Positions 1 through 64,000 of a stretch of DNA of 64,000 bases are shown here, in pieces (within the stretch, counting starts at the first letter, position 1; each line of letters begins with the position of its first letter). The stretch is from positions 2,309 through 66,308 of the forward strand of contig JAQTQO010000003.1 in assembly GCA_028712155.1 (NCBI GenBank). The letters run 5' to 3'. A program made the translations under genes and the position numbers. This stretch comes from Patescibacteria group bacterium. GTDB lineage: Bacteria > Patescibacteriota > Patescibacteriia > Buchananbacterales > GWA2-38-13. The notes under the pieces are model-generated. The model saw only the letters and a list, made by a program, of their open reading frames with translations. It made no database searches and was not told the origin of the DNA.

Positions 1-130
1 AACCAACAGAATGAAAATCAGGGCGGCAAAGAGCGCCGTCTGGGCGGCAAAGTATGCCCGGCGGTGCATTTTGGCCTGGCCGGCGGAAATTTTTTCAATC
101 ACCTGCTCGCGGACGGACGGGGTAGGCGCT

Positions 131-700
131 TCATGTTTTTCCATAGGTTGGATTCAACGTATCATAAATTTTTCGCAGCGCAGACCGGCCGCGTTTGAGG
201 CGAACGCCGACCGTGGAGGCCGGAATCCGCAAAATTTCGGCGATCTCCCGGTAGTCGAGCTCTTCAAAGTAATACAGCACCAGCGGTTCGCGGTACTTGG
301 GCGGCAGGCGCTGCAAGCTGGAATGCAGCGTGGTTTTCAGATCGTTGGCGATGACGTCGCGGTCCGCGTGGTCCCGGGAGTGCGGATGGGGGAACAGTAC
401 GTCGGGGTCGAAGAAAGGGATCGGTTCCCGCCGCTTCCGTTTGATGGTATTTATGAACTCATTGTGGGCGATGCGGTACAGCCAGGGCGAAAATTTGCGC
501 TTCGGATCGAAGCTGCGGATATTAACGTAGGCTTTCAGGAAGGCTTCCTGTACCGTGTCCTCGGCGTCTTCGTAGCCAAACAGAAAGCGCCGCGCGTACC
601 GCAGCATTTTGGATTCATACCGTTCGACCAGAATTCCGAATGCCTGCCCGTCACCCCGCTGCACCTGGATGGCGATGTCTTCATCGGTACGCTCAGCCAT
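131..700 (-). CDS. RNA polymerase sigma factor, ECF subfamily (sigma-70 family)
   Basis: Region 2 motif 'DAEDTVQEAFLKAY' and region 4 HTH 'LDYREIAEILRIPASTVGVRLKRGR'; ORF runs to 721, with the Met at 700 ('MAERTDEDIA') the typical ECF start. Confidence 0.85.
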   Translation of the reverse strand: MAERTDEDIAIQVQRGDGQAFGILVERYESKMLRYARRFLFGYEDAEDTVQEAFLKAYVNIRSFDPKRKFSPWLYRIAHNEFINTIKRKRREPIPFFDPDVLFPHPHSRDHADRDVIANDLKTTLHSSLQRLPPKYREPLVLYYFEELDYREIAEILRIPASTVGVRLKRGRSALRKIYDTLNPTYGKT

Positions 701-799
701 AGCCTTTAATAGTACTACCATACGCAGCGGAATTTATTTCATACCCAGGCCTCCCGCGCACTCACGTCATCACGGCCGCTTGGGACCGTTCGCGCGTAC

Positions 800-828
800 T
801 TGTGGGGATTTTTCTCCTCCGCTATACT
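800..828 (+). promoter_or_regulatory. sigma70-like promoter of the hydrogenase operon (TTGTGG-N17-TATACT)
   Basis: -35 at 800-805, -10 'tatact' at 823-828, about 55 nt upstream of the ferredoxin ATG. Confidence 0.4.
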
Positions 829-885
829 AATGAGGAGAGAACATTATATACCCGCACCCCGGTCGGGTCAATTGATTCCCGTCAT

Positions 886-1161
886 ATGGCAGAACAAAAA
901 ATCGCAAAAATTGTGGTCGATCGCAACCTGTGCATCGGTGCGGCCACGTGCGTGGTGACCGCCGGCACGGTGTTCGAACTTGACGGCGAAAATAAAGCCG
1001 TCATTTTGCAGCAGGGTGGTACGAAAAATTCCGGTCCTGCCAAACGAGCCGTTCTTAAAGACGCGGCGGTGGCGGATGCAACGATCCTGGCGGCGGCGCA
1101 ATCGTGCCCCACGCGCGCGATTTTCCTCTATGATGCAGCGGAAAAACAAATCTTTCCCTAA
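886..1161 (+). CDS. small ferredoxin (single Fe-S cluster, Pyrococcus-type CxxAxxC...CP)
   Basis: 'DRNLCIGAATCV...AQSCPTRAI' cluster-binding pattern; ATG at 886; first gene of the hydrogenase operon. Confidence 0.65.
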   Translation: MAEQKIAKIVVDRNLCIGAATCVVTAGTVFELDGENKAVILQQGGTKNSGPAKRAVLKDAAVADATILAAAQSCPTRAIFLYDAAEKQIFP

Positions 1162-2404
1162 GTCGAAGACCACCGAGGTGAAATATTTGATCATCGGCGG
1201 CGGGGTGGCCGGAACCACAGCCGCCGAAACCATCCGGGAGCGCGACGCTACCGGCAGTATTACGATCGTTTCCGACGAACCTTACCGGCTGTACTCCCGC
1301 ATCATGCTGTCCAAACCGAATTTTTTCCTTGGAAAAATTCCGTTCGAGCAGATCTGGTTAAAATCTGAGTCGTGGTACACCGACAAGAGAATTACGTTCA
1401 TGCCTGGCACGCGGGCCCAGACGCTTGACGCAGAAAATCAGCAGGTGACGCTCAGTAACGGGATGGTGTTCCGGTATGAAAAATTACTGCTCGCGGTGGG
1501 CGTGCTGCCCAATGCATGGCAAGTTCCGGGGTCAGACCGCCGGGGGGTCAATCAGCTGCGCACTCTGGACGATGCGAAAGTCATTATCCAGGGGATTAAG
1601 CGGGTGAAACACGCGGTTTGTATCGGCAGCGGGTTTACGACCTTTGAGATGTGCGACATGCTGCGGATGGCCGGCGTGGACGTCACGGTGGTGATGCGCG
1701 AGCCGCACTACTGGGATCCGCTATTGGATTCTGTATCAGGCGGCTTGATTGAACAGGCGATGGTGAAAGGCGGCGTGAAAATCGTCCGGCAGGCGCTGGT
1801 TAAAACGGTGGACGGCGGCAGGAGCGTCACTGGCGTCACTTTGGAAAGCGGCGAAAAGATTCCTTGCAGCATGGTCATCGCCGGCGTGGGAACGTACGTG
1901 CCGTGCGATTGGGTGAAAACAGGCGGGGTCGCGGTGAACCGCGGCATTTTAGCCAATGAATATCTCGAGACGAATTTCTCCAATATTTGGACTGCGGGAG
2001 ACTGTGCCGAGTTCAACGACCTTATTCTTGAAGAGCAGTTGGTGCTGGGGAATTGGGCCAATAGCCGGCAGCAGGGAGCCTTGGCCGGCGGCAATATGGT
2101 CGGCGGGCGCACGGCGTTCAAGATGGTATCATTTTATACCGCCAATGGATTCGATATAACGATCGCGTTTGTCGGTGACGTCCGGGCCAAAGACCGGCAG
2201 GTGATCGTGCGGGGCAGTTCCGCCCAGGGATTCTACATCCGTCTGATCGTTGACGATCATGATGAGATTGCCGGCGCGACGTTCATCAATAAGACGCCGG
2301 AGATGGCGCCGGTGTCCAAGCTGATCGAGACCAACGTGAAGGTATCGCCGATCCGGCCGCAGCTGGAAGATCCGGCGTTCGATTTACACAAGCTCGTATC
2401 CTGA
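1130..2404 (+). CDS. FAD-dependent NAD(P)H:ferredoxin oxidoreductase (pyridine nucleotide-disulfide oxidoreductase, AIF/putidaredoxin-reductase-like)
   Basis: FAD Rossmann 'KYLIIGGGVAGTTAAE', ferredoxin-reductase motif 'EPYRLYSRIMLSK', second dinucleotide site 'CIGSGFTTFE', 'TAGDCAEF'; alternative start GTG 1178 just before the Rossmann fold. Confidence 0.8.
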   Translation: MMQRKNKSFPKSKTTEVKYLIIGGGVAGTTAAETIRERDATGSITIVSDEPYRLYSRIMLSKPNFFLGKIPFEQIWLKSESWYTDKRITFMPGTRAQTLDAENQQVTLSNGMVFRYEKLLLAVGVLPNAWQVPGSDRRGVNQLRTLDDAKVIIQGIKRVKHAVCIGSGFTTFEMCDMLRMAGVDVTVVMREPHYWDPLLDSVSGGLIEQAMVKGGVKIVRQALVKTVDGGRSVTGVTLESGEKIPCSMVIAGVGTYVPCDWVKTGGVAVNRGILANEYLETNFSNIWTAGDCAEFNDLILEEQLVLGNWANSRQQGALAGGNMVGGRTAFKMVSFYTANGFDITIAFVGDVRAKDRQVIVRGSSAQGFYIRLIVDDHDEIAGATFINKTPEMAPVSKLIETNVKVSPIRPQLEDPAFDLHKLVS

Positions 2405-2409
2405 GATCT

Positions 2410-2982
2410 ATGCCGATCAAAAAACTCCGCGCGCGACCGAAGAAAGCCAAGACGGCGGTTTTGAAGAAAACTGCCGCGGTCCCGGTACCGGCCGAGGAAC
2501 AAAAGATCCGGATCGGCTGGTTTACCTTTTCGTGCAGCGAGGATAATACGGTGGTGATGACCGAGATCATGAACGACCACTGGCAGGAATGGAAAAAAAT
2601 GTTTGATTTCCGCCACGTCCGGATGCTGAAATCCCACAATATTCTCGACGCCCTTGATATCGTTTTCATCGAAGGGGCGATCGCCTCGGAAGAGCAGGCC
2701 CAAAAGCTTAAGGAAATCCGGCAGCGGTCCAAGCTGCTGGTGGCGGTTGGCGCGTGCGCCTGCGTCGGTCTGCCGGCCGGGCAGCGCAACACGTTTACGG
2801 AAATTCAGCGCGCCAAAATCGAACATCTGGTGGCGAAATTTGCCGCCCTGCCGAAAGTGCTGAAAGTGGCGGAGGTCGTTTCCGTGGACGCGGAAGTTCC
2901 GGGCTGCCCGATGGACCCGGCGAATTTTTTGCGCGTGGTCAACCAGGCCGTCGCTCGGGTGCGGGCGGAGAGGCGGTCATAA
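2410..2982 (+). CDS. [NiFe]-hydrogenase small subunit, minimal HoxY/HydD-like (proximal 4Fe-4S cluster only)
   Basis: Four Cys in 'FSCSED', 'GACACVG', 'PGCP'; lies immediately 5' of the large subunit; basic 30-aa N-terminal extension. Confidence 0.75.
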   Translation: MPIKKLRARPKKAKTAVLKKTAAVPVPAEEQKIRIGWFTFSCSEDNTVVMTEIMNDHWQEWKKMFDFRHVRMLKSHNILDALDIVFIEGAIASEEQAQKLKEIRQRSKLLVAVGACACVGLPAGQRNTFTEIQRAKIEHLVAKFAALPKVLKVAEVVSVDAEVPGCPMDPANFLRVVNQAVARVRAERRS

Positions 2983-2995
2983 CCCATCGTGTGCT

Positions 2996-4291
2996 ATGCA
3001 TACCGTCGATCTTGATTTCACCATCGACCGGGTGACGAAAGTGGAAGGCTCGGCGTCGCTGGACGTGAAGGTGCGCGGCGGCAAAGTGCAGGAAGTCCGC
3101 TTCAAGATTACCGAGTACAAGCGGTTCTTCACCCAGGCGATGCTGGGCAAGCCGATCGCGGCGTTGCCGCAGCTTTTGTCGCGCATTTGCGGCACGTGTT
3201 CCAACGCTCACCTCCTCTGCTCGATCGAAGCGTGCGAACATGCGCTCGGGGTGGTGCCGTCGCCGCAGACGATGCTGCTGCGCATGCTGACGATGTACGG
3301 TCTCATGATCCGGGACCACGCGCTCCATTTGTATTTGTTTTCCATGCCGGATATCTTCGGCAAGGATGCATTTCTGGATCTTGATGAATCCAACCCGGAA
3401 CAGCATCAGATGCTGCACGACGGCTTCGAGGTCAAGGCGGCGGGCAATTACCTCGCGACGTTGGTCGCCGGCCGTTCCGTACACGCGCTGTATCCGGCCA
3501 TCGGCGGTCACCTGCGCACTCCCGATGCCGAAGGTATCGCGGAGGCGGTTAAGAAATTAACGGCGGTGCGGCCGGCGGTCCTGCGCCTGATCGACATTTT
3601 TGCGCAGGCACCGTTCCATTTTGACCGGCAGACCAATTTCATGGCGCTGGTTCCCGAGCGGTACGGTTTTCTTAAGGGCGTGATCGTCACCAGCCGGGGC
3701 GATCGCATCCAGGAGGAGCAGTTCCGGCGGCACCTTGAGCGCGTTGTGCTCCCGTACTCCCAGGCGTCGGCGTACAAGCACCAGGCATCGTCGTACATGG
3801 TCGGGTCACTTGCGCGGATTAACCTCGCGAGCGATCACCTGCATCCCAAAACCAAAGAGTCGGCCGCACACGTATTGAAACACTTCCCATCGACGGATGT
3901 CTTTCACAACAATTTGGCCCAGGCGATTGAGATACTCCATGCGGTTGACGATGCTATCGAGATGCTTACGACGCACCAGTTCAAACCGGAACCGGTACCG
4001 AAACTGGTCTACCGCGAGGCCGTCGGGGTCGGCGTTATCGAAGCGCCCCGCGGTACGCTCTACCATGAGGTTGGAATCGGCGCCGACGGCGTGGTCACCC
4101 ACGGAGAAATCGTGGTCCCGACGGGGCAAAACCAGATCAATATCGAAGAGGACGTTCACCGGCTGGTCCAGGATCTTCTGCCGCATGTCACGCGCGAAAT
4201 ACTGACGCATGAAATCGAAAAGCTCATCCGGGCATACGATCCGTGCATGAGCTGCGCTTCCCACTTCTTGAAGGTGAACTGGGACGCGTGA
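2996..4291 (+). CDS. [NiFe]-hydrogenase large (catalytic) subunit, group 3-like
   Basis: N-terminal 'RICGTCSNAH' (RxCGxCxxxH) and C-terminal 'DPCMSCASH' (DPCxxCxxH) Ni-Fe ligand motifs. Confidence 0.92.
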   Translation: MHTVDLDFTIDRVTKVEGSASLDVKVRGGKVQEVRFKITEYKRFFTQAMLGKPIAALPQLLSRICGTCSNAHLLCSIEACEHALGVVPSPQTMLLRMLTMYGLMIRDHALHLYLFSMPDIFGKDAFLDLDESNPEQHQMLHDGFEVKAAGNYLATLVAGRSVHALYPAIGGHLRTPDAEGIAEAVKKLTAVRPAVLRLIDIFAQAPFHFDRQTNFMALVPERYGFLKGVIVTSRGDRIQEEQFRRHLERVVLPYSQASAYKHQASSYMVGSLARINLASDHLHPKTKESAAHVLKHFPSTDVFHNNLAQAIEILHAVDDAIEMLTTHQFKPEPVPKLVYREAVGVGVIEAPRGTLYHEVGIGADGVVTHGEIVVPTGQNQINIEEDVHRLVQDLLPHVTREILTHEIEKLIRAYDPCMSCASHFLKVNWDA

Positions 4292-4324
4292 TAAATTTGC
4301 TTACCGGGCCGGTCGCCACATTTG

Positions 4325-4362
4325 AAACTCTGACGCCTCACGGAGGTGTCAGAGTTTATCTT
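4325..4362 (+). terminator. intrinsic terminator after the hydrogenase operon
   Basis: Perfect 10-bp stem 'aaactctgac'/'gtcagagttt' extended by cctc/gagg, followed by 'ttatctt'. Confidence 0.6.
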
Positions 4363-4506
4363 GGGCGGTGGAGGGCGAATGAACAAAGTGTGTTACCTTT
4401 CTGATATTTATCGTATGTTTATAGTACGGGAAAAAGCTGGTAAAATAACCGCAGAGTGGTTATCGCCATGTATGGCCGTAGTGCCGGGCGGGCGAAGTCA
4501 ATTATC

Positions 4507-5088
4507 ATGACGCATCAGTGCATGGAGCTGGATGAACGCACAATTATCCGCAGGATTCAGGCCGGAGATTTTGATGATTTTCATCATTTGTATGACGCCT
4601 ACGCGCGGCGGATTTACCTGTTCATCTACTACCGGACCTACCACAAGGAAACGGCGGAAGACTTGACCAGTGAGGCGTTCCTCAAGGCGTTCCGGGGGAT
4701 CGGGAGTTTTGATGCCGCCAAAGGAACGTTCGGCGCGTGGCTCTACCGGATCGCCCGCAACGTGGTCATTGACCACTACCGCACCGCGCACCCGACCGTT
4801 GATATGGAAAGCATATGGGACCTCTCAACCGACGATGACGTCGCGCAGGAGGTGGATGTCCGGCAGGATCTGGACCGCGTGCGAGGGTATCTTAAAGATT
4901 TAAAACCCGAGCAGCGCTCCGTGATCATCATGCGCGTATGGGACGAGCTGAGCTACCAGGAAATCGCTGACATCACGGGCAAGTCGGTTCCGAGCTTGAA
5001 AATGATGTTTTCGCGTGCGATCGCGCAATTGCGCCGGGATCTGCCGCTGGGGATGTTACTTTTGGCGCTGTGGCGCGTTTATCATTAG
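4507..5088 (+). CDS. RNA polymerase sigma factor, ECF subfamily
   Basis: 'AEDLTSEAFLKAFRGIGSFD', 'FGAWLYRIARNVVIDHYR', region 4 'LSYQEIADITGKSVPSLKMMFSRAIAQLR'; ORF opens at GTG 4456, start uncertain. Confidence 0.85.
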   Translation: MTHQCMELDERTIIRRIQAGDFDDFHHLYDAYARRIYLFIYYRTYHKETAEDLTSEAFLKAFRGIGSFDAAKGTFGAWLYRIARNVVIDHYRTAHPTVDMESIWDLSTDDDVAQEVDVRQDLDRVRGYLKDLKPEQRSVIIMRVWDELSYQEIADITGKSVPSLKMMFSRAIAQLRRDLPLGMLLLALWRVYH

Positions 5089-5091
5089 TGT

Positions 5092-6636
5092 ATGGAACAA
5101 AAAATCCAAAAAATTCTCCGCGACCTCTACAAGATTGACGGCACGCTGCGGCAGCACGATGGAGAGCTGCACGAAATCGTTGCCCGACTGATCGCGTCTC
5201 GGCCGGATGCGGTCCTCGACCAGCGTTTTCACGATGCGCTGCGGCAAACCATCGCCCAGGCGCTGCGCGCCCGATCTTCACCGGCGGTTGCGAGTACTCG
5301 CCAGACAAACTATTTCTTAACCTATATGAAAAAAGCATTGTACGCACTCATCCCGGCTTCGGTCGGTGCACTGGCCGTGCTGTTGGCCGTCGTGTACGGC
5401 GGCAAGATGAAGATTTTGTCGCCGACTGCGCCGGGCGCAGCGTCGCCGGTCTTTGAACAGCATCAGAGCATCATCGCCCGGGGTAACGAAGCGTTCGGTA
5501 AATTGGTTGCCAGCAACTCCGTTTCCCAAGCGGAACAATCCGGTACGTCCGTTGGCAAAGCGGTCGGTTTGGGCGGCGGCGGCAGCGCCCCGATGGCGGT
5601 TTCCGCCGACAGCGGCAAACGGTCGTCTATGGTGGCGCCGGTTCCCGGCTTTGCTCCCGAGTGGACGGCCTACCACTATGTGTACCAGGGGGATCCGTTG
5701 ATGTTGGCTGACGACACGGTTGAAGTATTGCGACGGACCAAGGGTGCGGGAAATGGCGCCGCGGTAGCAGCCGTGCTGCAGGGTATGAATTTCGGTGTGG
5801 CCGACCTCAAGAGTTTTACGAGCCTGCAGGTACAGTCGTTTTCGCTGCGCGAGGATAAAGAGTACGGCTATACCGTTGACGTGAACATTCCCGAAGGGAC
5901 CGTCGGCATCGGCCAAAACTACGAGCGTTGGCCCTATCCGAAGTGCAGCGATGAAGCGTGCTACCAGAACTCCCGCCTCAAGGAGTCGGATATGCTCTCC
6001 GACACGGCAGCCATCCAGATCGCGGATACGTTCGTCCGCGAACACAATTTGGCGCAAAGCGACTACGGTACACCGGAAATTGTGGACGATTGGCGCGTGC
6101 TGTACGCCCAAACTACGGTCAAGACAGACTTTTATTTCCCGGAAGCGGTCAATGTCCTGTACCCGCTGACGGTGAACGGCAAACCGGTGTATGATGACAG
6201 CGGCCGGAAGGTCGGCATGAACATCACCGTTGATGTGCGGTTCAAGCGGGTGTCCGGCGCGTACAACATCGCCACGCAGACGTACGAGAGCTCCAGCTAC
6301 GCCGCCGAAAAGAACGCCGATGCCATTCTCAAGATTTTGGGGCAGGGAGGGCAGTATGCCGGGTACGACGCCCAAGCGCCAAAGATCGTTGACGTGACGG
6401 TGGGTGCACCCCAGACGGCTTACCTGAAGATGTGGCAGTACAACGAGAAGGGAAGTAATGAGCTGCTGGTGCCGGCGTTGGTTTTTCCCATCGCCAAGTC
6501 ACCGGAGCCGTACTTCTGGCGCAAAGCCGTGGTGATCCCGCTGGCCTCTGAACTCTTGCAGCAAACGAATTCCGGCGGGCCCATCCGGACATTGGAGAAA
6601 AGCGTGCCGTCGGTCGTCGTGCCGCCGTCCCAATAA
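5092..6636 (+). CDS. membrane protein, putative anti-sigma factor partner (cytoplasmic N-terminus, one TM, large extracytoplasmic domain)
   Basis: Start 3 nt after the ECF sigma stop; TM 'ALYALIPASVGALAVLLAVVYGG'; no recognisable catalytic motif; anti-sigma role inferred from adjacency only. Confidence 0.45.
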   Translation: MEQKIQKILRDLYKIDGTLRQHDGELHEIVARLIASRPDAVLDQRFHDALRQTIAQALRARSSPAVASTRQTNYFLTYMKKALYALIPASVGALAVLLAVVYGGKMKILSPTAPGAASPVFEQHQSIIARGNEAFGKLVASNSVSQAEQSGTSVGKAVGLGGGGSAPMAVSADSGKRSSMVAPVPGFAPEWTAYHYVYQGDPLMLADDTVEVLRRTKGAGNGAAVAAVLQGMNFGVADLKSFTSLQVQSFSLREDKEYGYTVDVNIPEGTVGIGQNYERWPYPKCSDEACYQNSRLKESDMLSDTAAIQIADTFVREHNLAQSDYGTPEIVDDWRVLYAQTTVKTDFYFPEAVNVLYPLTVNGKPVYDDSGRKVGMNITVDVRFKRVSGAYNIATQTYESSSYAAEKNADAILKILGQGGQYAGYDAQAPKIVDVTVGAPQTAYLKMWQYNEKGSNELLVPALVFPIAKSPEPYFWRKAVVIPLASELLQQTNSGGPIRTLEKSVPSVVVPPSQ

Positions 6637-6755
6637 ATAATGATCCCGGTAAACTCGGGACAGGTACAAAAATTTATGCTCATCCGGGGAACGATTCCCG
6701 CATGAGTAGCGCGTCCCGGTTCTCCAAAGACCGGGACGCGTAACCGTAATAACGT

Positions 6756-7028
6756 ATGGCCAAAAAGTCATTTACGGCCGATGAGGCGAAAGCGGTCGGC
6801 GGAAAACTCGGCATCGACTGGTCCAAGTTCGACGTTGAGCAGTTCCGGATGGGCATGGATGTGGAGCTCGAGCATGGCCTGCGCGATCCCCACACCAACG
6901 TCACCAATGACGACCCGCTGACGACGGGAAAAATTGCGCTTGCCCACCTGAACGAGTTTCCGGATTATTACACGCGGCTGGATACAATGGAAAAAGAGGG
7001 GGACGCATTCTGGAAAGGAAGGGCGTGA
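6756..7028 (+). CDS. small conserved hypothetical protein (DUF5661-like 'ELEHG...AHLNEFPDYY')
   Basis: 90-aa ORF with its own downstream terminator; family assignment from memory only. Confidence 0.4.
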   Translation: MAKKSFTADEAKAVGGKLGIDWSKFDVEQFRMGMDVELEHGLRDPHTNVTNDDPLTTGKIALAHLNEFPDYYTRLDTMEKEGDAFWKGRA

Positions 7029-7059
7029 GGGCAACAGAATATTTTTGTGTTTACGGCAG

Positions 7060-7100
7060 CGGCGCGGCAACTGCCGCGCCGTTTGATTTGACTTTTTCGC
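7060..7100 (+). terminator. intrinsic terminator
   Basis: 9-bp GC stem 'cggcgcggc'/'gccgcgccg', loop 'aact', then T-rich 'tttgatttgacttttt'. Confidence 0.6.
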
Positions 7101-7184
7101 TTTCCTCCCGCAAGATTTCGATACGGAAGCTGCGCGGAGCAGTTTTCAACGCAGGCACATTGGCATTTTTTGGAGGACGACGTC

Positions 7185-8249
7185 ATGGCGCCAGAAGGAG
7201 CGTCTACGTACAAAGCCGCCGGGGTTGACCTCGATGCGGCCGACCGGTTCGAAGACATGATCAAGGAGCGGGTCGCGGCGACGTGGCCCGATACTGGGGG
7301 AGAGATCGGCGGGTTCGCCGGCGGTGGTCCCATTCCGCCCGGGGCCACTCACCTCAAGGGTTCCACCGACGGCACCGGCACCAAGGCGATTCTTGCCGCG
7401 CTGCTGGGGAAGTTCGACGGGCTGGGTCAGGATGCGGTCGCCATGTCCGCGGTGGACATGTACGTGTCCGGCAATCGTCCGACGTACCTGCTGGACACGC
7501 TGGACGTGGGCCACCTGGATCCCGATCTCCACATCGCCGTCATCGAGAGCGTGATCCGCGGCTGCCAGCGTGCCGGCTGCAAGCTCATCGGCGGCGAGAC
7601 CGCCGAGCTGCCCGACCTGTTCCGACACCCGTGGATGGTGAACGTCAACGCGCACGCCATCGGCTTTCCCGCCGAGGAGCTGAAGTTCGGGACAGTCAAG
7701 TCGGGCCAGGCCGTGTACGGCTGGGCGTCCCACGGGCCGGGATCGAACGGCTTTTCCCTGCTGCGCAAGGTCTTCAAGCTCAAGGACGAGCCGGCCCGGG
7801 CGCGTCGGCGACTCTTGCGCGAGTACGATGAGCTCGGTACGCTGCCGTTGCACTCGGCCCTGCTGGCGCCCACGGAGATCTGGATTCAGGAGATCGAGCG
7901 GCAGCGCAAGGCCGGCGTCCGGTTCTGTGGCCACGCACACATCACCGGTTCCGGCATGCCGGGCAACATTCCGCGCATCCTGCCTCCCGACTGCAAGGTC
8001 GTCATCGACCGCAGCCGGTGGGGACGTCCGCTCATCTTCCGCCTGACCCAGGAGATGGGCCACGTGAGCGAGGCCGAGATGGATCGCGTCTTCAACCAGG
8101 GAGTCCAGGTCGTTTCCATCGTGTCCCAAGATAGTCCATCGGTGGTGCAGGATCGTTTCGCACACATGATCGGAACGGTCGAGTCTCGCACCGACGACGA
8201 GCCGCAGGTCGTGTTCACCGGAAAACACAGCGACGGCGAGATCTTCTAG
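7185..8249 (+). CDS. purM: phosphoribosylformylglycinamidine cyclo-ligase (AIR synthetase)
   Basis: 'YKAAGVDLDAA', 'GGFAGG', 'GSTDGTGTK', 'GGETAELP' PurM-family motifs; SD GGAGG 8 nt before ATG 7185; markedly GC-rich (about 68-70%). Confidence 0.85.
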   Translation: MAPEGASTYKAAGVDLDAADRFEDMIKERVAATWPDTGGEIGGFAGGGPIPPGATHLKGSTDGTGTKAILAALLGKFDGLGQDAVAMSAVDMYVSGNRPTYLLDTLDVGHLDPDLHIAVIESVIRGCQRAGCKLIGGETAELPDLFRHPWMVNVNAHAIGFPAEELKFGTVKSGQAVYGWASHGPGSNGFSLLRKVFKLKDEPARARRRLLREYDELGTLPLHSALLAPTEIWIQEIERQRKAGVRFCGHAHITGSGMPGNIPRILPPDCKVVIDRSRWGRPLIFRLTQEMGHVSEAEMDRVFNQGVQVVSIVSQDSPSVVQDRFAHMIGTVESRTDDEPQVVFTGKHSDGEIF

Positions 8250-8292
8250 TAGTCGCCGCCGTTCTCCGACACCACGGCACCCCAATTACGCA

Positions 8293-8330
8293 ATCGCCTT
8301 GCCGATCTCCGACAAGGCGATTTTTTTATT
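8293..8330 (+). terminator. intrinsic terminator after purM
   Basis: Stem 'atcgccttg'/'caaggcgat', 11-nt loop, followed by T7. Confidence 0.75.
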
Positions 8331-8350
8331 GTCGAGTGCAGGGTAGTTTC

Positions 8351-8734
8351 CTATGCTCTGACCTGCTTGAGAATTTCTGTTACCGCGCGGAAAGTATGTT
8401 CGGGATCTGCGGCCGGAGGAACCCCAATGATAAGCACTTCCTTGATGTGGCCGAGTTTTTGGAGATAGCGGAGGTTTGCGTAGGCGTCGAAATCGTGCAG
8501 CGTGACGTTCGGCGCGGGGACGAATTTTTTCAAATCGGAAAAAACCGTGACCCGGTCAACGCCGACGACGGTATCCAATACCACCAGCCGTTCCGGTACG
8601 GCCCACTCTTCGTTGGGGTCAACCACCTGAAATTGCACTGTGGGAAACTGCTGCCGAAGTTTGGGCAGCAGTTGCAGCGGCAGCGCGTCGCCGGGAAGAT
8701 CGGGGTTGCCAAAGACGAATATTTCCATGATCAA
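8351..8734 (-). CDS. hydrogenase maturation endopeptidase (HycI/FrhD-type)
   Basis: 'FVFGNPDLPGDALP' (cf. HycI 'CVGNSMMGDDGAGP'), 'LVVLDTVVG', 'TLHDFD', 'EVLIIGVPP' match the HycI layout of Ni-ligand Asp/His; 127 aa. Confidence 0.6.
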   Translation of the reverse strand: MIMEIFVFGNPDLPGDALPLQLLPKLRQQFPTVQFQVVDPNEEWAVPERLVVLDTVVGVDRVTVFSDLKKFVPAPNVTLHDFDAYANLRYLQKLGHIKEVLIIGVPPAADPEHTFRAVTEILKQVRA

Positions 8735-8763
8735 TCATTATCAGAAGCTTCGCTGAGGCGCAT

Positions 8764-10041
8764 TCAACGGAACCTAAAGAGGAAGGGGAATATGAACGTG
8801 ATAAAGGCGGTCCACACCGCATATACCGGTAGATAACCGCTGATCCAGCGGTAGGTGGCGGTGAGTTCCGCATTCCGCCGCCAGTCCTTTAAAAAGCAGC
8901 GCAGCAGGCCGGCGGCGTTTCCGAAGATCAGCAGGTTGGCGCCGAGCACCGCGATGCGGTTGGGCGTAAAACCGTAACTGCCCAGGCGGAAGAGAATGGC
9001 ACTTAATCCTACGACATCCACCGCCAATCCCACCACCAGCAAGCCGAGCGTGACGAGGTCGTGGATGGTTCGGCGTTGCCGTTCGGTGAGCGCAAGAATA
9101 CTGATGGTGAGAACCGCCAGCATCATGACATTGAAGATGATCAAAAATTCACGGTCGGTATACGGGCTTTTCCCGTTCACGCCCATTATCACCAAGTACG
9201 CGACCAGTGTTACCAGTACGAGCGGGGAAAAAATTTTTGCGATGACGGGTAGGATTCTGGCGGCGGAGCGTGAGCGAACCCATGCGAGGTGGGCGCCGAC
9301 GATAGGCACCGCCGCGGCACCGTAGATCACCACCCAGTGTTCATACCAGGTAGCAATGTCAATTTGAATCGCAGAAAATAATCCGATCGTGAGTACGGTG
9401 AGCATGACCCCGGCGCTCATGAGGACTCCTGCATAGATGGCGTATTCCCCGTTGAATTTCAGGTACTCGACGCGTGCCGCGGCACCTGCGGACCAACGGC
9501 CAGTGAACGCCAAACCGGCGACGGTCCACAGCAAGAGCGGGAGGTGGAGGTATGTGAGCATGAGGGTATCCGACCTCGGTACGTCCGGCAGCAGGTTGAC
9601 ATAGACAGCTGAGACAACGAAAACGCCACCGGCAATCGCGAGGGTGCGGCGATCAACGGGGCGGGTCATGGCGAAGTAGACGGCCAGAGCGGGAAAAATA
9701 ATCAGACCGGCGTTGCGCAGGTAAAAATTTTCCGGTTGCGCGAGCTGGAGGAAATCAGGCAGTTTGGCGATCGTCCCGGCAAAAATCGCCAGCAGCAAAA
9801 CCAGCCATCCGAGGGCCCAACCGTACGGCCCGGACACGGCTGATGTTTGAAGACCAGCCGGACGATCATACGCGAGCCGGATTTCCCAGTACTTCACGAG
9901 CGGTGAACCGGGTTGCGTTTTCACCAGGGTTGCGTAGGCTGCGGTAAACTCCTTGGGGTTTTGGCGGAAAAGCGTTTCGAGTTTCGCCGCCTCTTCCCAC
10001 TTGTTCGCTTCCGGTGTTTCCTGCGGTTGGTTGGTTGGCAT
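8764..10041 (-). CDS. polytopic integral membrane protein (DUF4153-like), function unknown
   Basis: At least 10 predicted TM helices; co-directional with, and 29 nt from, the maturation protease gene. Confidence 0.6.
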   Translation of the reverse strand: MPTNQPQETPEANKWEEAAKLETLFRQNPKEFTAAYATLVKTQPGSPLVKYWEIRLAYDRPAGLQTSAVSGPYGWALGWLVLLLAIFAGTIAKLPDFLQLAQPENFYLRNAGLIIFPALAVYFAMTRPVDRRTLAIAGGVFVVSAVYVNLLPDVPRSDTLMLTYLHLPLLLWTVAGLAFTGRWSAGAAARVEYLKFNGEYAIYAGVLMSAGVMLTVLTIGLFSAIQIDIATWYEHWVVIYGAAAVPIVGAHLAWVRSRSAARILPVIAKIFSPLVLVTLVAYLVIMGVNGKSPYTDREFLIIFNVMMLAVLTISILALTERQRRTIHDLVTLGLLVVGLAVDVVGLSAILFRLGSYGFTPNRIAVLGANLLIFGNAAGLLRCFLKDWRRNAELTATYRWISGYLPVYAVWTAFITFIFPFLFRFR

Positions 10042-10064
10042 ACGAGAACTTCGGGGGAAATAAA

Positions 10065-10796
10065 TTAGAGCGTGAGATTAGCCAGTTGCAGGTGCCGTAT
10101 GGTGTACTTGCGAAGCGCGGCGGCCTGGGCAGGGGTGATTACCTCGCACGGAACATTCCAATGCAGCGTGATGATATTGCCAGGTTCGAGCTGTTCGAGG
10201 TCGGGGGGCGCATCCAGCGCGCGGATAACCGTTTTTTTCTCCGGCGCAGAGAGCGACAGTTTCCCGTTCTCGTAGCGTAACGGTTCGGACATCAGGGTGA
10301 TGTTTGGCCCCGCGACATGCGCGACGGTGCCCCAGCTGATGCGGCAGTTGTCCATGCTCTCGATAGTGTGCTCGCGCTCAACGTGTCCGGTGCGCAGCCA
10401 CACGTCGAGCACATGGAACGAGTGATGGGGGAGCGCGCCGAGGCGGATTTTATCCCCCAGACGGTCGAATTCTTTCCCCTTCATCCGGTCTTTGAGCCGG
10501 ACGCCGTCGCGGAGATGTTCAAAAAAAGACTGCCGCGAAACGTTTTCGAGCAGATCGTTGCCGATCCAGTACGCTTCCACCACGCGTTCGTCGAACGGAT
10601 CCGGTATCCGGTTGGATTGGGCGATCCGCTGCAGGTAGGGGTAGAGAGTGGAAAATTGTTCCAGCATTCCGCGCAAGCCCGGATCACTCGCGTCTGCGCG
10701 CAAATACTGCAGCATCTCCCGATTGCGGTCCGGTCCGCAGTAGTGCAATCGGTTGGGGCCAAACGAGTAGCGGCTGCAGCGCAAAACGCCGTCCAT
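10065..10796 (-). CDS. hypothetical protein
   Basis: 243-aa ORF with SD 'AAAGG' before its ATG; tightly packed between the DMT transporter and the membrane protein in a minus-strand operon. Confidence 0.55.
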   Translation of the reverse strand: MDGVLRCSRYSFGPNRLHYCGPDRNREMLQYLRADASDPGLRGMLEQFSTLYPYLQRIAQSNRIPDPFDERVVEAYWIGNDLLENVSRQSFFEHLRDGVRLKDRMKGKEFDRLGDKIRLGALPHHSFHVLDVWLRTGHVEREHTIESMDNCRISWGTVAHVAGPNITLMSEPLRYENGKLSLSAPEKKTVIRALDAPPDLEQLEPGNIITLHWNVPCEVITPAQAAALRKYTIRHLQLANLTL

Positions 10797-10802
10797 ACCT
10801 TT

Positions 10803-11774
10803 TCAAACCGCGTGTGTCATTCGGTCCGATTGGATTTTAATTTGCGGGTGGCGGGCAAACCGGACTATCAGCAGCGCACCGACGGTAAACAGAAGCGCGC
10901 TTTGCACTTCGCGCACGCTGATGGCATGGGTGATGAAAATTGCCGACCAGACGTTGGTGACCAGCGTCGCCGGCACCAGGAGCGTCGCGACGTACGTGGC
11001 CGGCGCATATTTGAGCGCGGTGTACCAGGTCAGCACATAGCTGGCCAGAAGCCCGCCGGCCAAAAGCACCCAGCCCCATTGCACCGCGGTCAATTGCAGC
11101 ATCGCGGACGCCTCTCCTTGCCAGCATACGACGGTAAACAGGAGAACGGAGCCGATTACCATGCGGGCGGTCGCAACGGTGAGCGCGGACACGTCGCGGA
11201 GGGCAATCTTGGCGATGATATTTTCCACCGCCCACAACATCGTCGCGAGCATGATCATCAATTCGCCCGCGTTATAACGGAATCCGGAAAAACCGCCTAC
11301 CAGCAGGTTGGCCGCAAAAATTGCGGCAATGCCAAACCATTGGAATCGGGTCGTCTTTTCGCGCAGAAGCGGGATTGCCAGCAGCAGCACCCATAGCACG
11401 AGCGTCTTGTGGATGAGGGCGGCGTTGAGGGCCGAGGTCTGCGTCAGACCGGTGAAGTAGAGCGCGAACGGCAAGCCGCCGCCGACCACCCCCACCGTGA
11501 GCAGCACAACCATCTGGCGTATATTCAGGCGGATAATCTCCCGCCATTGTTTGGCGGCAAAAATGAGGCCGACCAGGAAAATCGCAACCGTAGCATTTTT
11601 GAGCGTCGTGAAGAGCACCGGGCCCTGGACAGCGGTGACGGCAAATTTATTGAAAAAGTTTGCCGTTCCGGAAATGATCGCTGTCCCCAGCGCCAGGATT
11701 GTGGCGTATCTCCAACGGTTCTGTACCATAGCGGTTGCTTGAAAAAAATTCGCGTCCGGGTGGAATGCTTGCAT
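10803..11774 (-). CDS. DMT-family transporter (EamA-like, 10 TM)
   Basis: Two EamA-type 5-TM repeats; start ambiguous (TTG 11801, ATG 11774 or 11729). Confidence 0.75.
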   Translation of the reverse strand: MQAFHPDANFFQATAMVQNRWRYATILALGTAIISGTANFFNKFAVTAVQGPVLFTTLKNATVAIFLVGLIFAAKQWREIIRLNIRQMVVLLTVGVVGGGLPFALYFTGLTQTSALNAALIHKTLVLWVLLLAIPLLREKTTRFQWFGIAAIFAANLLVGGFSGFRYNAGELMIMLATMLWAVENIIAKIALRDVSALTVATARMVIGSVLLFTVVCWQGEASAMLQLTAVQWGWVLLAGGLLASYVLTWYTALKYAPATYVATLLVPATLVTNVWSAIFITHAISVREVQSALLFTVGALLIVRFARHPQIKIQSDRMTHAV

Positions 11775-11902
11775 TATAAGGTCAGTTTGGCCAATACACA
11801 AGTCGGACGGGATTGCCGCTGGGAGTCACCCATCTTCAAGAGTGTCGTGAGGTAATCCGCTCGCCGGATTATTTCGTGGTAGACCGGGATACAATTTTAC
11901 CG

Positions 11903-11931
11903 TTGACAAACCGCGTGGTTTCAAGTACATT
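11903..11931 (+). promoter_or_regulatory. sigma70-like promoter TTGACAAACC-N13-TACATT
   Basis: -35 at 11903-11908, 17-nt spacer, -10 'tacatt' at 11926-11931; nearly identical to the promoter at 13130. Confidence 0.5.
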
Positions 11932-12008
11932 ACGTTATTGTTTTCGCGGTTTACGGTGAAATCCATTCGAGGCGGTTGTTCCTTGTTTGGCCAGAAAGGA
12001 TGGTACTG

Positions 12009-12290
12009 ATGGTCGGTGAGTTGGGATCCGGTGGCGTTGAACCCCGTTGCCCGTATCACGAATGGGGGAAACCCGGCGGGAGTATGTTCGACAACCCGTT
12101 GTGGTTTATCGAACGGCTCATGGGGTTCGCCGTTGTCGCTTTGTGCGTCATCTGTGTCGTGTGCGCGCTCATTCCGCCCGTTACGTTTCTCTTGGTGTGG
12201 CTGCTCATCGGCTTCAAGAGCGCGGCAATTGCCGGTGCGCTGGCGGCGATCACGGTGATCGTTGCCTTTAAACGGTTTATCCGTTCATAA
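12009..12290 (+). CDS. small Cys-containing two-TM membrane protein (paralog A)
   Basis: SD 'AAAGGATGG' then ATG 12009; 'RCPYHEWG...DNPLWFIERLMGF' followed by two hydrophobic helices. Confidence 0.55.
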   Translation: MVGELGSGGVEPRCPYHEWGKPGGSMFDNPLWFIERLMGFAVVALCVICVVCALIPPVTFLLVWLLIGFKSAAIAGALAAITVIVAFKRFIRS

Positions 12291-12313
12291 CGGTGTTCCT
12301 TGCGAAGCGTCGA

Positions 12314-12342
12314 ATGCCTGGCAGTTGCCGGGCATTTTTTTG
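12314..12342 (+). terminator. intrinsic terminator
   Basis: Stem 'atgcctggc'/'gccgggcat' (one GU wobble), loop 'agtt', then T7. Confidence 0.75.
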
Positions 12343-12359
12343 CGTTATTTCGCCTCCTC

Positions 12360-12415
12360 TTGACAACGCCAGTGATTTGCGGTAGACTGCCGGTGTGGCA
12401 TAGATAATCATCTAT
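12360..12415 (+). promoter_or_regulatory. arsR promoter (TTGACA-N17-TAGACT) with candidate ArsR/SmtB operator palindrome
   Basis: -35 at 12360-12365, -10 at 12383-12388, inverted repeat 'atagat-aatc-atctat' at 12400-12415 between the -10 and the arsR ATG. Confidence 0.55.
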
Positions 12416-12434
12416 ATATAATAACAAATCATTT

Positions 12435-12692
12435 ATGAAGCAGAAATGCCTGGGGTGCCTGCAAGCGGTGGCGGTCGAGACGCGTTTTAATATTTTCCAG
12501 TACTTGCGGAAATTACGGGGCAAGGCAACGGTGTCAAAACTGGTGGAGCTGACCGGGCTGCGCCAGCCGACGGTAACGTTTCATGTGAATGCGCTGGCGG
12601 AGGCCGGATTGGTCAAGAAAACGCGCGTCGGGAAGAATGTGTTCTGTCGGCTGCAGGAGCAATGTGCGGATTGTCCGCTGTTTGTTTCCTGA
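12435..12692 (+). CDS. ArsR/SmtB-family metalloregulatory transcriptional repressor
   Basis: Winged-HTH 'TVSKLVELTGLRQPTVTFHVNALAEAGLV'; Cys pairs at both ends (CLGC, CADCP). Confidence 0.8.
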   Translation: MKQKCLGCLQAVAVETRFNIFQYLRKLRGKATVSKLVELTGLRQPTVTFHVNALAEAGLVKKTRVGKNVFCRLQEQCADCPLFVS

Positions 12693-12736
12693 AGGGTTTT
12701 GAGGCATCTCGGAGCGCGAGTGAGGGGGTGAGAACT

Positions 12737-12901
12737 ATGGACAAAACGATGAACAAAATAGAGTGCGATCCGTCTTGCGGATTTATGGTGCAGAGCCACG
12801 ATGAAAAGGAAGTAACGGGGATGGCGATGTCGCATGCGAAGAACATGCACAAGATGGACGTATCGGAGCACGATATGCGCAAGCGCATGATGTCGGTATG
12901 A
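12737..12901 (+). CDS. DUF1059 small metal-binding protein
   Basis: 'KIECDPSCGFMVQSHDEKE...HAKNMHKMD' matches the DUF1059 Cys/His pattern; SD 'GAGGGGG' before the ATG; 44 nt after arsR. Confidence 0.6.
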   Translation: MDKTMNKIECDPSCGFMVQSHDEKEVTGMAMSHAKNMHKMDVSEHDMRKRMMSV

Positions 12902-13129
12902 TCGGAAGTTTTTCACACGCACCACTGGCGCCAGCGAGTGCATCGTTCTTTCAAGTGCGTTCCATGGAGACTCGGTTGCCGATCCCAATGGGCGCATGTA
13001 AGCAACAATCCACGGATACACAGCCCCGCGATCGAGATACGGCCGTTTGATGCCAGTCGCGGGGTGGCGGCCGTGGAATCTGTAACGCCCAAACGTTGTT
13101 TTTTATTTTGTCTCAAGTATCTCATCAAA

Positions 13130-13158
13130 TTGACAAACCAGTCCGTTTGTCTTACATT
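13130..13158 (+). promoter_or_regulatory. sigma70-like promoter TTGACAAACC-N13-TACATT
   Basis: -35 at 13130-13135, -10 'tacatt' at 13153-13158. Confidence 0.5.
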
Positions 13159-13201
13159 GACGGGCTTCGCACCTTCGAACTTTTCGGGAAAGGATGTGGT
13201 T

Positions 13202-13447
13202 ATGGTCCATAGCGAAGGAGACGGTTGCGCGCGCCAATGCAGCGAGCCTGACTGCGACAGTCTGGCCGACAACCCCTCGGGGTTTTTGGCGTTCTTGTAT
13301 CTCCTCATCCTCGTCATCCCGGCGGTCATTATCGTCGCACTCGTCACCGGCGGTGTCTGGCTGTTCTGGGGGTCCACCCCCGCCCTGATCGCCGGCGGCG
13401 TCACGCTCGTCGTTGCCGCCGGAGTCGTGTGGTGGTTTGCGCACTGA
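13202..13447 (+). CDS. small Cys-containing two-TM membrane protein (paralog B)
   Basis: SD 'GAAAGGATG' then ATG 13202; 'GCARQCSEPDCD...DNPSGFLAFLYLL' followed by two TM helices. Confidence 0.55.
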   Translation: MVHSEGDGCARQCSEPDCDSLADNPSGFLAFLYLLILVIPAVIIVALVTGGVWLFWGSTPALIAGGVTLVVAAGVVWWFAH

Positions 13448-13471
13448 TCGGTCGCGCTCATTGCAGAATAA

Positions 13472-13503
13472 TTGCCTGACGTATCCGCCGGGCAATTTTT
13501 TTG
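13472..13503 (+). terminator. candidate intrinsic terminator
   Basis: Weak stem 'ttgcct'/'gggcaa' followed by T7. Confidence 0.4.
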
Positions 13504-13543
13504 TGGTTGTTTTTTGGTTTCCGCGTTGGCGCCGTGGTATTGG

Positions 13544-13552
13544 TGCTATAAT
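13544..13552 (+). promoter_or_regulatory. extended -10 promoter element (TGcTATAAT) upstream of queH
   Basis: TG at 13544-45 and TATAAT at 13547-52, 25 nt before the queH ATG. Confidence 0.5.
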
Positions 13553-13576
13553 GAAAATGAAATATTTTATTGACAT

Positions 13577-14152
13577 ATGGAACCACGCGGTATCCTGATC
13601 CACGTCTGTTGCGGCGTGTGCGGTGCGTATGTGGCGGAGAAATTGCAATCCCAGTATGACCGGCTGGTTTTGTTTTTCTTTAACCCCAACATTTATCCGC
13701 CGGAAGAATACCTTCGGCGGTTAGCCGTCGCCCGGCAACTGGCCGGGATATACCAGCTGCCGTTGATGGAAGGCGAGTATCGGCCAAAGGAGTGGGAGAC
13801 GGCGGTGCGCGGACATGAAGCGGAACGGGAAGGCGGTGCACGGTGCGCGATTTGTTTTCGGCTGCGGCTTGAACAGGCGGCCGCCGCCGCCAAAACGCAC
13901 GGCTGTGAAATCTTTACGACCACCCTGACCATGGGCCGGCAGAAGCGTGCGGAGGTGGTCAACCGGATCGGCCGGGACGTTGCCCGGCTGCAGGGGGTGA
14001 AATTTCTGGAGGAGAATTTTAAAAAACAAGACGGGATCGAAAAAACGTTGGCGATCGCCCAGCGACACAATTTTTACCGGCAGCGTTACTGCGGCTGCCG
14101 GTATTCGCTGGCGGCGGCAAATTCGGTTGCATCGCGTCAACGGCCGCAGTAA
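13577..14152 (+). CDS. queH: epoxyqueuosine reductase QueH (DUF208)
   Basis: 'LIHVCCGVCGAY', 'CAICFRLRLEQ', 'RYCGCRYS' cysteine motifs typical of QueH. Confidence 0.85.
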   Translation: MEPRGILIHVCCGVCGAYVAEKLQSQYDRLVLFFFNPNIYPPEEYLRRLAVARQLAGIYQLPLMEGEYRPKEWETAVRGHEAEREGGARCAICFRLRLEQAAAAAKTHGCEIFTTTLTMGRQKRAEVVNRIGRDVARLQGVKFLEENFKKQDGIEKTLAIAQRHNFYRQRYCGCRYSLAAANSVASRQRPQ

Positions 14153-14212
14153 ACTGAATTTGTCCCGCGTAATTTTTCGGGTAGCGGATCATTTTGGATT
14201 GGCACTGCCGTT

Positions 14213-15748
14213 ATGCGGAGAAAACATATCTTGACGTTTGGATTGATCATCCTTGCAGTTTTCGGAATATCGGTAACCGGAAAAATCATGCTGCGTAAAC
14301 GCGCCGTACCGTCCGATATAAATGCGTCGTCGCCGGAAACGGCGGGGCGGGTCCGCTTGGCGGCGGTCGCGGGAAGTTTCTACCCCGGCGAACCAAAGGA
14401 TCTGTCCGCCACGGTGGACCGGTATCTGGCAAACGCCACACTGCCGCAAGCCAGGGGGCAGATTTTAGCGCTCGTCGTTCCTCATGCCGGCTACCAGTAT
14501 TCCGGCCAAGTGGCGGCCTATGGCTATAAACTGCTCGTCGGTCAGCACATCGATACGGTGGTGCTCGTCGGGAGCAGCCACACCGCCAGGTTTCCGGGCG
14601 CGTCCATTTACGCCGAGGGCAGCTGGCGCACGCCGCTGGGCGATGTGGCGGTCGATCGCGACGTTGCTTTGGCGATCATTTCCGCCGCACCGCGGGTGCG
14701 GTTCATTGAATCCGTGCACGTCGAGGAGCATTCGCTCGAAGTGCAACTGCCGTTTTTGCAGAAAACGTTGAAGAATTTCAACATTGTTCCGATCATGCTG
14801 GGCAACGATGGTGAAACCGATTACCAGATGTTGGCGCAGGCGATCATCACGGCGGTCAAGGGCAAAAACGTGCTTGTGGTGGCGAGTTCCGACCTGTCTC
14901 ATTACCCCGGTTACCGCGACGCCAAAACCGTTGACGCAAAAACAATTCAGGGAATTCTGGGCGGCGATTGTCAGAAATTGGAAAAAGTTATCGCGGATTT
15001 GGAGACGCAAGAAATTCCCGCGGCTGCCACGTTTGCCTGCGGCGAGGATGCCATCAAGACCGTGATGTTGGTGGCCCAAGCCGCCGGTGCGGATGAAATC
15101 AAGTTGCTGAACGCCGCCAACTCCGGCGACGTGTCCGGCGACCGCAGCCGCGTGGTCGGTTACGCCGCGATCGGTTTTTTCGGCCCGCGCCGCGGCAATG
15201 CATTGAGCACGGCGGAGCAGCAGCGGCTGCTTGGAATCGCCAAGACTTCAGTGGAAACGTACGTGCGTACCGGCAAGACGACAAAGTTGAACGTGACTGA
15301 GCCGGCGCTGCAAGCGCACGTCGGCGCGTTCGTCACGCTGAAGGAGAACGGCCGGTTGCGCGGATGCATCGGACGTTTTTCTCCCACTGACGCCCCGCTC
15401 TGGCAGGTAGTGTCGCAGATGGCGATGGCGGCGGCCACGGAGGACCAGCGGTTTCTGCCGGTGGAACCGGCCGAACTCGGAGCCCTCCGTTACGAGATTT
15501 CCGTGTTGGGCGACAACGAAAAGATCAGTGATGCCAGCCGGATTCAGCTCGGCAAGCACGGCGTCATGGTGCGCGCCGGTGCACGCTCCGGCGTTTTTTT
15601 GCCGCAGGTCGCCACCGATACGCAGTGGGATTTGGATCGCTTCCTGGGCGAACTCTGCGCGCAGAAAGCCGGGCTCGCTTATGATTGCTGGAAGGACTCG
15701 CGCACGGAACTGTTCGTGTTTACCGCCCAGGTGTTCGGTGATGAGTAA
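14213..15748 (+). CDS. fused MEMO1-like (AmmeMemoRadiSam protein B) and AMMECR1 domain protein with N-terminal membrane anchor
   Basis: N-terminal TM 'ILTFGLIILAVFGISV'; MEMO1 motifs 'AGSFYPGEP', 'VVPHAGYQYSG'; C-terminal AMMECR1 'GAFVTLKENGRLRGCIGRFSP'. Confidence 0.8.
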   Translation: MRRKHILTFGLIILAVFGISVTGKIMLRKRAVPSDINASSPETAGRVRLAAVAGSFYPGEPKDLSATVDRYLANATLPQARGQILALVVPHAGYQYSGQVAAYGYKLLVGQHIDTVVLVGSSHTARFPGASIYAEGSWRTPLGDVAVDRDVALAIISAAPRVRFIESVHVEEHSLEVQLPFLQKTLKNFNIVPIMLGNDGETDYQMLAQAIITAVKGKNVLVVASSDLSHYPGYRDAKTVDAKTIQGILGGDCQKLEKVIADLETQEIPAAATFACGEDAIKTVMLVAQAAGADEIKLLNAANSGDVSGDRSRVVGYAAIGFFGPRRGNALSTAEQQRLLGIAKTSVETYVRTGKTTKLNVTEPALQAHVGAFVTLKENGRLRGCIGRFSPTDAPLWQVVSQMAMAAATEDQRFLPVEPAELGALRYEISVLGDNEKISDASRIQLGKHGVMVRAGARSGVFLPQVATDTQWDLDRFLGELCAQKAGLAYDCWKDSRTELFVFTAQVFGDE

Positions 15749-15811
15749 CCAAAACTTTTCCACGTACCGCGGCTTTTCCTGCCGAGTTTTTTTTGGTATG
15801 TTTAGCCTTAT

Positions 15812-18385
15812 ATGCCAGATCTCGATGCGCGCATCCTTGCCCGGGGTTTATCCGATGAGCAAGCGGTAAAACGGTTAACTGAAGAAGGGTACAATGAACT
15901 GCCGACTGCAAAGCGGCAGTCAATTTTGCGTTTAATTCTAGAAATCGCCCGCCAGTCGATGTTTTTGCTCCTCATCGCCTGCGGTTCGCTCTATCTGGTG
16001 CTCGGAGACATCACGGAGGCACTGCTGCTGCTGAGCTTCGTTTTCGTGGTCATCGGCATCACCTTTGTTCAAAAACGAAAAACCGAGCGGGCACTGGACG
16101 CCTTGCGGGAACTGTCGAGTCCGCGGGCGCTGGTCGTACGGAACGGCCGGCGGCAGCGGATCGCCGGCCGCGAGGTCGTGCGCGACGATATCGTGCTGTT
16201 GTCCGAAGGCGATCGCGTACCGGCTGATGCGGTGCTGCTGCGATCCACCAACGTCAGCGTGGATGAATCACTCCTGACCGGCGAATCCGTACCGGTGCGA
16301 AAGGTGGTCTGGGACGGCAAGCTGACCATCGGCCGTCCCGGCGGTGACGACCTTCCGTTCATCTACTCCGGCACCATGGTGGTGCGCGGGCAAGCCATCG
16401 CGCAGGTGCGCGCGACCGGGCCGCGGACGGAAATCGGAAAAATCGGGAAAGCGTTGCAAATCCTTGAGCCCGAGGGTTCCGATCTCCAGCGCCAGACGGA
16501 TCGGATCGTCAAAATATTCGCGTTCGTCGGACTGTGCCTGTGTTTTTTTGTCGTGGTGGGTTTCGGTTTGACGCGGGGCGATTGGTTGCACGGGTTGCTG
16601 GCGGGATTGACGCTCGCCATGGCGACGCTCCCGGAAGAATTTCCGGTAGTCATGACCATTTTTTTGGCGCTGGGTGCGTGGCGGATCGCCAAGCGGAAAG
16701 TGTTGACCCGCCGCATGCCGGCCGTGGAAACGCTGGGTGCAACGACGGTGCTCTGCGTGGACAAAACCGGCACCATCACCCTCAATCGCATGTCGGTGGC
16801 GAAGGTGTGCGTGGAGGGGCACGTGCATGACGTGGGCACCGACCAGGGGAGCCTGGCGGAAAACCTCCATCAGATCGTCGAGTACAGCATTCTTGCCAGC
16901 CCGAGCGATCCGTTTGATCCGATGGAACGGGCGATGCAGGAGCTCGGCGCGCGTACCCTGGCGCACACCGAGCACCTGCACAGCGACTGGAAGCTCCTCC
17001 GCGAGTATCCGCTTACCGATAAGTTGTTCGCGATGTCGCGCGTGTGGCAGTCGCCGGACGGCGAGGACTACGTTATCGCGGCCAAGGGTGCGCCGGAAAC
17101 GATTGCCGACCTCTGTCATTTCGATGCGGCGCGTTTGGCCGACCTGGAGCGGCAGATCGAGCAGATGGTCGTCCATGGCTTGCGTGTGATCGGTGTGGCG
17201 AGCGCGCACTTCCGCCATTCCGCGCTCCCGCCGACGCAGCACGATTTTCCATTTACATTTCTCGGTTTGCTGGGGTTGGCCGATCCGGTGCGTCCCGGCG
17301 TACCGGAAGCCGTTGCCGAATGCGCGTCGGCGGGAATCCGCGTCATTATGATCACCGGCGATTATCCGGGGACGGCAAAAAATATCGCGCAGCAGATTGG
17401 ACTGAAACCGGTTCACCACATTATTACCGGATCGGCGCTTGACGCTATGGATGACGTCGAGCTGCAGCGGCGCATCCATACCGCGTGCATCTTCGCCCGC
17501 GTCGTGCCGGAGCAGAAGCTGCGCATCGTGAACGCGCTCAAGGCGAACGGCGAGGTGGTGGCGATGACCGGTGACGGCGTCAACGACGCTCCGGCGCTCA
17601 AGGCGGCGCACATCGGTATCGCGATGGGCGGCCGCGGCACGGACGTCGCGCGGGAGTCGGCGTCAATGGTGTTGCTCGACGACAACTTCGCTTCGATTGT
17701 CGCAGCCATACGCATGGGCCGCCGAGTGTATGATAATCTCAAGAAGGCCATCGTCTACATTTTTTCCGTGCATATTCCCATCGCCGGCATGTCGTTACTG
17801 CCGGTTTTGTTCAAATGGCCGCTGGCGCTGCTCCCGGTGCACATCGTGTTTTTGGAGCTCATCATTGATCCGGCCTGTTCGATTGTTTTTGAGGCCGAAC
17901 GGAGCGAGAAGGACGTGATGCGGCGCAAGCCGCGGCATCTCAAGGAACCGCTGTTCGGGCGCGCCATGGTTTTCCTCGGGCTCGCCCAGGGCCTGGGGAT
18001 TTTGACGATGGTCGCCGGCGAGTATGCGCTGGCGCTCGCCCTGGGCTTACCGGCGGGGGAGGCGCGGGCGTTCGCGTTCGTCAATTTGCTCATCGGCAAT
18101 CTCGGCTTGATCGTGGTGAACCGTTCGTGGACGCGATCGACCTGGGCAACGCTGAAGACGCCCAATCCCGCGCTCTGGTGGGTGGCCGGTGGGGGGGTGG
18201 GGTTTCTCGCTGCGGCACTCACCATTCCGTGGCTGCGGGCCATATTCGGTTTTGCGACGTTGCATCCCATGGATTATGCGCTCAATATGATGACCGCCCT
18301 CATGATCATCCTGATATTGGAAGGCTTTAAATTTCCCGCGGTGCAACGCTGGTTCGCTGCGGCGCACAAGCGCAAAAAACCTTAG
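15812..18385 (+). CDS. cation-transporting P-type ATPase (type II, Ca2+/Mg2+-like)
   Basis: Phosphorylation site 'CVDKTGTITLNRM', 'TGES', 'MITGD', hinge 'MTGDGVNDAPALKAAHIGIAMG'; 857 aa with 10 TM. Confidence 0.9.
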   Translation: MPDLDARILARGLSDEQAVKRLTEEGYNELPTAKRQSILRLILEIARQSMFLLLIACGSLYLVLGDITEALLLLSFVFVVIGITFVQKRKTERALDALRELSSPRALVVRNGRRQRIAGREVVRDDIVLLSEGDRVPADAVLLRSTNVSVDESLLTGESVPVRKVVWDGKLTIGRPGGDDLPFIYSGTMVVRGQAIAQVRATGPRTEIGKIGKALQILEPEGSDLQRQTDRIVKIFAFVGLCLCFFVVVGFGLTRGDWLHGLLAGLTLAMATLPEEFPVVMTIFLALGAWRIAKRKVLTRRMPAVETLGATTVLCVDKTGTITLNRMSVAKVCVEGHVHDVGTDQGSLAENLHQIVEYSILASPSDPFDPMERAMQELGARTLAHTEHLHSDWKLLREYPLTDKLFAMSRVWQSPDGEDYVIAAKGAPETIADLCHFDAARLADLERQIEQMVVHGLRVIGVASAHFRHSALPPTQHDFPFTFLGLLGLADPVRPGVPEAVAECASAGIRVIMITGDYPGTAKNIAQQIGLKPVHHIITGSALDAMDDVELQRRIHTACIFARVVPEQKLRIVNALKANGEVVAMTGDGVNDAPALKAAHIGIAMGGRGTDVARESASMVLLDDNFASIVAAIRMGRRVYDNLKKAIVYIFSVHIPIAGMSLLPVLFKWPLALLPVHIVFLELIIDPACSIVFEAERSEKDVMRRKPRHLKEPLFGRAMVFLGLAQGLGILTMVAGEYALALALGLPAGEARAFAFVNLLIGNLGLIVVNRSWTRSTWATLKTPNPALWWVAGGGVGFLAAALTIPWLRAIFGFATLHPMDYALNMMTALMIILILEGFKFPAVQRWFAAAHKRKKP

Positions 18386-18437
18386 CGCGATATAATTTTG
18401 GCGCTTGCGCTCCGCAATCAGCGGCAAGTTTTTCGGT

Positions 18438-18475
18438 GAAAAAAATAAAAAAAAACGGGGTGCATGCACCCCGTG
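18438..18475 (-). terminator. intrinsic terminator for the minus-strand gene at 18501-19226, between convergent genes
   Basis: Palindromic stem 'cggggtgca'/'tgcaccccg' preceded on plus by an A-run (a U-tract on minus). Confidence 0.7.
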
Positions 18476-18500
18476 GCAAAAGAACTGGGACTGCCGAAGG

Positions 18501-19226
18501 TCACTGGATGTGGCCGGAGCAGTGGAAGAAGACGTAGGCGCCTTCCTTGTTGAAGCCGGCCAGCGGATTGCCCGACTCACGCCACAGCGTCAGGGCAGCC
18601 GCGATGCCTTCCCGGAGGCCGGCGTCATCGAAGTAGACGGCGAACGCCAGCGCCTGGAGCAGCTGCCGGAGATTCTGCTGCCAGAGATTTGACGGAGAGG
18701 CGGGCAGCTTGGGTTGGAGCGGCTGGTACGCCACTTCCTCGACGTCGCCCATCAGCAGGGCGATCTCGTCGCTTTTGATGTCGCGATCGTCCAGCCATCC
18801 GACCAGCGAGTCTGCCAGTGCCTGCGCGAGCGTGCAGTCCACCGCTGAGGGAGTAGAAGCTTGAACGTCGACGAAGTCGTAGGTGCTGGGGATTGGCAGC
18901 AGGCGCCGTCCGCCGCACTCGCGCATCCTCAGGATGCAGGTATGCACGGCATCCTTGTCCAGCGGCCGGATGGACAGATCGGGGATCGGCGGGGTGTAAA
19001 ACGGCCCCAGAGCATCCGCCATCGCTCTGCCCTGCCGGGGGTCGCGCAGCCGCCAAAAGAGGAATTGGCAGCTCGTGCCCAGTATCCTGCCGGCCTCGAC
19101 GGTGTGCTGGAGCTGGCGCAGTACCCACGCCGGGCTGCACTGGTATTGCCCCAGTTCACGGATTTCCCGGCTGAGTTCGCTCAGAGCCTCTTCGTCTTTG
19201 GGCTCGCCAAAGGTTGTTTCCGGCAT
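18501..19226 (-). CDS. hypothetical protein
   Basis: 241-aa ORF with a strong SD 'GAGGAGG' 5 nt before the ATG and its own terminator. Confidence 0.6.
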   Translation of the reverse strand: MPETTFGEPKDEEALSELSREIRELGQYQCSPAWVLRQLQHTVEAGRILGTSCQFLFWRLRDPRQGRAMADALGPFYTPPIPDLSIRPLDKDAVHTCILRMRECGGRRLLPIPSTYDFVDVQASTPSAVDCTLAQALADSLVGWLDDRDIKSDEIALLMGDVEEVAYQPLQPKLPASPSNLWQQNLRQLLQALAFAVYFDDAGLREGIAAALTLWRESGNPLAGFNKEGAYVFFHCSGHIQ

Positions 19227-19428
19227 CTTTGCCTCCTCAAAGAACAGTGCTTGCCATCATCGCGAAAACCGATTTCGCGCGCAGCATAGTGAAGTACCCT
19301 ACACAAATATCATTGATTTGTCAAGGGTTTACTTACAGCCATGTCATCCTGTTGGGCGCGAATTTTTTACTCTTCGGTCCAGTAGGAATATATTTATGGT
19401 GTGGTAGAATAGAGATACTTGGCTGGCT

Positions 19429-19905
19429 ATGGAAATTTCCACCCTTGTAAATCCACGGCAAGTCATTTTGCTCACCGCCCGCGCCAAGGGCCGCGACAAT
19501 GTCATGGCACTGGCTTGGCATACGCCGGTGAGCTACGATCCCCCGATGTATGCGGTCGCCATCTACCGCGGATGGTTCACCTGCGGTTTGGTGCGGGCGT
19601 CAAAAGTGTTTGTCGTCAATTTCATGCCGAAGAGTTCCGCACCGGCGGTGTTGATATGCGGCAGAAAATCAGGAAAGAAAATGGATAAGTTTGCCGCCAG
19701 CGGGCTGGATAAAGAGGAGGCGGAAAAGGTGAAAGCTCCTCGCATCAAACAGGCGCTCGGGTATTTGGAATGCCGAACCGTGCGTTCGGTAAACGTCGGC
19801 GATCACGTGGTATTTATCGCCAAGGTGCTGAAGGCCAGACTCAAGAGCAAAGGCAAACGTCTTTTTCATCTCGGCGGCGATCGTTTTACCACGACCACTC
19901 GGTAA
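19429..19905 (+). CDS. flavin reductase-like FMN-binding domain protein
   Basis: 'VILLTARAKGRDNVMALAWHTPVSYDPPMYAVAI' is typical of the flavin reductase family. Confidence 0.7.
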   Translation: MEISTLVNPRQVILLTARAKGRDNVMALAWHTPVSYDPPMYAVAIYRGWFTCGLVRASKVFVVNFMPKSSAPAVLICGRKSGKKMDKFAASGLDKEEAEKVKAPRIKQALGYLECRTVRSVNVGDHVVFIAKVLKARLKSKGKRLFHLGGDRFTTTTR

Positions 19906-19912
19906 TTTATAT

Positions 19913-20176
19913 ATGCAAACGAAAATTTCCAAGCCGACGCCGCAGCAAATTACGGCAGCGGAAAACTGGGGAACCTGGGAAAAAGAAATTTCTGAATTTC
20001 CGTTGGAGTACGATACGCAAGAGACGTGCTACATTTTGGAAGGGGAGGCGGAGGTGATCGAGGCGGACGGAGCCGTGGCGCATTTTGGCGCGGGTGACTG
20101 GGTGGTATTTCCGGCCGGCCTGAAATGCACCTGGAAGATTACACGGCCCATCAAGAAAAGATATCTATTTAATTAA
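19913..20176 (+). CDS. cupin domain protein
   Basis: 87 aa; 'ETCYILEGEAEV...GDWVVFPAGLKCTW' is a two-motif cupin signature. Confidence 0.6.
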   Translation: MQTKISKPTPQQITAAENWGTWEKEISEFPLEYDTQETCYILEGEAEVIEADGAVAHFGAGDWVVFPAGLKCTWKITRPIKKRYLFN

Positions 20177-20191
20177 GTGTACGAACATCGT

Positions 20192-20674
20192 ATGCCAAAT
20201 GAACCAGTGACCGAGACCGGTTGCTGCGCGCGTTTCGATCCGGCGCCGTGGCAGGACAAAGAGATCACGTGGGACAAGCGGCGGTTTGTCAAAGACCACG
20301 TCACCAGTTTTTTGCACATTCCGTTGAACATGGGCGCAAAAGTCGTCAAAAACATGAAGACGATTGAAGCGGCCGGTGCGAAATCAGGAATCCAACTGAT
20401 GCTGACGGATGAAAAGTCGCTGTGGGGATCCGACATCTACATTGACGTTGCCAAAGACGTCCCCGGCGCGCAGATGGCAGAAATTTCCGGCACGTTTTTA
20501 ACCAAGGTATTTGAAGGTCCGTACAATCAGGCCGGCGTGTGGGCCAAGGAGATGGTCGAGTACGTCAAGGCGAAAGGCAAGACGCTCAAAAAATTGTACT
20601 TTTCGTACACCACCTGCCCGCACTGTGCGAAGGCCTACGGGAAAAATTACGTAGTGCTATTTGCGCAGATATAG
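20192..20674 (+). CDS. hypothetical protein (Cys-containing, CC...CPHC)
   Basis: 161-aa ORF directly after the cupin gene; no confident family assignment. Confidence 0.45.
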   Translation: MPNEPVTETGCCARFDPAPWQDKEITWDKRRFVKDHVTSFLHIPLNMGAKVVKNMKTIEAAGAKSGIQLMLTDEKSLWGSDIYIDVAKDVPGAQMAEISGTFLTKVFEGPYNQAGVWAKEMVEYVKAKGKTLKKLYFSYTTCPHCAKAYGKNYVVLFAQI

Positions 20675-20696
20675 GCGCGCATCTGACGGTAACCTC

Positions 20697-21242
20697 ATGG
20701 ACAGAAATTTTCTCGACCAGCGCATCCGCAAAATTCCGGACTTTCCCAAACCCGGCGTGCTGTTCTACGACATCACCACGCTGTTTGAGGATGCGCAGGC
20801 ATTCCGTGAAGTGATGGATGTGCTTTCCGCAAATTACGCCGGAAAAAAGGTTGACAAGGTGGTGGGCATTGACGCCCGCGGTTTTCTGCTGGCCTCGGTC
20901 ATGGCGTACAAACTGAACGCCGGCATTTCGATCGTACGTAAAAAAGGCAAATTGCCGTACAAAACGAAATCCGCATCATACGAAAAGGAGTATGGTCCCG
21001 ATGTCATCGAAATGCACGAGGGAACGATTAAGCCCGGCGAGAGCGTAGTGATCGCCGACGATCTGCTGGCCACCGGCGGCACCATGCTTTCCACGGTTCA
21101 GCTCGTCGAGCAGATGGGCGGAAAGATTATGGGGATTGATTTTATCATCGCGCTGACGTTTTTGCCGGGCCTGAAAAAATTGCAGGCACGCGGATTTCCG
21201 GTGCACTACTTGATTGATTACGACCATGAAAAAGTCAGTTGA
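20697..21242 (+). CDS. apt: adenine phosphoribosyltransferase
   Basis: 'FPKPGVLFYDITTL', PRPP-binding 'VVIADDLLATGGT'. Confidence 0.88.
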   Translation: MDRNFLDQRIRKIPDFPKPGVLFYDITTLFEDAQAFREVMDVLSANYAGKKVDKVVGIDARGFLLASVMAYKLNAGISIVRKKGKLPYKTKSASYEKEYGPDVIEMHEGTIKPGESVVIADDLLATGGTMLSTVQLVEQMGGKIMGIDFIIALTFLPGLKKLQARGFPVHYLIDYDHEKVS

Positions 21243-22038
21243 TTCGGCGACACCCGAAATAATTATCGGCATTATCGGCGGTTCCGGGTTGGATGACCCG
21301 CAATTGCTTGTAGATTTCAAGGAGATCGCGCTGGAGACGCCGTACGGGCAGCCCTCCTCGGTGGTGACGGTCGGTCGGTTGGGAAACGCAAAGGTGGCGA
21401 TTTTGTCCCGGCACGGGAAAGACCATTCCATCGTGCCGACCAAAGTGCCATACCGCGCCAATCTGTGGGCGCTCAAGGAGGTCGGCTGCACGCATATTCT
21501 GGCCACCACCGCCTGCGGTTCGCTGCGCGAAGAAATCCGGCCCGGCGATTTCGTGTTTCCGGATCAGTTCATCGATAACACGAAACACCGGCCGCTGACG
21601 CTGTTTGAGGACCAGGTCATCCATACGGCCATGGCCGATCCGTTCTGCCCGATGCTGCGCGCGCTGCTCATGCGGGCGGCGACGACCATGCAATTGCGCC
21701 ATCACCCGAACGGGACTATCGTCACGATTGAAGGTCCGCGGTTTTCCACCCGCGCGGAATCAAAGATGTTTCAGAGCTGGGGCGCCGACGTTATTAATAT
21801 GTCCACGGTGCCGGAGGTGACGCTGGCACGTGAGCTGGGGTTGTGCTACCAGACGATTGCCATGACCACCGATTACGACTGCTGGAAGGAGGGTGAGGAG
21901 CCGGTAACGTGGGAGATTATTTGTGAACGGATGCAGCAGAATGCCGAACGGGTCAAACAGCTCATTTTCGCAGTGGTTCCGACCGTTGATCGCATCGATC
22001 AGACCTGCCGCGCGACAACGGAGCTCAAGATAGAGTAG
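21226..22038 (+). CDS. mtnP: S-methyl-5'-thioadenosine phosphorylase
   Basis: 'IGIIGGSGL', 'GRHG', 'ATTACGSLREE', 'VINMSTVPEV' PNP/MTAP family motifs; overlaps the apt 3' end. Confidence 0.85.
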   Translation: MKKSVDSATPEIIIGIIGGSGLDDPQLLVDFKEIALETPYGQPSSVVTVGRLGNAKVAILSRHGKDHSIVPTKVPYRANLWALKEVGCTHILATTACGSLREEIRPGDFVFPDQFIDNTKHRPLTLFEDQVIHTAMADPFCPMLRALLMRAATTMQLRHHPNGTIVTIEGPRFSTRAESKMFQSWGADVINMSTVPEVTLARELGLCYQTIAMTTDYDCWKEGEEPVTWEIICERMQQNAERVKQLIFAVVPTVDRIDQTCRATTELKIE

Positions 22039-22059
22039 AAAACAGGGATCTGTGCGTGC

Positions 22060-22851
22060 TTGTCTTACATAACTATGTCTGAGTATTACCGCCCCCGGCG
22101 GAGCTCCAATCTCTATACGCCCGGCAGCGCCGAGCCATTCCGCGTCAGCCGGTCAAAGATCGACCTCTTCCTCAACTGTCCGCGGTGTTTCTACCTCGAC
22201 CGCCGGCTGGGCGTGGCGCAGCCGCCCGGTTTTCCATTTTCGCTCAATGCCGCCGTGGATAAACTTTTAAAGAAAGAGTTTGATATCCACCGTGCGCAGG
22301 GCACCCAACACCCGCTGATGCGCGCCTATAAAATTGACGCCGTTCCGTTCGATCACCCGAAGATGGAGGAGTGGCGCGACAGTCTGGGCGGCGGCATCCG
22401 GTACTTTCATGCCCCGACAAAATTTTTGGTAACCGGCGGGGTTGATGACCTCTGGGTGAACCCCGGCGGGGAAATTTCCGTGGTGGATTACAAGGCGACA
22501 GCCAAAGACAGCGAGGTGAACATTGATGCGGCGTGGCAGATCGGTTACAAGCGGCAGATGGAGGTGTACCAGTGGCTGTTTCGGCAAAATGGTTTTACCG
22601 TGTCGGACGCCGGTTACTTCGTGTACGTCAACGGCAAAACCGATCGCAAGGCGTTTGACGGCAAGCTCGAGTTTGACGTAAAGATTTTGCCCTACCGCGG
22701 AAACGATGCATGGGTGGAGCCGACGCTCTACGAAATCCTGCGCTGTCTGGAGAGCGATCAGCTGCCGGCACCCGCCAAAGACTGCGATTTTTGCAATTAC
22801 CGCGCCGCCGTCCTGGCGGTCGAGAAATCCGCCGGAAGAAAACGCGGGTGA
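22060..22851 (+). CDS. PD-(D/E)XK nuclease, Cas4/RecB-like with terminal Cys pairs (standalone)
   Basis: 'VDDLWVNPGGEISVVDYKATAK' (D...E/DxK), N-terminal 'CPRCFY' and C-terminal 'CDFCNY' Cys pairs as in Fe-S Cas4-family nucleases. Confidence 0.6.
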   Translation: MSYITMSEYYRPRRSSNLYTPGSAEPFRVSRSKIDLFLNCPRCFYLDRRLGVAQPPGFPFSLNAAVDKLLKKEFDIHRAQGTQHPLMRAYKIDAVPFDHPKMEEWRDSLGGGIRYFHAPTKFLVTGGVDDLWVNPGGEISVVDYKATAKDSEVNIDAAWQIGYKRQMEVYQWLFRQNGFTVSDAGYFVYVNGKTDRKAFDGKLEFDVKILPYRGNDAWVEPTLYEILRCLESDQLPAPAKDCDFCNYRAAVLAVEKSAGRKRG

Positions 22852-22938
22852 AAATCCCAGCACCAATCTCAACAATACTTTTTTCTGGATCCCCGCGGGC
22901 GCAAAAATGACATCGGGGAAATTACACGATCCATTTGC

Positions 22939-23412
22939 ATGTTCGGTATGGATTTTTGGGAGGTTGTAGAACTACGCCACTGCGTGCGGTCGTTTGATGC
23001 CGGCCGCGAAGTTACCGATGCCCTTGTTGCCAAACTGCTGGATGCGGCCCGGCATGCGCCGTCAGCGGGTGGAATTTATCCGACGGAGTTTGTCGTCGTG
23101 CGGGATGTTGCGGTGAAAACGCAGCTGGCGGCCGCGGCGCGCAATCAGGAATTTTTGGCTGACGCACCGGTGGTCATCGTCGTGGTCTCCGATGCAGGCA
23201 TGAGCGCGGCCAAATACGGCGAGCGCGGAAGAAATCTCTATGCGGTGCAAGACGCGGCAGCCGCAACGGAAAACCTGTTTCTGGCGGCGACCGCATCGGG
23301 TTTGGGCGCATGCTGGGTCGGCGCTTTCGAAGAAAGCGAAGTGGCCAAGGTGCTGCAGCTTGATGAGGCGAAGCGTCCCCTGGCGATCATTCCCGTCGGT
23401 TATCCGCGGTAG
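22939..23412 (+). CDS. nitroreductase family protein
   Basis: 'RHCVRSFD', 'PSAGGIYP', 'AAATENLFLAATASGLGACWVG'. Confidence 0.8.
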   Translation: MFGMDFWEVVELRHCVRSFDAGREVTDALVAKLLDAARHAPSAGGIYPTEFVVVRDVAVKTQLAAAARNQEFLADAPVVIVVVSDAGMSAAKYGERGRNLYAVQDAAAATENLFLAATASGLGACWVGAFEESEVAKVLQLDEAKRPLAIIPVGYPR

Positions 23413-23421
23413 CCCGAATGT

Positions 23422-23453
23422 AAAAAAGCGCCCGACGTGCGGGCGATTTTTTT
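23422..23453. terminator. bidirectional intrinsic terminator between convergent nitroreductase and rlmN genes
   Basis: GC stem 'cgcccg'/'cgggcg' flanked by A6 upstream and T7 downstream. Confidence 0.7.
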
Positions 23454-23468
23454 GTGGGTGAAAATATA

Positions 23469-24521
23469 CTATGCGGGTGTTGCCGGCTGGTATACCAGCT
23501 GCCCGCACGCGGCGGCAATGTCTGCACCCATCGCGTGGCGCTCGGTCACGTCGCAGCCGCCAGTGAGCAGGATATTCTTGAAACCGTCGATCCGTTCCCG
23601 CTGGCTGGGGGTAAACGGTTTGCCGGACACCGGGTTGTACGGGATGACGTTGATTTTCTTTGCGCCGGTGGTTTTCAAATATGCCGCCAATTCCGTGGCA
23701 TCGGCGACGGAATCATTGACCCCGTTGAGCAGGATATATTCGAAGGTCAGGTACCGGCGGCGGTTGCCGAGGGTCTGCTGGTAGCGCCGCGACCATTCGG
23801 CAAGCTGCGGCAGGAAATTCTGCGCCGTGGACGGAACGATTTTATTTCGCAGCTTCTCGTTGGCGCTGTGGAGCGATATCGCGATGCGCACGGGAGGCCA
23901 GCCCGGGTCGGTGAGCAGCTGCTCGAGCATCGGCAGCAGGCCGACGGTGGATACCGTGAGATGCGTGGGGCCAAGATCGGTGTTTTTTAACAAGGCGGCA
24001 ACTGCGGCTTTCACGTTTTCGTAGTTGGCGAGCGGTTCGCCCATGCCCATCATGACGAGATTGCTGATGCGCGGCGGCAGGTCGGGGCGGTCGTGGAGAA
24101 ATTTTTGCCAGCTGCGGAACTGGTCGACGATCTCGTCGGCGGTGAGGCTGCGTTTGAGGCCCATGGTACCGGTGGCGCAAAATGAACAGCCCATACCGCA
24201 GCCGATCTGTGACGAGACGCAGATCGTCCAACTGCCGCGGGCGTTTTTCATCAGGACGGTTTCGTAGCGCAGGCCGTCGGCTGCCTGCAGCACCGACTTG
24301 TAGGTATCATGCGCCTGACTTTCCAGCGTGCGCACCACCGTGTGCGTAACCCATGGTATGGCCGCGTTCAGCGTCTGGCGCATTGCTTGCGGCAAAACGG
24401 TGATGCCGTCCCAGCCGTTAACGGCAGGGTCAAAGAACGCGCGTTCGATCTGTGCCAATCGATAGCGCGGCGCGTCCGGGAAAAGCGTCGCGAAGTGTTG
24501 GGCGCGGGAAATGGTTGGCAT
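23469..24521 (-). CDS. rlmN: 23S rRNA (adenine2503-C2)-methyltransferase, radical SAM
   Basis: 'CVSSQIGCGMGCSFCATG' radical SAM CxxxCxxC plus the C-terminal conserved Cys; RlmN/Cfr family length and layout. Confidence 0.88.
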   Translation of the reverse strand: MPTISRAQHFATLFPDAPRYRLAQIERAFFDPAVNGWDGITVLPQAMRQTLNAAIPWVTHTVVRTLESQAHDTYKSVLQAADGLRYETVLMKNARGSWTICVSSQIGCGMGCSFCATGTMGLKRSLTADEIVDQFRSWQKFLHDRPDLPPRISNLVMMGMGEPLANYENVKAAVAALLKNTDLGPTHLTVSTVGLLPMLEQLLTDPGWPPVRIAISLHSANEKLRNKIVPSTAQNFLPQLAEWSRRYQQTLGNRRRYLTFEYILLNGVNDSVADATELAAYLKTTGAKKINVIPYNPVSGKPFTPSQRERIDGFKNILLTGGCDVTERHAMGADIAAACGQLVYQPATPA

Positions 24522-24652
24522 AGGTAGCGGTTCTTACCATCCTAGGATGAATGCGTGATTGGCGCAACCCGGGCGATCGCTGAAAGTCACATGGAGAGAA
24601 GCGGCGGGGGGACTGATGTGCTATACTATAAAAATGAGGGAGATGGAATATT

Positions 24653-25996
24653 TTGGCAATCACAAAACAGGATATCGTTATGCCGAAAAGGAATGATAAA
24701 GTTAGCGACCCGTTTGACGGAGTCTCGCGGTCAGGTTTGGGTTTGCCCACGCGGTATTCAAGCGTCTGGTTGATTGTGGTCGGTGGATTGGTGGTTGTTG
24801 GCGCAATCGGTGCGGTATGGTTTTTGCCGCAATTGCATCGTGCGGTGGGTCCGGCGCCGGCGCCGTTCGCGTTGCCCAGCGCGACGGTGGCGCCGGCGGT
24901 AAGCCCGGCGGCAGCCGTCCCCGCGACGAGTCCCGTAGCGGCCCCAACGCCATCAAGTCAAGCGGCCGCCACGTTTAATGAATTCGGGCGCACGTTCCGC
25001 GAGTACGGACGGGAGTATAGCGATGCGGGCGATCTGTTTTTCGGCGGGTACGCTAACGTCGGCGGCACGCTGGCGTACACTGCGCGGCAAGGGAATCAAC
25101 TGTTTGTCGTGCACCGCGGCGGCATGATCGGGCAAGATCTTCCTGACCTTGGAGGGATTTTGGAAATTTTGGATAACGGCGGGAAGCCGGCGTTCCTCGC
25201 GCTGCGATCGGACCTTTCGCCGTTGGGCGGTTTTGGGTCGTATATTTTCTTTGACGGACAGCGCATCGGTGCGTCGTATGCGTACGTGCGGGATCCGGCG
25301 AGCATCAGCGGGAAACTAGCGTATGTTGGAATAATCAAGGATTCGACCCGTCCGGGCGGACAGCGCTCCGTGGTGGTCTACGACGGCAAAGAGTACGGCC
25401 GGGCATACGACGAGGTGGAAACTCCGTTCGCGCTGGAAGGGAAACTGGCATTTTTTGCCACGCGCGGCGCGGACTTTATGGTGGTGACCGTCTACGACGG
25501 CAAGGAAAGTATACTGCCGGAAAGCCAGTTTGACGTCCCGGCAGTGAAAGATGCCGCGGGTCGCGTCGTGTTTGTTTACGATAATGGTACCGCCCGGGAC
25601 CAGGCGGTTTTCAACGGCAAGGCCGTGACGGTGGATATGGGAACCGACCGGTCATACGCGTGGTATGACGGGCAGAAGCTCGGCGCGGAGTACGACGAAG
25701 TGCTCGAAGTCGCGCCGGTCGGAGGGAAGCTGGCGCTGCTCGTTCAAAAAAAAGGCCGGACGCTGATTGCGTACGACGGTAAAGAGTACGGGCATCATTA
25801 TGATTCCGTCTATGATTTGCCGGGCGAGAAAAGCGATGCGTACAGCCTGCGGATGCCGTACCGGATGGGTAAACCGCAAGCGATGTTTTCCGCGATTAAA
25901 TTCGTCGGTGACGTGGGCGGGAAGCTGACGTATCTGGTGACCGTCGGATTTTCCGCCGATGGTAGCCCGAAGCAAATTATCGTGCAGGAGGAGTAA
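24653..25996 (+). CDS. membrane-anchored repeat protein (WG/KWG-like beta-repeats)
   Basis: N-terminal TM, Ala/Pro-rich linker, then at least six degenerate ~40-aa repeats 'GKLAY...VVYDGKEYG..YDEV'; TTG start with SD GGGAG. Confidence 0.55.
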   Translation: MAITKQDIVMPKRNDKVSDPFDGVSRSGLGLPTRYSSVWLIVVGGLVVVGAIGAVWFLPQLHRAVGPAPAPFALPSATVAPAVSPAAAVPATSPVAAPTPSSQAAATFNEFGRTFREYGREYSDAGDLFFGGYANVGGTLAYTARQGNQLFVVHRGGMIGQDLPDLGGILEILDNGGKPAFLALRSDLSPLGGFGSYIFFDGQRIGASYAYVRDPASISGKLAYVGIIKDSTRPGGQRSVVVYDGKEYGRAYDEVETPFALEGKLAFFATRGADFMVVTVYDGKESILPESQFDVPAVKDAAGRVVFVYDNGTARDQAVFNGKAVTVDMGTDRSYAWYDGQKLGAEYDEVLEVAPVGGKLALLVQKKGRTLIAYDGKEYGHHYDSVYDLPGEKSDAYSLRMPYRMGKPQAMFSAIKFVGDVGGKLTYLVTVGFSADGSPKQIIVQEE

Positions 25997-26010
25997 ACCG
26001 CACGGAAATT

Positions 26011-27600
26011 TTACCCGAGGTCCTTCACCAGGTACGTACCCGCTCGGCGGTAGCCGAGACGGCGGTAGTAGGGGCGCACGCCGACGCCGGAAATGACGGC
26101 GATTTTTTTTATGCCGCGGCGGCGGGTGATATTTTCGGCCGCGGCCATCAGCTTTTTGCCCAGTCCCGTGTGCTGGACCGGGCCTTTCTTTGACAGCGGC
26201 GTGAGTTCGCCGTAGGTGTGCAGTTCGCGGATGATCGCCGCGTTTTTTAATTCTGGTATGAAGTTTTGCTCCGGATGGTCGTTGAAACGCAATCGCAAAA
26301 AAGCGTAGAGGATTTTGGCGTCTTTTGATTCGTAGCTCAAGAAGTGCTCCACTCCTTCCGACGCCCGATATGTTTGCTTGCGGTAAACGATTCCTTGCGG
26401 TCTGTTTCCTGCATCCTGTTTTCCCATCCGGTGGCCGGCTTCGCGGCAGCGAATGCACCGGCAGCCGGTGAACTCTTTCGCGATCATTTGGCGGAGGTTG
26501 GTGATTTTGTTACCGGCGACAATGCTTTGGGCCGGAATGTCGCGCACCAGCCGCGTGATGCGCACATACGGCGGAGTGATTTTTTTTATGGCGATAATGA
26601 TTCTTTTTAATTCGGCGTCCGTGTACGGCCGGAATTTTTTTTGCCGCCACCAGCGGTGGAGCAACGTGCCTTTTGTCACGACGCAGGGGTAGATTTTCAA
26701 AATGTCCGGCTGGAAATCTGAACTGGTATATATTTTTTTAAACATCACCAAGTCTTTTGCGACGGTGGAACCGGGCAAATTGGGCATCAGGTGATAGTGG
26801 ACTTTGAATCCGGCCTGCTTGAGTAGCCGGGTAGCGGTTATCGTTTCCCGCACAGTGTGGTCGCGACGGTTCTTTTCGAGCACGCGGTCGTCAATATTCT
26901 GGACACCGATTTCCACGCGCGTCACGCCAAGCTGCCGCAGAAACCGCAGCTCATCTTCCGTGACGTATTCTGGACGAGTTTCGATACTGATGCCGATGAT
27001 GCGATTGTGTACGTGCTCGTTTTGGCGCTGGGCGGCTGTCAGCGTTGGCGACGTTTTTCCGTTGGCGGCGTCAAAGCAGCGCTTGATAAACAAAGATTGA
27101 TATTTCCGTGGGTATGCCGACCACGTGCCGCCGAGGATGATGAGCTCGACCTTGTCGGTAGCATGGCCGTTGCCGTAGAGGATTTGCAAACGCCCGCGGA
27201 CCTGGCGGTAGGGGTCAAATTTTTCCCGCACGGCGCGCATGATGGCCGGCTCATTCGGCAAATAACTTTTCGGCATGCCCAAGACATTGGGGCAGTACGC
27301 GCAGCGACCCGGGCAGGGGAATGGTTTGGTAATCACCGTGACCGGCGCAACACCGGAAAGTGTTCGAATGCTGCGTTTGAGCAATCCCTGCTCGATTGCC
27401 GGATTTCTCTTCACTTCCTTTCGTTCAACCATCCGGCGGTATGCTAAAAGCACCGCAGCGTTCGACGGCGTTGTGCGCGTAAGTTTTCCGGCCAGACGAT
27501 CCTTTTTCGCCACAATGTCGCGCGGCAGTTTGAGCCGGCTTTGGGCCAGTGCGCGGGCGATTTTTTTTGCTGCAGTGTCCATTTCGGTTGATAGTTCCAC
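26011..27600 (-). CDS. elp3: tRNA uridine(34) carboxymethyltransferase-like Elp3 (radical SAM + GNAT acetyltransferase)
   Basis: Radical SAM 'FPCPGRCAYCP', Elp3 core and C-terminal GNAT ('GLGKKLMAAAE'); 529 aa like archaeal/bacterial Elp3; GTG start with a TATAAT 14 nt upstream. Confidence 0.85.
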   Translation of the reverse strand: MELSTEMDTAAKKIARALAQSRLKLPRDIVAKKDRLAGKLTRTTPSNAAVLLAYRRMVERKEVKRNPAIEQGLLKRSIRTLSGVAPVTVITKPFPCPGRCAYCPNVLGMPKSYLPNEPAIMRAVREKFDPYRQVRGRLQILYGNGHATDKVELIILGGTWSAYPRKYQSLFIKRCFDAANGKTSPTLTAAQRQNEHVHNRIIGISIETRPEYVTEDELRFLRQLGVTRVEIGVQNIDDRVLEKNRRDHTVRETITATRLLKQAGFKVHYHLMPNLPGSTVAKDLVMFKKIYTSSDFQPDILKIYPCVVTKGTLLHRWWRQKKFRPYTDAELKRIIIAIKKITPPYVRITRLVRDIPAQSIVAGNKITNLRQMIAKEFTGCRCIRCREAGHRMGKQDAGNRPQGIVYRKQTYRASEGVEHFLSYESKDAKILYAFLRLRFNDHPEQNFIPELKNAAIIRELHTYGELTPLSKKGPVQHTGLGKKLMAAAENITRRRGIKKIAVISGVGVRPYYRRLGYRRAGTYLVKDLG

Positions 27601-27621
27601 AGGTAAAGGATACCATTATAC

Positions 27622-28332
27622 ATGAGAGCTATGAAACAAGCCACGGCACAAAAAATATTGCAGCAGACCAAGGAAACGTATAACTCGATCGCGAGTGACT
27701 TTAATGCTACGCGGGGATATCTGTGGCCCGGTTTTGATAAGTTTTTGGCGTACGTGCCAAAAAATTCCCAGGTGCTTGATGTCGGCTGCGGTAACGGTCG
27801 GCTGGTGGAATTATTCGCGCACCACGCCGTCACCTATACGGGAATAGATGCGAGCGAGGGGCAGGTAACTTGGGCGAGAAAAAACCATCCGGTCGGCCGC
27901 TTTATGGTGGGCGATACTTTGCAGTTGCCGTTTCCCGACGCGTCATTTGACGCAGTGTTCATGATCGCGGTACTGCATCATATCCCAAGTCGCGCATTGC
28001 GCCAGCGTGCCTTGCAGGAAGTGCGGCGTGTGCTCAAACCGGGTGGTGTGTTCATTATGACCAACTGGGATTACTTCAACCGGACATTTGAAAGAAAAAT
28101 TATCGCTCAATTTACCATCAGAAAAATTTTCGGTAAATCAGAGCTTGATTTTAAGGACATTTTGAAGCCGTGGGCGCATTCCGGTCTAAGCCGTTACTGC
28201 CATTGTTTTACCATGGGCGAAATGCGACGGGCTGTAGCCGCGGTCGGTTTTGCCGTCAAAGAATCTTTCTACACGGCCAAGAGGGGGCGCAACGCCGAGC
28301 GGAATCTCGTGGTCATTGCCAGGAAACGGTAA
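27622..28332 (+). CDS. class I SAM-dependent methyltransferase, Trm9/ALKBH8-like (putative tRNA mcm5U methyltransferase)
   Basis: 'YNSIASDFNATRGYLWP', 'VLDVGCGNG', 'MIAVLHHIPSRALRQRALQEVRRVLKPGG', 'RYCHCFTMGEM', 'RNLVVIARK' parallel Trm9/ALKBH8 blocks (as recalled); divergent from elp3 by 21 bp. Confidence 0.6.
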   Translation: MRAMKQATAQKILQQTKETYNSIASDFNATRGYLWPGFDKFLAYVPKNSQVLDVGCGNGRLVELFAHHAVTYTGIDASEGQVTWARKNHPVGRFMVGDTLQLPFPDASFDAVFMIAVLHHIPSRALRQRALQEVRRVLKPGGVFIMTNWDYFNRTFERKIIAQFTIRKIFGKSELDFKDILKPWAHSGLSRYCHCFTMGEMRRAVAAVGFAVKESFYTAKRGRNAERNLVVIARKR

Positions 28333-28480
28333 GGCGTCGCGCATTTTACTGTTGCCCCTCCCGCATTGACAGAACCATGTCGGCGTGGTAGCATGTTTTT
28401 TCGTTTGGATGTAATTGTCAGGTCTTTGAATAATCGGCTGGGGCAATTCACTTGCATATGAGGAAAAACTGGAGGTTGAT

Positions 28481-28873
28481 GTGGAGCGAATTCCCATGCA
28501 GACGGTTGTCCGTCACCGGCTATCCGGCCGGGTCGGCGTGACGGTACCCGACCACTTCAATATTTGTATCGCCGAGGAAACCTTCGTGGTTTTCGATGGC
28601 GAGCAGGAAGGACAGGGGACGTTCACCGAGGATCTCGAGGTGGTCGGTCCGGAGCATGCCGTGGCGGATCCCGTCAAGTGCGGTATCGGCACCGGCGGGA
28701 ATGCCTGCATGTTTTTCTCCCGCTCGATGAGCGGCTGCCATTGCGAGCGGTTCGGTCCGGACCGTTTTCGAACCATCGCGAGTGCAGAGCAGTCGCCGAC
28801 ACCGCTGCGGCATCCCGCGCAACTCTACCCGAATTGCCTGCTGCCGCTGCCATCAGCGCCCGCGCAGTCCTGA
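28481..28873 (+). CDS. hypothetical protein
   Basis: GTG start with SD GGAGG 5 nt upstream; own promoter (TTGACA-N17-TAGCAT at about 28353) and terminator. Confidence 0.5.
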   Translation: MERIPMQTVVRHRLSGRVGVTVPDHFNICIAEETFVVFDGEQEGQGTFTEDLEVVGPEHAVADPVKCGIGTGGNACMFFSRSMSGCHCERFGPDRFRTIASAEQSPTPLRHPAQLYPNCLLPLPSAPAQS

Positions 28874-28887
28874 CGCTCCTTTCCGTT

Positions 28888-28916
28888 TCCGCCCCCTGCC
28901 CGGGCGGATTTTTTTG
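28888..28916 (+). terminator. intrinsic terminator
   Basis: Stem 'tccgccc'/'gggcgga' followed by T7. Confidence 0.65.
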
Positions 28917-29011
28917 ACAATGCAGTAGCATGCATGATAAGACGAAGTTTACGTTGATAGCTCTTTGTTTACCCGATAGCCGATACGTTAATTGACAATG
29001 GAGAAGGTGGA

Positions 29012-29875
29012 ATGGTAGAGGCCAATGACTTACGACCCATCGTCTGCAAGTTCGACGGTACGGCGACCGCGAACGCCGACCGGTTGCGCCGGGTGCGCGA
29101 CATCGTGAGGTCAGACCCGCTGCGGCGGTTCGTCGTGGTCTCGGCGTTCGGGAAATACACTCACAGCGATCACGACTGCACCAGCTTGCTGATGCTGTGC
29201 GATGCGCACGTCCGGCTCGGCTACCGTTTCGACCCGTTTTTCAAGCCCATTGCCGAACGGTTTCGTACCATCGTTCGTGACTTGCAGCTGGAAGTCGATA
29301 TCCAGCGACTTTTGGATGAAGTCGAGGCCGGCATCATGACGCAGGCCGAAGGTAATAAGTGTTACGCCGCCAGTCGCGGCGAGTACCTCATGGCCGTTGT
29401 TGTGGCCAACTTTTTGGGGTGGCCGTTCATTGATGCCACGGAGGTCATTCGCTTCAGTGCGGACGGTGCGCTCGACAGCGCGGCCACGAACGCGGCAATC
29501 GCGGAACGACTGTCGCAGGTCGAACACGCGGTCCTGCCGGGATTCTACGGCAGCCTGCCGGATGGGCGGCTCAAGACGTTTCCCCGCGGCGGGTCGAACA
29601 TCACCGGTGCGTTGGTGGCCGGCTCCGTGCATGCTGCCCGCTACGAGTGCTGGACCGACGCGGCAGGACTTGTTTGCCCGGCCCCCGGCGCAGAACCGGT
29701 TGGGCGGATGACCTACGCCGCATTCAAAGCTCTGCCGGAGGGCGGGGTGAAGATTTTCCCTGCCGAAGCGCTGGCGGTCGTGCAGGAGACCGGCCTTCTC
29801 CTCAACCTTCGCGACACCGATCGGCCGGAACATCCGGGCACGCTGATCGTGCCCGACCATCGCGCGTTGCAATGA
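29012..29875 (+). CDS. aspartokinase-like amino-acid kinase (catalytic domain only, no ACT domains)
   Basis: 'CKFDGTATANADRLRRV...FVVVSAFGK' N-lobe and 'RGGSNITGALVAGSVHAARYECWTDAAGL' C-lobe match the aspartate kinase fold; ends at 287 aa with no regulatory ACT region. Confidence 0.65.
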   Translation: MVEANDLRPIVCKFDGTATANADRLRRVRDIVRSDPLRRFVVVSAFGKYTHSDHDCTSLLMLCDAHVRLGYRFDPFFKPIAERFRTIVRDLQLEVDIQRLLDEVEAGIMTQAEGNKCYAASRGEYLMAVVVANFLGWPFIDATEVIRFSADGALDSAATNAAIAERLSQVEHAVLPGFYGSLPDGRLKTFPRGGSNITGALVAGSVHAARYECWTDAAGLVCPAPGAEPVGRMTYAAFKALPEGGVKIFPAEALAVVQETGLLLNLRDTDRPEHPGTLIVPDHRALQ

Positions 29876-29886
29876 CCTTTCGATAC

Positions 29887-29919
29887 GGCATGCGCATAAA
29901 CGCATGCCGATTTTTTTTA
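29887..29919 (+). terminator. intrinsic terminator
   Basis: Stem 'ggcatgcg'/'cgcatgcc', 6-nt loop, followed by T8. Confidence 0.75.
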
Positions 29920-29944
29920 ATAACAAAAAAACGAAGGAAAATTT

Positions 29945-29980
29945 TTGACACTCCACGATTGGTACGGTAGACTGCCGGTG
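29945..29980 (+). promoter_or_regulatory. sigma70-like promoter TTGACA-N17-TAGACT with a 16-nt core identical to the arsR promoter
   Basis: -35 at 29945-50, -10 at 29968-73; 'cggtagactgccggtg' at 29965-29980 is identical to 12380-12395. Confidence 0.55.
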
Positions 29981-30062
29981 GCTCGTTCGGTTCGTTGAAA
30001 AAGTGTTACTGTTTTGGACATTTCAAGCCACCAGGAATTCAAGTTACAGGAGGTACGTTGTG

Positions 30063-30611
30063 ATGAATAAGAAAAACAAACGGCGCTGGCTGCCCAAGAC
30101 CGACGATGAGCGGCGGCTGCTGTGCCGGGCGGCGCAGTTCGTGGTGCACGGACGGGAGTGCGGAGTGAAGTCGCTCACGGCAGAGCTCGACATCGCGCCG
30201 GCACTGGCCAGAAATCTCCAGTGGTGGATGGAGGATCACGAGGTGATCGAAGGCTGTCGCAACGGTCCCGGCCGACGGAAAGTGCTGGTACCGGACCTCA
30301 AGGCGCTGGGCAGGCGGTTTCCGCCGTTCGCCAAACTCATCATCGATGACGGCAACCATACGTCGCCATCCCCGTCTCCTTTACCGGCCGCTCGCGCGCC
30401 GGCACCACTGCCCGATGAGGCGGACGTCGGATCGCCCGACAAGGGGTTTGCCGCACCCGGAATTTCGGCGAAGGATCTCGAACGCCTGTCCGGGAAATTA
30501 CGGCAGCTGCTGGCTGCCCAACGCCTGGTGTTGGGCGACACGCCCGGCACAAAAATCATCCAGGAGACGATCGTTTTGTTCCAGAAGCTCGTCGAAGAGC
30601 GTAGCCACTGA
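30063..30611 (+). CDS. hypothetical protein (possible N-terminal HTH, Pro/Ala-rich linker)
   Basis: SD AGGAGG 9 nt upstream of the ATG; own promoter and terminator. Confidence 0.5.
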   Translation: MNKKNKRRWLPKTDDERRLLCRAAQFVVHGRECGVKSLTAELDIAPALARNLQWWMEDHEVIEGCRNGPGRRKVLVPDLKALGRRFPPFAKLIIDDGNHTSPSPSPLPAARAPAPLPDEADVGSPDKGFAAPGISAKDLERLSGKLRQLLAAQRLVLGDTPGTKIIQETIVLFQKLVEERSH

Positions 30612-30695
30612 ACCTTGGCAAATACTTCACCGCGTTACTCGCGCCGCGACCCATAGTCGTTGGCGCGTTTTTTAATGCGCATTGCGCGGCCATGA

Positions 30696-30724
30696 TTGAC
30701 GTCACTTCCGTTCCATGGTAATAC
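30696..30724 (+). promoter_or_regulatory. sigma70-like promoter TTGACG-N17-TAATAC
   Basis: -35 at 30696-30701, -10 at 30719-30724, upstream of the Cys-rich gene. Confidence 0.45.
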
Positions 30725-30782
30725 GGGAACGCGTTTTTTGAACCTTGTCATTTTGCTCGGTAAACCCGGTAGCGGAGGAGCC

Positions 30783-31997
30783 ATGACCTTCGAACAACCG
30801 TCGAACGCATTGCTCATCGCAACGCGTTGGGATGAGCTTTCGCCTCCTCCGGGGCCAAAACGGAGGACGGAACTTCTTGCAGCCCAGCAGAGGGCGCTGG
30901 GAACCGAAGTTCCCGAGAATGTTTACTGTAAAATGCACGGAGAAGAGATTTCCGTGCGCCGGTGCTTAGCGTCCCAGTTCGACCCCAAGTGCCTGGGCTG
31001 CAGCGCCGTTTCCCATCTCTGCCATCGTTGCTGGTTGCAACCGATTGCGATGGCCGAACTGGAGCTGTGCGCGGAATGCCTGGAGTTCTTCCTGGCGGAA
31101 GAGAAATCCCGCGGCCAGCCGCAGCTGGATGACGAACGGATCGTTTGGTGTCTCGTTGAGAAACGAAAAGTGAAAGTGTTCGGTTGCCGTCGGCGGCAAC
31201 TGCGCAGCGCCAAGTCGTGCTTCGGCTGCGGCCAACCCGCACGCGTATGCGGGTGCAAGGAATTTCCCGTGTGCTATCCCCAGGACGGCTACTGCCGCCG
31301 CTGTGCGGTGAAAACCTACGGCGGCGATGAGTACGCGCCGCTCATTGCACGGGCGCACGCGCCCGGACGGTACCGGGAACTCTGCGGGCTGCATCGGGCA
31401 AGAGTTTCGAGCCGGGCGAACCCTTCTTTGACAAATCCTTTGCCGGTTCCCGCGGCGGATGCGGCAGCCGACGGTCGTTTGACGGGAATCGATGCGTTGG
31501 CATGGGAAGCTGCCATGCGCATGGTTATGGATTTCCAGGAACACGGCAAGGCGAACACGGGACAAATTTGGCTCGCCAAACAAGGGAGAATTCCCATCGC
31601 AGAGGCCCATGCGCTGCAGCTGCGCCTCGAAAAGCTCGGGGTGCTTGGCCCCAGTAGCGGCACCACGCAACCGCGCCGGTTACTGGTGAGGTCGCTTGAA
31701 GAGCTTGAGCGGGTAGTCCGCCCGAAGCTGAAACCGTCGGGTGTTCCCGGCACACCGGCAGTTGCGCCAAGCGATGCCGCATTAGCGCTGCGGCAGATCG
31801 AAGAGCTCCTGGGCGCACGACCGAACGGCACGTTGGCGCCCGGGCAGGTCGGCACTCAGCTGCAAGTCATCTGCCAATACCTCGAGCCGCTCGGCTTTCC
31901 AACGATCGTTGCCGTGCTGCAACGGGCCAGCGACGGCCTGAACGCGTTCGGGCAGATCATCGGCCAGATGGATAGCTGGCTCAAGCGTACCAAGTGA
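30783..31997 (+). CDS. hypothetical Cys-rich protein (multiple CxxC zinc-finger-like motifs)
   Basis: SD GGAGGAG directly before the ATG; about 22 Cys in the N-terminal 200 aa, arranged as repeated CxxC and CxC pairs. Confidence 0.55.
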   Translation: MTFEQPSNALLIATRWDELSPPPGPKRRTELLAAQQRALGTEVPENVYCKMHGEEISVRRCLASQFDPKCLGCSAVSHLCHRCWLQPIAMAELELCAECLEFFLAEEKSRGQPQLDDERIVWCLVEKRKVKVFGCRRRQLRSAKSCFGCGQPARVCGCKEFPVCYPQDGYCRRCAVKTYGGDEYAPLIARAHAPGRYRELCGLHRARVSSRANPSLTNPLPVPAADAAADGRLTGIDALAWEAAMRMVMDFQEHGKANTGQIWLAKQGRIPIAEAHALQLRLEKLGVLGPSSGTTQPRRLLVRSLEELERVVRPKLKPSGVPGTPAVAPSDAALALRQIEELLGARPNGTLAPGQVGTQLQVICQYLEPLGFPTIVAVLQRASDGLNAFGQIIGQMDSWLKRTK

Positions 31998-32025
31998 CGC
32001 CGCATTTTGAACATTCTCTGGCACA

Positions 32026-32060
32026 GATACCCCTCTGTGCCAGATTTTTTTATAAAAAAA
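32026..32060 (+). terminator. intrinsic terminator after the Cys-rich gene
   Basis: Perfect 11-bp stem 'tctggcacaga'/'tctgtgccaga', loop 'tacccc', followed by T7. Confidence 0.8.
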
Positions 32061-32062
32061 GA

Positions 32063-32093
32063 GCGGGGACGGTGATCTCCGCTCAACGTTGAA
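32063..32093 (-). terminator. candidate terminator for parB (minus strand)
   Basis: Stem 'gagcgg'/'ccgctc' preceded on plus by A7 (a U-tract on minus). Confidence 0.5.
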
Positions 32094-32118
32094 GGTTCCG
32101 CATGCGTGCGCCGCACCG

Positions 32119-32919
32119 TCACGATTTGAGTTTTTCCTCAATGAATGCTACGAGCGTGCGCAGCTCGGGGCCAAGCGTCTCCCTCCTTCCGCGGGGAAGG
32201 TCTTTCCAGGCGCCATCGAGCGCGTCGTAGAGTTCCTGGACGAGGTTGGTGATGCGCTCGAGCGAAACGGTCTTGGGGCGCTTTGGCTTGTTGGGGCGCT
32301 TGGGCTTCGCCCGGTTCGAGGTTTGCAGGAAGCCTTCCAGGTCGCTGACCGACCACCGGCGGGTGGCGGCCAGTTGGGCCGCCCGTTCCTGCACGACCGA
32401 GTCACCGGTCATGGCGTTAAGCATCTTCCCGTGCCCGAGTCCGATCTCGCCCGAATCGAGCAGGTCCTGGACGCGGGGTGCGAGTTCCAGCAGCGCGAGA
32501 CGTTCGCGCACGTAGATCGGGGACTTGCCGAGACGTTCGGCAACGCGTTCGACGCTGCCTGCGCAGTGGTCATCGCGGAGCCGCTGGATGCCCTCGGCCT
32601 CCTCCATGATGGTGAGGTTTTCGCGCTCGACGTTGTCCGTCAGTGCGAGCGACGCCGCTTCGGCGTCATCAGCAGCCTTGACCGTGGCCGGAATCTTGTC
32701 CCGGCCAAGGTGGACGAACGCTTGCAGGCGACGGGCGCCGGCGATGAGTTCGAAGCGGTTGCCCTTCCTGCGTACGATGACGGGGTTGATCAGCCCCTCG
32801 ATGCGGATGCTCTCCGCGAGCGATCCGATGCCGTCCGCGGCGTTCCGTCGGCGCGGTTGGTACGGGCTGGGGTCGATGTTGGCGATCGGCAGTTCCACGG
32901 AAACCGTGGATGGCGTCAT
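32119..32919 (-). CDS. parB: ParB/Spo0J-family partition/nuclease-like protein (orphan, no adjacent parA)
   Basis: ParB box 'NPVIVRRKGNRFELIAGARRLQA', HTH 'AERLGKSPIYVRERLALLEL'; SD GGGAGGTG before ATG 32919. Confidence 0.8.
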   Translation of the reverse strand: MTPSTVSVELPIANIDPSPYQPRRRNAADGIGSLAESIRIEGLINPVIVRRKGNRFELIAGARRLQAFVHLGRDKIPATVKAADDAEAASLALTDNVERENLTIMEEAEGIQRLRDDHCAGSVERVAERLGKSPIYVRERLALLELAPRVQDLLDSGEIGLGHGKMLNAMTGDSVVQERAAQLAATRRWSVSDLEGFLQTSNRAKPKRPNKPKRPKTVSLERITNLVQELYDALDGAWKDLPRGRRETLGPELRTLVAFIEEKLKS

Positions 32920-33059
32920 GATCCACCTCCCTTCACGAGCCGTAGGTTGGATTCGCAAATTCCGAAAAGGTCAACGATCTGCCCACCAGCCTACTGGTTT
33001 TATGTAAAAAACGCAAACGTTTGGTGGCCGATAAATCTTTTTTCCGATATACTAGGACT

Positions 33060-33347
33060 ATGCCGAAGTTATCGTCAATATTTTCCGGCGTCCGTTACGG
33101 GCGGTATGACAAGCTCGTCCATTTTTTTGCCAGCGCCGCTATTGCCGTAATTTTTTTGCCCATCCTGCCGTTACCGCAGGCGGCAGCCCTGAGTTTGAGT
33201 TTCGGTATTGCCAAAGAGCTGTACGATTGGCTGTGGCGTCACGGCAGTTTTGACTGGTACGATATTTGCGCCGACGCTTGCGGGGTGGCGGCGGCAACCG
33301 CCGCGTACGGGGTGATGCTCCCGATCATGCTCCGGTCTGCGGGGTAG
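33060..33347 (+). CDS. small membrane protein, VanZ-like
   Basis: 'YDKLVHFFASAAIA' (DKxxHF) and 'GIAKELYDW...DICADACG' resemble the VanZ family; a TATACT 7 nt upstream suggests a leaderless transcript. Confidence 0.45.
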   Translation: MPKLSSIFSGVRYGRYDKLVHFFASAAIAVIFLPILPLPQAAALSLSFGIAKELYDWLWRHGSFDWYDICADACGVAAATAAYGVMLPIMLRSAG

Positions 33348-33466
33348 TGTGCCGGCGCCTGGAACATGGTTGCCGGTCACCGCCAGATGTTGACAAACCG
33401 GCCGGGTTTGGCGTAGTATATCGTATGCCGATGTTGGTAATCCAACAGGTTAATTATTAAGGGAAC

Positions 33467-34258
33467 ATGCGACCTATGAAATTTATCGAAGGTTTGCCGT
33501 CCAAGACCGCGTTTTGGCTCGGGGCGGTCGGCGGAATGCTCACCGTATTGGCGGTGGGGTTTCTCGTGACGTTACCGATGGTGCTGGCCGGTACCGGCGG
33601 ATCCGGCGGCAACGATACCGTGATTGCCGCTAAAGCGACCCCCAGTCCGGGAAAAGTCGCCGGGGCGGCGAATACGCCCGCGCCGGGTGGACTCCCGGCA
33701 GCCGGCGAAGTAACGCCGGTGACCTCAAGCGATCACGTTCTGGGTGATATCAACAAAGCCAAGGTGTTTTTGATCGAGTATTCGGACATGGAGTGCCCGT
33801 ACTGCCAGCGGTTCCATGCAACGATGCACGAAGCGATGAAAACGTTCGGTACGGATGTCGCGTGGGTCTACCGGCACTTCCCGCTGTCGTTCCACGCCAA
33901 CGCGGAGAAAGAAGCGGAAGCTTCGGAATGTGCGGCGGAGCTGGGCGGTAACCAGGTGTTTTGGAAGTACATCGATGCGATCTACGAACGGACGAAGACC
34001 GGCGGGACCGGATTTGCGCTTGATCAACTTGCCCCGTTGGCCAAGGAGCTTGGATTGAACGAAGCGAAATTCAAAACTTGTCTGGACAGCGGCAAGTACG
34101 CCCAAAAGGTGCAGGACATGATGTCGGGCGGCGAAGCCGGCAGCATTACCGGTACGCCGGGAACGATTTTGCTCACCCGGAGCGGTGAGAGCGGCGTCAT
34201 TTCCGGCGCACAACCGCTTGAACAGCTGAAGGCGTCGGTGAACCAGTACCTCAAGTAG
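33467..34258 (+). CDS. DsbA-family thiol:disulfide oxidoreductase, membrane-anchored
   Basis: N-terminal TM, thioredoxin-fold active site 'CPYC', 'VFLIEYSDMECPYCQRFH'. Confidence 0.8.
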   Translation: MRPMKFIEGLPSKTAFWLGAVGGMLTVLAVGFLVTLPMVLAGTGGSGGNDTVIAAKATPSPGKVAGAANTPAPGGLPAAGEVTPVTSSDHVLGDINKAKVFLIEYSDMECPYCQRFHATMHEAMKTFGTDVAWVYRHFPLSFHANAEKEAEASECAAELGGNQVFWKYIDAIYERTKTGGTGFALDQLAPLAKELGLNEAKFKTCLDSGKYAQKVQDMMSGGEAGSITGTPGTILLTRSGESGVISGAQPLEQLKASVNQYLK

Positions 34259-34370
34259 GCGCCTTGAACTTGGAATGATCACCCGCCCCGGACTCCGGGG
34301 CGGGTTTTTTGTGGTGCGAATATCGTGGTATGCTCTTAGTGGCTATCAAACAGGCGACGGGAATCATGCA

Positions 34371-36167
34371 ATGATTATGGAGAAAAAGGATTCCGGTACT
34401 TCTTCGGTAGGATCGTCCGTTCTCCGAATGCTCTATCGCCACCGGACCGGGCTGGCGCTGATCGCTCTGTTCGCGCTGGCGGCGCTGTTGCGATTTCCCA
34501 ACCTCACACAGCACGATGTGATTGACGACGAAGCTTTGATGGCGTTCCGCAGCATCGGCTGGCTGGATACCTGGTTTGGCAGCATGCAGACGCCGGTGGA
34601 TCTTTTCGACACCGAACAATGGTGGCAGAAGTTTTCGTTCCATGATCATCCGCCGCTGCTGTTTTTTGTCGAGCACCAATTTTTTCAAATGTTTGGGCCG
34701 ACGGTTTTCGCCCTGCGCTTGCCGTTCGCGATCGCCGGCATGGTGTCGGTGTATTTAGCGTATCTGCTCGGACGCGAAATGGCGGGCCGGCGGTTCGGAC
34801 TGCTGACGGCGGCGGTCATCTCGGTGGCGAATTTTGCCGTCTGGCTGTCGCGCGCCGGATTCCAAGAGGGGATTTTGCAGGTGTGGCTGCTGCTGGCGCT
34901 GTGGTTTTTCCTCCGCTCGATAAAAAATCCCACGTATTGCCTGGGGGTCGGTGCGGCGATGGGGTTGGCGCTGCTGACAAAATATTCCTCGATCGTGCTT
35001 GTCCCCGTCATCCTGGGCGGGTATGCGGTACTGAAGCCGTCGGTGCTGCGCTCCGTCTTCGCCGCCGCGGGGGCCGGAATATGTCTGGTGCTGTTTTCGC
35101 CGGTCATCGTTTACAACGCCATGCTGTTTTTCACGCGCGGCCATTTCGACGCGACCTTGTGGGCCATGCTGGGGCAGCAGCATCCGGATTTCTGGAGCGA
35201 TTACCATGCGTATAGCTCGTGGTCGAATTTTTTGAACTGGTGGCACTGGATGCCGGACGGACTGGGGTTGCTGTTACTCGGCTTGGCCGGTTTTGGCGGC
35301 ATAGTTTTTGCTCTGGGTTTATGGCGGCGTCCGTTATCGCCGGTGGCGTTTGCCCCGCCGGCGCGCTGGACGATTTTGAGCCTGGTGTTTTCGGTCGGCA
35401 TTTTCTTGTGCCTGTCGCCGGGACGAAAACAGTACGTGGCGCTTGCCATCGTGCCGGTCGCACTCGTGGCGGCCCTCGCACTTGCGTACCTGAGCCGGTT
35501 ACGGTATGGCACAGTCATCGTTAGCATGCTGCTCCTGGTGCTGGGCGGCATAACGTTCAATACGCAAGTGCTGGCGCGACCGGTGGGAACCGCGGGGTTG
35601 AGTTATTTGCCGCTCCGGCCGACGTCGTATGCGTACCAGAAGCTGGATGCGTATTTGGACAGCGTTTTTGCCGGAAAAGACCCGGCGTACGCCACCACTG
35701 CCGATAAACAGCTGAAAGCGTACCTGCAGCGTCGCGCGAAAGAGCGCTTCGGGGTTGATAATCCGGTGTTTCGTTCCCGCCCGCCGTACGTGATATTCGA
35801 TCCGCGGATGGATTTTGCCGCCGTGCGTTGGACCATGTACCGGCGCGACGTGTATCTTTTACAGCCGGCGATGATGATGGAAAAGCTGACCGAAGTTGCC
35901 CGTTTGCATGGCGTCGCATACATCGAACAAGCGGGTTTCCGGGATTTCCGCATGATTTTTGTTGAGCCCGAACTGCTTCAACGGTACGGAGTGGCCGATA
36001 ATGACCGGTCGCCGGCCTGGTACATGCGCAAGAAGTTGGATGCCATGGGGGAAGCGCCGGAGACGACGATCGCCGATATCAATGGGACGCCGGCGTTCGC
36101 GGTGTACCGCGTCAGTCAGGTGAGTCCGCTGCTGGGCCCCTGGGATAAAGCAAAAAACGCCGAGTAG
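34371..36167 (+). CDS. GT-C glycosyltransferase, family 39-like (PMT/ArnT-type)
   Basis: Polytopic N-terminal domain with 'DDEALMAFRS' and 'HPPLLFF' GT39-type loops plus a large C-terminal periplasmic domain. Confidence 0.65.
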   Translation: MIMEKKDSGTSSVGSSVLRMLYRHRTGLALIALFALAALLRFPNLTQHDVIDDEALMAFRSIGWLDTWFGSMQTPVDLFDTEQWWQKFSFHDHPPLLFFVEHQFFQMFGPTVFALRLPFAIAGMVSVYLAYLLGREMAGRRFGLLTAAVISVANFAVWLSRAGFQEGILQVWLLLALWFFLRSIKNPTYCLGVGAAMGLALLTKYSSIVLVPVILGGYAVLKPSVLRSVFAAAGAGICLVLFSPVIVYNAMLFFTRGHFDATLWAMLGQQHPDFWSDYHAYSSWSNFLNWWHWMPDGLGLLLLGLAGFGGIVFALGLWRRPLSPVAFAPPARWTILSLVFSVGIFLCLSPGRKQYVALAIVPVALVAALALAYLSRLRYGTVIVSMLLLVLGGITFNTQVLARPVGTAGLSYLPLRPTSYAYQKLDAYLDSVFAGKDPAYATTADKQLKAYLQRRAKERFGVDNPVFRSRPPYVIFDPRMDFAAVRWTMYRRDVYLLQPAMMMEKLTEVARLHGVAYIEQAGFRDFRMIFVEPELLQRYGVADNDRSPAWYMRKKLDAMGEAPETTIADINGTPAFAVYRVSQVSPLLGPWDKAKNAE

Positions 36168-36206
36168 CAGCGGCGTGGTTCCGATGGGGGCTGGGTTAAT
36201 GGGTGA

Positions 36207-37676
36207 TCATTTTGTCGCATCGTGCGACGGCAGGTTTGCCTTCGGCGCGGGACGGGTCAGGATGAGGTACCGTTCTTCAGCCAGCTGAGCGGCGTACCCC
36301 AATTCCTGGGTGTAGCGATCGAGGTACTGTTGAAATTCTTCCGGTGAGTCAAAACCGGTGTTGTCCCAAAGATCGGCAACGATGATATCGGGAGCGGCGA
36401 TTGGTTCGGTACTCACCATCCAAATTTCACCCCGGTGAGTGAGGTGCGGCACGAGGTTGGAGGAAGCTGCCACGGCGGCATTCGCGGGCAAGGCATCGCG
36501 GATGGTGGCCAGCGCCACGGCGCGTTCGTCGGGTCGGAACTGCGCCCACGGGTACATTTTCAATCCCGCCGGTGACCACCAGAGAAATGCCGCCAGGCTT
36601 GTCCCGAGTGCGGCGTACCGGAGCAGACGTTGCTGGCGCGGCGCCCGGCGGGCGATCGCACGCCATCCAGCCGTGACGCCATACAGTAGGAACGGGATGA
36701 GAATGGCGTCGTACTGGTAGGAATTTTCAAATTGCGGGCCGTAGTCGGTCAAAAGGTTCTGGCTCAACCCCGGGATGAGCATCACGAGCGTTGCCGGTGC
36801 GGCGAGCGGAAAGAACGCGAGCGGCGAGAACAGCCGTCCCAGGTAACGGAGCTTGGCCGGGCGCGTGACGGTTTCCCAAACAAGGGCCGGCTGCGTCAGG
36901 ACGGTGCGGGCGATCGCCGGCGGCGTGGCACCGAGATTGGCATAGCGGTCCAGCCGATAAATTTTTCCGCCCAGTGCGGGCATGAAAATTTTTGCGACGA
37001 GCAGAAAGTAAATGAGACTCGATCCCAGTACCATTACACCGAAGCGCCGGTGCGATGGTTGCGTCAGGATAAAGTATGCGCCCGCCCCGGCGACGGCCAG
37101 CACCATGTTCTCGGCGGTGCCGGCGGCCAGTGCCAGTGCGATGGCGGCGCCGATGGCATGGCCGCGGTCGAGCAGCGCAAACGCCCAGAGGAATGCCGGA
37201 ATCGCAAAGGCGACTTCGTGAAAGTCAAACAGGTTGAGCCAATGCAGCGGCGGGTAGAAGAGGTAAGCGGCCACAATGACCCACGCGGTAGCCCGGTTCA
37301 ACCATCGGGTCGCCAGCAGGTAGAGGGGAATGACGGCGCTGCCGAGCGCGACGCTCTGCAGCACCAAAAGCATCTCCGGTCCGGGCGCGATCGCGTAGAA
37401 CGGCAGCAGCAGGAAAAGGAACGGGCTGAAGTGCACCGAAAGGTGATTGACGTTTTCAAAGGTGTTGAACATCACCCGTCCGTGCAGCGTATTCCAGAAC
37501 GATTGTTCAAAAATTCCCAAGTCCCAGGTCTGCGTGTAAAACGCCAGATGGCGCGCGATCGAAAGCGCAGAAAAGACCGCCGCATACACCGCCGCCACAG
37601 CCAAAACCATCCCGTACCGTTGCAAGACCCGGCCGACGGGAAGTCGGAAACGAATGAGGCGATGGTTTTCGGTCAT
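36207..37676 (-). CDS. DUF2079-like polytopic membrane protein (putative GT-C-fold glycosyltransferase)
   Basis: 489 aa with at least 11 TM and 'TWDLGIFEQ' / 'HFSP' motifs recalled for DUF2079. Confidence 0.55.
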   Translation of the reverse strand: MTENHRLIRFRLPVGRVLQRYGMVLAVAAVYAAVFSALSIARHLAFYTQTWDLGIFEQSFWNTLHGRVMFNTFENVNHLSVHFSPFLFLLLPFYAIAPGPEMLLVLQSVALGSAVIPLYLLATRWLNRATAWVIVAAYLFYPPLHWLNLFDFHEVAFAIPAFLWAFALLDRGHAIGAAIALALAAGTAENMVLAVAGAGAYFILTQPSHRRFGVMVLGSSLIYFLLVAKIFMPALGGKIYRLDRYANLGATPPAIARTVLTQPALVWETVTRPAKLRYLGRLFSPLAFFPLAAPATLVMLIPGLSQNLLTDYGPQFENSYQYDAILIPFLLYGVTAGWRAIARRAPRQQRLLRYAALGTSLAAFLWWSPAGLKMYPWAQFRPDERAVALATIRDALPANAAVAASSNLVPHLTHRGEIWMVSTEPIAAPDIIVADLWDNTGFDSPEEFQQYLDRYTQELGYAAQLAEERYLILTRPAPKANLPSHDATK

Positions 37677-37804
37677 ACGGCTGCCCGCGACGCGTCACTA
37701 CCGGCGGTATAAGCATACCATAGCGGAAGCCGGGAAATCGCGGGGAACGGCCGCCGGCCTGCCTTGCCATTTGCTTGGTAATAGTATATCGTAAAGTGTG
37801 ACGT

Positions 37805-38233
37805 ATGCGGTTTCGGAGAAAAACAATTGCGTTGATTACCGTGGGTGTATTGGGGATGGCGGTCCTGGGTGTTTTGGATATGCGCGCGAATTCCATGGAA
37901 CCGATTTCCTCCAGCTGCCTCGCCAGCCTGGTGACCAAAGAGCCCTGTCATGACGCGGCGCCGTTGGGCATGGTGCGCTTTCATTTGGATGCCTACCGGG
38001 TGCTTGTGAACGCCGTGGTCATGACCGGTCTGACGCTGGCGTTCGGATTTTTGGCGTTCGGTTGGTTATTGCGGTGGTTGGCGATCGGTGCGGCTGCGGT
38101 GGACGCAGCCCGCATCCCGGTGCGTCCGCCGCCGTGGAGCCCACACCGCGCGGTCAGGCCATGGAGAATCCAGCGGCGGTTTTGTCGTTGGATCGCGTTG
38201 CACGAACGTTGCGATGCCGTCGCTTGCGCGTAG
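37805..38233 (+). CDS. hypothetical small membrane protein (low confidence)
   Basis: ORF in a 650-nt gap with two hydrophobic helices; no SD. Confidence 0.25.
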   Translation: MRFRRKTIALITVGVLGMAVLGVLDMRANSMEPISSSCLASLVTKEPCHDAAPLGMVRFHLDAYRVLVNAVVMTGLTLAFGFLAFGWLLRWLAIGAAAVDAARIPVRPPPWSPHRAVRPWRIQRRFCRWIALHERCDAVACA

Positions 38234-38338
38234 CTTCTCCTGACCGGGTTAAAATACCCGGTGCGGATGCGTTCATTGCCGGGAGAAGCTGTGCCGTGCG
38301 TCGGATTTTTTTGTTCCGGTTAATCATTGCTTTCCCGT

Positions 38339-39136
38339 ATGTTTCGTAAAACGCAGATCGTCCTGTTTGTTGCCGCGGCGTTCGCAGTTTTGGTCCTGGT
38401 TCTGCGGTTCGGAAATGTCTCCCACTCCCTCTGGGTCGGGAGTGCCCCGTCGTGCACGACCTGGCTGCTCCCGCTGGTCATCGTTGCGGCGCTGGTGGAC
38501 AGCTTCAATCCGTGCGCATTTTCGGTGCTGCTTTTGAGCATCGCGTTCCTCTTCAGTATCGGCCGATTGCGCCGGCACGTTTTTGCGCTCGGGATTACCT
38601 ACATCCTCGGGCTGTACATCGTGTACCTCCTGCTCGGCCTGGGTCTCCTCAGGGCGATGTCGTTATTCGGCGCCCCGCACCTCCTCTCCCGGCTGGGGGC
38701 GGCGCTGCTGATCGGCCTCGGGGTATTGGACCTCATCAATTACTGGTTCCCGCGTTTCCCCGTGAAACTGAAAATCCCGAGTGCCAGCCACCACGTGATG
38801 GGCAAGCTCGTGGATCGCGTGTCGTTCCCCGCCTTCTTTCTGCTCGGCGCCGTCGTGGGATTGTTCGAGTTTCCGTGCACCGGCGGTCCGTACTCCGCCA
38901 TTCTCATGCTGCTCAACGAGTGCCAAACGTTTGCCACCGCGTACTGGCGGGGGATGGGGTACTTGTTGCTGTACAATTTGCTGTTCGTTTCACCGCTCGT
39001 GGTGATCCTGCTGGTCGCCAGCGACCGCGGCTTACTGGAGAAATTCTCCGCCTGGCAGAAACGCCACCAGCAGCAGATGCGATTACTGACCGGGTTGGCA
39101 TTGCTGGCGATCGGTTTGCTCATTTTCGTCGCTTAA
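38339..39136 (+). CDS. ccdA: cytochrome c-type biogenesis / thiol:disulfide interchange membrane protein CcdA (DsbD-like)
   Basis: 'DSFNPCAFSVLL' and second Cys 'FPCTGGP' in a 6-TM core. Confidence 0.85.
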   Translation: MFRKTQIVLFVAAAFAVLVLVLRFGNVSHSLWVGSAPSCTTWLLPLVIVAALVDSFNPCAFSVLLLSIAFLFSIGRLRRHVFALGITYILGLYIVYLLLGLGLLRAMSLFGAPHLLSRLGAALLIGLGVLDLINYWFPRFPVKLKIPSASHHVMGKLVDRVSFPAFFLLGAVVGLFEFPCTGGPYSAILMLLNECQTFATAYWRGMGYLLLYNLLFVSPLVVILLVASDRGLLEKFSAWQKRHQQQMRLLTGLALLAIGLLIFVA

Positions 39137-39165
39137 ATAAATTTAATCATAAGTTTTACTGACGT

Positions 39166-39675
39166 ATGCCAGAGTTACCTCAACTCAAAGAACTCTTCGA
39201 AGCCACCAAGCGCCTGGTGGCGGAAAAAAAGCTCGATCTTTCCTCGGATGAAGATTTGAGCCTGGCGGTCATGAATCTCGTGAGCATCGAGGAGCACCTC
39301 GTATTCTCGGGGTCAAAGACCAGCGCGCGTGAATACTACGACCTCATCGGCCCCGTCCGTGAGCTTCGCAAAACCTACCTCAAGCAGTTGCTGCCGGATT
39401 ACGAAGGCGAGGTGTGGTGCATCTGCAAGCATTTGCTGGCCGCTTCGATGCGGCTGATCGAAGTCGGCACCAAGCGCCAGGAGAAAGATCCCCAGGCGGC
39501 GCAGGCTTGTTTTCAGCACGCGTTCACCCTCTATTCGTATTTCTGGACGCTGAAACTCAAGATGGCAACGGGCAAGACGTTGGGCGGAAAAACTACGGCA
39601 CCCCAAGCGCCAACCCCCAAGCAAAAAGCCGTCGAAGAATTCCTGGCGAAACTGGTAGATTGCTGCGGAGAGTAA
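39166..39675 (+). CDS. hypothetical protein
   Basis: 169-aa ORF wedged between ccdA and the thioredoxin-like gene (start 1 nt after its stop), implying operon membership. Confidence 0.5.
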   Translation: MPELPQLKELFEATKRLVAEKKLDLSSDEDLSLAVMNLVSIEEHLVFSGSKTSAREYYDLIGPVRELRKTYLKQLLPDYEGEVWCICKHLLAASMRLIEVGTKRQEKDPQAAQACFQHAFTLYSYFWTLKLKMATGKTLGGKTTAPQAPTPKQKAVEEFLAKLVDCCGE

Positions 39676-40059
39676 GTGCTACGATCTATGTTGAAAAAAT
39701 CAATCATGGGTTTTACGGTGCTGGCATTGGGCGGGGTGTGGCTGAGCGGGTGTACGGTTCCGACCAACTCCGCCGGCAATATCAACCCGTCGGCGTTGGC
39801 GGCGTGCTTGTCGCAGCGCAAAGTAACGATGTACGGTGCGGCGTGGTGCTCGCACTGCCAGGCGCAAAAGCAGATGTTCGGCACGTCGACGTCCGCGTTG
39901 CTGTACGTCGAGTGCCCGGATAATCCCCAGCGCTGCATCCAGGCGGGCATCGAGTCATACCCGACGTGGGTGCTGCCCGATGGCCGCAAGCTGGTCGGTG
40001 AACAGTCATTGGAAGTTCTTGCCCGCGAGAGCGGATGTGAAGCCGAGGTGCAGCAGTAA
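39676..40059 (+). CDS. thioredoxin-like lipoprotein (CxxC)
   Basis: Lipobox 'LSGC', active site 'WCSHC'; 127 aa. Confidence 0.7.
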   Translation: MLRSMLKKSIMGFTVLALGGVWLSGCTVPTNSAGNINPSALAACLSQRKVTMYGAAWCSHCQAQKQMFGTSTSALLYVECPDNPQRCIQAGIESYPTWVLPDGRKLVGEQSLEVLARESGCEAEVQQ

Positions 40060-40070
40060 TCCATCGTCTT

Positions 40071-41462
40071 ATGGGGAAGAAGGTGTGCATCATCAATCCA
40101 AATCTTTCCTCTTCCCGGCGCACGGTGATGCAGGCCCGCCACCGCCCTCCGCTGGATTTGGCCTATATCGCATCGCTGTTGCGGGGTGATTTTGACGTCC
40201 GTTTGGTGGATGCACAAGTGGAAGGGATGGACATATCTGAAATGGCCGGCGTGGTGCGGCAGTACGCGCCCGACCTGCTGATTACCACGACCACGCCGGT
40301 CAACCGGTGGGAGTGTCCGCAGTCCTACGTGGATTCTTTTTTCGTTTGGCTGAACGCGGTGGGGCAGCTGCCGTCTCGACCCGTGATCATCGTGACGGGG
40401 ACGCACGGCACGACGCAGCCCGATTGGCTGCTGAAGAAATGTCCGAGCATCGATTACGTGGTGCGCGGCGAGCCCGAACGCACGAGTACCGCGCTGGTGC
40501 GGGCGCTTGCCGCAGGCGGTGACGGCGCATCGGTGGCGGGCGTGTCCTACCGCGAAGGCGCGCGGTTCGTGCATAACCCGCCGGCACCGCGGATTACCGA
40601 TCCCGATGCACTGCCGTTTCCGGCGTACGACCTGCTGCCGATGGCAAAATACCGCTACACGTTCGGCGACATCCCGCAACCCTTTTCCATCGTGCTGGCC
40701 AGCCGCGGCTGCCCATTTAGCTGCACGTTCTGCTGCCGCGCGATGATGGAGGGCGCGCACGTGTCGCGCAGTCCCGAAAACGTGTACGCCGAGCTTAAAT
40801 TGTTGGCCGAGCGTTTCGGCGTGCGCGGCGTATTTTTCCAGGACTGGGAATTCACCATCAACAAGCCGTTCGTGACGGCGCTGACGGAGCTGCTGAAGCA
40901 TGACCCGTTGGGTATCGTCTGGGGATGCAATGCGCGGGCGAACGATTTCCGCGTGCCCGGTTTGTTCGAGCAGATGAAGTCCGCCGGGTGCGTGCGCGTG
41001 AATATCGGCTTTGAATCCGGCTCCCCGGAGGTATTGGAAGCGGTCAAAAAACGGGTGACCGTGGATGATCTGGCGCTGGCGATTACCGTTAGCCGAAAGC
41101 TCGGGCTGAAGCTCGGGATGTACGCACTGCTGAACGCGCCAGGGGAAACCGCCGCGACGATCCGCCAGACGATGCAGTTTTTGCGAAAGCAGGGAATTTC
41201 CGCCATGAACTTCAACGTCGTGGTGCCGTACTTCGGTACGGACATCAACCGGGAATTGCTCGCCCAGCTTGGGCCCGAGGCCGCCAAGCGCGTGTCGTGG
41301 GACAACATTGAAGATTATGCCGGCCGTGTGCGTACGCAACTTCCGCCCAAACTGGCCAAGCTCTACCAGCGCCACGTAAAATTTTCGCTGCGGTACGGCC
41401 GCGGGTACATATTCCGTTGGCGATTTTTGCGGGATGCAATTACCCGGTTTTCCAAAGCGTGA
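40071..41462 (+). CDS. B12-binding domain-containing radical SAM protein
   Basis: N-terminal cobalamin-binding Rossmann and radical SAM 'SRGCPFSCTFCC'; 463 aa. Confidence 0.85.
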   Translation: MGKKVCIINPNLSSSRRTVMQARHRPPLDLAYIASLLRGDFDVRLVDAQVEGMDISEMAGVVRQYAPDLLITTTTPVNRWECPQSYVDSFFVWLNAVGQLPSRPVIIVTGTHGTTQPDWLLKKCPSIDYVVRGEPERTSTALVRALAAGGDGASVAGVSYREGARFVHNPPAPRITDPDALPFPAYDLLPMAKYRYTFGDIPQPFSIVLASRGCPFSCTFCCRAMMEGAHVSRSPENVYAELKLLAERFGVRGVFFQDWEFTINKPFVTALTELLKHDPLGIVWGCNARANDFRVPGLFEQMKSAGCVRVNIGFESGSPEVLEAVKKRVTVDDLALAITVSRKLGLKLGMYALLNAPGETAATIRQTMQFLRKQGISAMNFNVVVPYFGTDINRELLAQLGPEAAKRVSWDNIEDYAGRVRTQLPPKLAKLYQRHVKFSLRYGRGYIFRWRFLRDAITRFSKA

Positions 41463-41569
41463 CGCGCCGGCGCGCGGTTTTCGCCGGCGATGGCTTTTTG
41501 GTGACGGGAAAGTCGGGACGAACACGGCGGAGTGCCGTAAACCGAGGATTAGCTGACTCGGGTAGATTA

Positions 41570-41578
41570 TGGTATAAT
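41570..41578 (+). promoter_or_regulatory. extended -10 promoter (TGgTATAAT) of the pilus operon
   Basis: Perfect TATAAT at 41573-78 with upstream TG; 27 nt before the response regulator ATG. Confidence 0.55.
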
Positions 41579-41605
41579 TAGATGCAAGAATAATCGCAAA
41601 TATTT

Positions 41606-42037
41606 ATGCCCAAAGGCTCAAAAAAGAACGCCGCTGCATTGAAAGCAGCCACATCCGCTCGGCCTAAGCAAAGCGGTTCCGTTCTCATTATCGAAGATGA
41701 TGAATTTTTGGCCAAAATGATCGCGCGGGTGCTGGAGGGCGAAGGATTGCAATGCGAGCTGGCCGGCAACGGCCGGGAAGGGCTGCGGAAAGCACAATCC
41801 GTCAAGCCGAAGCTGATCATCCTTGACGTGATTTTGCCCGACCTGGACGGGTTTTCGATCTTGGGCAAACTCAAGGCGGCCAAAGCCACCAGTCGGATTC
41901 CGGTCGTCATCGTATCCAACCTTGGGCAGGAGGAAGACGTGCAGCAGGGGCTGCAACTTGGGGCGAAGGATTACATCGTCAAGAGCGACCTGAGCCTTGA
42001 TGCCATGGTGGCTAAGGTGAAAAAATACCTGAAATAA
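41606..42037 (+). CDS. response regulator receiver (CheY-like, single domain)
   Basis: 'VLIIEDDEF', phospho-acceptor 'LIILDVILPDLDG', 'KDYIVKS'. Confidence 0.85.
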   Translation: MPKGSKKNAAALKAATSARPKQSGSVLIIEDDEFLAKMIARVLEGEGLQCELAGNGREGLRKAQSVKPKLIILDVILPDLDGFSILGKLKAAKATSRIPVVIVSNLGQEEDVQQGLQLGAKDYIVKSDLSLDAMVAKVKKYLK

Positions 42038-42058
42038 GAATTTGCCGCATTCCGTTGT

Positions 42059-43753
42059 ATGCATTTATCCGACGAGCAACTCAAAGACGTCCTGATCTCC
42101 AGCAAGCTCATACCGGCCAAAGAGGTGAACGCGGCGTATGCGAAAGCGGCCGCGCAGGACGTGCCGTTTCGCGAGGTGTTGCTCAACGACGACCTCATCA
42201 CCGATGAACATCTCGGCCGGATCACCGCCGAACAGACCGGCGTACCGTTCGTCAATTTGCGCAAGATGCAGATTGGCGACGAGGTGCTGCGGCTGATCCC
42301 CGAAGTGGTCGCCAAGAGCCGGCGGGTCATTGCGCTCAAGCGCGACGCCAACGGCGTGACGGTCGCGATGGCCGATCCCGATGACATGGAAACCGTCGCG
42401 CTGGTGCAGAAGCACACCGGGGAAATGGTGTCCGTAGTGTTTGCGACCGCCCGCGATATTCTCGGCACGCTGGGGCGTTACCGGCACGGCTTGCGGGAAG
42501 ATTTCGCCGAGGCGATGCAGCGCGCCGCGGCGGAGGTGAAAACAGCCTCCCGCCGGACCACCGATCAGGATGAGACGACGGTCGTTTCCATTGTCGAACA
42601 GCTGCTCACGTACGCCTACGATAATAAGGCGTCGGATGTGCACCTGGAACCCCAGCGGACGGCGGTGGCGGTCCGGTTCCGGATTGACGGGGTGCTGCAC
42701 GACGTCGTGGATTTTCCCAAGGCCATTCACGAGCAGATCGTCTCGCGGATTAAGGTGCTGTCGCGTTTGCGGACCGATGAGCACGCCGCGGCCCAGGACG
42801 GAAAATTCCGTTTCACGGTTCCCGATGAGGACGTGGACGTGCGCGTTTCGATTCTGCCGATTGCCGCCGGCGAGAAAGTGGTGCTGCGGTTGCTGTCTTC
42901 CAAACAGCGCCAGTTCAGCCTGGAGGACCTCGGGTTCGGCGCGGCCGACCTCGGGAAAGTCAAACGGGCATTCAGCAAACCCTACGGCATGGTATTGGCC
43001 ACCGGCCCGACGGGCTGCGGCAAAACCACCACGCTCTACGCGATTTTAAAAATTCTCAACACGCGGGAGATCAACATTTCCACGATCGAGGATCCGATCG
43101 AGTATGAGGTGGCGGGCGTGAATCAGATCCAGGTCAACCCGAAAACGAACCTGACGTTTGCCGCCGGGTTGCGCAGTATCCTGCGCCAGGATCCCGACGT
43201 GATCATGGTCGGCGAAATCCGGGACGATGAAGCCGCCGGCATCGCCGTCAATTCGGCCATGACCGGCCACCTGGTGCTGTCGACGCTCCATACCAACGAC
43301 GCCGCGACCGCCCTGCCGCGCCTGTTCGATCTGAAAGTCGAGCCGTTCCTCATCGCCAGCACGGTCAATGTGATCGTGGCACAGCGTCTGGTGCGCCGCA
43401 TCTGCAGTCAGTGTTTGGTGAGCTATCTTGTGAAACCGACGGAGCTGGCCACGATGCTGAGCCCCACGGTAGTGCAGCGGCATTTCGGCAAAGGGCGCAA
43501 GTCGGTGCGCCTCTACCGCGGCAAGGGATGCAAAGTGTGCGGCGGGAGCGGGTATCACGGCCGGGTCGGCATTTTTGAAGTGCTCGAAGTGTCGGAATCC
43601 GTGCGCCAGCTGATCATGGAGCACACGAATGCGGATCGCATCAAGGCGCAAGCGGTGGCCGAAGGCATGCGCACCATGTTCGATGACGGTATCACCAAAG
43701 CCATCGAGGGCCAGACGACGATCGACGAGGTCATGCGCGCGACGCAGGAATGA
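42059..43753 (+). CDS. pilB: type IV pilus / type II secretion assembly ATPase (PilB/GspE)
   Basis: N-terminal GspE_N domain, Walker A 'GPTGCGKTTTLYA', tetracysteine 'CSQC...CKVCGGSGYHGR'. Confidence 0.9.
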   Translation: MHLSDEQLKDVLISSKLIPAKEVNAAYAKAAAQDVPFREVLLNDDLITDEHLGRITAEQTGVPFVNLRKMQIGDEVLRLIPEVVAKSRRVIALKRDANGVTVAMADPDDMETVALVQKHTGEMVSVVFATARDILGTLGRYRHGLREDFAEAMQRAAAEVKTASRRTTDQDETTVVSIVEQLLTYAYDNKASDVHLEPQRTAVAVRFRIDGVLHDVVDFPKAIHEQIVSRIKVLSRLRTDEHAAAQDGKFRFTVPDEDVDVRVSILPIAAGEKVVLRLLSSKQRQFSLEDLGFGAADLGKVKRAFSKPYGMVLATGPTGCGKTTTLYAILKILNTREINISTIEDPIEYEVAGVNQIQVNPKTNLTFAAGLRSILRQDPDVIMVGEIRDDEAAGIAVNSAMTGHLVLSTLHTNDAATALPRLFDLKVEPFLIASTVNVIVAQRLVRRICSQCLVSYLVKPTELATMLSPTVVQRHFGKGRKSVRLYRGKGCKVCGGSGYHGRVGIFEVLEVSESVRQLIMEHTNADRIKAQAVAEGMRTMFDDGITKAIEGQTTIDEVMRATQE

Positions 43754-43825
43754 GCGCGGCGAACGGAAATGAACAGCGCTGCGCGTTAAAAAATAAATAC
43801 ACTTTTAAAAGAAAACGTTTCGGGT

Positions 43826-45031
43826 ATGAAGTTTTCCTACACTGCGGCCACGCCGCAGGGGAAAATCAAAACCGGTCTGGTGGAAGCGGCTGACCGGAAA
43901 TCGGCGGCGGTGCAGCTGGCCCATGAGCAGCTGTCGGTGGTGCGGATTGCAGCGGTCCGGCAGTGGTCCGTGCATTTTTCTCATATCTCGCTGTTGCAGC
44001 GGATGTTGATCGCCCAGCACCTGGCCACCCTCTTGTCCGCCGGCGTCAGCTTGCTCGAGGCATTGCGGGTCATCGAAGATGAGGCGCGGACGCGGCGGAT
44101 GCGCAAGGTCATCGCGCGCGTGCGCATGTCCGTTGATTCCGGAACGACACTCGCGGGAGCGCTGGAGGCGCAGGGGCACTCGTTTGATCCGCTGTTTGTC
44201 AGCCTCGTGCGGGTCGGCGAAAGCAGCGGGACCCTGGAGGAAAACTTACAGTATTTGTCGGAGGAACTTGAAAAACGTCTGAACCTGCGCAGCAAGGTCC
44301 GGGCCGCGGCAACGTACCCGGGCGTGGTGGTGATGGTGACCGCAGTGCTGGGCGCGGTACTGGTGTATTTCGTGCTGCCAAAAATTGTTCCGTTGTTCTC
44401 ATCGCTCAAAGTTAAACTGCCGCTGACCACCGTTGCTTTGCTGTGGGTGGCGACGTTCATGCGCAATTCCGGGGTGTTGGCGTTTATATTAACCGTGGCG
44501 GTGATCGTACTGTTGCGTTCGAGCCTGCTGCTGCCGTCGGTTCGACTGGCGTGGCATCGGGCGTTGGTCAGAATGCCGGTGGCCGGGCGGGTCGTGCGGA
44601 ACATCAACCTGGCGAACACGTGCCGGACGCTGGGCACATTATTGAAGAGCGGCGTACCGATCGTGGAGGCGCTCGATATCACTGCCGAAACCAGCCGGAA
44701 CGTTGCGTACCAGCAGGAAATTTTTGAGCTGCGCAGCGCGACGGCGACCGGTCAGAGTTTGGCGGCCGCCATGGCGGGCCGGTCCGGACGCATGTTTTTT
44801 TCTCCGCTCACCCTGAGCCTGGTGCGCGTGGGGGAAACGAGCGGCAAACTTGATGAAAGCCTTTTGTATCTCAATCGTTTTTACGAACGCGAGGTGGACA
44901 GCATCATGAAAGATTTATCGGTGATTCTCGAGCCGGCGCTGCTGGTGTTCATCGGCCTGATCGTCGCGCTCGTGGTGAGTGCCATCATTACGCCGATCTA
45001 TCAAATTTCCGGCAGTCTGCAGGTGCGTTAG
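43826..45031 (+). CDS. pilC: type IV pilus platform protein (PilC/GspF)
   Basis: Two T2SSF repeats ('LATLLSAGVSLLEAL', 'TLGTLLKSGVPIVEAL'). Confidence 0.88.
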   Translation: MKFSYTAATPQGKIKTGLVEAADRKSAAVQLAHEQLSVVRIAAVRQWSVHFSHISLLQRMLIAQHLATLLSAGVSLLEALRVIEDEARTRRMRKVIARVRMSVDSGTTLAGALEAQGHSFDPLFVSLVRVGESSGTLEENLQYLSEELEKRLNLRSKVRAAATYPGVVVMVTAVLGAVLVYFVLPKIVPLFSSLKVKLPLTTVALLWVATFMRNSGVLAFILTVAVIVLLRSSLLLPSVRLAWHRALVRMPVAGRVVRNINLANTCRTLGTLLKSGVPIVEALDITAETSRNVAYQQEIFELRSATATGQSLAAAMAGRSGRMFFSPLTLSLVRVGETSGKLDESLLYLNRFYEREVDSIMKDLSVILEPALLVFIGLIVALVVSAIITPIYQISGSLQVR

Positions 45032-45032
45032 C

Positions 45033-47099
45033 ATGCAATCTATGTTTCACTGGCCACGGCACAGCGTCGTCGGCATTGACGTGTCCGACCGGACGGTTGA
45101 GGCGGTTTTACTGAAACGGAAGTTCGGCAAACCTTGGCTGGCCGCGTACAGCCGCCAGGTTTTCCCCGCGGGCATGGTGGAGAACGGACGGATCCTCAAG
45201 CCGTCCGAGCTCGCCGAATGCTTGCGCGCGCTTTTGCGCCAGGCAAAGCCCGAGCCGATCCGCGAACGCCTGTGCGTGCTCTGCCTGCCGGAGTCACAGG
45301 TGTTCTCGCACGTGTTTGCGGAGTCGCCGGTGCTGGCCAACGACCAGGTGCGGCGGGCGATCCTTCTGGAGGCCGAGCAGTTCACCCCGATTCCGCTGCG
45401 CGAAAGCTATTACGATTTTTTGCCGCTGGGAAAAGCGGGTGATGCGCAGGAGGTGTACTACGTGGCGACGCGGCGAAGCCTCGTGCACCAGTACCTGGAA
45501 GTCTTTCGGTCGGCCGGGATTTTACCGATCGCGTTTGAGCCGGAATCCGCCAGCCTGGCGCGGTCGTTGACGCGGCGGGGTCTGACGGATCGCGGGGCCA
45601 TGGTGCTGCTGCTGGATGTCGGCGCGCGCACGACCAACGCGCATCTCGTGCGCCAGGGCACGGTCGTGGGAAGTCTCACGATCCCGCGCGCGGGCAGCCA
45701 TTTCACGGCGGCGGTCGCGACCGCATTGAAATTGAAAGAGACGGAAGCGGAGGAAAAAAAGATTGCCTCCGGTTTTGATGCGCAACGCGGTCGGGGTGAA
45801 CTGCTACCGACGCTGGTTGCCGCCGCCCGTCCGATCGTTGAGGAGATCAAACGGTACATCGCGTATGCGGAGGAGCACCGTTCGTTGACCGTGCAACAAG
45901 TCATTTTAGCCGGCGGTTCGGCGCTCCTGCCGGGTTTTCCCGAGTACCTGGCGGCTCAGCTGGGGTTGCCCGTGACGCTGGGCAATCCGCTCCAGCGGGT
46001 CCGGTTGGGGGCGGCTAAATTGCCGGAGCGCGAATCGGTTTTGTACGGTAATGTTATCGGCCTGGCTTTGCGGGGGCTGATGCGCGACCCCGTCGGGGGC
46101 GGCCTCAATCTGCTGTCGCAGGCCCAGGATCGGATTCGCAGCGAGCAAATTCAGCAATTCTTCACCCGGCCAAAGCTTGACCGCAAGCTCATCGGATTGA
46201 TGGTCGCGTTCGGGTTGAGCCTCGCGGTTCTCGCCGGATTGGTATGGTTTCGATACGCCGCACCGTCACCGGCCCGGCGTGCGCCGGTTGATTTATCGCC
46301 GGTGGATTGGCAGGCGCTGCAGGCGCCCCGTACCTATCATCTGGTTTTTTCCTATGGCACCACCACTCCGTCGGAATCTTTATCCGGGCGGTTGCTCGAA
46401 GGAACTTTCACCGTGACCGGGAACCACCGTACCACCGGAACGACTACGGCAACTTTGCTCAATGCGGTTTCCGTGCGGCTGGTCAATGAACGCGACGTTG
46501 AGCAGCCGCTGGTCCTGCGCACGCGCCTGCAGTCGGCCGACGGTAGTATCGTGCGGCTGCCGCAAGCCGTGGTTGTCCCAGCGGACAGTACCCTGGCGGT
46601 TGAGATCCCGCTCGCGGAAGGTGCGGTTCCGCCCAATGGCCGCCTGCGGATACCGGGGTTGCGCGCGGATTTGCAGGATGAGGTGTACGGCGAAGTGCTG
46701 CAAACCGGAACGGGCTCGGACCCCGTGGTGACCGCGGACGACCTCACGGCGGCGCGCCTTCAACTGCAGACCGCGCTCCGCAAAAAAGCGCAGGATACCT
46801 TTGTGCCGCAAGCTGCGGTCGGGGAATATTTGCTCCCGTTCGATATTCCGCTTGGCGAGGAACAGTATGCGCCGGACGCAGCCGCAGGGGCTAAGGTTGT
46901 GGAATTTTCCGCCGCATTGACGCAATCGGTCGGGGGGTTAGTGACTTCGGAGCGGTCGCTGCAGGAGGTTATTGCGCGGGAGTTTGGAATAACGCAGCAG
47001 CAGCTGGAATCGGTGAGCTATCAATTGGAAGGTGTTGACTTGGAGCAACGGCAAATTCGTGTTATAATAACATCGTCACTCCAGGCTGTGGAAAAGTGA
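45033..47099 (+). CDS. PilM (actin-like) fused to PilN-like TM segment and a long C-terminal extracytoplasmic domain
   Basis: PilM N-terminus 'VVGIDVSDRTVEAVLL', TM 'LIGLMVAFGLSLAVLAGLVWF' at about residue 400, then a 300-aa Thr/Gly-rich domain. Confidence 0.75.
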   Translation: MQSMFHWPRHSVVGIDVSDRTVEAVLLKRKFGKPWLAAYSRQVFPAGMVENGRILKPSELAECLRALLRQAKPEPIRERLCVLCLPESQVFSHVFAESPVLANDQVRRAILLEAEQFTPIPLRESYYDFLPLGKAGDAQEVYYVATRRSLVHQYLEVFRSAGILPIAFEPESASLARSLTRRGLTDRGAMVLLLDVGARTTNAHLVRQGTVVGSLTIPRAGSHFTAAVATALKLKETEAEEKKIASGFDAQRGRGELLPTLVAAARPIVEEIKRYIAYAEEHRSLTVQQVILAGGSALLPGFPEYLAAQLGLPVTLGNPLQRVRLGAAKLPERESVLYGNVIGLALRGLMRDPVGGGLNLLSQAQDRIRSEQIQQFFTRPKLDRKLIGLMVAFGLSLAVLAGLVWFRYAAPSPARRAPVDLSPVDWQALQAPRTYHLVFSYGTTTPSESLSGRLLEGTFTVTGNHRTTGTTTATLLNAVSVRLVNERDVEQPLVLRTRLQSADGSIVRLPQAVVVPADSTLAVEIPLAEGAVPPNGRLRIPGLRADLQDEVYGEVLQTGTGSDPVVTADDLTAARLQLQTALRKKAQDTFVPQAAVGEYLLPFDIPLGEEQYAPDAAAGAKVVEFSAALTQSVGGLVTSERSLQEVIAREFGITQQQLESVSYQLEGVDLEQRQIRVIITSSLQAVEK

Positions 47100-47228
47100 T
47101 TCCGCCGAGGAATCACTTTGAGTGCAATCGAGGGATCTGTAATTTTTTATATTTTTTGCTAATCAATGAGCGGTTAAGCAGAAAACTTAGCCGCCGATAA
47201 ATGATAACATCATTAATATTCATAACCT

Positions 47229-47747
47229 ATGGTACGTGTAGGCCACTTGCGACGAAAGGGGTTCACGCTCATTGAACTCCTCATTGTCATCGGCATCATT
47301 GCAGTGCTCGCGGCGATAATCTTTGTCGCCGTGGATCCTGCCCGGCGGTTTGCGGAAGCCCGCAACGCGCAGCGCTGGTCGGAAGCGAATGCGGTGCTCA
47401 ACGCGATCCTCAAATGCACGGTGGACAATAACGGAACCCTGCCGTCTGCCGTGGGGAGCGCGACGGCCGGAACGTACTACATGATCGGGAGCGGTACGAG
47501 TTTCGCCGGTTGCACCGATGCACACGCTGGAGCAGGGACTACCGCCGTGATGGATCTGGGGGCCTCCACGTGCGAGACTGGCACGACATTGGCGCCCGAT
47601 TATATCGCGCAAATGCCGGTTGAACCCGGAAGCGGAACCTGGGATCAAACGAAAACCGGTTACTACATCGTCAAAACATCTTCAGGCAGAATCACCATCG
47701 GCGCGTGCGCCGGAGAGCGGAGTGAAACGATCGAAGTTACGCGCTAG
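47229..47747 (+). CDS. type IV pilin / pseudopilin (class III signal peptide)
   Basis: Prepilin motif 'RRKGFTLIELLIVIGIIAVLAAI'. Confidence 0.85.
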   Translation: MVRVGHLRRKGFTLIELLIVIGIIAVLAAIIFVAVDPARRFAEARNAQRWSEANAVLNAILKCTVDNNGTLPSAVGSATAGTYYMIGSGTSFAGCTDAHAGAGTTAVMDLGASTCETGTTLAPDYIAQMPVEPGSGTWDQTKTGYYIVKTSSGRITIGACAGERSETIEVTR

Positions 47748-47770
47748 CTAAAAATTGCTATTCGTACGTT

Positions 47771-47798
47771 CAAGAACGGCCCGGCTGGGCCGTTCTTG
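47771..47798 (+). terminator. strong GC hairpin after the pilin gene (terminator candidate, no U-tract)
   Basis: Perfect 12-bp stem 'caagaacggccc'/'gggccgttcttg', loop 'ggct'. Confidence 0.45.
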
Positions 47799-47890
47799 CG
47801 TCACGGCAAATGAGCCCGAGGGGCGTCGCAAATTCAGGGTTTGACTCAGTTGCCACCGGCTTCGTTTCGGGGTATATTTTGAGCAGTACT

Positions 47891-48403
47891 ATGAATCCAA
47901 AAGTTGCCATTGTAGTAGCGCAAGCGGATTTCCGTGACGAGGAATTTCTGCAGACCCGCGAGATATTGCAGCGTTTTGGTTTTATGATCACGGTCGTATC
48001 GGAGACGCTGGAACCGGCGCACGGCAAATTCGGCGCGATCGCGCTTCCCAACCTGACCCTGCAGGAGCTGCGGGCGAAGGATTTTGATGCGCTCGTGCTG
48101 ATTGGCGGTCCCGGGGTGCGGAAGATGTTTGCCATGCGGACCGTGCTGCGGCGGGTCCAGGAGTTCGCCCGCGCGGGAAAGGTGGTGGCGGCAATTTGCA
48201 GCGCGCCGACGATTCTTGCCAACGCCGGGTTGCTGATGGGTAAACGGGCGACGGCGTACCCGACCGAAGAGACGGCGTTGCGCGATCGCGGGGCGGAGTA
48301 TACGGGGTTTCCGGTGGAGTCCGACGGCGTGCTCATTACGGCCAAGGATTCCACCTACACGCGTGAATTTGCCGAACGCATCGTCTGGGCGCTCGGCGAA
48401 TGA
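47891..48403 (+). CDS. DJ-1/PfpI family protein
   Basis: Nucleophile elbow 'AAICSAPT'; 'ALVLIGGPG'. Confidence 0.8.
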   Translation: MNPKVAIVVAQADFRDEEFLQTREILQRFGFMITVVSETLEPAHGKFGAIALPNLTLQELRAKDFDALVLIGGPGVRKMFAMRTVLRRVQEFARAGKVVAAICSAPTILANAGLLMGKRATAYPTEETALRDRGAEYTGFPVESDGVLITAKDSTYTREFAERIVWALGE

Positions 48404-48460
48404 GCGGGGACGGGCGGCATTCATGTTTCCTTAATCCGAAGGTGGTACTTTTACTGTCGT

Positions 48461-49102
48461 ATGATACATACCCTTCCAAAACTTCCATTTGCATACGACG
48501 CGCTTGAGCCGCATCTCGACGCGCGGACGGTGGAGATTCATTACGGCAAACACCACCAGGCGTACGTTGATAATCTGAACAAGGCGCTGTCCGCATATCC
48601 CGAACTGCAAGCATGGACGCTCGAGCAGCTTATTTTGCGCAGCAGCGAGGTGCCCGAAAAAATTCGCACGGCCGTGCGCAACAACGCCGGCCAGCACCTG
48701 AACCACTCGCTGTATTGGCAGTATTTGTCGCCGCGCGGCGGCAATCCATCGAGCGCGCTGCTGGCGGGAATCACCCGCGCGTTCGGGAGCCTGGCGTCGT
48801 TTCAGGCGCAGTTCACGCAAACCGCTTTGGCGCACTTCGGGAGCGGCTGGGCATGGCTGGTGGTGCACCACGGCGCGTTGGAAGTACTGAGTACGCCGAA
48901 TCAGGAAAATCCGCTGGTCTTAGGCGCGCAGCCGATTCTTGTCTGCGACGTCTGGGAACATGCGTACTATCTGAAGTATCAGAACCGCCGGGCCGATTAT
49001 CTGGCCGCCTGGTGGAAGGTGGTTGATTGGAATAGAGTGGCCGAAGCATTCTCTGCGGTTGGAGATGCGCCGGGAGCATCGCGGCGCAAGCGCGACGAAT
49101 AA
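48461..49102 (+). CDS. sodA: superoxide dismutase [Fe/Mn]
   Basis: 'HYGKHHQAYV', 'QHLNHSLYW', 'DVWEHAYY' metal ligands. Confidence 0.92.
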   Translation: MIHTLPKLPFAYDALEPHLDARTVEIHYGKHHQAYVDNLNKALSAYPELQAWTLEQLILRSSEVPEKIRTAVRNNAGQHLNHSLYWQYLSPRGGNPSSALLAGITRAFGSLASFQAQFTQTALAHFGSGWAWLVVHHGALEVLSTPNQENPLVLGAQPILVCDVWEHAYYLKYQNRRADYLAAWWKVVDWNRVAEAFSAVGDAPGASRRKRDE

Positions 49103-49130
49103 TTTGCACAATATTCGCAAGACGTAATTT

Positions 49131-49979
49131 ATGCCACATACCCAACGATTTCGCATCGTGCTCGCAACGGCGTTGCTGAGTACGGTCTTTGGCGGCTGCG
49201 CAAGACAGACTCCAACACCGGGCAACCCCAATGAAAACCCCAGCGGCGGTGCGGGGATTGGAGGCGCCACGCCAACGCCGGCCGGGTCAGTGACGGGCGA
49301 TGTCGTTACTTTTTTTGGCGTGCGGACAAACGTGCTGGTCGGACAGCCGTTTGAAGTGACGTGGCGGGTGCAGCCGGCAGAAAAGGATGCGACGCTCACG
49401 GCTACGTACCTTCACTATGATACCATTTCCCATCCCGGGAGCTTCGGTCCTGCGGTGACCGCGACGGACGCGGGCTATACTTCCATCGCCACCAACTTTG
49501 CCAAAACTTCGGACCGACTTCCCCGCGCGTTTACCATGAAAGTGCCGGCCACCCGTACGGGGACCCTGTATATGCGTGCGCATGCGGTGATCGGCGGTAA
49601 GAATTACTGGTCGTCAGAGGTGAAGGTGGTGGTGATGACTCCAGACGAACTGCGCGGCAGTCAGACGTCGGAGCCTAACCCTTCCGAGGCGCCGGAAGCG
49701 ATCGGCGTTTCGTTCAGTATGACGGCGAAAAACTGGGAATTTTCGCCCAACGTTCTGCGGGTGAAAAAAGGGAATTCGGTCGTGATTTCCATCACCAATA
49801 CGGAGGGCGCCCATGGATTTGTCTTGCCGGATTTTAGCATCGATGAAAAGCTCGTGCCCGGGCAGTCCGTGACGGTAAAGTTGTTCGCTTACAAATCGGG
49901 CGAATTCACTTTTTCCTGCGGCGTTCCTTGCGGTTCGGAGCACCAGAACATGAAAGGTACGCTGATTGTTGAACCGTAG
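49131..49979 (+). CDS. lipoprotein with C-terminal cupredoxin-like copper-binding domain
   Basis: Lipobox 'VFGGC'; 'GAHGF...CGVPCGSEHQNM' (His, Cys, His, Met) as in type-1/CuA-like sites. Confidence 0.6.
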   Translation: MPHTQRFRIVLATALLSTVFGGCARQTPTPGNPNENPSGGAGIGGATPTPAGSVTGDVVTFFGVRTNVLVGQPFEVTWRVQPAEKDATLTATYLHYDTISHPGSFGPAVTATDAGYTSIATNFAKTSDRLPRAFTMKVPATRTGTLYMRAHAVIGGKNYWSSEVKVVVMTPDELRGSQTSEPNPSEAPEAIGVSFSMTAKNWEFSPNVLRVKKGNSVVISITNTEGAHGFVLPDFSIDEKLVPGQSVTVKLFAYKSGEFTFSCGVPCGSEHQNMKGTLIVEP

Positions 49980-50070
49980 AGTCGCCGCGACCGGCGACCG
50001 TTTGGATGAGCCGCACGTGTGGATGCAAGGTATGCAATATCGGGAATCGCATATATTCCCGCTTACAGCT

Positions 50071-52098
50071 ATGGGAAAAAAAGACTTAACGCGCCCGCGC
50101 CGTGCGGGCGTTACTGTATCGCCGCGCGTTACATCCGCCGACCCCCAGGGCGGCAGATTCATTCTGCGTGCGCCGTTTCAACCGTCCGGTGATCAACCGA
50201 AGGCGATTGCCGCGCTCGTCGCAGGAGCGAAGAAAACCGGCGGCCAGACGCTTTTGGGAGTGACCGGTTCGGGGAAAACGTACACGATCGCGCAGGTCAT
50301 CGAACGCCTGCAGCGGCCGACGCTGATCCTCTCGCACAACAAGACGTTAGCGGCGCAACTCTATCAGGAATTCCAGGAATTTTTTCCCCAAAACCGCGTG
50401 TGTTTCTTCGTGTCGTACTACGATTACTACCAGCCGGAAAGCTATTTGCCGGCGTCGGATACGTTCATCGAAAAAGATGTATTGATCAACGAGAAAATCG
50501 AACAGCTGCGGTTGGAAGCCGCGACGAGTTTGCTGACCCGACCGGATGTCATTATCGTGTCGTCGGTTTCCTGCATTTACGGGTTCGGCCGGCCCAAAGA
50601 CTACGAAGCCGGCCGAATGCAAATGTCCGTCGGGCAGGGGATTGACCGCCAGGAGCTACTGGGTAAGCTGGTCGCCATGCAGTACGAGCGCAATGACCTT
50701 GAACTCAAGCCGGGAAGATTCCGCGTACGGGGCGACACCGTTGACATTCTGCCCGGTTCGGCCTTTTCCGAAATTATCCGGATCCAGCTGGATGGAGATG
50801 CGATTGGTAAAATTTCCAGATTGCTGCGAAGCGACGGTCGCCAGGTCGGCACCTTGTCTGACGTGATGATTTTTCCGGCAAAATCGTTTGTGGTACCGCT
50901 CGAACGGCGTCAGGCCGCCATGACGGCTATTCGGGTCGAACTGGAACAGCGGCTGCCGCAGCTCGGGGCGGTGGAAGCTTACCGCCTGCGGCAGCGCACC
51001 GAATACGATCTGGAAATGATTGAGCAGCTTGGGTACTGCAAGGGCATTGAGAATTACTCGCGGCATTTTGACGGACGCGTTCCGGGTACGCATCCGTTCA
51101 CCCTGTTGGATTTTTTTGATTACGCCGCCAAAAAATGGCTGATGGTGATTGACGAGTCGCATGTCACGCTGCCGCAGGTATCCGGCATGTACCACGGGGA
51201 CTTCGCCCGGAAAAAAAATCTCGTGGACTATGGTTTTCGGTTACCTTCGGCATACGATAACCGTCCGCTGAAGTTTGAGGAGTTTGAACCGTATCTTTCC
51301 CACGTCATTTATACTTCAGCCACCCCGTCCGCTGATGAGGTATCTCGTTCCACGCAAGTGGTGGAACAAATCATCCGTCCGACCGGCCTGGTGGATCCGC
51401 CGATTGAAGTGCGGCCAGTCGCTAACCAGATTCCTGATCTGACGGCAGAAATTAAAGCGACCATTGCCAAAGGGTATCGCGTGCTGGTCACGACGCTGAC
51501 CAAAAAACTGGCGGAAGAATTGAGCCAGTACTTGGTCGCCGCCGGCATTAAAAGCGAATACCTGCATTCTGAGATCGATACCCTCGAGCGGACCGAAATT
51601 CTCCGCAAGCTTCGGTCCGGCATCATTGAGGTTATTGTCGGCATCAACCTGCTGCGCGAGGGTTTAGATTTGCCCGAGGTGGCACTCGTGGCAATACTTG
51701 ACGCCGACCGCGAGGGGTTTTTGCGCAATACCGTCAGCCTGATCCAGACCATCGGCCGTGCTGCGCGCAATGTTGATGCGAAAGTCATCATGTACGGCGA
51801 CACCGTGACTTCCTCCATGCGCGAAGCCATGGACGAAACAAACCGGCGCCGCCGGATTCAACTGGCGTATAACGAAAAACACGGTATTACGCCGCAGACT
51901 ATCCGGAAGGCGATTCGTGAGATGGGGCATGCGGTTGCACCGCGCGCGCCGAAGTCGGCCAAACAGCTTGCCGTCATCATCGAAGATCTCGATATGCAGA
52001 TGCAAAACGCCGCCGAAGCGCTGGATTTTGAAAAGGCGATTGAAATACGCGATAAGATCGCGCAGCTGAAAGCGCAAGTTGAGGTAAATAAAAAATAA
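50071..52098 (+). CDS. uvrB: excinuclease ABC subunit B
   Basis: 'APFQPSGDQPKAI', Walker A 'GVTGSGKT', helicase motifs, C-terminal UVR domain 'ALDFEKAIEIRDKIAQLK'; ORF opens at 49966, start taken as 50071. Confidence 0.9.
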   Translation: MGKKDLTRPRRAGVTVSPRVTSADPQGGRFILRAPFQPSGDQPKAIAALVAGAKKTGGQTLLGVTGSGKTYTIAQVIERLQRPTLILSHNKTLAAQLYQEFQEFFPQNRVCFFVSYYDYYQPESYLPASDTFIEKDVLINEKIEQLRLEAATSLLTRPDVIIVSSVSCIYGFGRPKDYEAGRMQMSVGQGIDRQELLGKLVAMQYERNDLELKPGRFRVRGDTVDILPGSAFSEIIRIQLDGDAIGKISRLLRSDGRQVGTLSDVMIFPAKSFVVPLERRQAAMTAIRVELEQRLPQLGAVEAYRLRQRTEYDLEMIEQLGYCKGIENYSRHFDGRVPGTHPFTLLDFFDYAAKKWLMVIDESHVTLPQVSGMYHGDFARKKNLVDYGFRLPSAYDNRPLKFEEFEPYLSHVIYTSATPSADEVSRSTQVVEQIIRPTGLVDPPIEVRPVANQIPDLTAEIKATIAKGYRVLVTTLTKKLAEELSQYLVAAGIKSEYLHSEIDTLERTEILRKLRSGIIEVIVGINLLREGLDLPEVALVAILDADREGFLRNTVSLIQTIGRAARNVDAKVIMYGDTVTSSMREAMDETNRRRRIQLAYNEKHGITPQTIRKAIREMGHAVAPRAPKSAKQLAVIIEDLDMQMQNAAEALDFEKAIEIRDKIAQLKAQVEVNKK

Positions 52099-52118
52099 CG
52101 CCACGGTGAGGTGGCGTT
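52097..52118. terminator. hairpin terminator between convergent uvrB and the M16 peptidase gene
   Basis: 8-bp stem 'aacgccac'/'gtggcgtt' with an A-run on its plus-strand 5' side (a U-tract on minus). Confidence 0.5.
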
Positions 52119-52147
52119 AGACGAAAGGGCGAAACGGGATAGAGCGT

Positions 52148-53461
52148 TCAGGCGAGTGCGCGGAAGATGAACGGTTTGATTGCCAGCAGTTGATCGCGGC
52201 AGGCGTCGATCTCATCCCACGTGAGCTGTTCGAGCGTTATTTCCTCGTCGAGTGCGTCCGCTGGTTGTTCGCCAAGGCGTAATGCCTGCTTGATACGCTC
52301 GTTGGCCGTTCCTGGGTTGAGGGGTTTGTCTGACCGCGAATGATGTCGGCGTTTATTACGGTTTTGGTAAGCGCTCCATTTTGCGGTAGTGAGTTCCTCG
52401 GCCGCTTCCCGAATAACCTGGAGTGCGGTTGTGAAATGATCCCGTTGGACCGGCAGGCGAAACGACAGGCAGCAGAAGTGCGGTTGTATTTCGAACCGTG
52501 CAAGCCTTTGTGCGGAATAGATGAGCCGGTGTTTTTCGCGCAACGCATTGCCAACCGGATTTGCATCATCACCGCCAAGGTAATGACAAAATTTATCCCA
52601 CGCAACACGGGCACGCGCATCGGGACGCGACAGGGGGAAATTGACATTGATGCTATCAATGCGAAAATCCGAGCCGCACAGTTCGATTTCTTTGCCGTAA
52701 GGCAGCGGGGGGAGAACGATTGGTTCGACGGCAGGTGCGCACGTGAGCGTTCCGAAAGCGGTCTCAAGATGCGTCAGCAGCTGGACGCTCGGCGGCAGGG
52801 TGCCGCAGCAGAAAAGTGCGAGGTTGCTCGCGTGGTAGTAACGCCGCTGGAATTCCACTAGGGTCTCCGGCGTCATGTGCTGGATGGAGTCCGGGGTGCC
52901 GATGGGGGAATGGTTCAATGGATGGTCCCCGTAGAGTGCATGCAAGAATTCCTCCAAATACACCCGTCCGCGAAGGATGTGACTTTCGCGGTACTCAGCG
53001 GCGATGACTTCGCGTTCATGGGCTGTGCTTAACGCGTCGATGCGTGGAGCCGTGATGATTTCCGCGAAAACCGGCAACAGGCGCAGGAAGCATTCGGCTT
53101 TGCAGTGCAGGCCGTACTCGGTGTACGTTTGCGAAGTGCGTGCATCGCGCCAATTGCCGCTCGCATCGAATACGGCGGCAAGCGCTTCAAAGCTTGGGCA
53201 GTGCACCGTGCCTTGGTATCCGATGTGTTCGCGGAAATGCGCTGTCCCTAGTGCATCAGGAGGGTCCAGCCAGCTGCCCACGCGGTGTAAAAGCGCGTAT
53301 ATCCAGCACGGTTCATCCTGCTCCTTTTCTATCTGCTTTTTTCCCTCGTCAGCAGACTTCTCCTCCCCCTTTTTCTTGCTGTCATCCTGGTAGCGGCGGT
53401 AGATGTAAACCGGTATACCGTTGCCGAGCGCGTGGCGTTCGAATAGTTCCGACGATTTCAT
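52148..53461 (-). CDS. M16-family (pitrilysin/insulinase-like) zinc peptidase
   Basis: Inverted zinc motif 'AHFREH' (HxxEH); Lys/Glu-rich insert near the N-terminus. Confidence 0.55.
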   Translation of the reverse strand: MKSSELFERHALGNGIPVYIYRRYQDDSKKKGEEKSADEGKKQIEKEQDEPCWIYALLHRVGSWLDPPDALGTAHFREHIGYQGTVHCPSFEALAAVFDASGNWRDARTSQTYTEYGLHCKAECFLRLLPVFAEIITAPRIDALSTAHEREVIAAEYRESHILRGRVYLEEFLHALYGDHPLNHSPIGTPDSIQHMTPETLVEFQRRYYHASNLALFCCGTLPPSVQLLTHLETAFGTLTCAPAVEPIVLPPLPYGKEIELCGSDFRIDSINVNFPLSRPDARARVAWDKFCHYLGGDDANPVGNALREKHRLIYSAQRLARFEIQPHFCCLSFRLPVQRDHFTTALQVIREAAEELTTAKWSAYQNRNKRRHHSRSDKPLNPGTANERIKQALRLGEQPADALDEEITLEQLTWDEIDACRDQLLAIKPFIFRALA

Positions 53462-53619
53462 TGCGGTACGTCCTTTCTGTTCCTGGTTTTGTTTTTTTGC
53501 CGGTCAATTGTCAAGCTACAGCGAATGTGCTAGGATATCACCGAAGTTTGACTTTGTCAAGCCAATTTTGGGTATTTCAAGAACAATAAATTACTCTGAC
53601 CTATCAGGAGAGGCGCGTT

Positions 53620-56525
<2,906 letters not shown>

Positions 56526-56526
<1 letters not shown>

Positions 56527-56556
56527 AAAAAAGAGGGGTCGACGCGCGGTCGACCC
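56526..56556 (-). terminator. intrinsic terminator for the minus-strand zinc-ribbon gene
   Basis: Stem 'gggtcgac'/'gtcgaccc' preceded on plus by A7 (a U-tract on minus). Confidence 0.6.
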
Positions 56557-56576
56557 GTGGGAAACGCAAGGTACAA

Positions 56577-56810
56577 CTACCCTTCTTCGTGAGGCACCGG
56601 CTGTAAGGCGGCAGTCGTCAGCTTCGTGCTGCCGTTCGTCCCTGTGCTCACAAGGAAGATCGGGGGGATGGATATCCCCAGCCGGATCATTTCCGTGAGG
56701 GACGAGATGATTTGGAGGCTGCGGTCGCAGGCCGGGCATTTTCCTTTCTCGTTGGGGACGACGGGAACCCGACAGTTCGGGTTATGGCAGAAGGCAACAT
56801 GAACGTCCAT
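56577..56810 (-). CDS. small zinc-ribbon protein with C-terminal hydrophobic segment
   Basis: 'CHNPNCRVPVVPNEKGKCPACD' (C-x4-C-x12-C-x2-C); SD GAGGAGGG 4 nt before the ATG; own terminator. Confidence 0.5.
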   Translation of the reverse strand: MDVHVAFCHNPNCRVPVVPNEKGKCPACDRSLQIISSLTEMIRLGISIPPIFLVSTGTNGSTKLTTAALQPVPHEEG

Positions 56811-57054
56811 CGCACCCTCCTCTTCGTGGAACGCAAGGTTCTTCCGATTTTAAAAAAATATCCGCTGATGGCGGACGGCGGCGCGGGAAAATTCTGTGCA
56901 GCCCGCCACGTCGAATTTTGTTTTCTCTCCTCTTGTTAAAGACCGAGGTTTACGCACCCAAATTGTAGATAGTCTAGTCCGGCAGTAGTTGGTTGTCAAG
57001 ACTTACCTTGTGGATAGATCAGATTATATTCAAGGGTGGAATCTTGGGTCAATG

Positions 57055-57086
57055 AAAAAAGGGTCGAACCACGGATGGTTCGACCC
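57055..57086 (-). terminator. intrinsic terminator for the minus-strand small gene at 57113-57313
   Basis: Perfect 11-bp stem 'gggtcgaacca'/'tggttcgaccc', loop 'cgga', A6 on the plus-strand 5' side. Confidence 0.6.
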
Positions 57087-57112
57087 TCGTATCTTGCACG
57101 GGGATGTGCTGT

Positions 57113-57313
57113 TTATCCCGTGAGATAGATCTGGAGTTCGAAATCGAAGAAGCATCGATTGCAAACCCCTCCGTCGTCGACCAGCCCGCCGCAACTGCAG
57201 CGAACACCTTGGAGACGCGGCTTCTGCCGGATATCCGGGGGCCGTTGTGCCGACGGTTCCGACAGTACCTGCTTTTGCGCTGGCGCAGGTATTGGAGTCT
57301 TCAACCTTTCCAT
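57113..57313 (-). CDS. small Cys-rich (zinc-ribbon-like) protein
   Basis: 'CSCGGLVDDGGVCNRCF'; minus-strand promoter TTGACA-N17-TATATT at about 57362-57390, SD GGGAGA, terminator present. Confidence 0.4.
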   Translation of the reverse strand: MERLKTPIPAPAQKQVLSEPSAQRPPDIRQKPRLQGVRCSCGGLVDDGGVCNRCFFDFELQIYLTG

Positions 57314-57711
57314 CACCATTCTCCCAAAATAGGTTGAACGAAAGTAAATAACGATTATTGTGCAGCAATATACAACAAATTTTACATATTGTCAAGTAAA
57401 CCGAGTAAAATAAAGTGGGGTGGCCTCGTAACGAGAGTTACTTGGCCACCCCTGGGGCAGTTGTGGGCTGATTGATTGATGATTGCGGCCGATAGATTGC
57501 CCGCAGCTGCTTTGGAGGGATTTTTCCCTCAAGGAACATTTAGTGCCGTTACATTACACCCGTACAGAAATATAGTCAAGGAAATCGTTCATATTTGCTT
57601 AATGATATTCGTGCAAAGGCGTGCATCTGGTACAGGATGTCGCATGACAGCTCAAAAAATGGCCTGGGCGTGGTCCGCTGCACCCGGGCGTGGTAAAATT
57701 CTAACGCCGTT

Positions 57712-59304
57712 ATGCTTTCGCAGGTATTACAAACGATTACTTTGCCCGATGCCCCGGGTAGTTACCAGTTTCTCAACGCCGAAGGCGTGGTGATTTATGT
57801 CGGCAAGGCAAAAAATCTTGCCCGCCGGGTGGCAAGCTATTTGCGCGAAACCGCGGATGAAAAAACAGCGAAACTTGTTCGGGAAATTACCGATCTCCAA
57901 TTCACCGTTACCCGAAACGAAGTCGAGGCGTTGTTGCTGGAAGCAAAGCTTATCAAGGAGCATCAGCCGAAGTACAATGTGGCGCTCAAGGGCGGTGAAC
58001 GTTATGCGTATATTCAGGTGACCAATGATGCGTTTCCGCGACTGGTGACCACGCGCAAGCCATTGCGCAGCGACCGGGTGTTTGGGCCGTACACGTCAGG
58101 CGAAGCGCGGGTGGAGGCCCTCCATCTCGCTAATACTTTGTTCAAGTTGCGCGTATGCAAACGTCTGCCGAAGCGCGCATGCCTGCTCTATCACCTGAAG
58201 CTATGCGCGGCGCCGTGCATCGGAAAAATTTCTGTTGAAGATTATCGGGCAAACATCCGGAGAGCCGAAAGCTTTTTGCGCGGTGACGTACAGCCGCTGC
58301 TGGAGCGACTGGAGCAAGAAATGCGCGCCTATGCCGCCCGCGAGCAGTACGAAATGGCGAAAGTGCGCCGCGACCAGATCCGCGCCCTGCGCCACCTCGG
58401 CGTGAATCCGGTGGGCAAACCGCGCCGCGCGTACGATCAGGATGCGGTGAATTTTGTCGCCAGCCCGTCGAAAATGGTGGTGCAGATATTTCACATCAGC
58501 CGCGGGGTGATTTCCCGGCGGCGCGAGTTTAGCGTGCGGCGCACTTTGGGCCAGAGCGATCAGCGACTGCTGACCGATTTTCTCATCCAATATTACTACA
58601 CGGAAGACATCCCGGAGGAAATCATCACGCCAATCGCTCTGTCCGAAGCCGCTTTGGTGGGGGAGTATCTGGCAAAGGAGTCCGGTCGTCGCGTGGCCAT
58701 TACCGTGCCGCAGCAAGGGGAAAAAATGCGGCTTTTGGAGTTGCTGGCTGAAAACATTTCCGTGAGCGTGAAGGCCGGCGACAGTGCCTTGCTGGAACTC
58801 CAGGAAAAACTCCGGCTGCCGCGGCTGCCGCGGGTGATCGAATGCGTTGATATTTCTAATCTCGGTCCGACCAATCTGGTCGGGTCACTGGTGACGTTTT
58901 GCGACGGCCATCCGGACAAAGATAATTACCGGCGGTTTAAAATCCGTACCGTACGCGGCCAGTCGGACTACGATGCCATGCGCGAAGTCATCGAACGCCG
59001 TTTCCGCCGGTTGCTGGCGGAGAAAATCCCGCTGCCGGACCTCGTGCTGGTGGACGGCGGTAAGCCGCAGCTCTCCGCGGCGCTGTCGGTTTTTCGGCAG
59101 CTCGGCGTGACCCAGCCGGTGGCGGGGCTTGCCAAAAAATTTGAGGAACTCTACACGACCGATACGATGTACCCGCTCAGACTGCCCAAAACCTCGGCTG
59201 CTTTACATCTGATGCAGCGCATCCGCAACGAGGCGCACCGCTTCGCCATCGCATACCAGCGCCTGCTGCGGAGCAAAAGTTTCTTGCAATCCGGGGATGC
59301 GTGA
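57712..59304 (+). CDS. uvrC: excinuclease ABC subunit C, lacking the C-terminal (HhH)2 domain
   Basis: GIY-YIG 'GSYQFLNAEGVVIYVGKAKNLARRV', UvrBC-interaction and RNase H-like endonuclease domains; ends 'IAYQRLLRSKSFLQSGDA' before where HhH normally begins; a TGgTAAAAT element 12 nt upstream suggests a near-leaderless transcript. Confidence 0.85.
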   Translation: MLSQVLQTITLPDAPGSYQFLNAEGVVIYVGKAKNLARRVASYLRETADEKTAKLVREITDLQFTVTRNEVEALLLEAKLIKEHQPKYNVALKGGERYAYIQVTNDAFPRLVTTRKPLRSDRVFGPYTSGEARVEALHLANTLFKLRVCKRLPKRACLLYHLKLCAAPCIGKISVEDYRANIRRAESFLRGDVQPLLERLEQEMRAYAAREQYEMAKVRRDQIRALRHLGVNPVGKPRRAYDQDAVNFVASPSKMVVQIFHISRGVISRRREFSVRRTLGQSDQRLLTDFLIQYYYTEDIPEEIITPIALSEAALVGEYLAKESGRRVAITVPQQGEKMRLLELLAENISVSVKAGDSALLELQEKLRLPRLPRVIECVDISNLGPTNLVGSLVTFCDGHPDKDNYRRFKIRTVRGQSDYDAMREVIERRFRRLLAEKIPLPDLVLVDGGKPQLSAALSVFRQLGVTQPVAGLAKKFEELYTTDTMYPLRLPKTSAALHLMQRIRNEAHRFAIAYQRLLRSKSFLQSGDA

Positions 59305-59317
59305 TCAGGCGGCCCCC

Positions 59318-59345
59318 TTGACAAATATTTTTGAACTGGTAGTAT
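59318..59345 (+). promoter_or_regulatory. near-consensus sigma70 promoter (TTGACA-N16-TAGTAT) driving the downstream structured RNA/leader
   Basis: -35 at 59318-23 and -10 at 59340-45, placed 14 nt after the uvrC stop. Confidence 0.55.
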
Positions 59346-59351
59346 CAAATA

Positions 59352-59585
59352 TTCATGAGTCGAGGCTCCTTTGATACCCCTGCCCTGCTGATGCGGGGAT
59401 GGTGGCTGCATTGCCGCTTGCATGGATGATGCTTCCCGACCAGCATCAAGGCAAACTCCAGGTTCAGAGAACCGTTCGAGAAATGGTTTTCGGGTCTCCG
59501 GCGGTGCCGTCGGGTGTGATCTTGTTAGATCCATCATCAGGGGTAGTCCGCTCTCTTCCCAGTGCTGAGAGCGGACTTTTTATTT
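59352..59585 (+). ncRNA. candidate structured small RNA or cis-regulatory leader (unknown family), bounded by a promoter and an intrinsic terminator
   Basis: About 230-nt unit with no credible ORF; long-range helix 5' 'uaccccug..ugaug' (59375-59395) with 3' 'caucaucagggguag' (59531-59545); internal hairpins such as 'tgatgct-tcccgacc-agcatca'; ends in terminator 'gtccgctctc'/'gagagcggac' + 'tttttattt' (59546-59585). Confidence 0.35.
59546..59585 (+). terminator. intrinsic terminator
   Basis: 10-bp stem 'gtccgctctc'/'gagagcggac', 11-nt loop, followed by T5-A-T3. Confidence 0.8.
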
Positions 59586-59630
59586 CAGTTGAAAAAAACC
59601 GCAAATTATGGTACGGTCACGTTATTCGCT

Positions 59631-60299
59631 ATGGGTACGCTGTACATTATGGCAACGCCGATCGGAAATCTTTCCGATATCACGCTGCGCGCGCTGGAAA
59701 CCCTGAAATCCGTTGACCTGGTGGCGTGCGAAGATACGCGGCATTCCAAAATTCTGCTCGACCGTTGCCGGATCGAAAAACCCCTTATCAGTTACCACCA
59801 GCACAGCGGCCCGGTCGGGGTGGAAAAAATTTTGGCGGAGCTTGGGGCGGGGAAAGCCATTGCGCTGGTGACCGATGCCGGTACGCCCGGCATCAACGAT
59901 CCGGGCGGTGTGCTGGTTGCCGCTGCGGTTGAGGCTGGCCATACCGTTATTCCGATTCCCGGTGCCACGGCGTTTGCCGCGGCGTTGAGCGTGTCGGGGC
60001 TGCCGGCGGACCGGTTCACATTTTTGGGTTTTTTGCCGCACAAGAAGGGGCGGCAAACGCTGCTGCAGTACATTGCTGACACAGAGAGCACGGTGGTTTT
60101 CTACGAGTCAACGCACCGGATTATCAAAACGATGCAGCAGCTGGCAACCCTGTTGCCGCCGGAACGCCCCGTGGTGGTGTGCCGCGAGCTGACGAAAGCC
60201 TTTGAAACGATCTATCGCGGGAGTGCAACCGAAGTGCTGCAGCAGCTGCAAGCGGGTGTGACCAAAGGGGAGTTTGTGGTGATCGTGGGACCCAAGTAA
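59631..60299 (+). CDS. rsmI: 16S rRNA (cytidine1402-2'-O)-methyltransferase
   Basis: 'LYIMATPIGNLSDITLRALETLKSVDLVACEDTRHS', 'VTDAGTPGINDPG' tetrapyrrole-methylase-fold RsmI motifs. Confidence 0.85.
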   Translation: MGTLYIMATPIGNLSDITLRALETLKSVDLVACEDTRHSKILLDRCRIEKPLISYHQHSGPVGVEKILAELGAGKAIALVTDAGTPGINDPGGVLVAAAVEAGHTVIPIPGATAFAAALSVSGLPADRFTFLGFLPHKKGRQTLLQYIADTESTVVFYESTHRIIKTMQQLATLLPPERPVVVCRELTKAFETIYRGSATEVLQQLQAGVTKGEFVVIVGPK

Positions 60300-60411
60300 A
60301 CGCAAAGCGAAAATGCAGAACAGCAACTCACAACCAAAAATATTTTGAATTTTATACTGTAATTTTTACGCTTTTCGCTTTACGTTTTGCACTTGATCCG
60401 GAAAGTCGTTT

Positions 60412-61854
60412 ATGCCCAAGAAATTTTACCTCACCACGACCATTCCCTACGTCAATGCGGCACCGCACATCGGTTTTGCGCTGGAACTCGTGCAGTCCGA
60501 TACGGTGGCGCGCTGGTCGCGGCAACGCGAACGGGATGTTTTTTTCCTGACCGGCGCCGACGAGAACAGCTTGAAAAACGTCCGGGCCGCCGAAGCCGAA
60601 GGCATACCCACGCCGCAGCTGGTTGACCGCAATGCGCAGCGCTACGTCGATCTAACCAGGGCGCTCAATATTTCCAATGACGATTTCATCCGCACTTCAA
60701 CCCCTCCGCATCACGCCGGTGCGCAGGCGCTGTGGCGCGCCTGTCGCAAGGAAGATATCTACCGGAAATCGTACCAGGGGCTCTACTGCGTCGGCTGCGA
60801 GGCGTTTTATCTGCCGAAGGATCTGGTTGACGGAACATGCCCCGAGCACCGGACGGTGCCCGAGACGGTGAATGAGGAAAACTACTTTTTCCGCCTGTCC
60901 CGTTACGGCAAGAAACTGACCGGGCTCATTGAGAGCGGTAAGTTTTTGATTTTGCCGGAGAGTCGGCGCAATGAAGTGTTGAGCTTCATCAAGATGGGCC
61001 TGGAAGATTTTTCCATCTCCCGGACGCGCGTCCGCGCGAAAGATTGGGGCGTATCGGTGCCCGCAGATCCCGATCAGGTGATGTACGTGTGGTTCGACGC
61101 CCTCTCCAATTACATCACCGCTCTTGGCTACGGTCAGGAGCAACCGGCGCGGTTCAAGCGCTACTGGCCGGCGGATTTGCATATTTTAGGCAAGGGGGTG
61201 GTGCGGTTCCATGCCGTGTACTGGCCGGCGATGCTGCTGTCGGCGCGGTTGCCGTTGCCCAAGCGTTTGTTCGTGCACGGCTATGTTACCGTCGGCGGCG
61301 GAAAAATTTCCAAGTCGCTGGGCAATACCGTTGATCCGTTCGCCTGTATCCGCCAGTTCGGCGCCGACGCGGTGCGCTACTATCTGCTGCGGTACGTGCA
61401 TCCGACCCAGGACAGCGATTTTTCCGAAGCGCAGTTGGCGGATGCTTACCAGGCCGATCTCGCCAACGGTTTGGGGAATTTAGTTTCCCGCGTAACCGGT
61501 TTGATCGAACAGAATCAGGTGAACGTTGCGCCCGTGACCGCAAAAAAACCGACTCATGAACTCGGCCAGCTGGTGGAAGGTTTTGAATTTAATGCGGCCC
61601 TGAAACTCATCTGGGAAGAGGTGAAGCGGCTTGATACGCTGATCGCGACCGCCGAACCCTGGAAATTAGCCAAGGAAGGAAAAACCGCCAAATTGACTTC
61701 GGTGTTAAAGCAGGCGGCGAATGGGATTGCGACCGTCGCCCACTGGGTGGAACCGTTTTTGCCCGAAACCGCGGAAAAAATTAACCGGGTGATGACGGCG
61801 CAGCCGATCGTCAAGTCGGCACCGCTTTTCCCGCGTCTCGATCAAAAAACCTAG
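60412..61854 (+). CDS. metG: methionine--tRNA ligase (short form)
   Basis: HIGH-class 'PYVNAAPHIGF', zinc knuckle 'CVGCEAF...CPEH', 'KISKSLGN'; 480 aa with no C-terminal tRNA-binding extension. Confidence 0.92.
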   Translation: MPKKFYLTTTIPYVNAAPHIGFALELVQSDTVARWSRQRERDVFFLTGADENSLKNVRAAEAEGIPTPQLVDRNAQRYVDLTRALNISNDDFIRTSTPPHHAGAQALWRACRKEDIYRKSYQGLYCVGCEAFYLPKDLVDGTCPEHRTVPETVNEENYFFRLSRYGKKLTGLIESGKFLILPESRRNEVLSFIKMGLEDFSISRTRVRAKDWGVSVPADPDQVMYVWFDALSNYITALGYGQEQPARFKRYWPADLHILGKGVVRFHAVYWPAMLLSARLPLPKRLFVHGYVTVGGGKISKSLGNTVDPFACIRQFGADAVRYYLLRYVHPTQDSDFSEAQLADAYQADLANGLGNLVSRVTGLIEQNQVNVAPVTAKKPTHELGQLVEGFEFNAALKLIWEEVKRLDTLIATAEPWKLAKEGKTAKLTSVLKQAANGIATVAHWVEPFLPETAEKINRVMTAQPIVKSAPLFPRLDQKT

Positions 61855-61864
61855 CGCCTGTTGT

Positions 61865-62413
61865 ATGGTTACCTTAAGCTGGCCCGATCTCGTGATGCTG
61901 CTGGTAATCGTCGGGTTCAGCGCGTTCGGGTTTGCTTTGGGATTAATCCAGGTGATCGGCAGTTTGGTGGGGATCGTGGCAGGCGCGTGGCTCGCCGTCT
62001 TTTTCTACCCGCCCTTGAGCCAGGCGCTCGCGCCGTATTTTCTCGGCCATGAAACTGCGGCAATCGCCGTGTCGTTTATGCTCGTTTTTCTGCTCGTCAA
62101 TCGGGCGTGCGCGTTCGCTTTTTATCTCATAAATAAAATATTTCATTTGCTGAGTTTCATCCCGTTCATGAAAAGTTTCAACCGTCTCGGCGGGGGTTTG
62201 CTTGGTCTACTGGAGGGGGCATTGTTATTGGGAGTCATTCTGCAGTTCTCCGCCAAGCTTTCCGGGCTGCCGTGGGTGGATTGGGTTACCGCCAAGTCGG
62301 TCGTCGCGCCGTGGCTTTTACGTTTAGTGGAATTGCTTTCTCCGATCCTGCCCGCGATCTTAAGTGCCGCGACCAAAACTCTTCCCATTGATGTCGGTAC
62401 CCAAATTATTTGA
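61865..62413 (+). CDS. cvpA: CvpA-family membrane protein (colicin V production protein-like)
   Basis: Four TM helices in the CvpA arrangement ('DLVMLLVIVGFSAFGFALGLI'). Confidence 0.6.
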   Translation: MVTLSWPDLVMLLVIVGFSAFGFALGLIQVIGSLVGIVAGAWLAVFFYPPLSQALAPYFLGHETAAIAVSFMLVFLLVNRACAFAFYLINKIFHLLSFIPFMKSFNRLGGGLLGLLEGALLLGVILQFSAKLSGLPWVDWVTAKSVVAPWLLRLVELLSPILPAILSAATKTLPIDVGTQII

Positions 62414-63191
62414 CACGCACGCCCACCTGAATTTTGAGGCATTCCAGGCGGACTGGCAAAACGTCGCGGAGGACTGCCGGCGGCGCGGCGTGTGGGTGGT
62501 GAGCGTGGGATCGCAGTTTCCGACCAGCCGGCAGGCGGTGGATGTCGCCGAACACACCGGGGACGGTTTTTTTGCGGCCGTCGGCGTGCATCCTATTCAT
62601 GCGCACGAAGCGGCGCATGCTTTTGATTATAAAAAGTATTCGGACCTCATCCGGTCGAGTAAAATTATCGTGGGCATAGGTGAAACCGGCCTGGATTTTT
62701 TTCACGACGAAAAAACATATGCGGTTCAGCGCGAGGCGTTCGTCCAGCAGATTCATTTGGCCAAGGAGTTTGACCTCCCGCTTATCATCCACGGGCGCAA
62801 CCGCGTTGATTCCACCGCCAGCTGCTATCAAGAAATTTTCAATATTGTCCAGTCTGAACGCGTGACGCGTGCCGTGGTGCACTGCTTTGGCGGCAATCGC
62901 GAGGAAGCCAAGGCATTCCTCGAACTTGGATTTTTTATCGGCATTACCGGCATCGTGACCTTCCGCAATGCCCGCACTTTGCAGGCGATGGTCAGCGCGG
63001 ACATTCCCCTGGAACGGCTGTTGATCGAAACGGATGCGCCCTACCTGGCTCCGGATCCGCATCGCGGGCAACGCAATCAGCCGCAGTACGTCGAGTACGT
63101 CGCCAGGAAAATCGCGGAACTGAAAGAGCTCAGTTACGAAGAAGTCGCCGTTGCGACAACCGCAAACGCACGCCGTTTCTACCGCGTCTAG
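62391..63191 (+). CDS. tatD: TatD-family metal-dependent DNase/hydrolase
   Basis: 'LFDTHAHL', 'GIGETGLDFFHDE', 'LPLIIHGRN', 'HCFGG', 'ETDAPYL'. Confidence 0.88.
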   Translation: MSVPKLFDTHAHLNFEAFQADWQNVAEDCRRRGVWVVSVGSQFPTSRQAVDVAEHTGDGFFAAVGVHPIHAHEAAHAFDYKKYSDLIRSSKIIVGIGETGLDFFHDEKTYAVQREAFVQQIHLAKEFDLPLIIHGRNRVDSTASCYQEIFNIVQSERVTRAVVHCFGGNREEAKAFLELGFFIGITGIVTFRNARTLQAMVSADIPLERLLIETDAPYLAPDPHRGQRNQPQYVEYVARKIAELKELSYEEVAVATTANARRFYRV

Positions 63192-63267
63192 CGATCGTTT
63201 ACGGACCCGCAGTTTTTGGGTATACTGTGGATACGTCAAATATTTCGTGAGTACCCGAGATGTGGGT

Positions 63268-63387
63268 ATGCCGCGACCGAGCGAAGATTGTCCTTGCGGG
63301 TCCGGGCTGCCGTACGGTGAGTGCTGCGGCGCTACCGAACCGTGCGATTGCGGCTCCGGCAAGCTCGCGGGGGACTGCTGTTACTGA
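63268..63387 (+). CDS. SEC-C motif mini-protein (two tandem metal-binding SEC-C half-sites)
   Basis: 'CPCGSGLPYGECCG' matches the SecA C-terminal SEC-C motif (CPCGSGKKYKxCCG), followed by 'CDCGSGKLAGDCC'. Confidence 0.45.
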   Translation: MPRPSEDCPCGSGLPYGECCGATEPCDCGSGKLAGDCCY

Positions 63388-63490
63388 TGGAAAATACAAC
63401 GTTCCGTAACCGCCTGCGTGCGGGCTTTTTTAGTGCATTCCCTGCGCCGCTTGTGGGGGGCTTCTGCGGACGGTACAATGGGTGAGCGAT

Positions 63491-64000
63491 ATGGCCACGG
63501 ATTTACTTGCCAATCTCAATGACGCCCAGCGGGCGGCCGTCACGCATGGTGATGGGCCGCTGTTAATCGTGGCGGGCGCCGGGACCGGAAAAACCACTGT
63601 GGTCACCTCGCGGATTGCCTGGTTGATTACCCAGGGGAAGGCGGAGGTGTCCGAGGTGCTGGCGCTCACGTTCACCGACAAGGCGGCCGGCGAAATGGAG
63701 GAGCGCGTAGACCGCCTCGTGCCGTACGGCACGGTGGATTTGTGGGTGTCGACGTTCCACAGTTTCTGCCAGCGCATCCTGTCGGCGCATGCGCTCGACA
63801 TCGGCATCCCCGGCAACATCCGGCTGCTCAACACCACCCAGCAATGGCTACTGGTGCGCGAGCATCTCGACAAATTCCAGCTCAAGCACTACCGGCCGCT
63901 TGGCAACCCCACGAAATTCGTTCACGCCCTGCTGGCGCATTTCGCGCGCGCGAAAGACGAAGCGGTCGGCCCGGAAGAATATCTGCGTTTTGCCCATGAA
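63491..64000 (+). CDS. UvrD/PcrA/Rep-family DNA helicase (5' partial, continues beyond the window)
   Basis: 'LNDAQRAAVTHGDGPLLIVAGAGTGKTTVVTSRIAWLI' (helicase motif I / Walker A); no stop before the window end. Confidence 0.8.
   Translation, partial: MATDLLANLNDAQRAAVTHGDGPLLIVAGAGTGKTTVVTSRIAWLITQGKAEVSEVLALTFTDKAAGEMEERVDRLVPYGTVDLWVSTFHSFCQRILSAHALDIGIPGNIRLLNTTQQWLLVREHLDKFQLKHYRPLGNPTKFVHALLAHFARAKDEAVGPEEYLRFAHE

Follow-up and report, generated by a model that had tools for sequence, protein, structure and literature searches.

The window analysed here is a stretch of 64,000 nucleotides. Positions 886 to 4291 of its forward strand hold a real operon of four genes, which encode a ferredoxin (Fd), a flavoprotein (FdR), and the small (SSU) and large (LSU) subunits of a [NiFe]-hydrogenase. 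The open reading frames lie exactly where a first-pass annotation had placed them, and Pfam and NCBIfam family matches bear out the four identities that it had assigned. The source is a MAG of the Patescibacteria (CPR), an ultrasmall bacterium.

Fd (886–1161; 91 residues) is a single-cluster ferredoxin matching Fer4_15 (E=3e-11) and Fer4_13 (E=4e-9). FdR (1130 or 1178 to 2404) is a flavoprotein that depends on FAD and resembles NAD(P)H ferredoxin reductases of the PdR/BphA4/AorC/AIF type; it matches Pyr_redox_2 (E=8e-48), Pyr_redox, and Reductase_C (E=1e-6). SSU (2410–2982; 190 residues) has Oxidored_q6 (E=2e-19) as its sole Pfam match, and LSU (2996–4291; 431 residues) matches NiFeSe_Hases (E=2e-25). 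The genes are tightly packed: FdR and SSU are separated by 5 nt, and SSU and LSU by 13 nt. The Fd-FdR junction depends on the start codon. ATG 1130, the public gene call, creates a 32-nt overlap; GTG 1178, the better start as judged from homologues, leaves a 16-nt gap and yields the family-typical N-terminus MKYLIIGGG.

Pfam scans of the operon neighbours and of 30 further open reading frames (12–53 kb) found no HydB/HydG, HoxF/HoxU, or Hyp proteins, in accord with the earlier claim that canonical diaphorases are absent. Three genes on the reverse strand probably encode accessory or maturation components: a HycI/HybD-like hydrogenase maturation endopeptidase (8351–8734; 127 residues), matched weakly by HycI in Pfam (E=6.5e-4) and by hupD in NCBIfam (E=2e-4); a DUF6390 protein (10065–10796; 243 residues; E=2e-61); and an EamA-family (DMT) membrane transporter (10803–11801; 10803–11729 in the public gene call), the latter two identified also through synteny and, for EamA, through Pfam matches in homologous loci.

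A hyd2 hydrogenase with a truncated small subunit

LSU carries the L1 and L2 motifs (RICGTCSNAH and DPCMSCASH), with an eight-residue C-terminal tail after L2. Across 120 homologues of 67–100% identity, neither motif varies, nor does any of the four Ni-Fe cysteines. Comparison with the PDB ranks group 3b structures first (about 195 bits), then 3c (140) and 3d (127). In NCBIfam, ShyA matches at 245 bits and HydA at 204, neither of which reaches its cut-off (245 versus 700 for the equivalog). LSU is related to group 3b, and the locus is a member of a known CPR clade, the group-3b-related hydrogenases named hyd2 by Jaffe et al. (2020; BMC Biol 18:69, PMC7304191).

That report described a truncated small subunit, missing beta and gamma subunits, and a PF07992 flavoprotein neighbour. 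The present locus shows no essential difference. Shared are the CPR host, the truncated SSU (a core of about 160 residues), the absence of HydB/HydG-like genes, the PF07992 neighbour, the Fe-S protein family found near a subset of hyd2 loci, and a HypC-related family in the neighbourhood. The suggestion that such wiring is uncommon or undescribed is not supported: LSU has more than 5600 homologues, the best 120 of which are CPR proteins about 70% identical to it, and the gene cluster was already recognized as hyd2. The partners had in that sense been described in part, but the function was graded "uncertain", and the redox partner likewise (PMC7304191). Four features taken up below go beyond that account: fusions of FdR to SSU, an Fd that is dedicated to the system, SSU ligands that depart from the canonical set, and the linkage with DUF6390 and EamA.

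The group 3b enzymes of Pyrococcus furiosus (SHI HydABGD, PDB 9nez and 9e15) and Thermococcus kodakarensis (Hyh, 5yxy) give the best matches to LSU and to the SSU N-domain, and are cytoplasmic and pyridine-nucleotide-linked, as the hyd2 enzyme would be. They differ in possessing HydB (Fe-S) and HydG (FAD, AsrB-like) subunits, and in a small subunit whose CxxC is unaltered and whose C-terminal domain binds further clusters; moreover, the locus scores far under the group's equivalog cut-offs.

SSU consists of the N-terminal, proximal-cluster domain alone; the domain for medial and distal clusters has been lost. Taken earlier to be HoxY-like, it resembles HoxY less (35 bits) than it does the HydD N-domain of group 3b (48 bits, its nearest PDB match). 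The four cysteines noted in the first-pass annotation are present here (C42, C115, C117, and C165), but across 53 distinct hyd2 SSUs invariance is limited to C42, C115, and C165; 14 of the 53 have just three cysteines in total. The canonical xCEGC motif has become C(C/S)ED(N/S), here within SCSEDN, and thereby lacks the second cysteine of CxxC. The basic N-terminal extension also exists (residues 1–30), but it is peculiar to this sequence; its position is that of the linker in FdR-SSU fusion proteins.

Does such a protein still hold a cluster? The unusual SSU ligands, together with the failure to recognise hypA-F among the scanned open reading frames of the window, provide grounds for viewing the enzyme as an inactive or sensory relic with neither a functional Ni-Fe site nor a functional cluster. 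We regard this as highly improbable. Clusters with aspartate or tandem-cysteine ligation function elsewhere, the Ni-Fe cysteines are invariant, and purifying conservation is strong over thousands of sequences.

Conservation of the accessory genes also speaks against decay. In nearly all of 49 homologous loci the maturation endopeptidase directly follows LSU on the opposite strand, and its L050 homologue matches HycI; here an insertion of about 4 kb has displaced it from LSU. DUF6390 accompanies hyd2 more constantly than does FdR. In its AF2 model (pLDDT 86) the N-terminal domain is helical, and the C-terminal one, beginning at the invariant Cys151, is a HypC-like beta-barrel. The best Foldseek match is HypC (2z1c_B), and the hhalign and Pfam bridges to HypC are weak; the modelled fold makes DUF6390 a candidate maturation factor. 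The EamA gene conservedly adjoins that for DUF6390, and the two form single open reading frames in L010, L012, and P0440.

The flavoprotein and ferredoxin as probable redox partners

FdR contains the motif EPYRLYSRIMLSK and, as judged from 120 homologues, lacks a conserved redox-active cysteine. Its best NCBIfam matches are PadH (220 bits), HcaD, and AndAa, and its best PDB matches are 3lxd, 3fg2, BphA4, AorC (8c0z_E), and PdR. FdR lies immediately 5' of SSU in at least 14 distinct loci and is fused to it in frame in at least six homologues (L004, L012, L043, P0155, P0168, and P0200), through linkers as short as about 7–10 residues. When a fusion protein was modelled with AF2, its SSU domain was not usable. 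A neighbor-joining tree places the hydrogenase-adjacent FdRs in one clade, apart from those without a hydrogenase. Other hyd2-type SSUs are fused to different NAD(P)H flavoproteins, TrxR-like (P0244) or NuoF-like (P0245), each followed by LSU. From these gene arrangements, FdR probably docks on SSU.

Fd shows a similar attachment. Its cysteine motif, C15-x2-A-x2-C21...C73-P, has three rather than four cysteines, is of the [3Fe-4S] type, and is common to all 11 aligned homologues (CxxAxxC...CP). An insertion of about 18 residues (QQGGTKNSGPAKRAVLKDAAV) occurs in this alignment only in the hydrogenase-linked homologues. In a metagenome census FdR lay downstream of each of 25 close Fd homologues, and SSU-LSU followed in all 12 whose contigs were sufficiently long. 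Of the 14 distinct FdR-linked loci, 10 have Fd upstream of FdR, and the stop and start codons often overlap by 4 nt. Even where a hydrogenase is absent, more distant homologues of Fd are paired with FdR, which marks Fd as the cognate carrier of FdR. Finally, one locus (L049) has the order Fd-SSU-LSU and no FdR, an arrangement that supports a direct step from Fd to SSU.

Together, the fusions, the single FdR clade, the co-occurrence counts, and L049 uphold the earlier proposal that the Fd/FdR pair is the redox partner of the hydrogenase. The converse would be that Fd and FdR are coincidental neighbours. As an NAD(P)H:ferredoxin system they would then have a housekeeping role, in Fe-S cluster assembly for example, and the two-subunit hydrogenase beside them would be independent of ferredoxin and have its true partner at another locus. 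Related Fd-FdR pairs do occur in NifS-NifU-like clusters that lack a hydrogenase, and FdR is not universal in the hyd2 clade: in about half of the loci, mostly those with LSU identity of 65% or less, the surrounding 7 kb contain none. (Several of these carry instead genes for a divergent 2-oxoacid:ferredoxin oxidoreductase and an ADP-forming acetyl-CoA synthetase.) Nevertheless, in-frame fusions in at least six lineages come close to refuting coincidence, and the monophyly of hydrogenase-linked FdRs, the 25/25 and 12/12 co-occurrence, and the tight or overlapping gene spacing also oppose it, making it very doubtful.

Possible routes for electrons

How might the four proteins cooperate? The gene content and its conservation lead us to favour, with a little more than even confidence, a minimal cytoplasmic hyd2 [NiFe]-hydrogenase in which a dedicated Fd/FdR pair links the enzyme to pyridine nucleotides, replacing HydB/HydG. 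Electrons would pass reversibly between H2 and the Ni-Fe site of LSU; from there to the one Fe-S cluster that the truncated SSU would hold; to the 3Fe-type cluster of Fd; to the FAD of FdR; and to NAD(P)+. Fd would substitute for the missing medial and distal clusters, and FdR would be physically docked on SSU, so that the four proteins are proposed to work as one complex. We infer the cofactor order, the cluster types, and the nucleotide (NADH or NADPH) in this scheme. Its physiological direction may be H2 evolution, disposing of fermentative reductant, or H2 uptake, making NAD(P)H and reduced Fd.

Known systems offer partial parallels. In class I three-component chains (putidaredoxin reductase and putidaredoxin with P450cam; BphA4 and BphA3 with the dioxygenase), an FAD reductase related to FdR by family (122–125 bits) and a small one-cluster ferredoxin shuttle single electrons to a terminal metalloenzyme, and the gene order is likewise Fd-FdR. 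There, however, the ferredoxin is [2Fe-2S] rather than a three-cysteine Fer4_13/15 protein; here the terminal enzyme is a hydrogenase, and the reductase is often fused to its Fe-S subunit. HoxY, of about 190 residues, carries the proximal cluster only. Group 3d HoxFUYH (Hydrogenophilus thermoluteolus, PDB 5xf9) has in it a small subunit of similar size, and a flavoprotein module that exchanges electrons with NAD(H). It differs in its lower similarity (127 bits for LSU, 35 for SSU), in HoxF/HoxU, which are absent from the window, and in using FMN in a NuoF-type fold versus FAD in a PdR-type fold; a rare hyd2 relative, the P0245 fusion, nonetheless joins the NuoF-like module to a hyd2-type SSU.

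In tungsten aldehyde oxidoreductase AorABC (Aromatoleum aromaticum, PDB 8c0z; PMC10413684) and phenylglyoxylate:NAD+ oxidoreductase PadEFGHI, an FdR-like FAD subunit (AorC, 123 bits; PadH, 220 bits) permanently caps an Fe-S electron wire and reduces NAD+. The catalytic modules differ (W-pterin or TPP versus Ni-Fe), and a polyferredoxin takes the place of the single-cluster Fd. By analogy, AorC is a precedent for an FdR-like permanent subunit: its FAD lies 9.5 Å from a [4Fe-4S] cluster of the ferredoxin-like partner and reduces NAD+ (PMC10413684).

The linear path from FAD through Fd to SSU, as first drawn, is supported in outline by the fusions, the co-occurrence, and L049, but strict linearity is not established. 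The short linkers, together with a fused locus (L004) that has no Fd gene upstream or nearby, allow direct transfer from FAD to cluster. Because L004 has no such gene there, and because an unrelated 55-residue Cys-rich open reading frame occupies the Fd position in L001, Fd may be dispensable for this transfer. FdR could then be a permanent third subunit on SSU, its FAD exchanging electrons directly with the SSU cluster, and Fd a branching link to the cellular ferredoxin pool (2-oxoacid oxidoreductase, Fe-S assembly). The TrxR-like-SSU fusion, which has no extra Fe-S domain, fits this arrangement. So do the hydrogenase-free Fd-FdR pairs beside NifS/NifU-like genes and the order NifS-NifU-Fd-FdR-SSU-LSU in L023, which suggest that Fd serves other acceptors too. 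Yet the close Fd homologues reside in hydrogenase operons only (12/12) and carry the hydrogenase-specific insertion, L049 joins Fd to SSU-LSU where FdR is absent, and enzymes of the FdR family normally pass electrons to a small Fe-S protein (PdR to Pdx, BphA4 to BphA3). We hold direct wiring to be a tentative, distinctly less probable alternative to the dedicated Fd/FdR chain.

The joint encoding of a hydrogenase, an NAD(P)H flavoprotein, and a ferredoxin also brings to mind a three-substrate enzyme, in which the FdR flavin confurcates or bifurcates electrons among H2, NAD(P)H, and Fd, such that NAD(P)H and reduced Fd together drive H2 formation. Ferredoxin-generating OFOR genes lie beside related loci. 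Clusters of the [3Fe-4S] type, to which the three-cysteine Fd motif points, are usually not low-potential, however, and a second flavin or extra cluster is absent. Bifurcating NiFe-ABCSL enzymes are known (PMC12318220), and 7t2r is among the LSU matches, but PdR/AIF-type reductases fall outside the four known bifurcating flavoprotein families, namely Etf, Bfu, Hdr, and Nfn (PMC12318220), and we judge this mode very unlikely.

A hydrogenase operon of the hyd2 clade

Four open reading frames lie densely packed on the forward strand at 886-4291. The first (886-1161) encodes a 91-residue ferredoxin, Fd, that matches Pfam Fer4_15 (E=3e-11) and also Fer4_13; the second, ending at 2404, a ferredoxin-reductase-like flavoprotein, FdR (Pyr_redox_2, E=8e-48; Pyr_redox; Reductase_C); the third (2410-2982) a 190-residue small subunit, SSU, with Oxidored_q6 as its sole Pfam domain; and the fourth (2996-4291) a 431-residue large subunit, LSU (PF00374, 90 bits). 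Only 5 nt separate FdR from SSU, and 13 nt SSU from LSU. In the public gene call FdR begins at ATG 1130, giving a 32-nt overlap with the Fd gene; an alternative start, GTG 1178, yields the N-terminus MKYLIIGGG, typical of the family. Scans for promoters and terminators (600-4700) found sites no more numerous than in shuffled sequence, so it is gene spacing alone from which we infer that the four genes are co-transcribed. The first-pass annotation had placed and identified these four genes correctly, and a Pfam profile search assigned the flavoprotein to the Pyr_redox_2/Reductase_C type rather than the NADH_4Fe-4S type.

The LSU contains both Ni-Fe cysteine motifs of a catalytically competent [NiFe] large subunit, RICGTCSNAH and DPCMSCASH. 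Among 120 homologues the former is identical in all, and the latter reads DPC[MIL]SC[AG][AST]H in 118. A C-terminal tail of eight residues extends past the final His (seven to nine residues in 108 of the 120), and a HycI-like protease, with weak HMM matches, is kept in the locus. Pfam scans of the operon neighbours and 30 ORFs at 12-53 kb recognised no hypA-F genes.

In NCBIfam the LSU scores best against two alpha subunits of group 3b, ShyA at 245 bits and HydA at 204 bits, far under the equivalog cut-offs (for ShyA, 245 versus 700). Among solved structures, group 3b enzymes score highest (about 195 bits; 5yxy, 9nez, 9e15), followed by the bifurcating NiFe enzyme 7t2r (144), group 3c 5odc (140) and, as the weakest of these, group 3d HoxFUYH 5xf9 (127). 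Electron-input partners of neither group 3b nor group 3d were found with it. HydB (Fe-S, AsrA-like) and HydG (FAD/NAD(P), AsrB-like) were absent from the operon, the scanned window ORFs and the called genes of the homologous loci L001-L006; the scanned window ORFs included no Complex1_51K, NADH_4Fe-4S or Fer2 protein, and hence neither HoxF (NuoF-like, FMN) nor HoxU (NuoG-like) of group 3d. The earlier claim that canonical diaphorases are missing thus held across the operon neighbours and the 30 further ORFs. The SSU also differs: its group 3b counterpart (HydABGD/HyhBGSL) has about 250-260 residues, a C-terminal domain for additional Fe-S clusters and the canonical proximal motif CxxC...C...C, whereas the window protein has a core of about 160 residues and SCSEDN in place of xCEGC.

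Jaffe et al. (2020; PMC7304191) divided the group-3b-related hydrogenases of the CPR into hyd1, which features beta and gamma subunits, and hyd2, a long branch beside 3b. According to these authors, hyd2 small subunits are reduced in length (mean 164 aa); beta and gamma subunits are absent; PF07992 occurs in "some members of fam013", a family from the vicinity of hyd2; a subset of hyd2 has an Fe-S family, fam390, nearby; and a HypC-related family is common to hyd2 and hyd1. Their verdict on hyd2 was that its "function remains uncertain". By its sequence features (CPR origin, a short SSU, no beta or gamma subunit, PF07992 and Fe-S neighbours), the window locus fits this published clade on every point testable here, and is itself one more ordinary member. 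Literature searches found no functional or structural work on hyd2 later than that study; a 2024 Microbiome paper (PMC10811913) presents a model of the canonical 3b enzyme of the CPR, with four subunits, rather than of the hyd2 type.

A Patescibacteria MAG encodes a protein 100% identical to the LSU. Homologues of the LSU number more than 5600 at E<=1e-10, and the enzyme is therefore abundant rather than rare; the best 120 (67-75% identical, from the CPR) include Azambacteria, Sungbacteria, Kerfeldbacteria, WWE3 and Parcubacteria by name. The first-pass annotation, which ran electrons from NAD(P)H through the FAD reductase and ferredoxin to the SSU and Ni-Fe, made a real observation and had the wiring broadly right, but calling it uncommon or undescribed was mistaken on both counts: homologues abound, and hyd2 has been in print since 2020. 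The CPR (Patescibacteria) account for a large part of bacterial diversity, and what is known of their energy and redox metabolism comes almost wholly from genomes. Of their hydrogenase types hyd2 is the commonest, and the 2020 study left its partner and function open.

The small subunit and its probable flavoprotein partner

The nearest structure to the SSU is the N-terminal domain of Pyrococcus furiosus HydD (48 bits; HoxY, 35 bits). PDB alignments did not reach the N-terminal motif, which was read instead from an alignment of representatives of the SSU search. Only C42, C115 and C165 (window numbering) are invariant among 53 distinct hyd2 SSUs, and 14 of the 53 possess no more than three Cys. 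At the first motif 36 have CCED[NS] and 15, including the window protein, CSED[NS], as against xCEGC in canonical 3b-type subunits: the second Cys of CxxC is always lost, and Gly is replaced by Asp in 52 of 53. A description of the SSU as having four Cys, for a proximal cluster only, is thus literally true of the window protein but misleading for the family. The fourth cluster ligand may be Asp45, Ser43 or, in the window protein, C117. The tandem CC of most hyd2 SSUs recalls cluster N2 of the complex I subunit NuoB.

Elsewhere in the window (19429-19905, 22939-23412 and 47810-49979) are genes for a flavin reductase, a nitroreductase, a DJ-1/PfpI protein, an Fe/Mn superoxide dismutase and a cupredoxin-like protein. 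These genes suggest that the host organism probably meets oxygen, a circumstance that bears on the unusual Asp-containing cluster site.

Among PDB entries, FdR most resembles the ferredoxin/rubredoxin reductases 3lxd and 3fg2, BphA4 (1d7y) and PdR (1q1r), and also AorC (8c0z_E), the subunit that carries FAD in a tungsten aldehyde oxidoreductase. Of the NCBIfam models, FdR fits PadH best, which is the FAD subunit of NADH-dependent phenylglyoxylate dehydrogenase. The features are those of the PdR/BphA4/AIF type: a Reductase_C domain; conserved IIGGGVAG (FAD) and IGSGF..E (NAD(P)) motifs; and no redox-active disulfide. The motif Y-x-R-x-x-L-S-K, here EPYRLYSRIMLSK, is conserved among 120 homologues. 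No Cys is invariant in that set, the most conserved one noted, C175, being present in 98 of 120, under the 95% mark. (A CoA-disulfide or sulfur reductase was considered and rejected, given this motif and the lack of any Cys at 95% conservation.) The end of strand beta-2, V-T-L-V-L-R190-E191, with R in 92% and E in 97% of the homologues, is ambiguous for NADH versus NADPH. Gene pairing points to a putative role in reducing the cognate small Fd with NAD(P)H.

A census of 49 loci with LSU homologues, in each of which homologues of the window proteins were mapped, found the SSU-LSU pair to be nearly universal. FdR lies immediately 5' of SSU in at least 14 distinct loci, and is mostly missing where the LSU is no more than about 65% identical. 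Several FdR-less loci (L027, L032, L036, L039 and L048) have genes for a 2-oxoacid:ferredoxin oxidoreductase upstream of SSU, divergent on the opposite strand: an alpha/gamma fusion plus a beta subunit (POR/POR_N; TPP_enzyme_C/PFO_beta_C). ADP-forming acetyl-CoA synthetase is also present at L032 and L048. These genes suggest that the FdR-less subclade has a ferredoxin-fed, fermentative H2-evolving role.

Protein fusions connect the flavoprotein with the SSU. FdR and SSU form a single polypeptide at loci L004, L012 and L043 and in the homologues P0155, P0168 and P0200, with a linker of about 7-10 up to about 40 residues separating the conserved motif at the FdR C-terminus from the initial strand of the SSU; the basic N-terminal extension of the window SSU occupies exactly this linker position. 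A search of 1.84 billion cluster representatives showed two further hyd2-type SSUs fused to other flavoproteins: P0244 (L050:6001-7503) to a thioredoxin-reductase-like Pyr_redox_2 protein, and P0245 to a NuoF-like Complex1_51K plus NADH_4Fe-4S (FMN/[4Fe-4S]) module. LSU and protease follow both. Because of these "Rosetta stone" fusions, a chance neighbourhood of FdR and hydrogenase is very unlikely; the FdRs adjoining hydrogenases also form one clade in a neighbour-joining tree. The fusions are also an argument for placing the flavoprotein on the SSU. An AlphaFold2 model of P0200 (35-row alignment A2) gave pLDDT above 90 for the FdR part and below 50 for the SSU part, because only four alignment rows cover the SSU, and is uninformative on docking.

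The contig of P0244 (L050) is clearly archaeal, encoding ribosomal S27e and S24e, Spt4 and HypC. Typical hyd2 loci L040, L042 and L043 lie on contigs that automated MAG records assign to Methanosarcinales or Gammaproteobacteria. Those assignments probably reflect mis-binning or mislabelling; transfer outside the CPR is the alternative.

Ferredoxin and proposed electron path

The Fd motif, C-I-G-A-A-T-C ... S-C-P, contains three Cys, and its middle Ala is invariant in 11 aligned homologues. Together with the Pfam matches, this places Fd among the Fer4_13/Fer4_15 single-cluster ferredoxins, whose motif (CxxXxxC...CP) has a residue that is not a ligand where CxxCxxC has its middle Cys. Such a three-Cys pattern is that of [3Fe-4S] ferredoxins, and the Fd cluster is putatively of this type.

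Of the 14 distinct FdR-linked loci for which upstream sequence is available, 10 have Fd 5' of FdR, and the two genes often overlap by 4 nt. A metagenome scan with Fd as query collected 80 loci. Homologues at 55% identity or more have FdR next to them in all 25 cases with enough downstream sequence, and SSU/LSU in all 12 with at least 2.2 kb downstream. Those at 43-57% identity lie mostly in NifS-like/NifU-like/Fd/FdR clusters (for example L081, L086, L094, L102 and L124, from the CPR), with hydrogenase in 2 of 20. The FdRs of these hydrogenase-free clusters are the sister clade of the hydrogenase-linked FdRs (neighbour-joining tree), and L023:2728-8308, with the order NifS-NifU-Fd-FdR-SSU-LSU, takes a basal position in the hydrogenase clade. 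Hydrogenase-linked Fds have an insertion of about 18 residues, and L049 has Fd-SSU-LSU without FdR. The pattern suggests that Fd-FdR existed beforehand as a CPR NAD(P)H:ferredoxin module and was then recruited by the hydrogenase, the insertion being gained afterwards. This recruitment pattern supports Fd as cognate carrier of FdR and direct partner of the SSU. (The pair may also serve Fe-S cluster assembly, as in the NifS/NifU-like clusters.)

The best-supported model, drawn from these gene relationships, describes an H2:NAD(P)+ oxidoreductase with FdR docked on the SSU; electrons would pass from Ni-Fe to the SSU cluster, the Fd cluster, FAD and finally NAD(P). Two observations count against Fd as partner: fusion locus L004 has no Fd nearby; and at L003:6078-6245, as at the same position in L001 and L014, the place of Fd 5' of FdR is taken by an unrelated 55-residue Cys-rich ORF (in L003, KCAKC...CCKECC...CEFC, without a Pfam match). 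In the main rival model, FAD and the SSU cluster exchange electrons directly and Fd is a side branch; the restriction of close Fd homologues to hydrogenase operons, the Fd insertion and L049 speak for the path through Fd. A confurcating three-substrate enzyme is possible, with nothing specific in its favour, and PdR-type reductases fall outside the four known bifurcating families.

The path through a docked FdR has a precedent in AorABC (PMC10413684), where an FdR-like FAD subunit forms a permanent cap, its FAD 9.5 Å from the [4Fe-4S] cluster of a ferredoxin-like subunit.

Together, this comparative sequence evidence provides a specific, testable wiring for the uncharacterised hyd2, turning an "uncertain" enzyme into a concrete, clonable hypothesis: a four-protein H2:NAD(P)+ system. 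Its pillars are SSU fusions to three kinds of NAD(P)H flavoprotein, an Fd specific to hydrogenase operons, and the non-canonical cluster site. Confirmation would make it the simplest known [NiFe] hydrogenase with a link to NAD(P), attractive for cofactor-regeneration biocatalysis, and hydrogenase diaphorase modules would be shown to be swappable.

A more elaborate proposal, which we consider rather unlikely as a whole, is that hyd2 is a biochemically undescribed group 3 subgroup, not 3b proper, and a modular "plug-in" enzyme. A single non-canonical SSU cluster (Cys-(Cys/Ser)-Glu-Asp; tandem Cys in most, as in N2 of complex I; three Cys plus Asp/Ser in the window) would exchange electrons directly with the flavin of an NAD(P)H module that can be swapped (FdR-, TrxR- or NuoF-type, each found fused); the 3Fe-type Fd would be a detachable stand-in for a medial cluster or a second exit; and maturation would be aided by a new HypC-like protein, DUF6390, sometimes EamA-fused. 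H2, NAD(P)H and ferredoxin pools would then be equilibrated by the shortest electron chain of any known NAD(P)-linked hydrogenase.

Accessory genes around the operon

A convergent trio on the opposite strand is likewise nearly universal in the 49 loci: the protease (window 8351-8734, reverse strand), DUF6390 (10065-10796, reverse) and an EamA (DMT) transporter (10803-11801, reverse). The window trio is displaced by an insertion on the forward strand (4456-8249), encoding an ECF sigma factor, a 514-residue protein without a Pfam match, DUF5661 and a PurM-like AIRS protein, and by a 425-residue membrane protein (8764-10041, reverse) with no Pfam match. The AIRS/AIRS_C protein (7170-8249) was rejected as HypE, judging by its PurM-like N-terminus and lack of a C-terminal Cys. 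A second ECF sigma factor gene (131-721, reverse) lies upstream of the operon and divergent from it. Two Cys-rich ORFs without a Pfam match lie farther away: 433 residues with 19 Cys (30696-31997, forward) and 664 residues with 17 Cys (39531-41525, reverse).

DUF6390, found in the window, among L001-L049 and in L050 (4581-5081), is tied to the hydrogenase more constantly than FdR. Its 2759 homologues are nearly all from the CPR, and a literature search found no publication on it. In the confident AlphaFold2 model (pLDDT 86, pTM 0.86) the N-domain is helical and the C-domain consists of a barrel and a helix; the best PDB folds for this C-domain are HypC (2z1c_B, 3vys, 3vyu; Foldseek E=0.014, TM 0.66-0.81 over target). 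Invariant Cys151, at the start of the C-domain, aligns weakly with the essential Cys2 of bona fide HypC (hhalign E=0.0017). hhalign against the HypC of L040 gave no signal, the DUF6390 profile matched no PDB sequence, and the window protein has no PF01455 match; an archaeal 166-residue relative matches both DUF6390 and HupF_HypC, below threshold. The modelled fold of DUF6390 hints at an unusual maturation route without demonstrating it.

EamA is conserved beside DUF6390, and the two are fused in single ORFs at L010:8642-10333 and L012:3524-4798 (both reverse strand) and in P0440. This conservation and fusion hint at a membrane-tethered maturation or metal-delivery role for EamA.

Follow-up and report, generated by a model that had tools for sequence, protein, structure and literature searches.

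Two small genes that flank an arsR–DUF1059 operon in a Patescibacteria genome raise the question of whether they encode duplicated membrane components of a metal-responsive module, as the original prediction proposed, or are neighbours of the operon with another role. Patescibacteria are almost unexplored in their membrane biology and their handling of metals, and small membrane proteins are systematically under-annotated. The window is the whole 64-kb stretch of DNA that was analysed, and all coordinates refer to it.

Mini-genes A and B encode two-helix membrane proteins

The two genes are:

12009–12290, + strand: mini-gene A (ORF A), ATG start at 12009, 93 aa
13202–13447, + strand: mini-gene B (ORF B), ATG start at 13202, 81 aa

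The predicted coordinates and ATG starts hold. The in-frame coding scores are 0.29 bits per codon for A and 0.23 for B; real genes have a mean of 0.35 (sd 0.14) and the 95th percentile of off-frame sequence is 0.18. The length of 93 aa for A was also obtained by a Prodigal-type gene call on a Logan contig. The NCBI annotation of A covers just the C-terminal 68 aa, which leaves one of the two proteins truncated in the public record.

Each protein contains a short head, a DNP motif and two transmembrane (TM) helices, as had been predicted. Hydropathy supports the helices, and together with AlphaFold2 it describes B as a helical hairpin with helices at residues 25–56 and 58–80 and a disordered head. 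The pLDDT of the hairpin model is 69, and the head is the part modelled with the least confidence. The head of B contains three cysteines (C9, C13 and C18), and its TM helices contain none. The head of A contains one cysteine and one histidine, and the remaining three cysteines of A (C46, C49 and C52) form a CxxCxxC run inside TM1. The heads of both proteins thus contain cysteine, as claimed, but their cytoplasmic location was an assumption: the charge distribution of the mini-proteins does not fix the topology, and the acidic head also fits an outward-facing N-terminus.

The mini-proteins form a clade-restricted family

Word-seeded queries with A and B against 5.8 billion proteins gave self-matches only. 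An exhaustive HMMER search found three further clusters of 91–94 aa with the same layout, with profile E-values of 5.7e-9 (P0008), 2.6e-5 (P0009) and 1.9e-4 (P0010). In tblastn comparisons, P0008 is 46% identical to B (E = 2e-13) and 31% identical to A (E = 4e-4). The common layout consists of an acidic cysteine-rich head, D-N-P-S-G, TM1, VWLxFGFK-A-I-G and TM2. The DNP motif was described as conserved, which is correct for A and B, but across the family the junction reads D-(N/S/D)-(P/R)-S-G, and only the D of DNP is invariant. In the hairpin turn, the residues W-L..G...A.I.G are invariant. Conservation is lowest in the head, which usually has at least three cysteines in the pattern C-x3-5-C-x4-C, and a count of three to five is retained in four of the five members, with A as the exception.

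The original prediction named a lack of homologs, or of coding-type substitution between orthologs, as evidence against it. Homologs were found, and their divergence is of the coding type, with pN values of 0.27–0.46 below pS values of 0.51–0.70. Codon position 2 differs least, and in most gene pairs position 3 is the one that differs most often. The P0008 cluster occurs on six contigs with identical DNA, which provide no population-level information on selection. Searches of the mini-proteins against Pfam, NCBIfam, PHROG, PADLOC and PDB sequences assigned no family, and a scan of viral contigs with the family alignment gave no match. A, B and P0008–P0010 share their length and layout, the invariant D...WL..G...A.I.G residues and coding-type divergence. 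The mini-proteins thus appear to be a clade-restricted, fast-evolving membrane protein family of 81–94 aa with five known sequence clusters, and A and B are very probably real, paralogous coding genes of this new family. They add to Patescibacteria a micro-protein family that is real, conserved, cassette-duplicated and fast-evolving, and that corresponds to no described family.

A and B are duplicated monocistronic cassettes

The signals that surround the mini-genes are:

11903–11931, + strand: A promoter, −35 TTGACA (extended: TTGACAAACC), 17-nt spacer, −10 TACATT
11994–12003, + strand: A extended Shine–Dalgarno sequence, GAAAGGATGG
12312–12341, + strand: A intrinsic terminator, GCCTGGC/GCCGGGC stem followed by T7
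13130–13158, + strand: B promoter, TTGACAAACC, 17-nt spacer, TACATT
13186–13196, + strand: B Shine–Dalgarno sequence, GGGAAAGGATG
13463–13503, + strand: B intrinsic terminator, hairpin followed by T7

The promoters had been called near-identical. They share the −35 element, the 17-nt spacer and TACATT, and can be written with the extension as TTGACAAACC-N13-TACATT. In a promoter scan each matches 10 of 12 consensus positions. Exact matches to TTGACA-N17-TACATT occur at these two sites only in the 64-kb window, where about 0.15 matches are expected by chance with one mismatch tolerated. The −35 element and 17-nt spacing of the A promoter are kept in the orthologous cassettes of contigs L067, L073 and L075, and the B promoter contains an inverted repeat, GACAAAC-N6-GTTTGTC. 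The TTGACAAACC extension, however, is not specific to the mini-genes: it also occurs at a promoter-like site at 33390, and TTGACAA(ACC) is a −35 extension typical of this genome. The shared extension can therefore not be read as a sign of co-regulation.

A core Shine–Dalgarno sequence, GGAAAGGATGGTG, which we take to be the complement of the 3′ end of 16S rRNA, is kept in every mini-gene cassette. A and the P0008–P0010 cassettes have long 5′ UTRs, and no conserved structure was found in the mini-gene 5′ UTRs. Each mini-gene has its own terminator, as predicted. The A hairpin (12312–12337, with T7 after it) has a folding energy of −20.7 kcal/mol and the B hairpin one of −18.7 kcal/mol; the latter lies just beyond 13447, where the original prediction ended. 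The 15-mer terminator arm GCCGGGCAWTTTTTT occurs in the window in the A and B terminators only. A and B are each a self-contained monocistronic cassette that extends from a strong sigma-70-type promoter to an intrinsic terminator.

The predicted paralogy was confirmed by pairwise alignment. BLASTP aligned A and B with 29% identity (E = 0.005), and their Smith–Waterman score of 57 compares with 33 ± 6 in shuffles that preserved the head and TM segments (p ~0.0025). Their DNA is similar in register, with 75% identity over 32 nt at the DNP motif, and also at the end of TM2. A and B are diverged paralogs, and the whole cassette was duplicated in this lineage, including the promoter, extended Shine–Dalgarno sequence, coding DNA and GCCTGGC/GCCGGGC-T7 terminator. 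B corresponds in position to its orthologs P0009 and P0010, downstream of arsR–DUF1059 and the structured element described below; the additional copy, A, lies upstream of arsR. A retains the ancestral linker and flanking sequences; its head cysteines have been lost, and the CxxCxxC run in TM1 has been acquired.

The operon between the mini-genes is probably autoregulated

The operon comprises:

12360–12388, + strand: arsR promoter, TTGACA-17-TAGACT
12400–12415, + strand: predicted arsR operator palindrome, ATAGATaatcATCTAT, ATAGAT-N4-ATCTAT
12435–12692, + strand: minimal ArsR/SmtB-family repressor, 85 aa, with N-terminal CxxC and C-terminal CxxCP
12737–12901, + strand: DUF1059 mini-protein, 54 aa

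The prediction of an ArsR/SmtB repressor gene between the mini-genes, with an operator in its own promoter and a DUF1059 gene after it, is supported, and both proteins have domain scores above the cut-offs. ArsR matches the Pfam families HTH_20 (38.9 bits, cut-off 27) and HTH_5 (37.1 bits, cut-off 22), NCBIfam HTH_metalloreg (58.7, cut-off 55) and ArsR chains in the PDB (E = 1e-4), and its CxxC...CxxCP motif is invariant. The DUF1059 protein matches PF06348 with 24.9 bits (cut-off 21.1, E = 2.4e-5). Its orthologs in L073 and L075 are 69–73% identical, and Cys10, Cys14, His21, His33 and His38 are conserved. The window contains a single copy of the palindrome, which lies upstream of the ATG and downstream of the −10 element, and the form ATAGAY-N4-RTCTAT is kept at four arsR loci (the window, L075, L001 and L003). 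The arsR promoter of L075 reads TTGACAAAC...TATACT. ArsR is thus predicted to be autoregulated through the palindrome overlapping its own promoter. No ArsR operator was found near either mini-gene promoter with up to two mismatches allowed, and, as judged from the promoters, the mini-genes appear to be without demonstrable ArsR control.

The order arsR, DUF1059, element and mini-gene is repeated in the two related contigs L073 and L075, and the next gene in L075 is QueH, 78% identical to the QueH of the window. The P0008 lineage (L067–L072) contains the mini-gene without arsR or DUF1059. An ORF of 70 aa with twelve cysteines (Cys70) adjoins P0008 and P0010, and a 74-aa ORF with a zinc ribbon and a TM helix is among the small cysteine-rich ORFs that co-occur at the locus. 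Neighbouring proteins are 73–83% identical across the four lineages, which are fairly close relatives. Because of this kinship, the shared gene order may be inherited rather than selected, and it is evolutionarily young. A scan of a genome collection anchored on QueH found no close relatives (best identity 48%) and gave no synteny information. Five close ArsR homologs were found among 5.8 billion proteins. One of them (P0003) is the protein of the window, and the other four (P0004–P0007) lie in unrelated contexts without DUF1059 or a mini-gene.

A structured element lies upstream of mini-gene B

One further feature, absent from the original prediction, lies between the DUF1059 gene and B:

12924–13080, + strand: conserved non-coding structured element, ~160 nt

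Its main hairpin (13010–13076) reads CCACGG...GCCCCGCG...CGCGGGGU...CCGUGG, and a T-rich tract (13095–13110) lies 3′ of it. B, P0009 and P0010 each have the element immediately upstream; none adjoins A or P0008. Rfam 15 gave no match at the gathering score in the whole window, and none at E ≤ 10 in the element region, L073 and L075. The element was rejected as a small ORF, since L075 and the window differ by a 1-nt indel that changes the reading frame, and the L073 sequence contains an early stop. A metagenome scan with an 18-base pattern of the element returned 66 loci, all of them chance matches inside unrelated protein genes. The element is a candidate new RNA motif.

Possible functions of the mini-proteins

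Taken as a whole, the locus is best explained, tentatively and with somewhat less than even probability, as a pair of duplicated thiolate mini-proteins beside an autoregulated arsR–DUF1059 operon. The claim that the mini-proteins are membrane-tethered thiolate ligands with a metal or redox mechanism is held more tentatively still. According to this proposal, the mini-proteins would be abundantly made and anchored to the membrane, probably as oligomers. What they bind may be a redox-active cofactor or else a soft metal or metalloid; the B type would do so at the surface of the membrane, the A type within the bilayer. The mini-proteins, the cysteine-rich ArsR sensor and the Cys/His DUF1059 protein would share one homeostasis task. 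The recurrence of cysteines in the mini-protein heads, ArsR, DUF1059 and the neighbouring 12-Cys ORF is consistent with the proposal. Against it stand the single head cysteine of A, the missing ArsR operator at the mini-gene promoters and the P0008 locus without arsR and DUF1059, and searches of Pfam, NCBIfam and the PDB matched no metal-binding family. The proposal is further weakened by the close kinship of the four lineages, by the acidic head, which would suit an outward-facing N-terminus too, and by the low conservation and low model confidence of that head. Metal binding and a metal response are suggested by one property, the cysteine content. Of the metal-responsive module in the original prediction, the neighbouring genes and the recurring order from DUF1059 to mini-gene in L073 and L075 stand, but not shared control, as the mini-gene promoters lack the operator and the genes are separate transcription units.

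It is rather unlikely, though less so than the other alternatives, that the mini-proteins are small membrane proteins of a generic kind, highly expressed and with a task such as organising the membrane or serving the envelope, and that their adjacency to arsR–DUF1059 is inherited synteny unlinked to metals. The independent promoters and terminators, the missing operator, the P0008 locus, the young gene order and the occurrence of ArsR homologs in unrelated contexts all fit such a role. It does not account for the three to five head cysteines kept in most members despite fast divergence, or for the repeated co-occurrence of Cys70, DUF1059 and the 74-aa ORF at the locus.

An improbable alternative is that the mini-proteins serve a larger membrane transporter as regulators or accessory micro-subunits, with the hairpin docked on its TM helices. 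A candidate is the P2-type cation ATPase encoded at 15812–18385, 2.4 kb downstream of B, and small-residue motifs (A.I.G, GG) typical of helix packing are present. B weakly matches positions 427–478 of a CopA model (E = 3e-4; 19 bits, cut-off 1316), P0008 weakly matches positions 124–182 of the generic P-type ATPase model TIGR01494 (E = 0.02), and the family profile aligns with residues 343–380 of Legionella CopA (PDB 3rfu; E = 1.6). All three matches fall on the same M3–M4 hairpin region, but every one is far under the curated cut-offs and lies in hydrophobic segments. Moreover, the ATPase of the window has no similarity to the mini-proteins and is not co-transcribed with their genes, and none of the contigs L067, L073 and L075, which are short, shows an ATPase.

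The thiolate proposal could be extended to a compact regulatory circuit found in this Patescibacteria (CPR bacteria) clade only. In it, the minimal four-cysteine ArsR would respond to a metal, a metalloid or a redox signal, and the RNA together with the DUF1059 protein would control or partner the mini-proteins. The arsR operon would then end in a new structured 3′-UTR-derived RNA, and the cysteine cluster of A would have shifted out of the soluble head to a place within the bilayer, where it would form a transmembrane relay. We consider the complete circuit very improbable.

There is only a very slight chance that the mini-proteins damage membranes as the toxins of a type I toxin–antitoxin-like pair, with the structured RNA upstream of B as antitoxin. 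Their small size and hydrophobicity, the long 5′ UTRs and the position of the element upstream of B, P0009 and P0010 would fit. Typical type I toxins, however, are short single-helix peptides, usually under 60 aa, and we rejected this identity for A and B: the mini-proteins have 81–94 aa with two TM helices and a soluble head, their genes have a strong promoter and a near-perfect Shine–Dalgarno sequence, and A and P0008 lack the element. A crude duplex-energy test of the element against the mini-gene mRNAs gave no excess complementarity (z ~0, except z −2 in one locus on both strands), and PADLOC and PHROG searches gave no match. Finally, the idea that the ORFs are spurious and their promoters chance matches to the sigma-70 consensus, to which the self-only word-seeded search and the common TTGACAA extension would lend themselves, is effectively refuted by homologs of the same length and layout in three other lineages, tblastn matches, coding-type substitutions, gene-like coding scores, the conserved Shine–Dalgarno sequence and terminator, and the confinement of the exact −35/−10 combination to two sites in the window. 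Overall, the locus is a neat but unremarkable example of orphan genes whose proposed function is unproven.

Comparison with known systems

MerF, MerE and MerT are mercury-uptake inner-membrane proteins of ~80–116 aa with two or three TM helices. They function through cysteine pairs in a TM helix or short soluble segment and are encoded beside a metal-sensing repressor. The CxxCxxC run in TM1 of A resembles such an intramembrane thiol relay. The mini-proteins, however, match no mer family in Pfam or NCBIfam at E ≤ 1–5 and have no vicinal CC or CPC pair, and the B type lacks TM cysteines. Their genes have no merA or merP neighbours, and the operator of the regulator is missing from their promoters. 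A and B were rejected as small Mer transporters based on the missing model match and on C46, C49 and C52, which are not vicinal.

In pairs of the YgaV–YgaP type, an ArsR-family repressor adjoins a membrane protein whose two-TM hairpin belongs to DUF2892. The locus shares with them a small ArsR-family repressor beside a short two-helix hairpin protein with reactive cysteine chemistry, which for the mini-proteins is a proposal. It differs in that the mini-genes are separate transcription units rather than part of one operon, and the head and turn motifs are different. The mini-proteins match neither DUF2892 nor rhodanese, and a YgaP-like DUF2892 hairpin was rejected, as Pfam gave no match.

KdpF, MgtS/MgtR, sarcolipin and phospholamban are micro-subunits of P-type ATPases with a single TM helix. 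The mini-proteins resemble them in being very small, hydrophobic and encoded near a P-type ATPase, and the family sequence 'vvWLlfGfktAliaG' bears a weak, sub-threshold likeness to 'IVWALLGPQPALSYG' of LpCopA in the M3–M4 region of P1B ATPases. The nearby ATPase, however, is of the P2 type, not P1B, and the mini-proteins have two TM helices.

The closest parallels of the operon itself are autoregulated ArsR/SmtB operons, with which it shares a winged-helix HTH_5/HTH_20 repressor, an operator palindrome that follows the −10 element and precedes the start codon, and a small Cys/His protein co-oriented with the repressor. Classical ArsR/SmtB metal sites are of the alpha3N or alpha5 type, whereas the repressor of the window is a minimal protein of 85 aa with a four-cysteine CxxC...CxxCP set. 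If the heads of the mini-proteins bind metal, the family would represent metal ligands of minimal size, anchored in the membrane and working next to an unusually small ArsR.

Organization of the locus

The region from 11903 to about 13503, together with the QueH gene, comprises five units, all on the plus strand:

11903–11931, plus, promoter of cassette A
11994–12003, plus, Shine-Dalgarno sequence of cassette A
12009–12290, plus, coding sequence of A
12312–12341, plus, terminator of cassette A
12360–12388, plus, promoter of the arsR-DUF1059 operon
12400–12415, plus, arsR palindrome
12435–12692, plus, arsR
12737–12901, plus, DUF1059 gene
between DUF1059 and cassette B, plus, 230-nt spacer
13130–13158, plus, promoter of cassette B
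13202–13447, plus, coding sequence of B
about 13463–13503, plus, terminator of cassette B
from 13577, plus, QueH gene

The minus strand upstream of cassette A of this Patescibacteria MAG carries an EamA transporter gene and a DUF6390 gene, and a Memo/AMMECR1 fusion and a P2-type cation ATPase lie downstream on the QueH side. The NCBI annotation lists B as PHI63_00870 (81 aa) and A as PHI63_00855, just 68 aa long and starting at Met26. The 25 N-terminal residues omitted from PHI63_00855 (12009–12083) align with the head and linker of the protein family (HEW in A, NEAW or NEDW in other members) and are preceded by a conserved Shine-Dalgarno sequence homologous to those of the orthologs. Therefore, A does begin at 12009 (93 aa), and the annotated 68 aa are a truncated version. 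A Logan contig on which genes were called independently likewise yields A with 93 aa.

A family of hairpin membrane proteins

A word-seeded search of 5.8 billion proteins with A and B as queries found nothing beyond the genes themselves; judged by this search alone, both would have appeared to lack homologs, which the original prediction had named as grounds for rejecting them. The exhaustive HMMER search of 1.84 billion cluster representatives with a profile of A and B identified three further proteins: P0008 (92 aa, E = 5.7e-9), P0009 (91 aa, E = 2.6e-5), and P0010 (94 aa, E = 1.9e-4). Their N-termini form an acidic head with three to five cysteines around a (P)C-x4-C core, followed by an N-E-x-W-E linker, the motif (L/V/I)-D-(N/S/D)-(P/R)-S-G, and TM1. 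The helices are joined by (V/T)-W-L-x-F-G-(F/I)-(K/T)-x-A-(L/M)-I-(A/V)-G, and TM2 is followed by a terminal W-W-(L/F)-L-(R/C). The three proteins are about 50% identical to each other, 37–46% to B, and about 31% to A. AlphaFold2, run on the five-row alignment, predicted a helical hairpin (helices 25–56 and 58–80, pLDDT 70–85) with a disordered head. A has cysteines 46, 49, and 52 within TM1 and appears to have moved its cysteines there. A, B, and their homologs make up a very small new family of membrane proteins built as a hairpin with a cysteine-rich acidic head.

The in-frame codon scores of A and B (0.29 and 0.23 bits per codon) fall among those of real genes and exceed the 95th percentile for off-frame reading. 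The two proteins are 29–38% identical, with a local alignment score of 57 compared with 33 ± 6 when head and TM segments were shuffled separately (p ~0.0025). At the DNP motif and the end of TM2, their DNA sequences also resemble each other in register. This similarity, together with that of the promoters, terminators, and coding sequences, shows that the whole expression cassette was duplicated, and the proposed paralogy of A and B holds. Pairwise Nei-Gojobori counts among family members gave pN of 0.27–0.46 and pS of 0.51–0.70; codon position 2 has the fewest differences, and position 3 has the most in the majority of pairs. The family thus diverges as coding sequence under purifying selection, relaxed relative to that on DUF1059 (dN 0.16–0.18), and with homologs found the genes stand.

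Expression cassettes

Each mini-gene has an autonomous expression cassette composed of strong signals. Both promoters read TTGACA-17-TACATT, confirming their predicted near-identity; this exact combination occurs at these two sites alone in the 64-kb window (about 0.15 expected with one mismatch allowed). The 10-mer TTGACAAACC is present in four copies in the window, compared with about 0.12 expected (2 × 64,000 / 4^10). A third copy belongs to a promoter-like site at 33390–33418 (TTGACAAACC-N13-TAGTAT) upstream of a gene starting at 33467, TTGACAA is found in eight of the eleven strong promoter-like sites of the window, and the arsR promoter of related contig L075 reads TTGACAAAC. Therefore, the −35 extension is a habit of the lineage and is not specific to the mini-genes. 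The full match of the two promoters reflects common descent rather than a shared operator.

Inverted repeats span the −35 element and spacer in both promoters (AAACC-N4-GGTTT within 11908–11921 for A; GACAAAC-N6-GTTTGTC within 13132–13151 for B). By eye, the orthologous promoters showed nothing comparable. The repeats could be the binding site of another regulator or could have arisen by chance.

A and B each have the terminator ascribed to them (−20.7 and −18.7 kcal/mol, respectively), with a common 15-mer absent from the rest of the window. All five cassettes, from four lineages, retain the −35 element, the 17-nt spacing, the Shine-Dalgarno sequence GGAAAGGATGGTG, and an invariant terminator stem GCCTGGC/GCCGGGC followed by a T-run (window 12296–12341 and 13470–13503; L067 6283–6333; L073 1030–1075; L075 3953–3985). 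In most of them, GTTCCTTGCG precedes the stem unchanged. The flanks of the cassettes are better conserved than the coding sequences, whose proteins have drifted to 30–50% identity, and the flanks of the orthologs are closer to those of A than to those of B.

Gene order in related contigs

Gene order around the homologs of A and B:

L075: NTP-transferase, HlyIII, Cys70, arsR (uncalled), DUF1059, element, P0010, QueH (78% identical to QueH of the window)
L073: arsR (cut), DUF1059, element, P0009, 207-aa membrane protein, 74-aa zinc-ribbon-plus-TM ORF, TspO
L067–L072: NTP-transferase, HlyIII, Cys70, P0008; without arsR, DUF1059, and element

These gene orders identify B as the positional ortholog and A as a lineage-specific extra copy in the slot filled elsewhere by Cys70. 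Cys70 is a 70-aa ORF with twelve cysteines (CxxC...C...C..C.C..C..C...C..C) and its own terminator, located directly upstream of P0008 (L067 5548–5760) or arsR (L075 2459–2665); it had no match in Pfam or NCBIfam. Another small cysteine-rich membrane ORF of this neighbourhood, the 74-aa ORF downstream of P0009 (L073 2036–2260), combines a single TM helix with a zinc-ribbon-like head (CxxC...CxxC) and is followed by a TspO-like gene (2515–2859).

A conserved element downstream of DUF1059

A conserved element of about 160 nt, overlooked in the original prediction, lies between DUF1059 and the B promoter (12924–13080) and is 71–78% identical to the equivalent spacers of L073 (412–575) and L075 (3275–3425). 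A coding function was ruled out, since the reading frame is broken by an early stop in L073 and differs between the window and L075 through a 1-nt indel. The element contains a long, invariant hairpin (CCACGG...GCCCCGCG...CGCGGGGU...CCGUGG) and invariant G-U pairs, and its plus strand folds better than its minus strand (−43 and −34 kcal/mol); folding z-scores were −1.0, −3.8, and −3.8. In the consensus structure, derived from the same three-sequence alignment on which it was scored, 93.5% of cells are paired and eight pairs show compensatory changes. A T-rich tract follows the element at all three loci (13095–13110 in the window), so the simplest reading is that the arsR-DUF1059 transcript carries the element as its 3′ UTR. 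The element is probably such a structured 3′ UTR or an sRNA derived from it. It had no match in Rfam, even at E ≤ 10, and a metagenome pattern scan returned chance matches only.

ArsR and its operator

The central operon is of the ordinary ArsR/SmtB kind, with an unusual regulator: a minimal protein of 84–85 aa (window, L001, L002, L003, L004, and L075) with four cysteines in an invariant N-terminal CxxC and C-terminal CxxCP. Only five close homologs, including the window's own P0003, were found among 5.8 billion proteins, and the genes of P0004–P0007 lie in unrelated contexts. The arsR of L004 is directly upstream of a SufC-like ATPase gene, which hints at Fe-S or redox sensing.

The palindrome ATAGAY-N4-RTCTAT precedes arsR at four loci (window, L075, L001, and L003), located between the −10 element and the ATG wherever a promoter is recognizable. 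Comparison thus lends good support to the operator originally placed in the promoter of arsR, and the palindrome is its predicted autoregulatory site. It occurs once in the window, and no copy with up to two mismatches was found near the A or B promoter. Therefore, no sequence feature places A and B in the ArsR regulon.

Possible function of the mini-proteins

The proposed metal-responsive module is retained in part: a B-type gene adjoins arsR-DUF1059 in three of four lineages, but A and B lack a nearby ArsR operator. We tentatively suggest that the mini-proteins may be thiolate ligands, tethered to the membrane, of a soft metal, metalloid, or redox cofactor, and that they might share one task with the four-cysteine ArsR and with DUF1059, a Cys/His protein. 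Several findings speak against this: no family match points to metal binding, no operator is common to the mini-genes and ArsR, and the P0008 lineage has its mini-gene apart from arsR-DUF1059. Furthermore, the lineages are close relatives, with neighbouring proteins 73–83% identical. It is conceivable, if a little less likely, that the mini-proteins are unrelated neighbours whose adjacency to arsR-DUF1059 is inherited synteny. They are unlikely to serve a transporter, such as the P2-type cation-transporting ATPase 2.4 kb downstream of B (15812–18385; Cation_ATPase_N, Cation_ATPase_C), as a micro-subunit; what suggests this role is recurring but weak, sub-threshold profile matches of B and P0008 to P-type ATPases, in their M3-M4 hairpin region. 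That they are type I-like toxins, with the element serving as antitoxin, is highly improbable, and spurious ORFs are scarcely credible for genes diverging under purifying selection.

The mini-proteins would at most work in the same manner as the small cysteine-bearing membrane hairpins of the MerF/MerE and YgaP types, and they fail all membership tests for these families. They are best regarded as a new orphan family among small cysteine-rich membrane proteins encoded beside a metalloregulator.

Follow-up and report, generated by a model that had tools for sequence, protein, structure and literature searches.

A divergent Elp3 and Trm9-like methyltransferase gene pair in Patescibacteria as a predicted two-enzyme pathway to the wobble nucleoside mcm5U34

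Could a stand-alone bacterial Elp3 and the methyltransferase encoded next to it make mcm5U at the tRNA wobble position? The question is raised by a locus in the 64,000-nucleotide stretch of DNA from a Patescibacteria (CPR) bacterium that was analyzed here (hereafter the window). To our knowledge, mcm5U has so far been regarded as a eukaryotic and archaeal nucleoside. Bacterial Elp3 has been described as restricted to Dehalococcoides, and a review from the Glatt laboratory finds no direct evidence that bacteria with Elp3 contain xcm5U34 derivatives (PMC7663514). Outside the eukaryotes, Trm9 orthologues have been predicted only in two archaeal orders (PMC5372719). From the analysis below, we consider it likely that the pair represents a minimal pathway of the Elongator type, which would lead through cm5U34 to mcm5U34.

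Gene layout and features of Elp3

The pair and the main features of Elp3 are located as follows:

26011..27600, minus strand: elp3, a stand-alone Elp3 (radical SAM, Radical_SAM_C, and GNAT), 529 aa, GTG start
27582, minus strand: alternative start codon of Elp3 (ATG, in frame, residue 7)
27376..27600, minus strand: basic N-terminal extension of Elp3, residues 1-75, with 18 K+R against 8 D+E
27292..27315, minus strand: radical-SAM [4Fe-4S] triad C96-x3-C100-x2-C103 (CPGRCAYC), aligning with CPhGKCIFC of MinElp3
26446..26463, minus strand: linker cysteines C380/C382/C385 (CRCIRC), aligning with CRCIRC of MinElp3 and DmcElp3
26158..26175, minus strand: acetyl-CoA-binding motif QHTGLG of the GNAT domain, residues 476-481 (QHmGyG in MinElp3, QHrGLG in DmcElp3)
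27601..27621, no strand: divergent intergenic region of 21 bp, with a minus-strand TATAAT at 27620->27615
27622..28332, plus strand: Trm9-like class I SAM-dependent methyltransferase, 236 aa, ATG start

Both open reading frames lie where the initial annotation had placed them, head to head with start codons 21 bp apart, and all four peptide blocks that it had quoted for the methyltransferase are present in the translation. The true start of the methyltransferase is probably the second ATG at 27631, giving 233 aa and a 30-bp gap, because an NCBI protein matching at 100% (P0001, 233 aa), the 82%-identical relative L081, and the family alignment all begin with 'MKQ...'. The TATAAT hexamer is found exactly 14 nt 5' of the Elp3 GTG, as described earlier, but the sequence alone does not establish the overlapping divergent promoters read from it: it gives a lone -10-like hexamer that matches the consensus, and a sigma-70 scan of 27300-27950 was not above chance, with one site, on the plus strand, against 0.5 expected. 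The conserved head-to-head order and the very short spacer suggest a regulatory region common to both genes, which is the least supported part of our interpretation. Neither tRNA genes nor Rfam matches were found within the 64-kb window by tRNA and Rfam scans.

Judged from its sequence, the 529-aa protein is unambiguously an Elp3. It scores 529.4 bits against TIGR01211 (ELP3; cut-off 350), with residues 62-528 covering profile positions 44-522 of 522. Pfam assigns Radical_SAM (PF04055), Radical_SAM_C (PF16199), and Acetyltransf_10/1, of which the GNAT families PF13673 and PF00583 lie above cut-off at residues 461-521. The nearest structures in the PDB are archaeal MinElp3 (6ia8, E = 1e-125) and DmcElp3 (5l7j, E = 2e-119) from D. 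mccartyi, the source of the only crystallized bacterial Elp3. The linker cysteines correspond to a Zn-binding motif that is conserved in bacterial and archaeal Elp3 (PMC6367351). The PDB alignments start only at query residue 72-75, at the end of the basic extension; an extended N-terminus is present in archaea and eukaryotes, where it has a tRNA-binding role, and is missing from DmcElp3 (PMC6367351).

Conservation of the gene pair

We surveyed the neighborhood of the methyltransferase in the best 80 of at least 506 species-representative genomes that encode it, mostly Patescibacteria. Elp3 occurs within 10 kb in 66 of the 80 species-level loci, immediately upstream and divergent (head-to-head) in 59, in tandem in one, and at a distance of 2-4 kb in six. 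The upstream sequence is too short to judge the presence of Elp3 in five loci, and nine others, whose flanks are complete, lack Elp3 over a distance of 10 kb. When the genes of the 80 loci are grouped into families, the methyltransferase is found in 79, Elp3 in 67, and the next commonest neighbor in 18. The pairing is far beyond chance, because 66 of 80 independent loci have Elp3 and no other neighbor family exceeds 18. An RlmN-like gene that lies two genes from Elp3 was weighed as a possible partner and is regarded as coincidental, being absent from the conserved neighbor families.

Starting from Elp3 gave the same picture. A metagenome scan with the window Elp3 returned one locus (L081, with an 82%-identical Elp3), which carries the same pair, and look-ups in Chloroflexota found the pair in eight of nine loci, including D. 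mccartyi CP019867. Scored with the CPR-family HMM, the Chloroflexota methyltransferases of these pairs reach 109-118 bits. The adjacency to Elp3 on which the initial annotation had relied is therefore conserved from both directions (66/80 and 8/9 loci). This shows that a Trm9-type enzyme is a constant genomic partner of bacterial Elp3, usually adjacent in the best 80 of the 506 or more genomes and also in D. mccartyi. As a separate observation, Dehalococcoidia loci carry a 72-aa four-cysteine zinc-ribbon ORF near the methyltransferase.

Our literature search found no paper dealing with Elp3 or Trm9 together with Patescibacteria or the candidate phyla radiation. The bacterial-Elp3 and Chloroflexota literature searched, a scope that did not extend to the Glatt 2016 DmcElp3 paper, contained no report of an Elp3-Trm9 pairing.

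Family and active site of the methyltransferase

Pfam places the methyltransferase only in the generic Methyltransf_11 family (96 bits), and the NCBIfam matches are generic or below threshold. Against PDB sequences, the family profile finds Yarrowia Trm9 first (5cm2_Z, 98 bits, full length), followed by a runner-up with 80 bits over the Rossmann core only. Alignment of the family with 16 fungal Trm9 proteins by hhalign gives a probability of 100% and E = 1.9e-42 over 202 columns (residues 15-236 against 19-233). The fungal Trm9 HMM scores the window protein at 99 bits over the full length, in contrast to E. coli UbiE (7.5 bits) and E. coli CmoM/SmtA (5.5 bits). In the reverse direction, the methyltransferase-family HMM matches fungal Trm9 over the full length with 105-114 bits, whereas UbiE (47 bits, profile positions 3-145 of 231) and CmoM (35 bits) are matched in the Rossmann core only. 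Among 3,309 ORFs of the window and the 80 loci, the only hit of the fungal Trm9 HMM in each locus is the methyltransferase ORF where the query had matched. BLASTP identity to Trm9 is 30-33% over 210-223 aa, the predicted model has Rossmann topology with a pLDDT of 93, and several family members were independently named TRM9 or ALKBH8 by the JGI pipeline. The kinship with Trm9/ALKBH8 that the initial annotation had proposed from peptide blocks is thus supported by profile comparison, also when Trm9 is set against UbiE and SmtA (CmoM). These results support a specifically Trm9-like enzyme, predicted to be a tRNA (carboxymethyluridine34-5-O)-methyltransferase.

The following positions of the window methyltransferase correspond to functional residues of yeast Trm9 (ScTrm9):

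27712..27714, plus strand: R31, equivalent to ScTrm9 R29; invariant (36/36 CPR, 7/8 Chloroflexota, 16/16 fungal)
27775..27798, plus strand: SAM-binding motif I LDVGCGNG, residues 52-59
27976..27981, plus strand: H119-H120, equivalent to ScTrm9 H115/H116, of which H116 is essential for activity
28066..28173, plus strand: lid region from W149 to W184, equivalent to ScTrm9 W145 and W168; both tryptophans invariant
28192..28203, plus strand: R191-Y192-C193-H194, the 'RYYH' block of Trm9, with R191 equivalent to ScTrm9 R241
28303..28305, plus strand: N228, equivalent to ScTrm9 N271; invariant in the CPR, Chloroflexota, and fungal groups

Residues were counted in 36 CPR proteins, eight aligned Chloroflexota proteins, and 16 fungal Trm9 proteins. 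Mutations of R29, D72, H116, W145, W168, R241, or N271 inactivate the yeast enzyme (PMC4678810). These residues and H115 are kept in 35-36 of the 36 CPR proteins, 7-8 of the eight Chloroflexota proteins, and all 16 fungal proteins, and the window protein keeps eight of nine mutagenesis-defined residues. D76, the acidic residue after strand beta-2 and the equivalent of ScTrm9 D72, is invariant. In ScTrm9, R29 is the proposed binder of the cm5U carboxylate, and N271 is proposed to recognize the O2/N3 face of the uracil (PMC4678810).

The exception is the position of ScTrm9 Y243, where the window protein has C193 in place of the tyrosine; the neighboring Y192 (ScTrm9 Y242) is conserved. Tyrosine occupies the Y243 position in 17 of 36 CPR proteins, the others having I, V, L, C, or F, and in all eight Chloroflexota and 16 fungal proteins. 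The yeast Y243A mutant has about 10% of its activity left (PMC4678810), and we treat C193 as a substitution at a contributing rather than an essential residue. The lid of the CPR protein also contains a helix insertion at about residues 154-169, seen in the alignment and as helix H154-169 in the model, which fungal Trm9 and the Dehalococcoidia proteins lack.

Proposed pathway, its alternatives, and known systems

In the proposed first step, the stand-alone Elp3 would use its radical-SAM cluster and acetyl-CoA to place a carboxymethyl group on C5 of U34, giving cm5U34 in a subset of tRNAs. This step is predicted from family membership, and cm5U34 formation by archaeal Elp3 has been demonstrated in vitro. 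In the second step, for which active-site conservation and gene linkage argue, the Trm9-like methyltransferase would pass a methyl group from SAM to the carboxylate of cm5U, giving mcm5U34. With thiolation of U34 in the organism, the product would be mcm5s2U34.

Of the other explanations, the one that survives best, unlikely as we hold it to be, is that the protein is a true Trm9 that depends, like its counterparts in eukaryotes and Haloferax, on a small activator (Trm112 or an analogue) whose gene lies elsewhere in the genome, which would make the pair alone an incomplete pathway. Trm112 is obligatory for the solubility and activity of eukaryotic Trm9 (PMC4678810), and bacterial Trm112 homologues of unknown role exist (PMC6144793). 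The Trm112-interface residues F116, D117, and P110 are also retained in the bacterial methyltransferases, but they belong to the generic Methyltransf_11 motif. Against this stand the core contacts of the interface: V59 is replaced by K, R, or Q in 34 of 36 CPR and all eight Chloroflexota proteins, and F78 by D, E, N, T, S, or Q in every one of both groups. These are two of the six hydrophobic core contacts with Trm112, charged or polar throughout the bacterial members; nor is there conservation at the polar hot spots E100 and R115. Because two hydrophobic contact positions are changed in this way, the bacterial Trm9-like methyltransferase probably works without a Trm112 activator.

A search of the window and 90 loci (91 sequences) with a motif regular expression and with E. 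coli YcaR as the query (tblastn and phmmer) found no Trm112-like ORF linked to the pair. The zinc-ribbon ORF mentioned above, which is conserved beside the methyltransferase in seven Dehalococcoidia loci, counts in favor of such an activator, but it was set aside as a Trm112/Kti11 analogue, having no significant Trm112, Pfam, or PDB match and occurring neither in the window nor in the CPR loci. The obligate heterodimer with Trm112, formed through a hydrophobic patch and a beta-zipper, is a feature of the eukaryotic and archaeal holoenzyme and not of the catalytic family.

It is also rather improbable that the methyltransferase acts after Elp3 on tRNA U34 with an end product other than simple mcm5U. 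Possible variants are an mcm5U intermediate leading to an amide or hydroxylated derivative, cm5s2U as the sole substrate, or a bacterial-specific derivative. The CPR lid-helix insertion adjoins the active site and, together with the variable Y243 position, could alter substrate handling; the in vivo product of bacterial Elp3 is unknown (PMC7663514). In yeast, the relation of mcm5U and ncm5U is more complex than a linear one, with ncm5U accumulating in the trm9 mutant (PMC3110198). However, the proposed carboxylate- and uracil-holding residues (the equivalents of R29, H115/H116, R241, and N271) are invariant, and the CPR loci show no further conserved gene alongside the pair. That the protein is a generic UbiE/SmtA-like enzyme for a small molecule or protein, left beside Elp3 by inherited gene order, is very improbable and already disfavored by the core-only matches of UbiE and CmoM/SmtA, by a score of 53 bits against TIGR01934 (UbiE/MenG quinone C-methyltransferase; cut-off 158), by the invariance of Trm9-specific substrate residues outside the SAM site, and by the persistence of the pair in two phyla while all other neighbors change, whether divergent, in tandem, or 2-4 kb apart.

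The two-enzyme pathway to mcm5U34 introduces no new chemistry, and some members are already labelled TRM9 by automated KEGG-based annotation; the gene pair leads to a testable prediction about the role of bacterial Elp3. We lean towards the wider proposal that in Patescibacteria, and in Chloroflexota such as Dehalococcoides, two linked genes, for a stand-alone Elp3 and a Trm112-independent Trm9, suffice to make mcm5U34 or mcm5s2U34. If this is true, bacterial Elp3 would belong to a widespread pathway in hundreds of species instead of being a rarity of Dehalococcoides, and the pair may replace the canonical bacterial MnmE/MnmG route in these lineages. The D. mccartyi enzymes, with Elp3 already crystallized, would then allow the whole pathway to be reconstituted in a minimal system, and a Trm9 that is probably independent of Trm112 would provide material for mechanistic work. 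The pair also bears on whether the U34 modification pathways evolved through vertical inheritance or through gene exchange between archaea and episymbiotic CPR bacteria.

Compared with the eukaryotic route from Elongator to Trm9-Trm112 or ALKBH8-TRMT112, which yields mcm5U34 and mcm5s2U34, the bacterial pair has the same two-domain architecture of Elp3 and full-length homology to Trm9. In contrast, it comes without Elp1, Elp2, and Elp4-6, which prokaryotic Elp3 usually lacks, and the Elp3 and methyltransferase genes are physically adjacent. The bacterial methyltransferases further differ in the charged or polar V59/F78 contacts, with no linked Trm112 found here, in the variable Y243 position, in the extra lid helix of the CPR members, and in lacking the AlkB and RRM domains of ALKBH8.

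In archaea, Trm9 orthologues have been reported only in Sulfolobales and Halobacteriales (PMC5372719). In Sulfolobus solfataricus, the genes for Elp3 and Trm9 lie in a cluster (PMC6144793, PMC5372719), and Haloferax volcanii HvoTrm9 has a validated Trm112 partner and a function assigned by sequence similarity (PMC6144793). The present pair resembles these systems in its stand-alone Elp3 and in gene clustering as in Sulfolobus. Furthermore, the window Elp3 is slightly nearer to archaeal MinElp3 than to DmcElp3 (424 against 403 bits) and has the basic N-terminal extension in common with MinElp3. The pair differs from the archaeal systems, compared here by description, in being bacterial and widespread in Patescibacteria and Chloroflexota, and in that the Haloferax enzyme works in a complex with Trm112.

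Another close system is D. mccartyi DmcElp3, the characterized bacterial Elp3 and likewise a stand-alone protein, whose gene has the same head-to-head Trm9-like neighbor 43 bp away (L082). Unlike the window proteins, DmcElp3 has no basic N-terminal extension (PMC6367351), and the D. mccartyi methyltransferase is without the CPR lid-helix insertion and has a Tyr at the Y243 position. E. coli CmoM (formerly SmtA), which converts cmo5U34 to mcmo5U34, is likewise a bacterial class I methyltransferase annotated for a modified U34. It belongs to a different family, with its 35 bits in the core only and a BLASTP identity of 26% over 121 aa (E = 1e-4). CmoM methyl-esterifies a carboxylate, a chemistry analogous to that of Trm9.

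The divergent gene pair and its surroundings

The Elp3 and methyltransferase genes lie exactly where the initial annotation placed them, and the ORF listing and direct reading of the sequence are in full agreement:

26011-27600, minus strand: Elp3 ORF, 529 aa, GTG start
27622-28332, plus strand: methyltransferase ORF, 236 aa

A gap of 21 bp separates the two annotated start codons. All of the methyltransferase peptide blocks quoted earlier were found in the translation, and the minus strand carries the TATAAT hexamer 14 nt ahead of the Elp3 GTG. A 233-aa NCBI protein from a Patescibacteria MAG (P0001) shows 100% identity to the window methyltransferase, with its first residue located three positions later, at an 'MKQ' start that is shared by a close relative retrieved with Elp3 (locus L081) and by the family alignment. 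Because all three begin at 'MKQ', translation probably starts at 27631, which leaves a spacer of ~30 bp. The conserved short head-to-head spacer suggests a shared regulation of the two genes; the overlapping divergent promoters proposed in the initial annotation are unproven, since the sigma-70 promoter scan around the pair yielded a single site, on the plus strand, against 0.5 expected, which is the chance level.

The window Elp3 is a secure member of its family: NCBIfam TIGR01211 gives it 529 bits (cut-off 350), and the Radical_SAM, Radical_SAM_C, and GNAT domains are all present. Among solved structures, the closest are the archaeal MinElp3 (E = 1e-125) and the bacterial DmcElp3 of D. mccartyi (E = 2e-119). 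The Fe-S triad is formed by C96/C100/C103, the acetyl-CoA motif is QHTGLG, and the linker cysteines, described as conserved in prokaryotic Elp3 (Lin et al., PMC6367351), are C380/C382/C385. The protein also carries a basic N-terminal extension of 75 residues (18 K+R), similar to that of archaeal and eukaryotic Elp3, whereas DmcElp3 lacks it (PMC6367351).

The window has a G+C content of 57.8%; no tRNA gene was found in it by the tRNA scan and no family match by the Rfam scan. The scanned ORFs, including a [NiFe]-hydrogenase module, a sigma factor, a P-type ATPase, MTAP, an RlmN-like gene, ParB, type IV pilus genes, and UvrABC, look like an ordinary CPR chromosome, and MnmE, MnmG, MnmA, and Trm112 are not among them. 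Memo-like and AMMECR1 domains, which are usually separate proteins, are fused in a single 511-aa ORF (14213-15748, plus strand). Two ORFs with no family match, 30003-30611 and the Cys-rich 30696-31997 with its several CxxC pairs, precede a ParB-like gene (32119-32958, minus strand). A long antisense ORF overlapping this gene (32089-33150) is probably spurious in such G+C-rich DNA; the whole region, 30003-33150, may be what is left of a partition locus or a mobile element.

Two genes from Elp3 lies an RlmN/Cfr-family radical-SAM gene (23469-24521, minus strand), which scores 265 bits against TIGR00048, under the cut-off of 290. The radical-SAM domain of Elp3 has been described as RlmN-like (PMC6367351). 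Since this RlmN/Cfr-family gene does not belong to the neighbour families that are conserved in the other loci, its closeness to Elp3 is probably coincidental. The 447-aa protein encoded between them (24653-25996, plus strand) has no Pfam or NCBIfam match. By eye, it shows a hydrophobic segment at the N-terminus, a linker rich in Ala and Pro, and a 'GGKLA[FY]' motif that occurs repeatedly, features that suggest a repeat or beta-propeller-like surface protein.

Relationship of the methyltransferase to Trm9

On the methyltransferase, the Pfam matches are confined to Methyltransf_11/25 and comparable generic models, and all NCBIfam models stay below their cut-offs. The more specific tests all agree and point to a Trm9-type enzyme. 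Among the top phmmer matches in the PDB, only Yarrowia Trm9 (5cm2_Z) aligns past the Rossmann core, and a profile built from 36 CPR family members ranks Trm9 first among PDB sequences (98 bits, full length), followed by a sequence with 80 bits that matches in the core only. The profile-profile comparison of this family with 16 named fungal Trm9 proteins gave a probability of 100% and E = 1.9e-42 over 202 columns, placing family residues 15-236 opposite fungal residues 19-233. The JGI KO-based pipeline independently labels several family members TRM9 or ALKBH8.

The resemblance to Trm9/ALKBH8 noted in the initial annotation also withstands comparison with UbiE and CmoM (formerly SmtA) from E. 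coli K-12 as negative controls. The fungal Trm9 HMM gives 99 bits for the window methyltransferase versus 7.5 for UbiE and 5.5 for CmoM, and the CPR-family HMM recovers fungal Trm9 over its full length with 105-114 bits. Assignment to the UbiE or CmoM/SmtA family is disfavoured, as both match that HMM in the core only (47 and 35 bits, respectively). Among all 3,309 ORFs that are 80 aa or longer in the window and 80 related loci, the only ones matched by the Trm9 HMM are the methyltransferase ORFs at the query-matched position of each locus.

Mutagenesis of yeast Trm9 showed that R29, D72, H116, W145, W168, R241, Y243, and N271 are required for activity and that H115 contributes to it (Létoquart et al., PMC4678810). 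In a joint alignment, and thus by sequence rather than by 3D coordinates, the window equivalents are R31, D76, H119/H120, W149, W184, R191, and N228, which are conserved in 35-36 of 36 CPR members, 7-8 of 8 aligned Chloroflexota proteins, and all fungal Trm9. The Y243 position is the sole variable one, being Cys in the window protein and Tyr in 17 of the 36 CPR members.

Between the two catalytic tryptophans (residues 149-184, window 28066-28173), the CPR members contain a lid helix insertion of ~15-20 residues with the consensus K-T-L-K-I-x-G-K-S-x-L-D-F-K-D, which the fungal Trm9 and Dehalococcoidia methyltransferases lack. With Foldseek, the model matches PDB 3sm3 (Methanosarcina mazei Q8PUK2) best (E = 1.6e-18); this uncharacterised structural-genomics methyltransferase also aligns full length with the family profile and may be an archaeal Trm9-type enzyme that has gone unrecognised.

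Conservation of the gene pair in Patescibacteria and Chloroflexota

At least 506 relatives were confirmed when each GTDB species, represented by a single genome, was scanned with the family alignment. The best 80 loci, retrieved starting from the methyltransferase (32-45% identity to the query) with 10-kb flanks, were searched for Elp3 by tblastn with the window protein. These loci represent many Patescibacteria lineages plus one Anaerolineae and one Limnocylindria genome. The adjacency is conserved in most of these related genomes: 59 of the 80 loci have a divergent Elp3 directly upstream, and one (L054) has it adjacent in tandem, while in six it is 2-4 kb away. Five loci have less than 1 kb of upstream sequence, where adjacency cannot be judged, and in nine, all with full flanks, tblastn found no Elp3 within 10 kb. 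ORF clustering over the 80 loci shows that only the methyltransferase (79) and Elp3 (67) are conserved, the next neighbour family reaching 18. The persistence of the pair through reshuffled surroundings and altered arrangements is a signature of functional coupling.

The linkage was also approached from the Elp3 side. The DmcElp3 sequence was rebuilt from a PDB alignment and used to retrieve Dehalococcoides-type Elp3 proteins, giving a small sample of nine neighbourhoods picked by Elp3 alone and restricted to the Chloroflexota-type enzyme. A Methyltransf_11 gene of 186-224 aa stands head to head with Elp3 in eight of the nine, and three of these methyltransferases, when scored, gave 109-118 bits with the CPR-family HMM and 67-70 bits with the fungal Trm9 HMM. 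One of the eight pairs, with a 43-bp spacer, is in the complete genome of D. mccartyi (CP019867, locus L082), with the methyltransferase gene at L082:4283-4957:

L082:4283-6380 (CP019867.1 567446-569543), opposite strands: 224-aa Trm9-like methyltransferase gene and DmcElp3 gene

Therefore, a Trm9-like partner gene adjoins that of DmcElp3, the one bacterial Elp3 for which both a crystal structure and assays exist; no mention of this adjacency was found in the literature searched (Glatt 2016 lay outside its scope).

In five Dehalococcoidia loci (L082, L083, L085, L086, and L087), a QueH gene (PF02677) is situated 2-4 genes upstream of the pair, together with RuvB and a GNAT acetyltransferase. 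QueH is epoxyqueuosine reductase, another position-34 tRNA-modification enzyme, and its presence could reflect local synteny or a small tRNA-modification gene cluster.

Trm112 and the proposed pathway

Trm112 is the small activator that partners eukaryotic and Haloferax Trm9 (PMC4678810, PMC6144793), covering a hydrophobic Trm9 patch of V59, F78, V102, A110, P112, and F116 in Yarrowia numbering (PMC4678810). The V59 position is K/R/Q in 34 of 36 CPR and 8 of 8 Chloroflexota proteins, and the F78 position is D/E/N/T/S/Q in all 36 and all 8. Neither of the polar hot spots, E100 and R115, is conserved in the bacterial proteins; F116 and D117 are retained, yet they belong to a generic Methyltransf_11 motif. 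No Trm112-like ORF was found in the 64-kb window or 90 loci by motif search and with E. coli YcaR as query. The altered contact positions and this negative search fit a stand-alone enzyme, and the bacterial methyltransferase is probably Trm112-independent.

Seven Dehalococcoidia loci share a conserved ORF of ~72 aa, which is on the same strand as the Trm9-like gene and one or two genes downstream of it:

L082:3423-3650, minus strand: ~72-aa zinc-ribbon ORF
L083:3387-3605, minus strand: the same
L085:4005-4217, minus strand: the same
L086:2967-3185, minus strand: the same
L087:2691-2909, minus strand: the same
L088:3002-3226, minus strand: the same
L089:2964-3179, minus strand: the same

Its invariant CPxC...GPY(K/R)CWKCR motif is a four-cysteine zinc ribbon, and neither a Pfam match above threshold nor a significant PDB match was obtained for it. 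The ORF is absent from the window and all CPR loci; speculatively, it could encode an accessory factor of the Trm112 or Kti11 type.

Judging from family membership, Elp3 would carboxymethylate C5 of U34 by radical-SAM chemistry with acetyl-CoA, as shown for archaeal Elp3 (PMC5372719, PMC7663514). The Trm9-like enzyme would then convert cm5U34 to mcm5U34 by methyl-esterifying its carboxylate. In analogy to the Trm9 model (PMC4678810), R31, H119/H120, and R191 would position the carboxylate, N228 and H119 would read the uracil, and W149 and W184 would stack on the bases.

The chemistry and both enzyme families are already known. Clustering of Elp3 and Trm9 genes was noted in Sulfolobus (PMC6144793, PMC5372719), and the Haloferax HvoTrm9 is a validated Trm112 partner with a function assigned by sequence similarity (PMC6144793). 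Bacterial Elp3 has been described as rare or Dehalococcoides-restricted (PMC6367351, PMC5372719, PMC7663514), and evidence for xcm5U derivatives in Elp3-bearing Dehalococcoides was stated to be lacking (PMC7663514). The literature searched on bacterial Elp3, with Glatt 2016 outside its scope, contains no mention of a bacterial Trm9, and no report was found in the literature searched that links Elp3 or Trm9 with Patescibacteria. The pair turns the question of what bacterial Elp3 makes into a prediction that can be tested directly in an organism amenable to culture. Compared with the known systems, what is new here is a bacterial, probably Trm112-independent Trm9 that appears to be coupled to a stand-alone Elp3.
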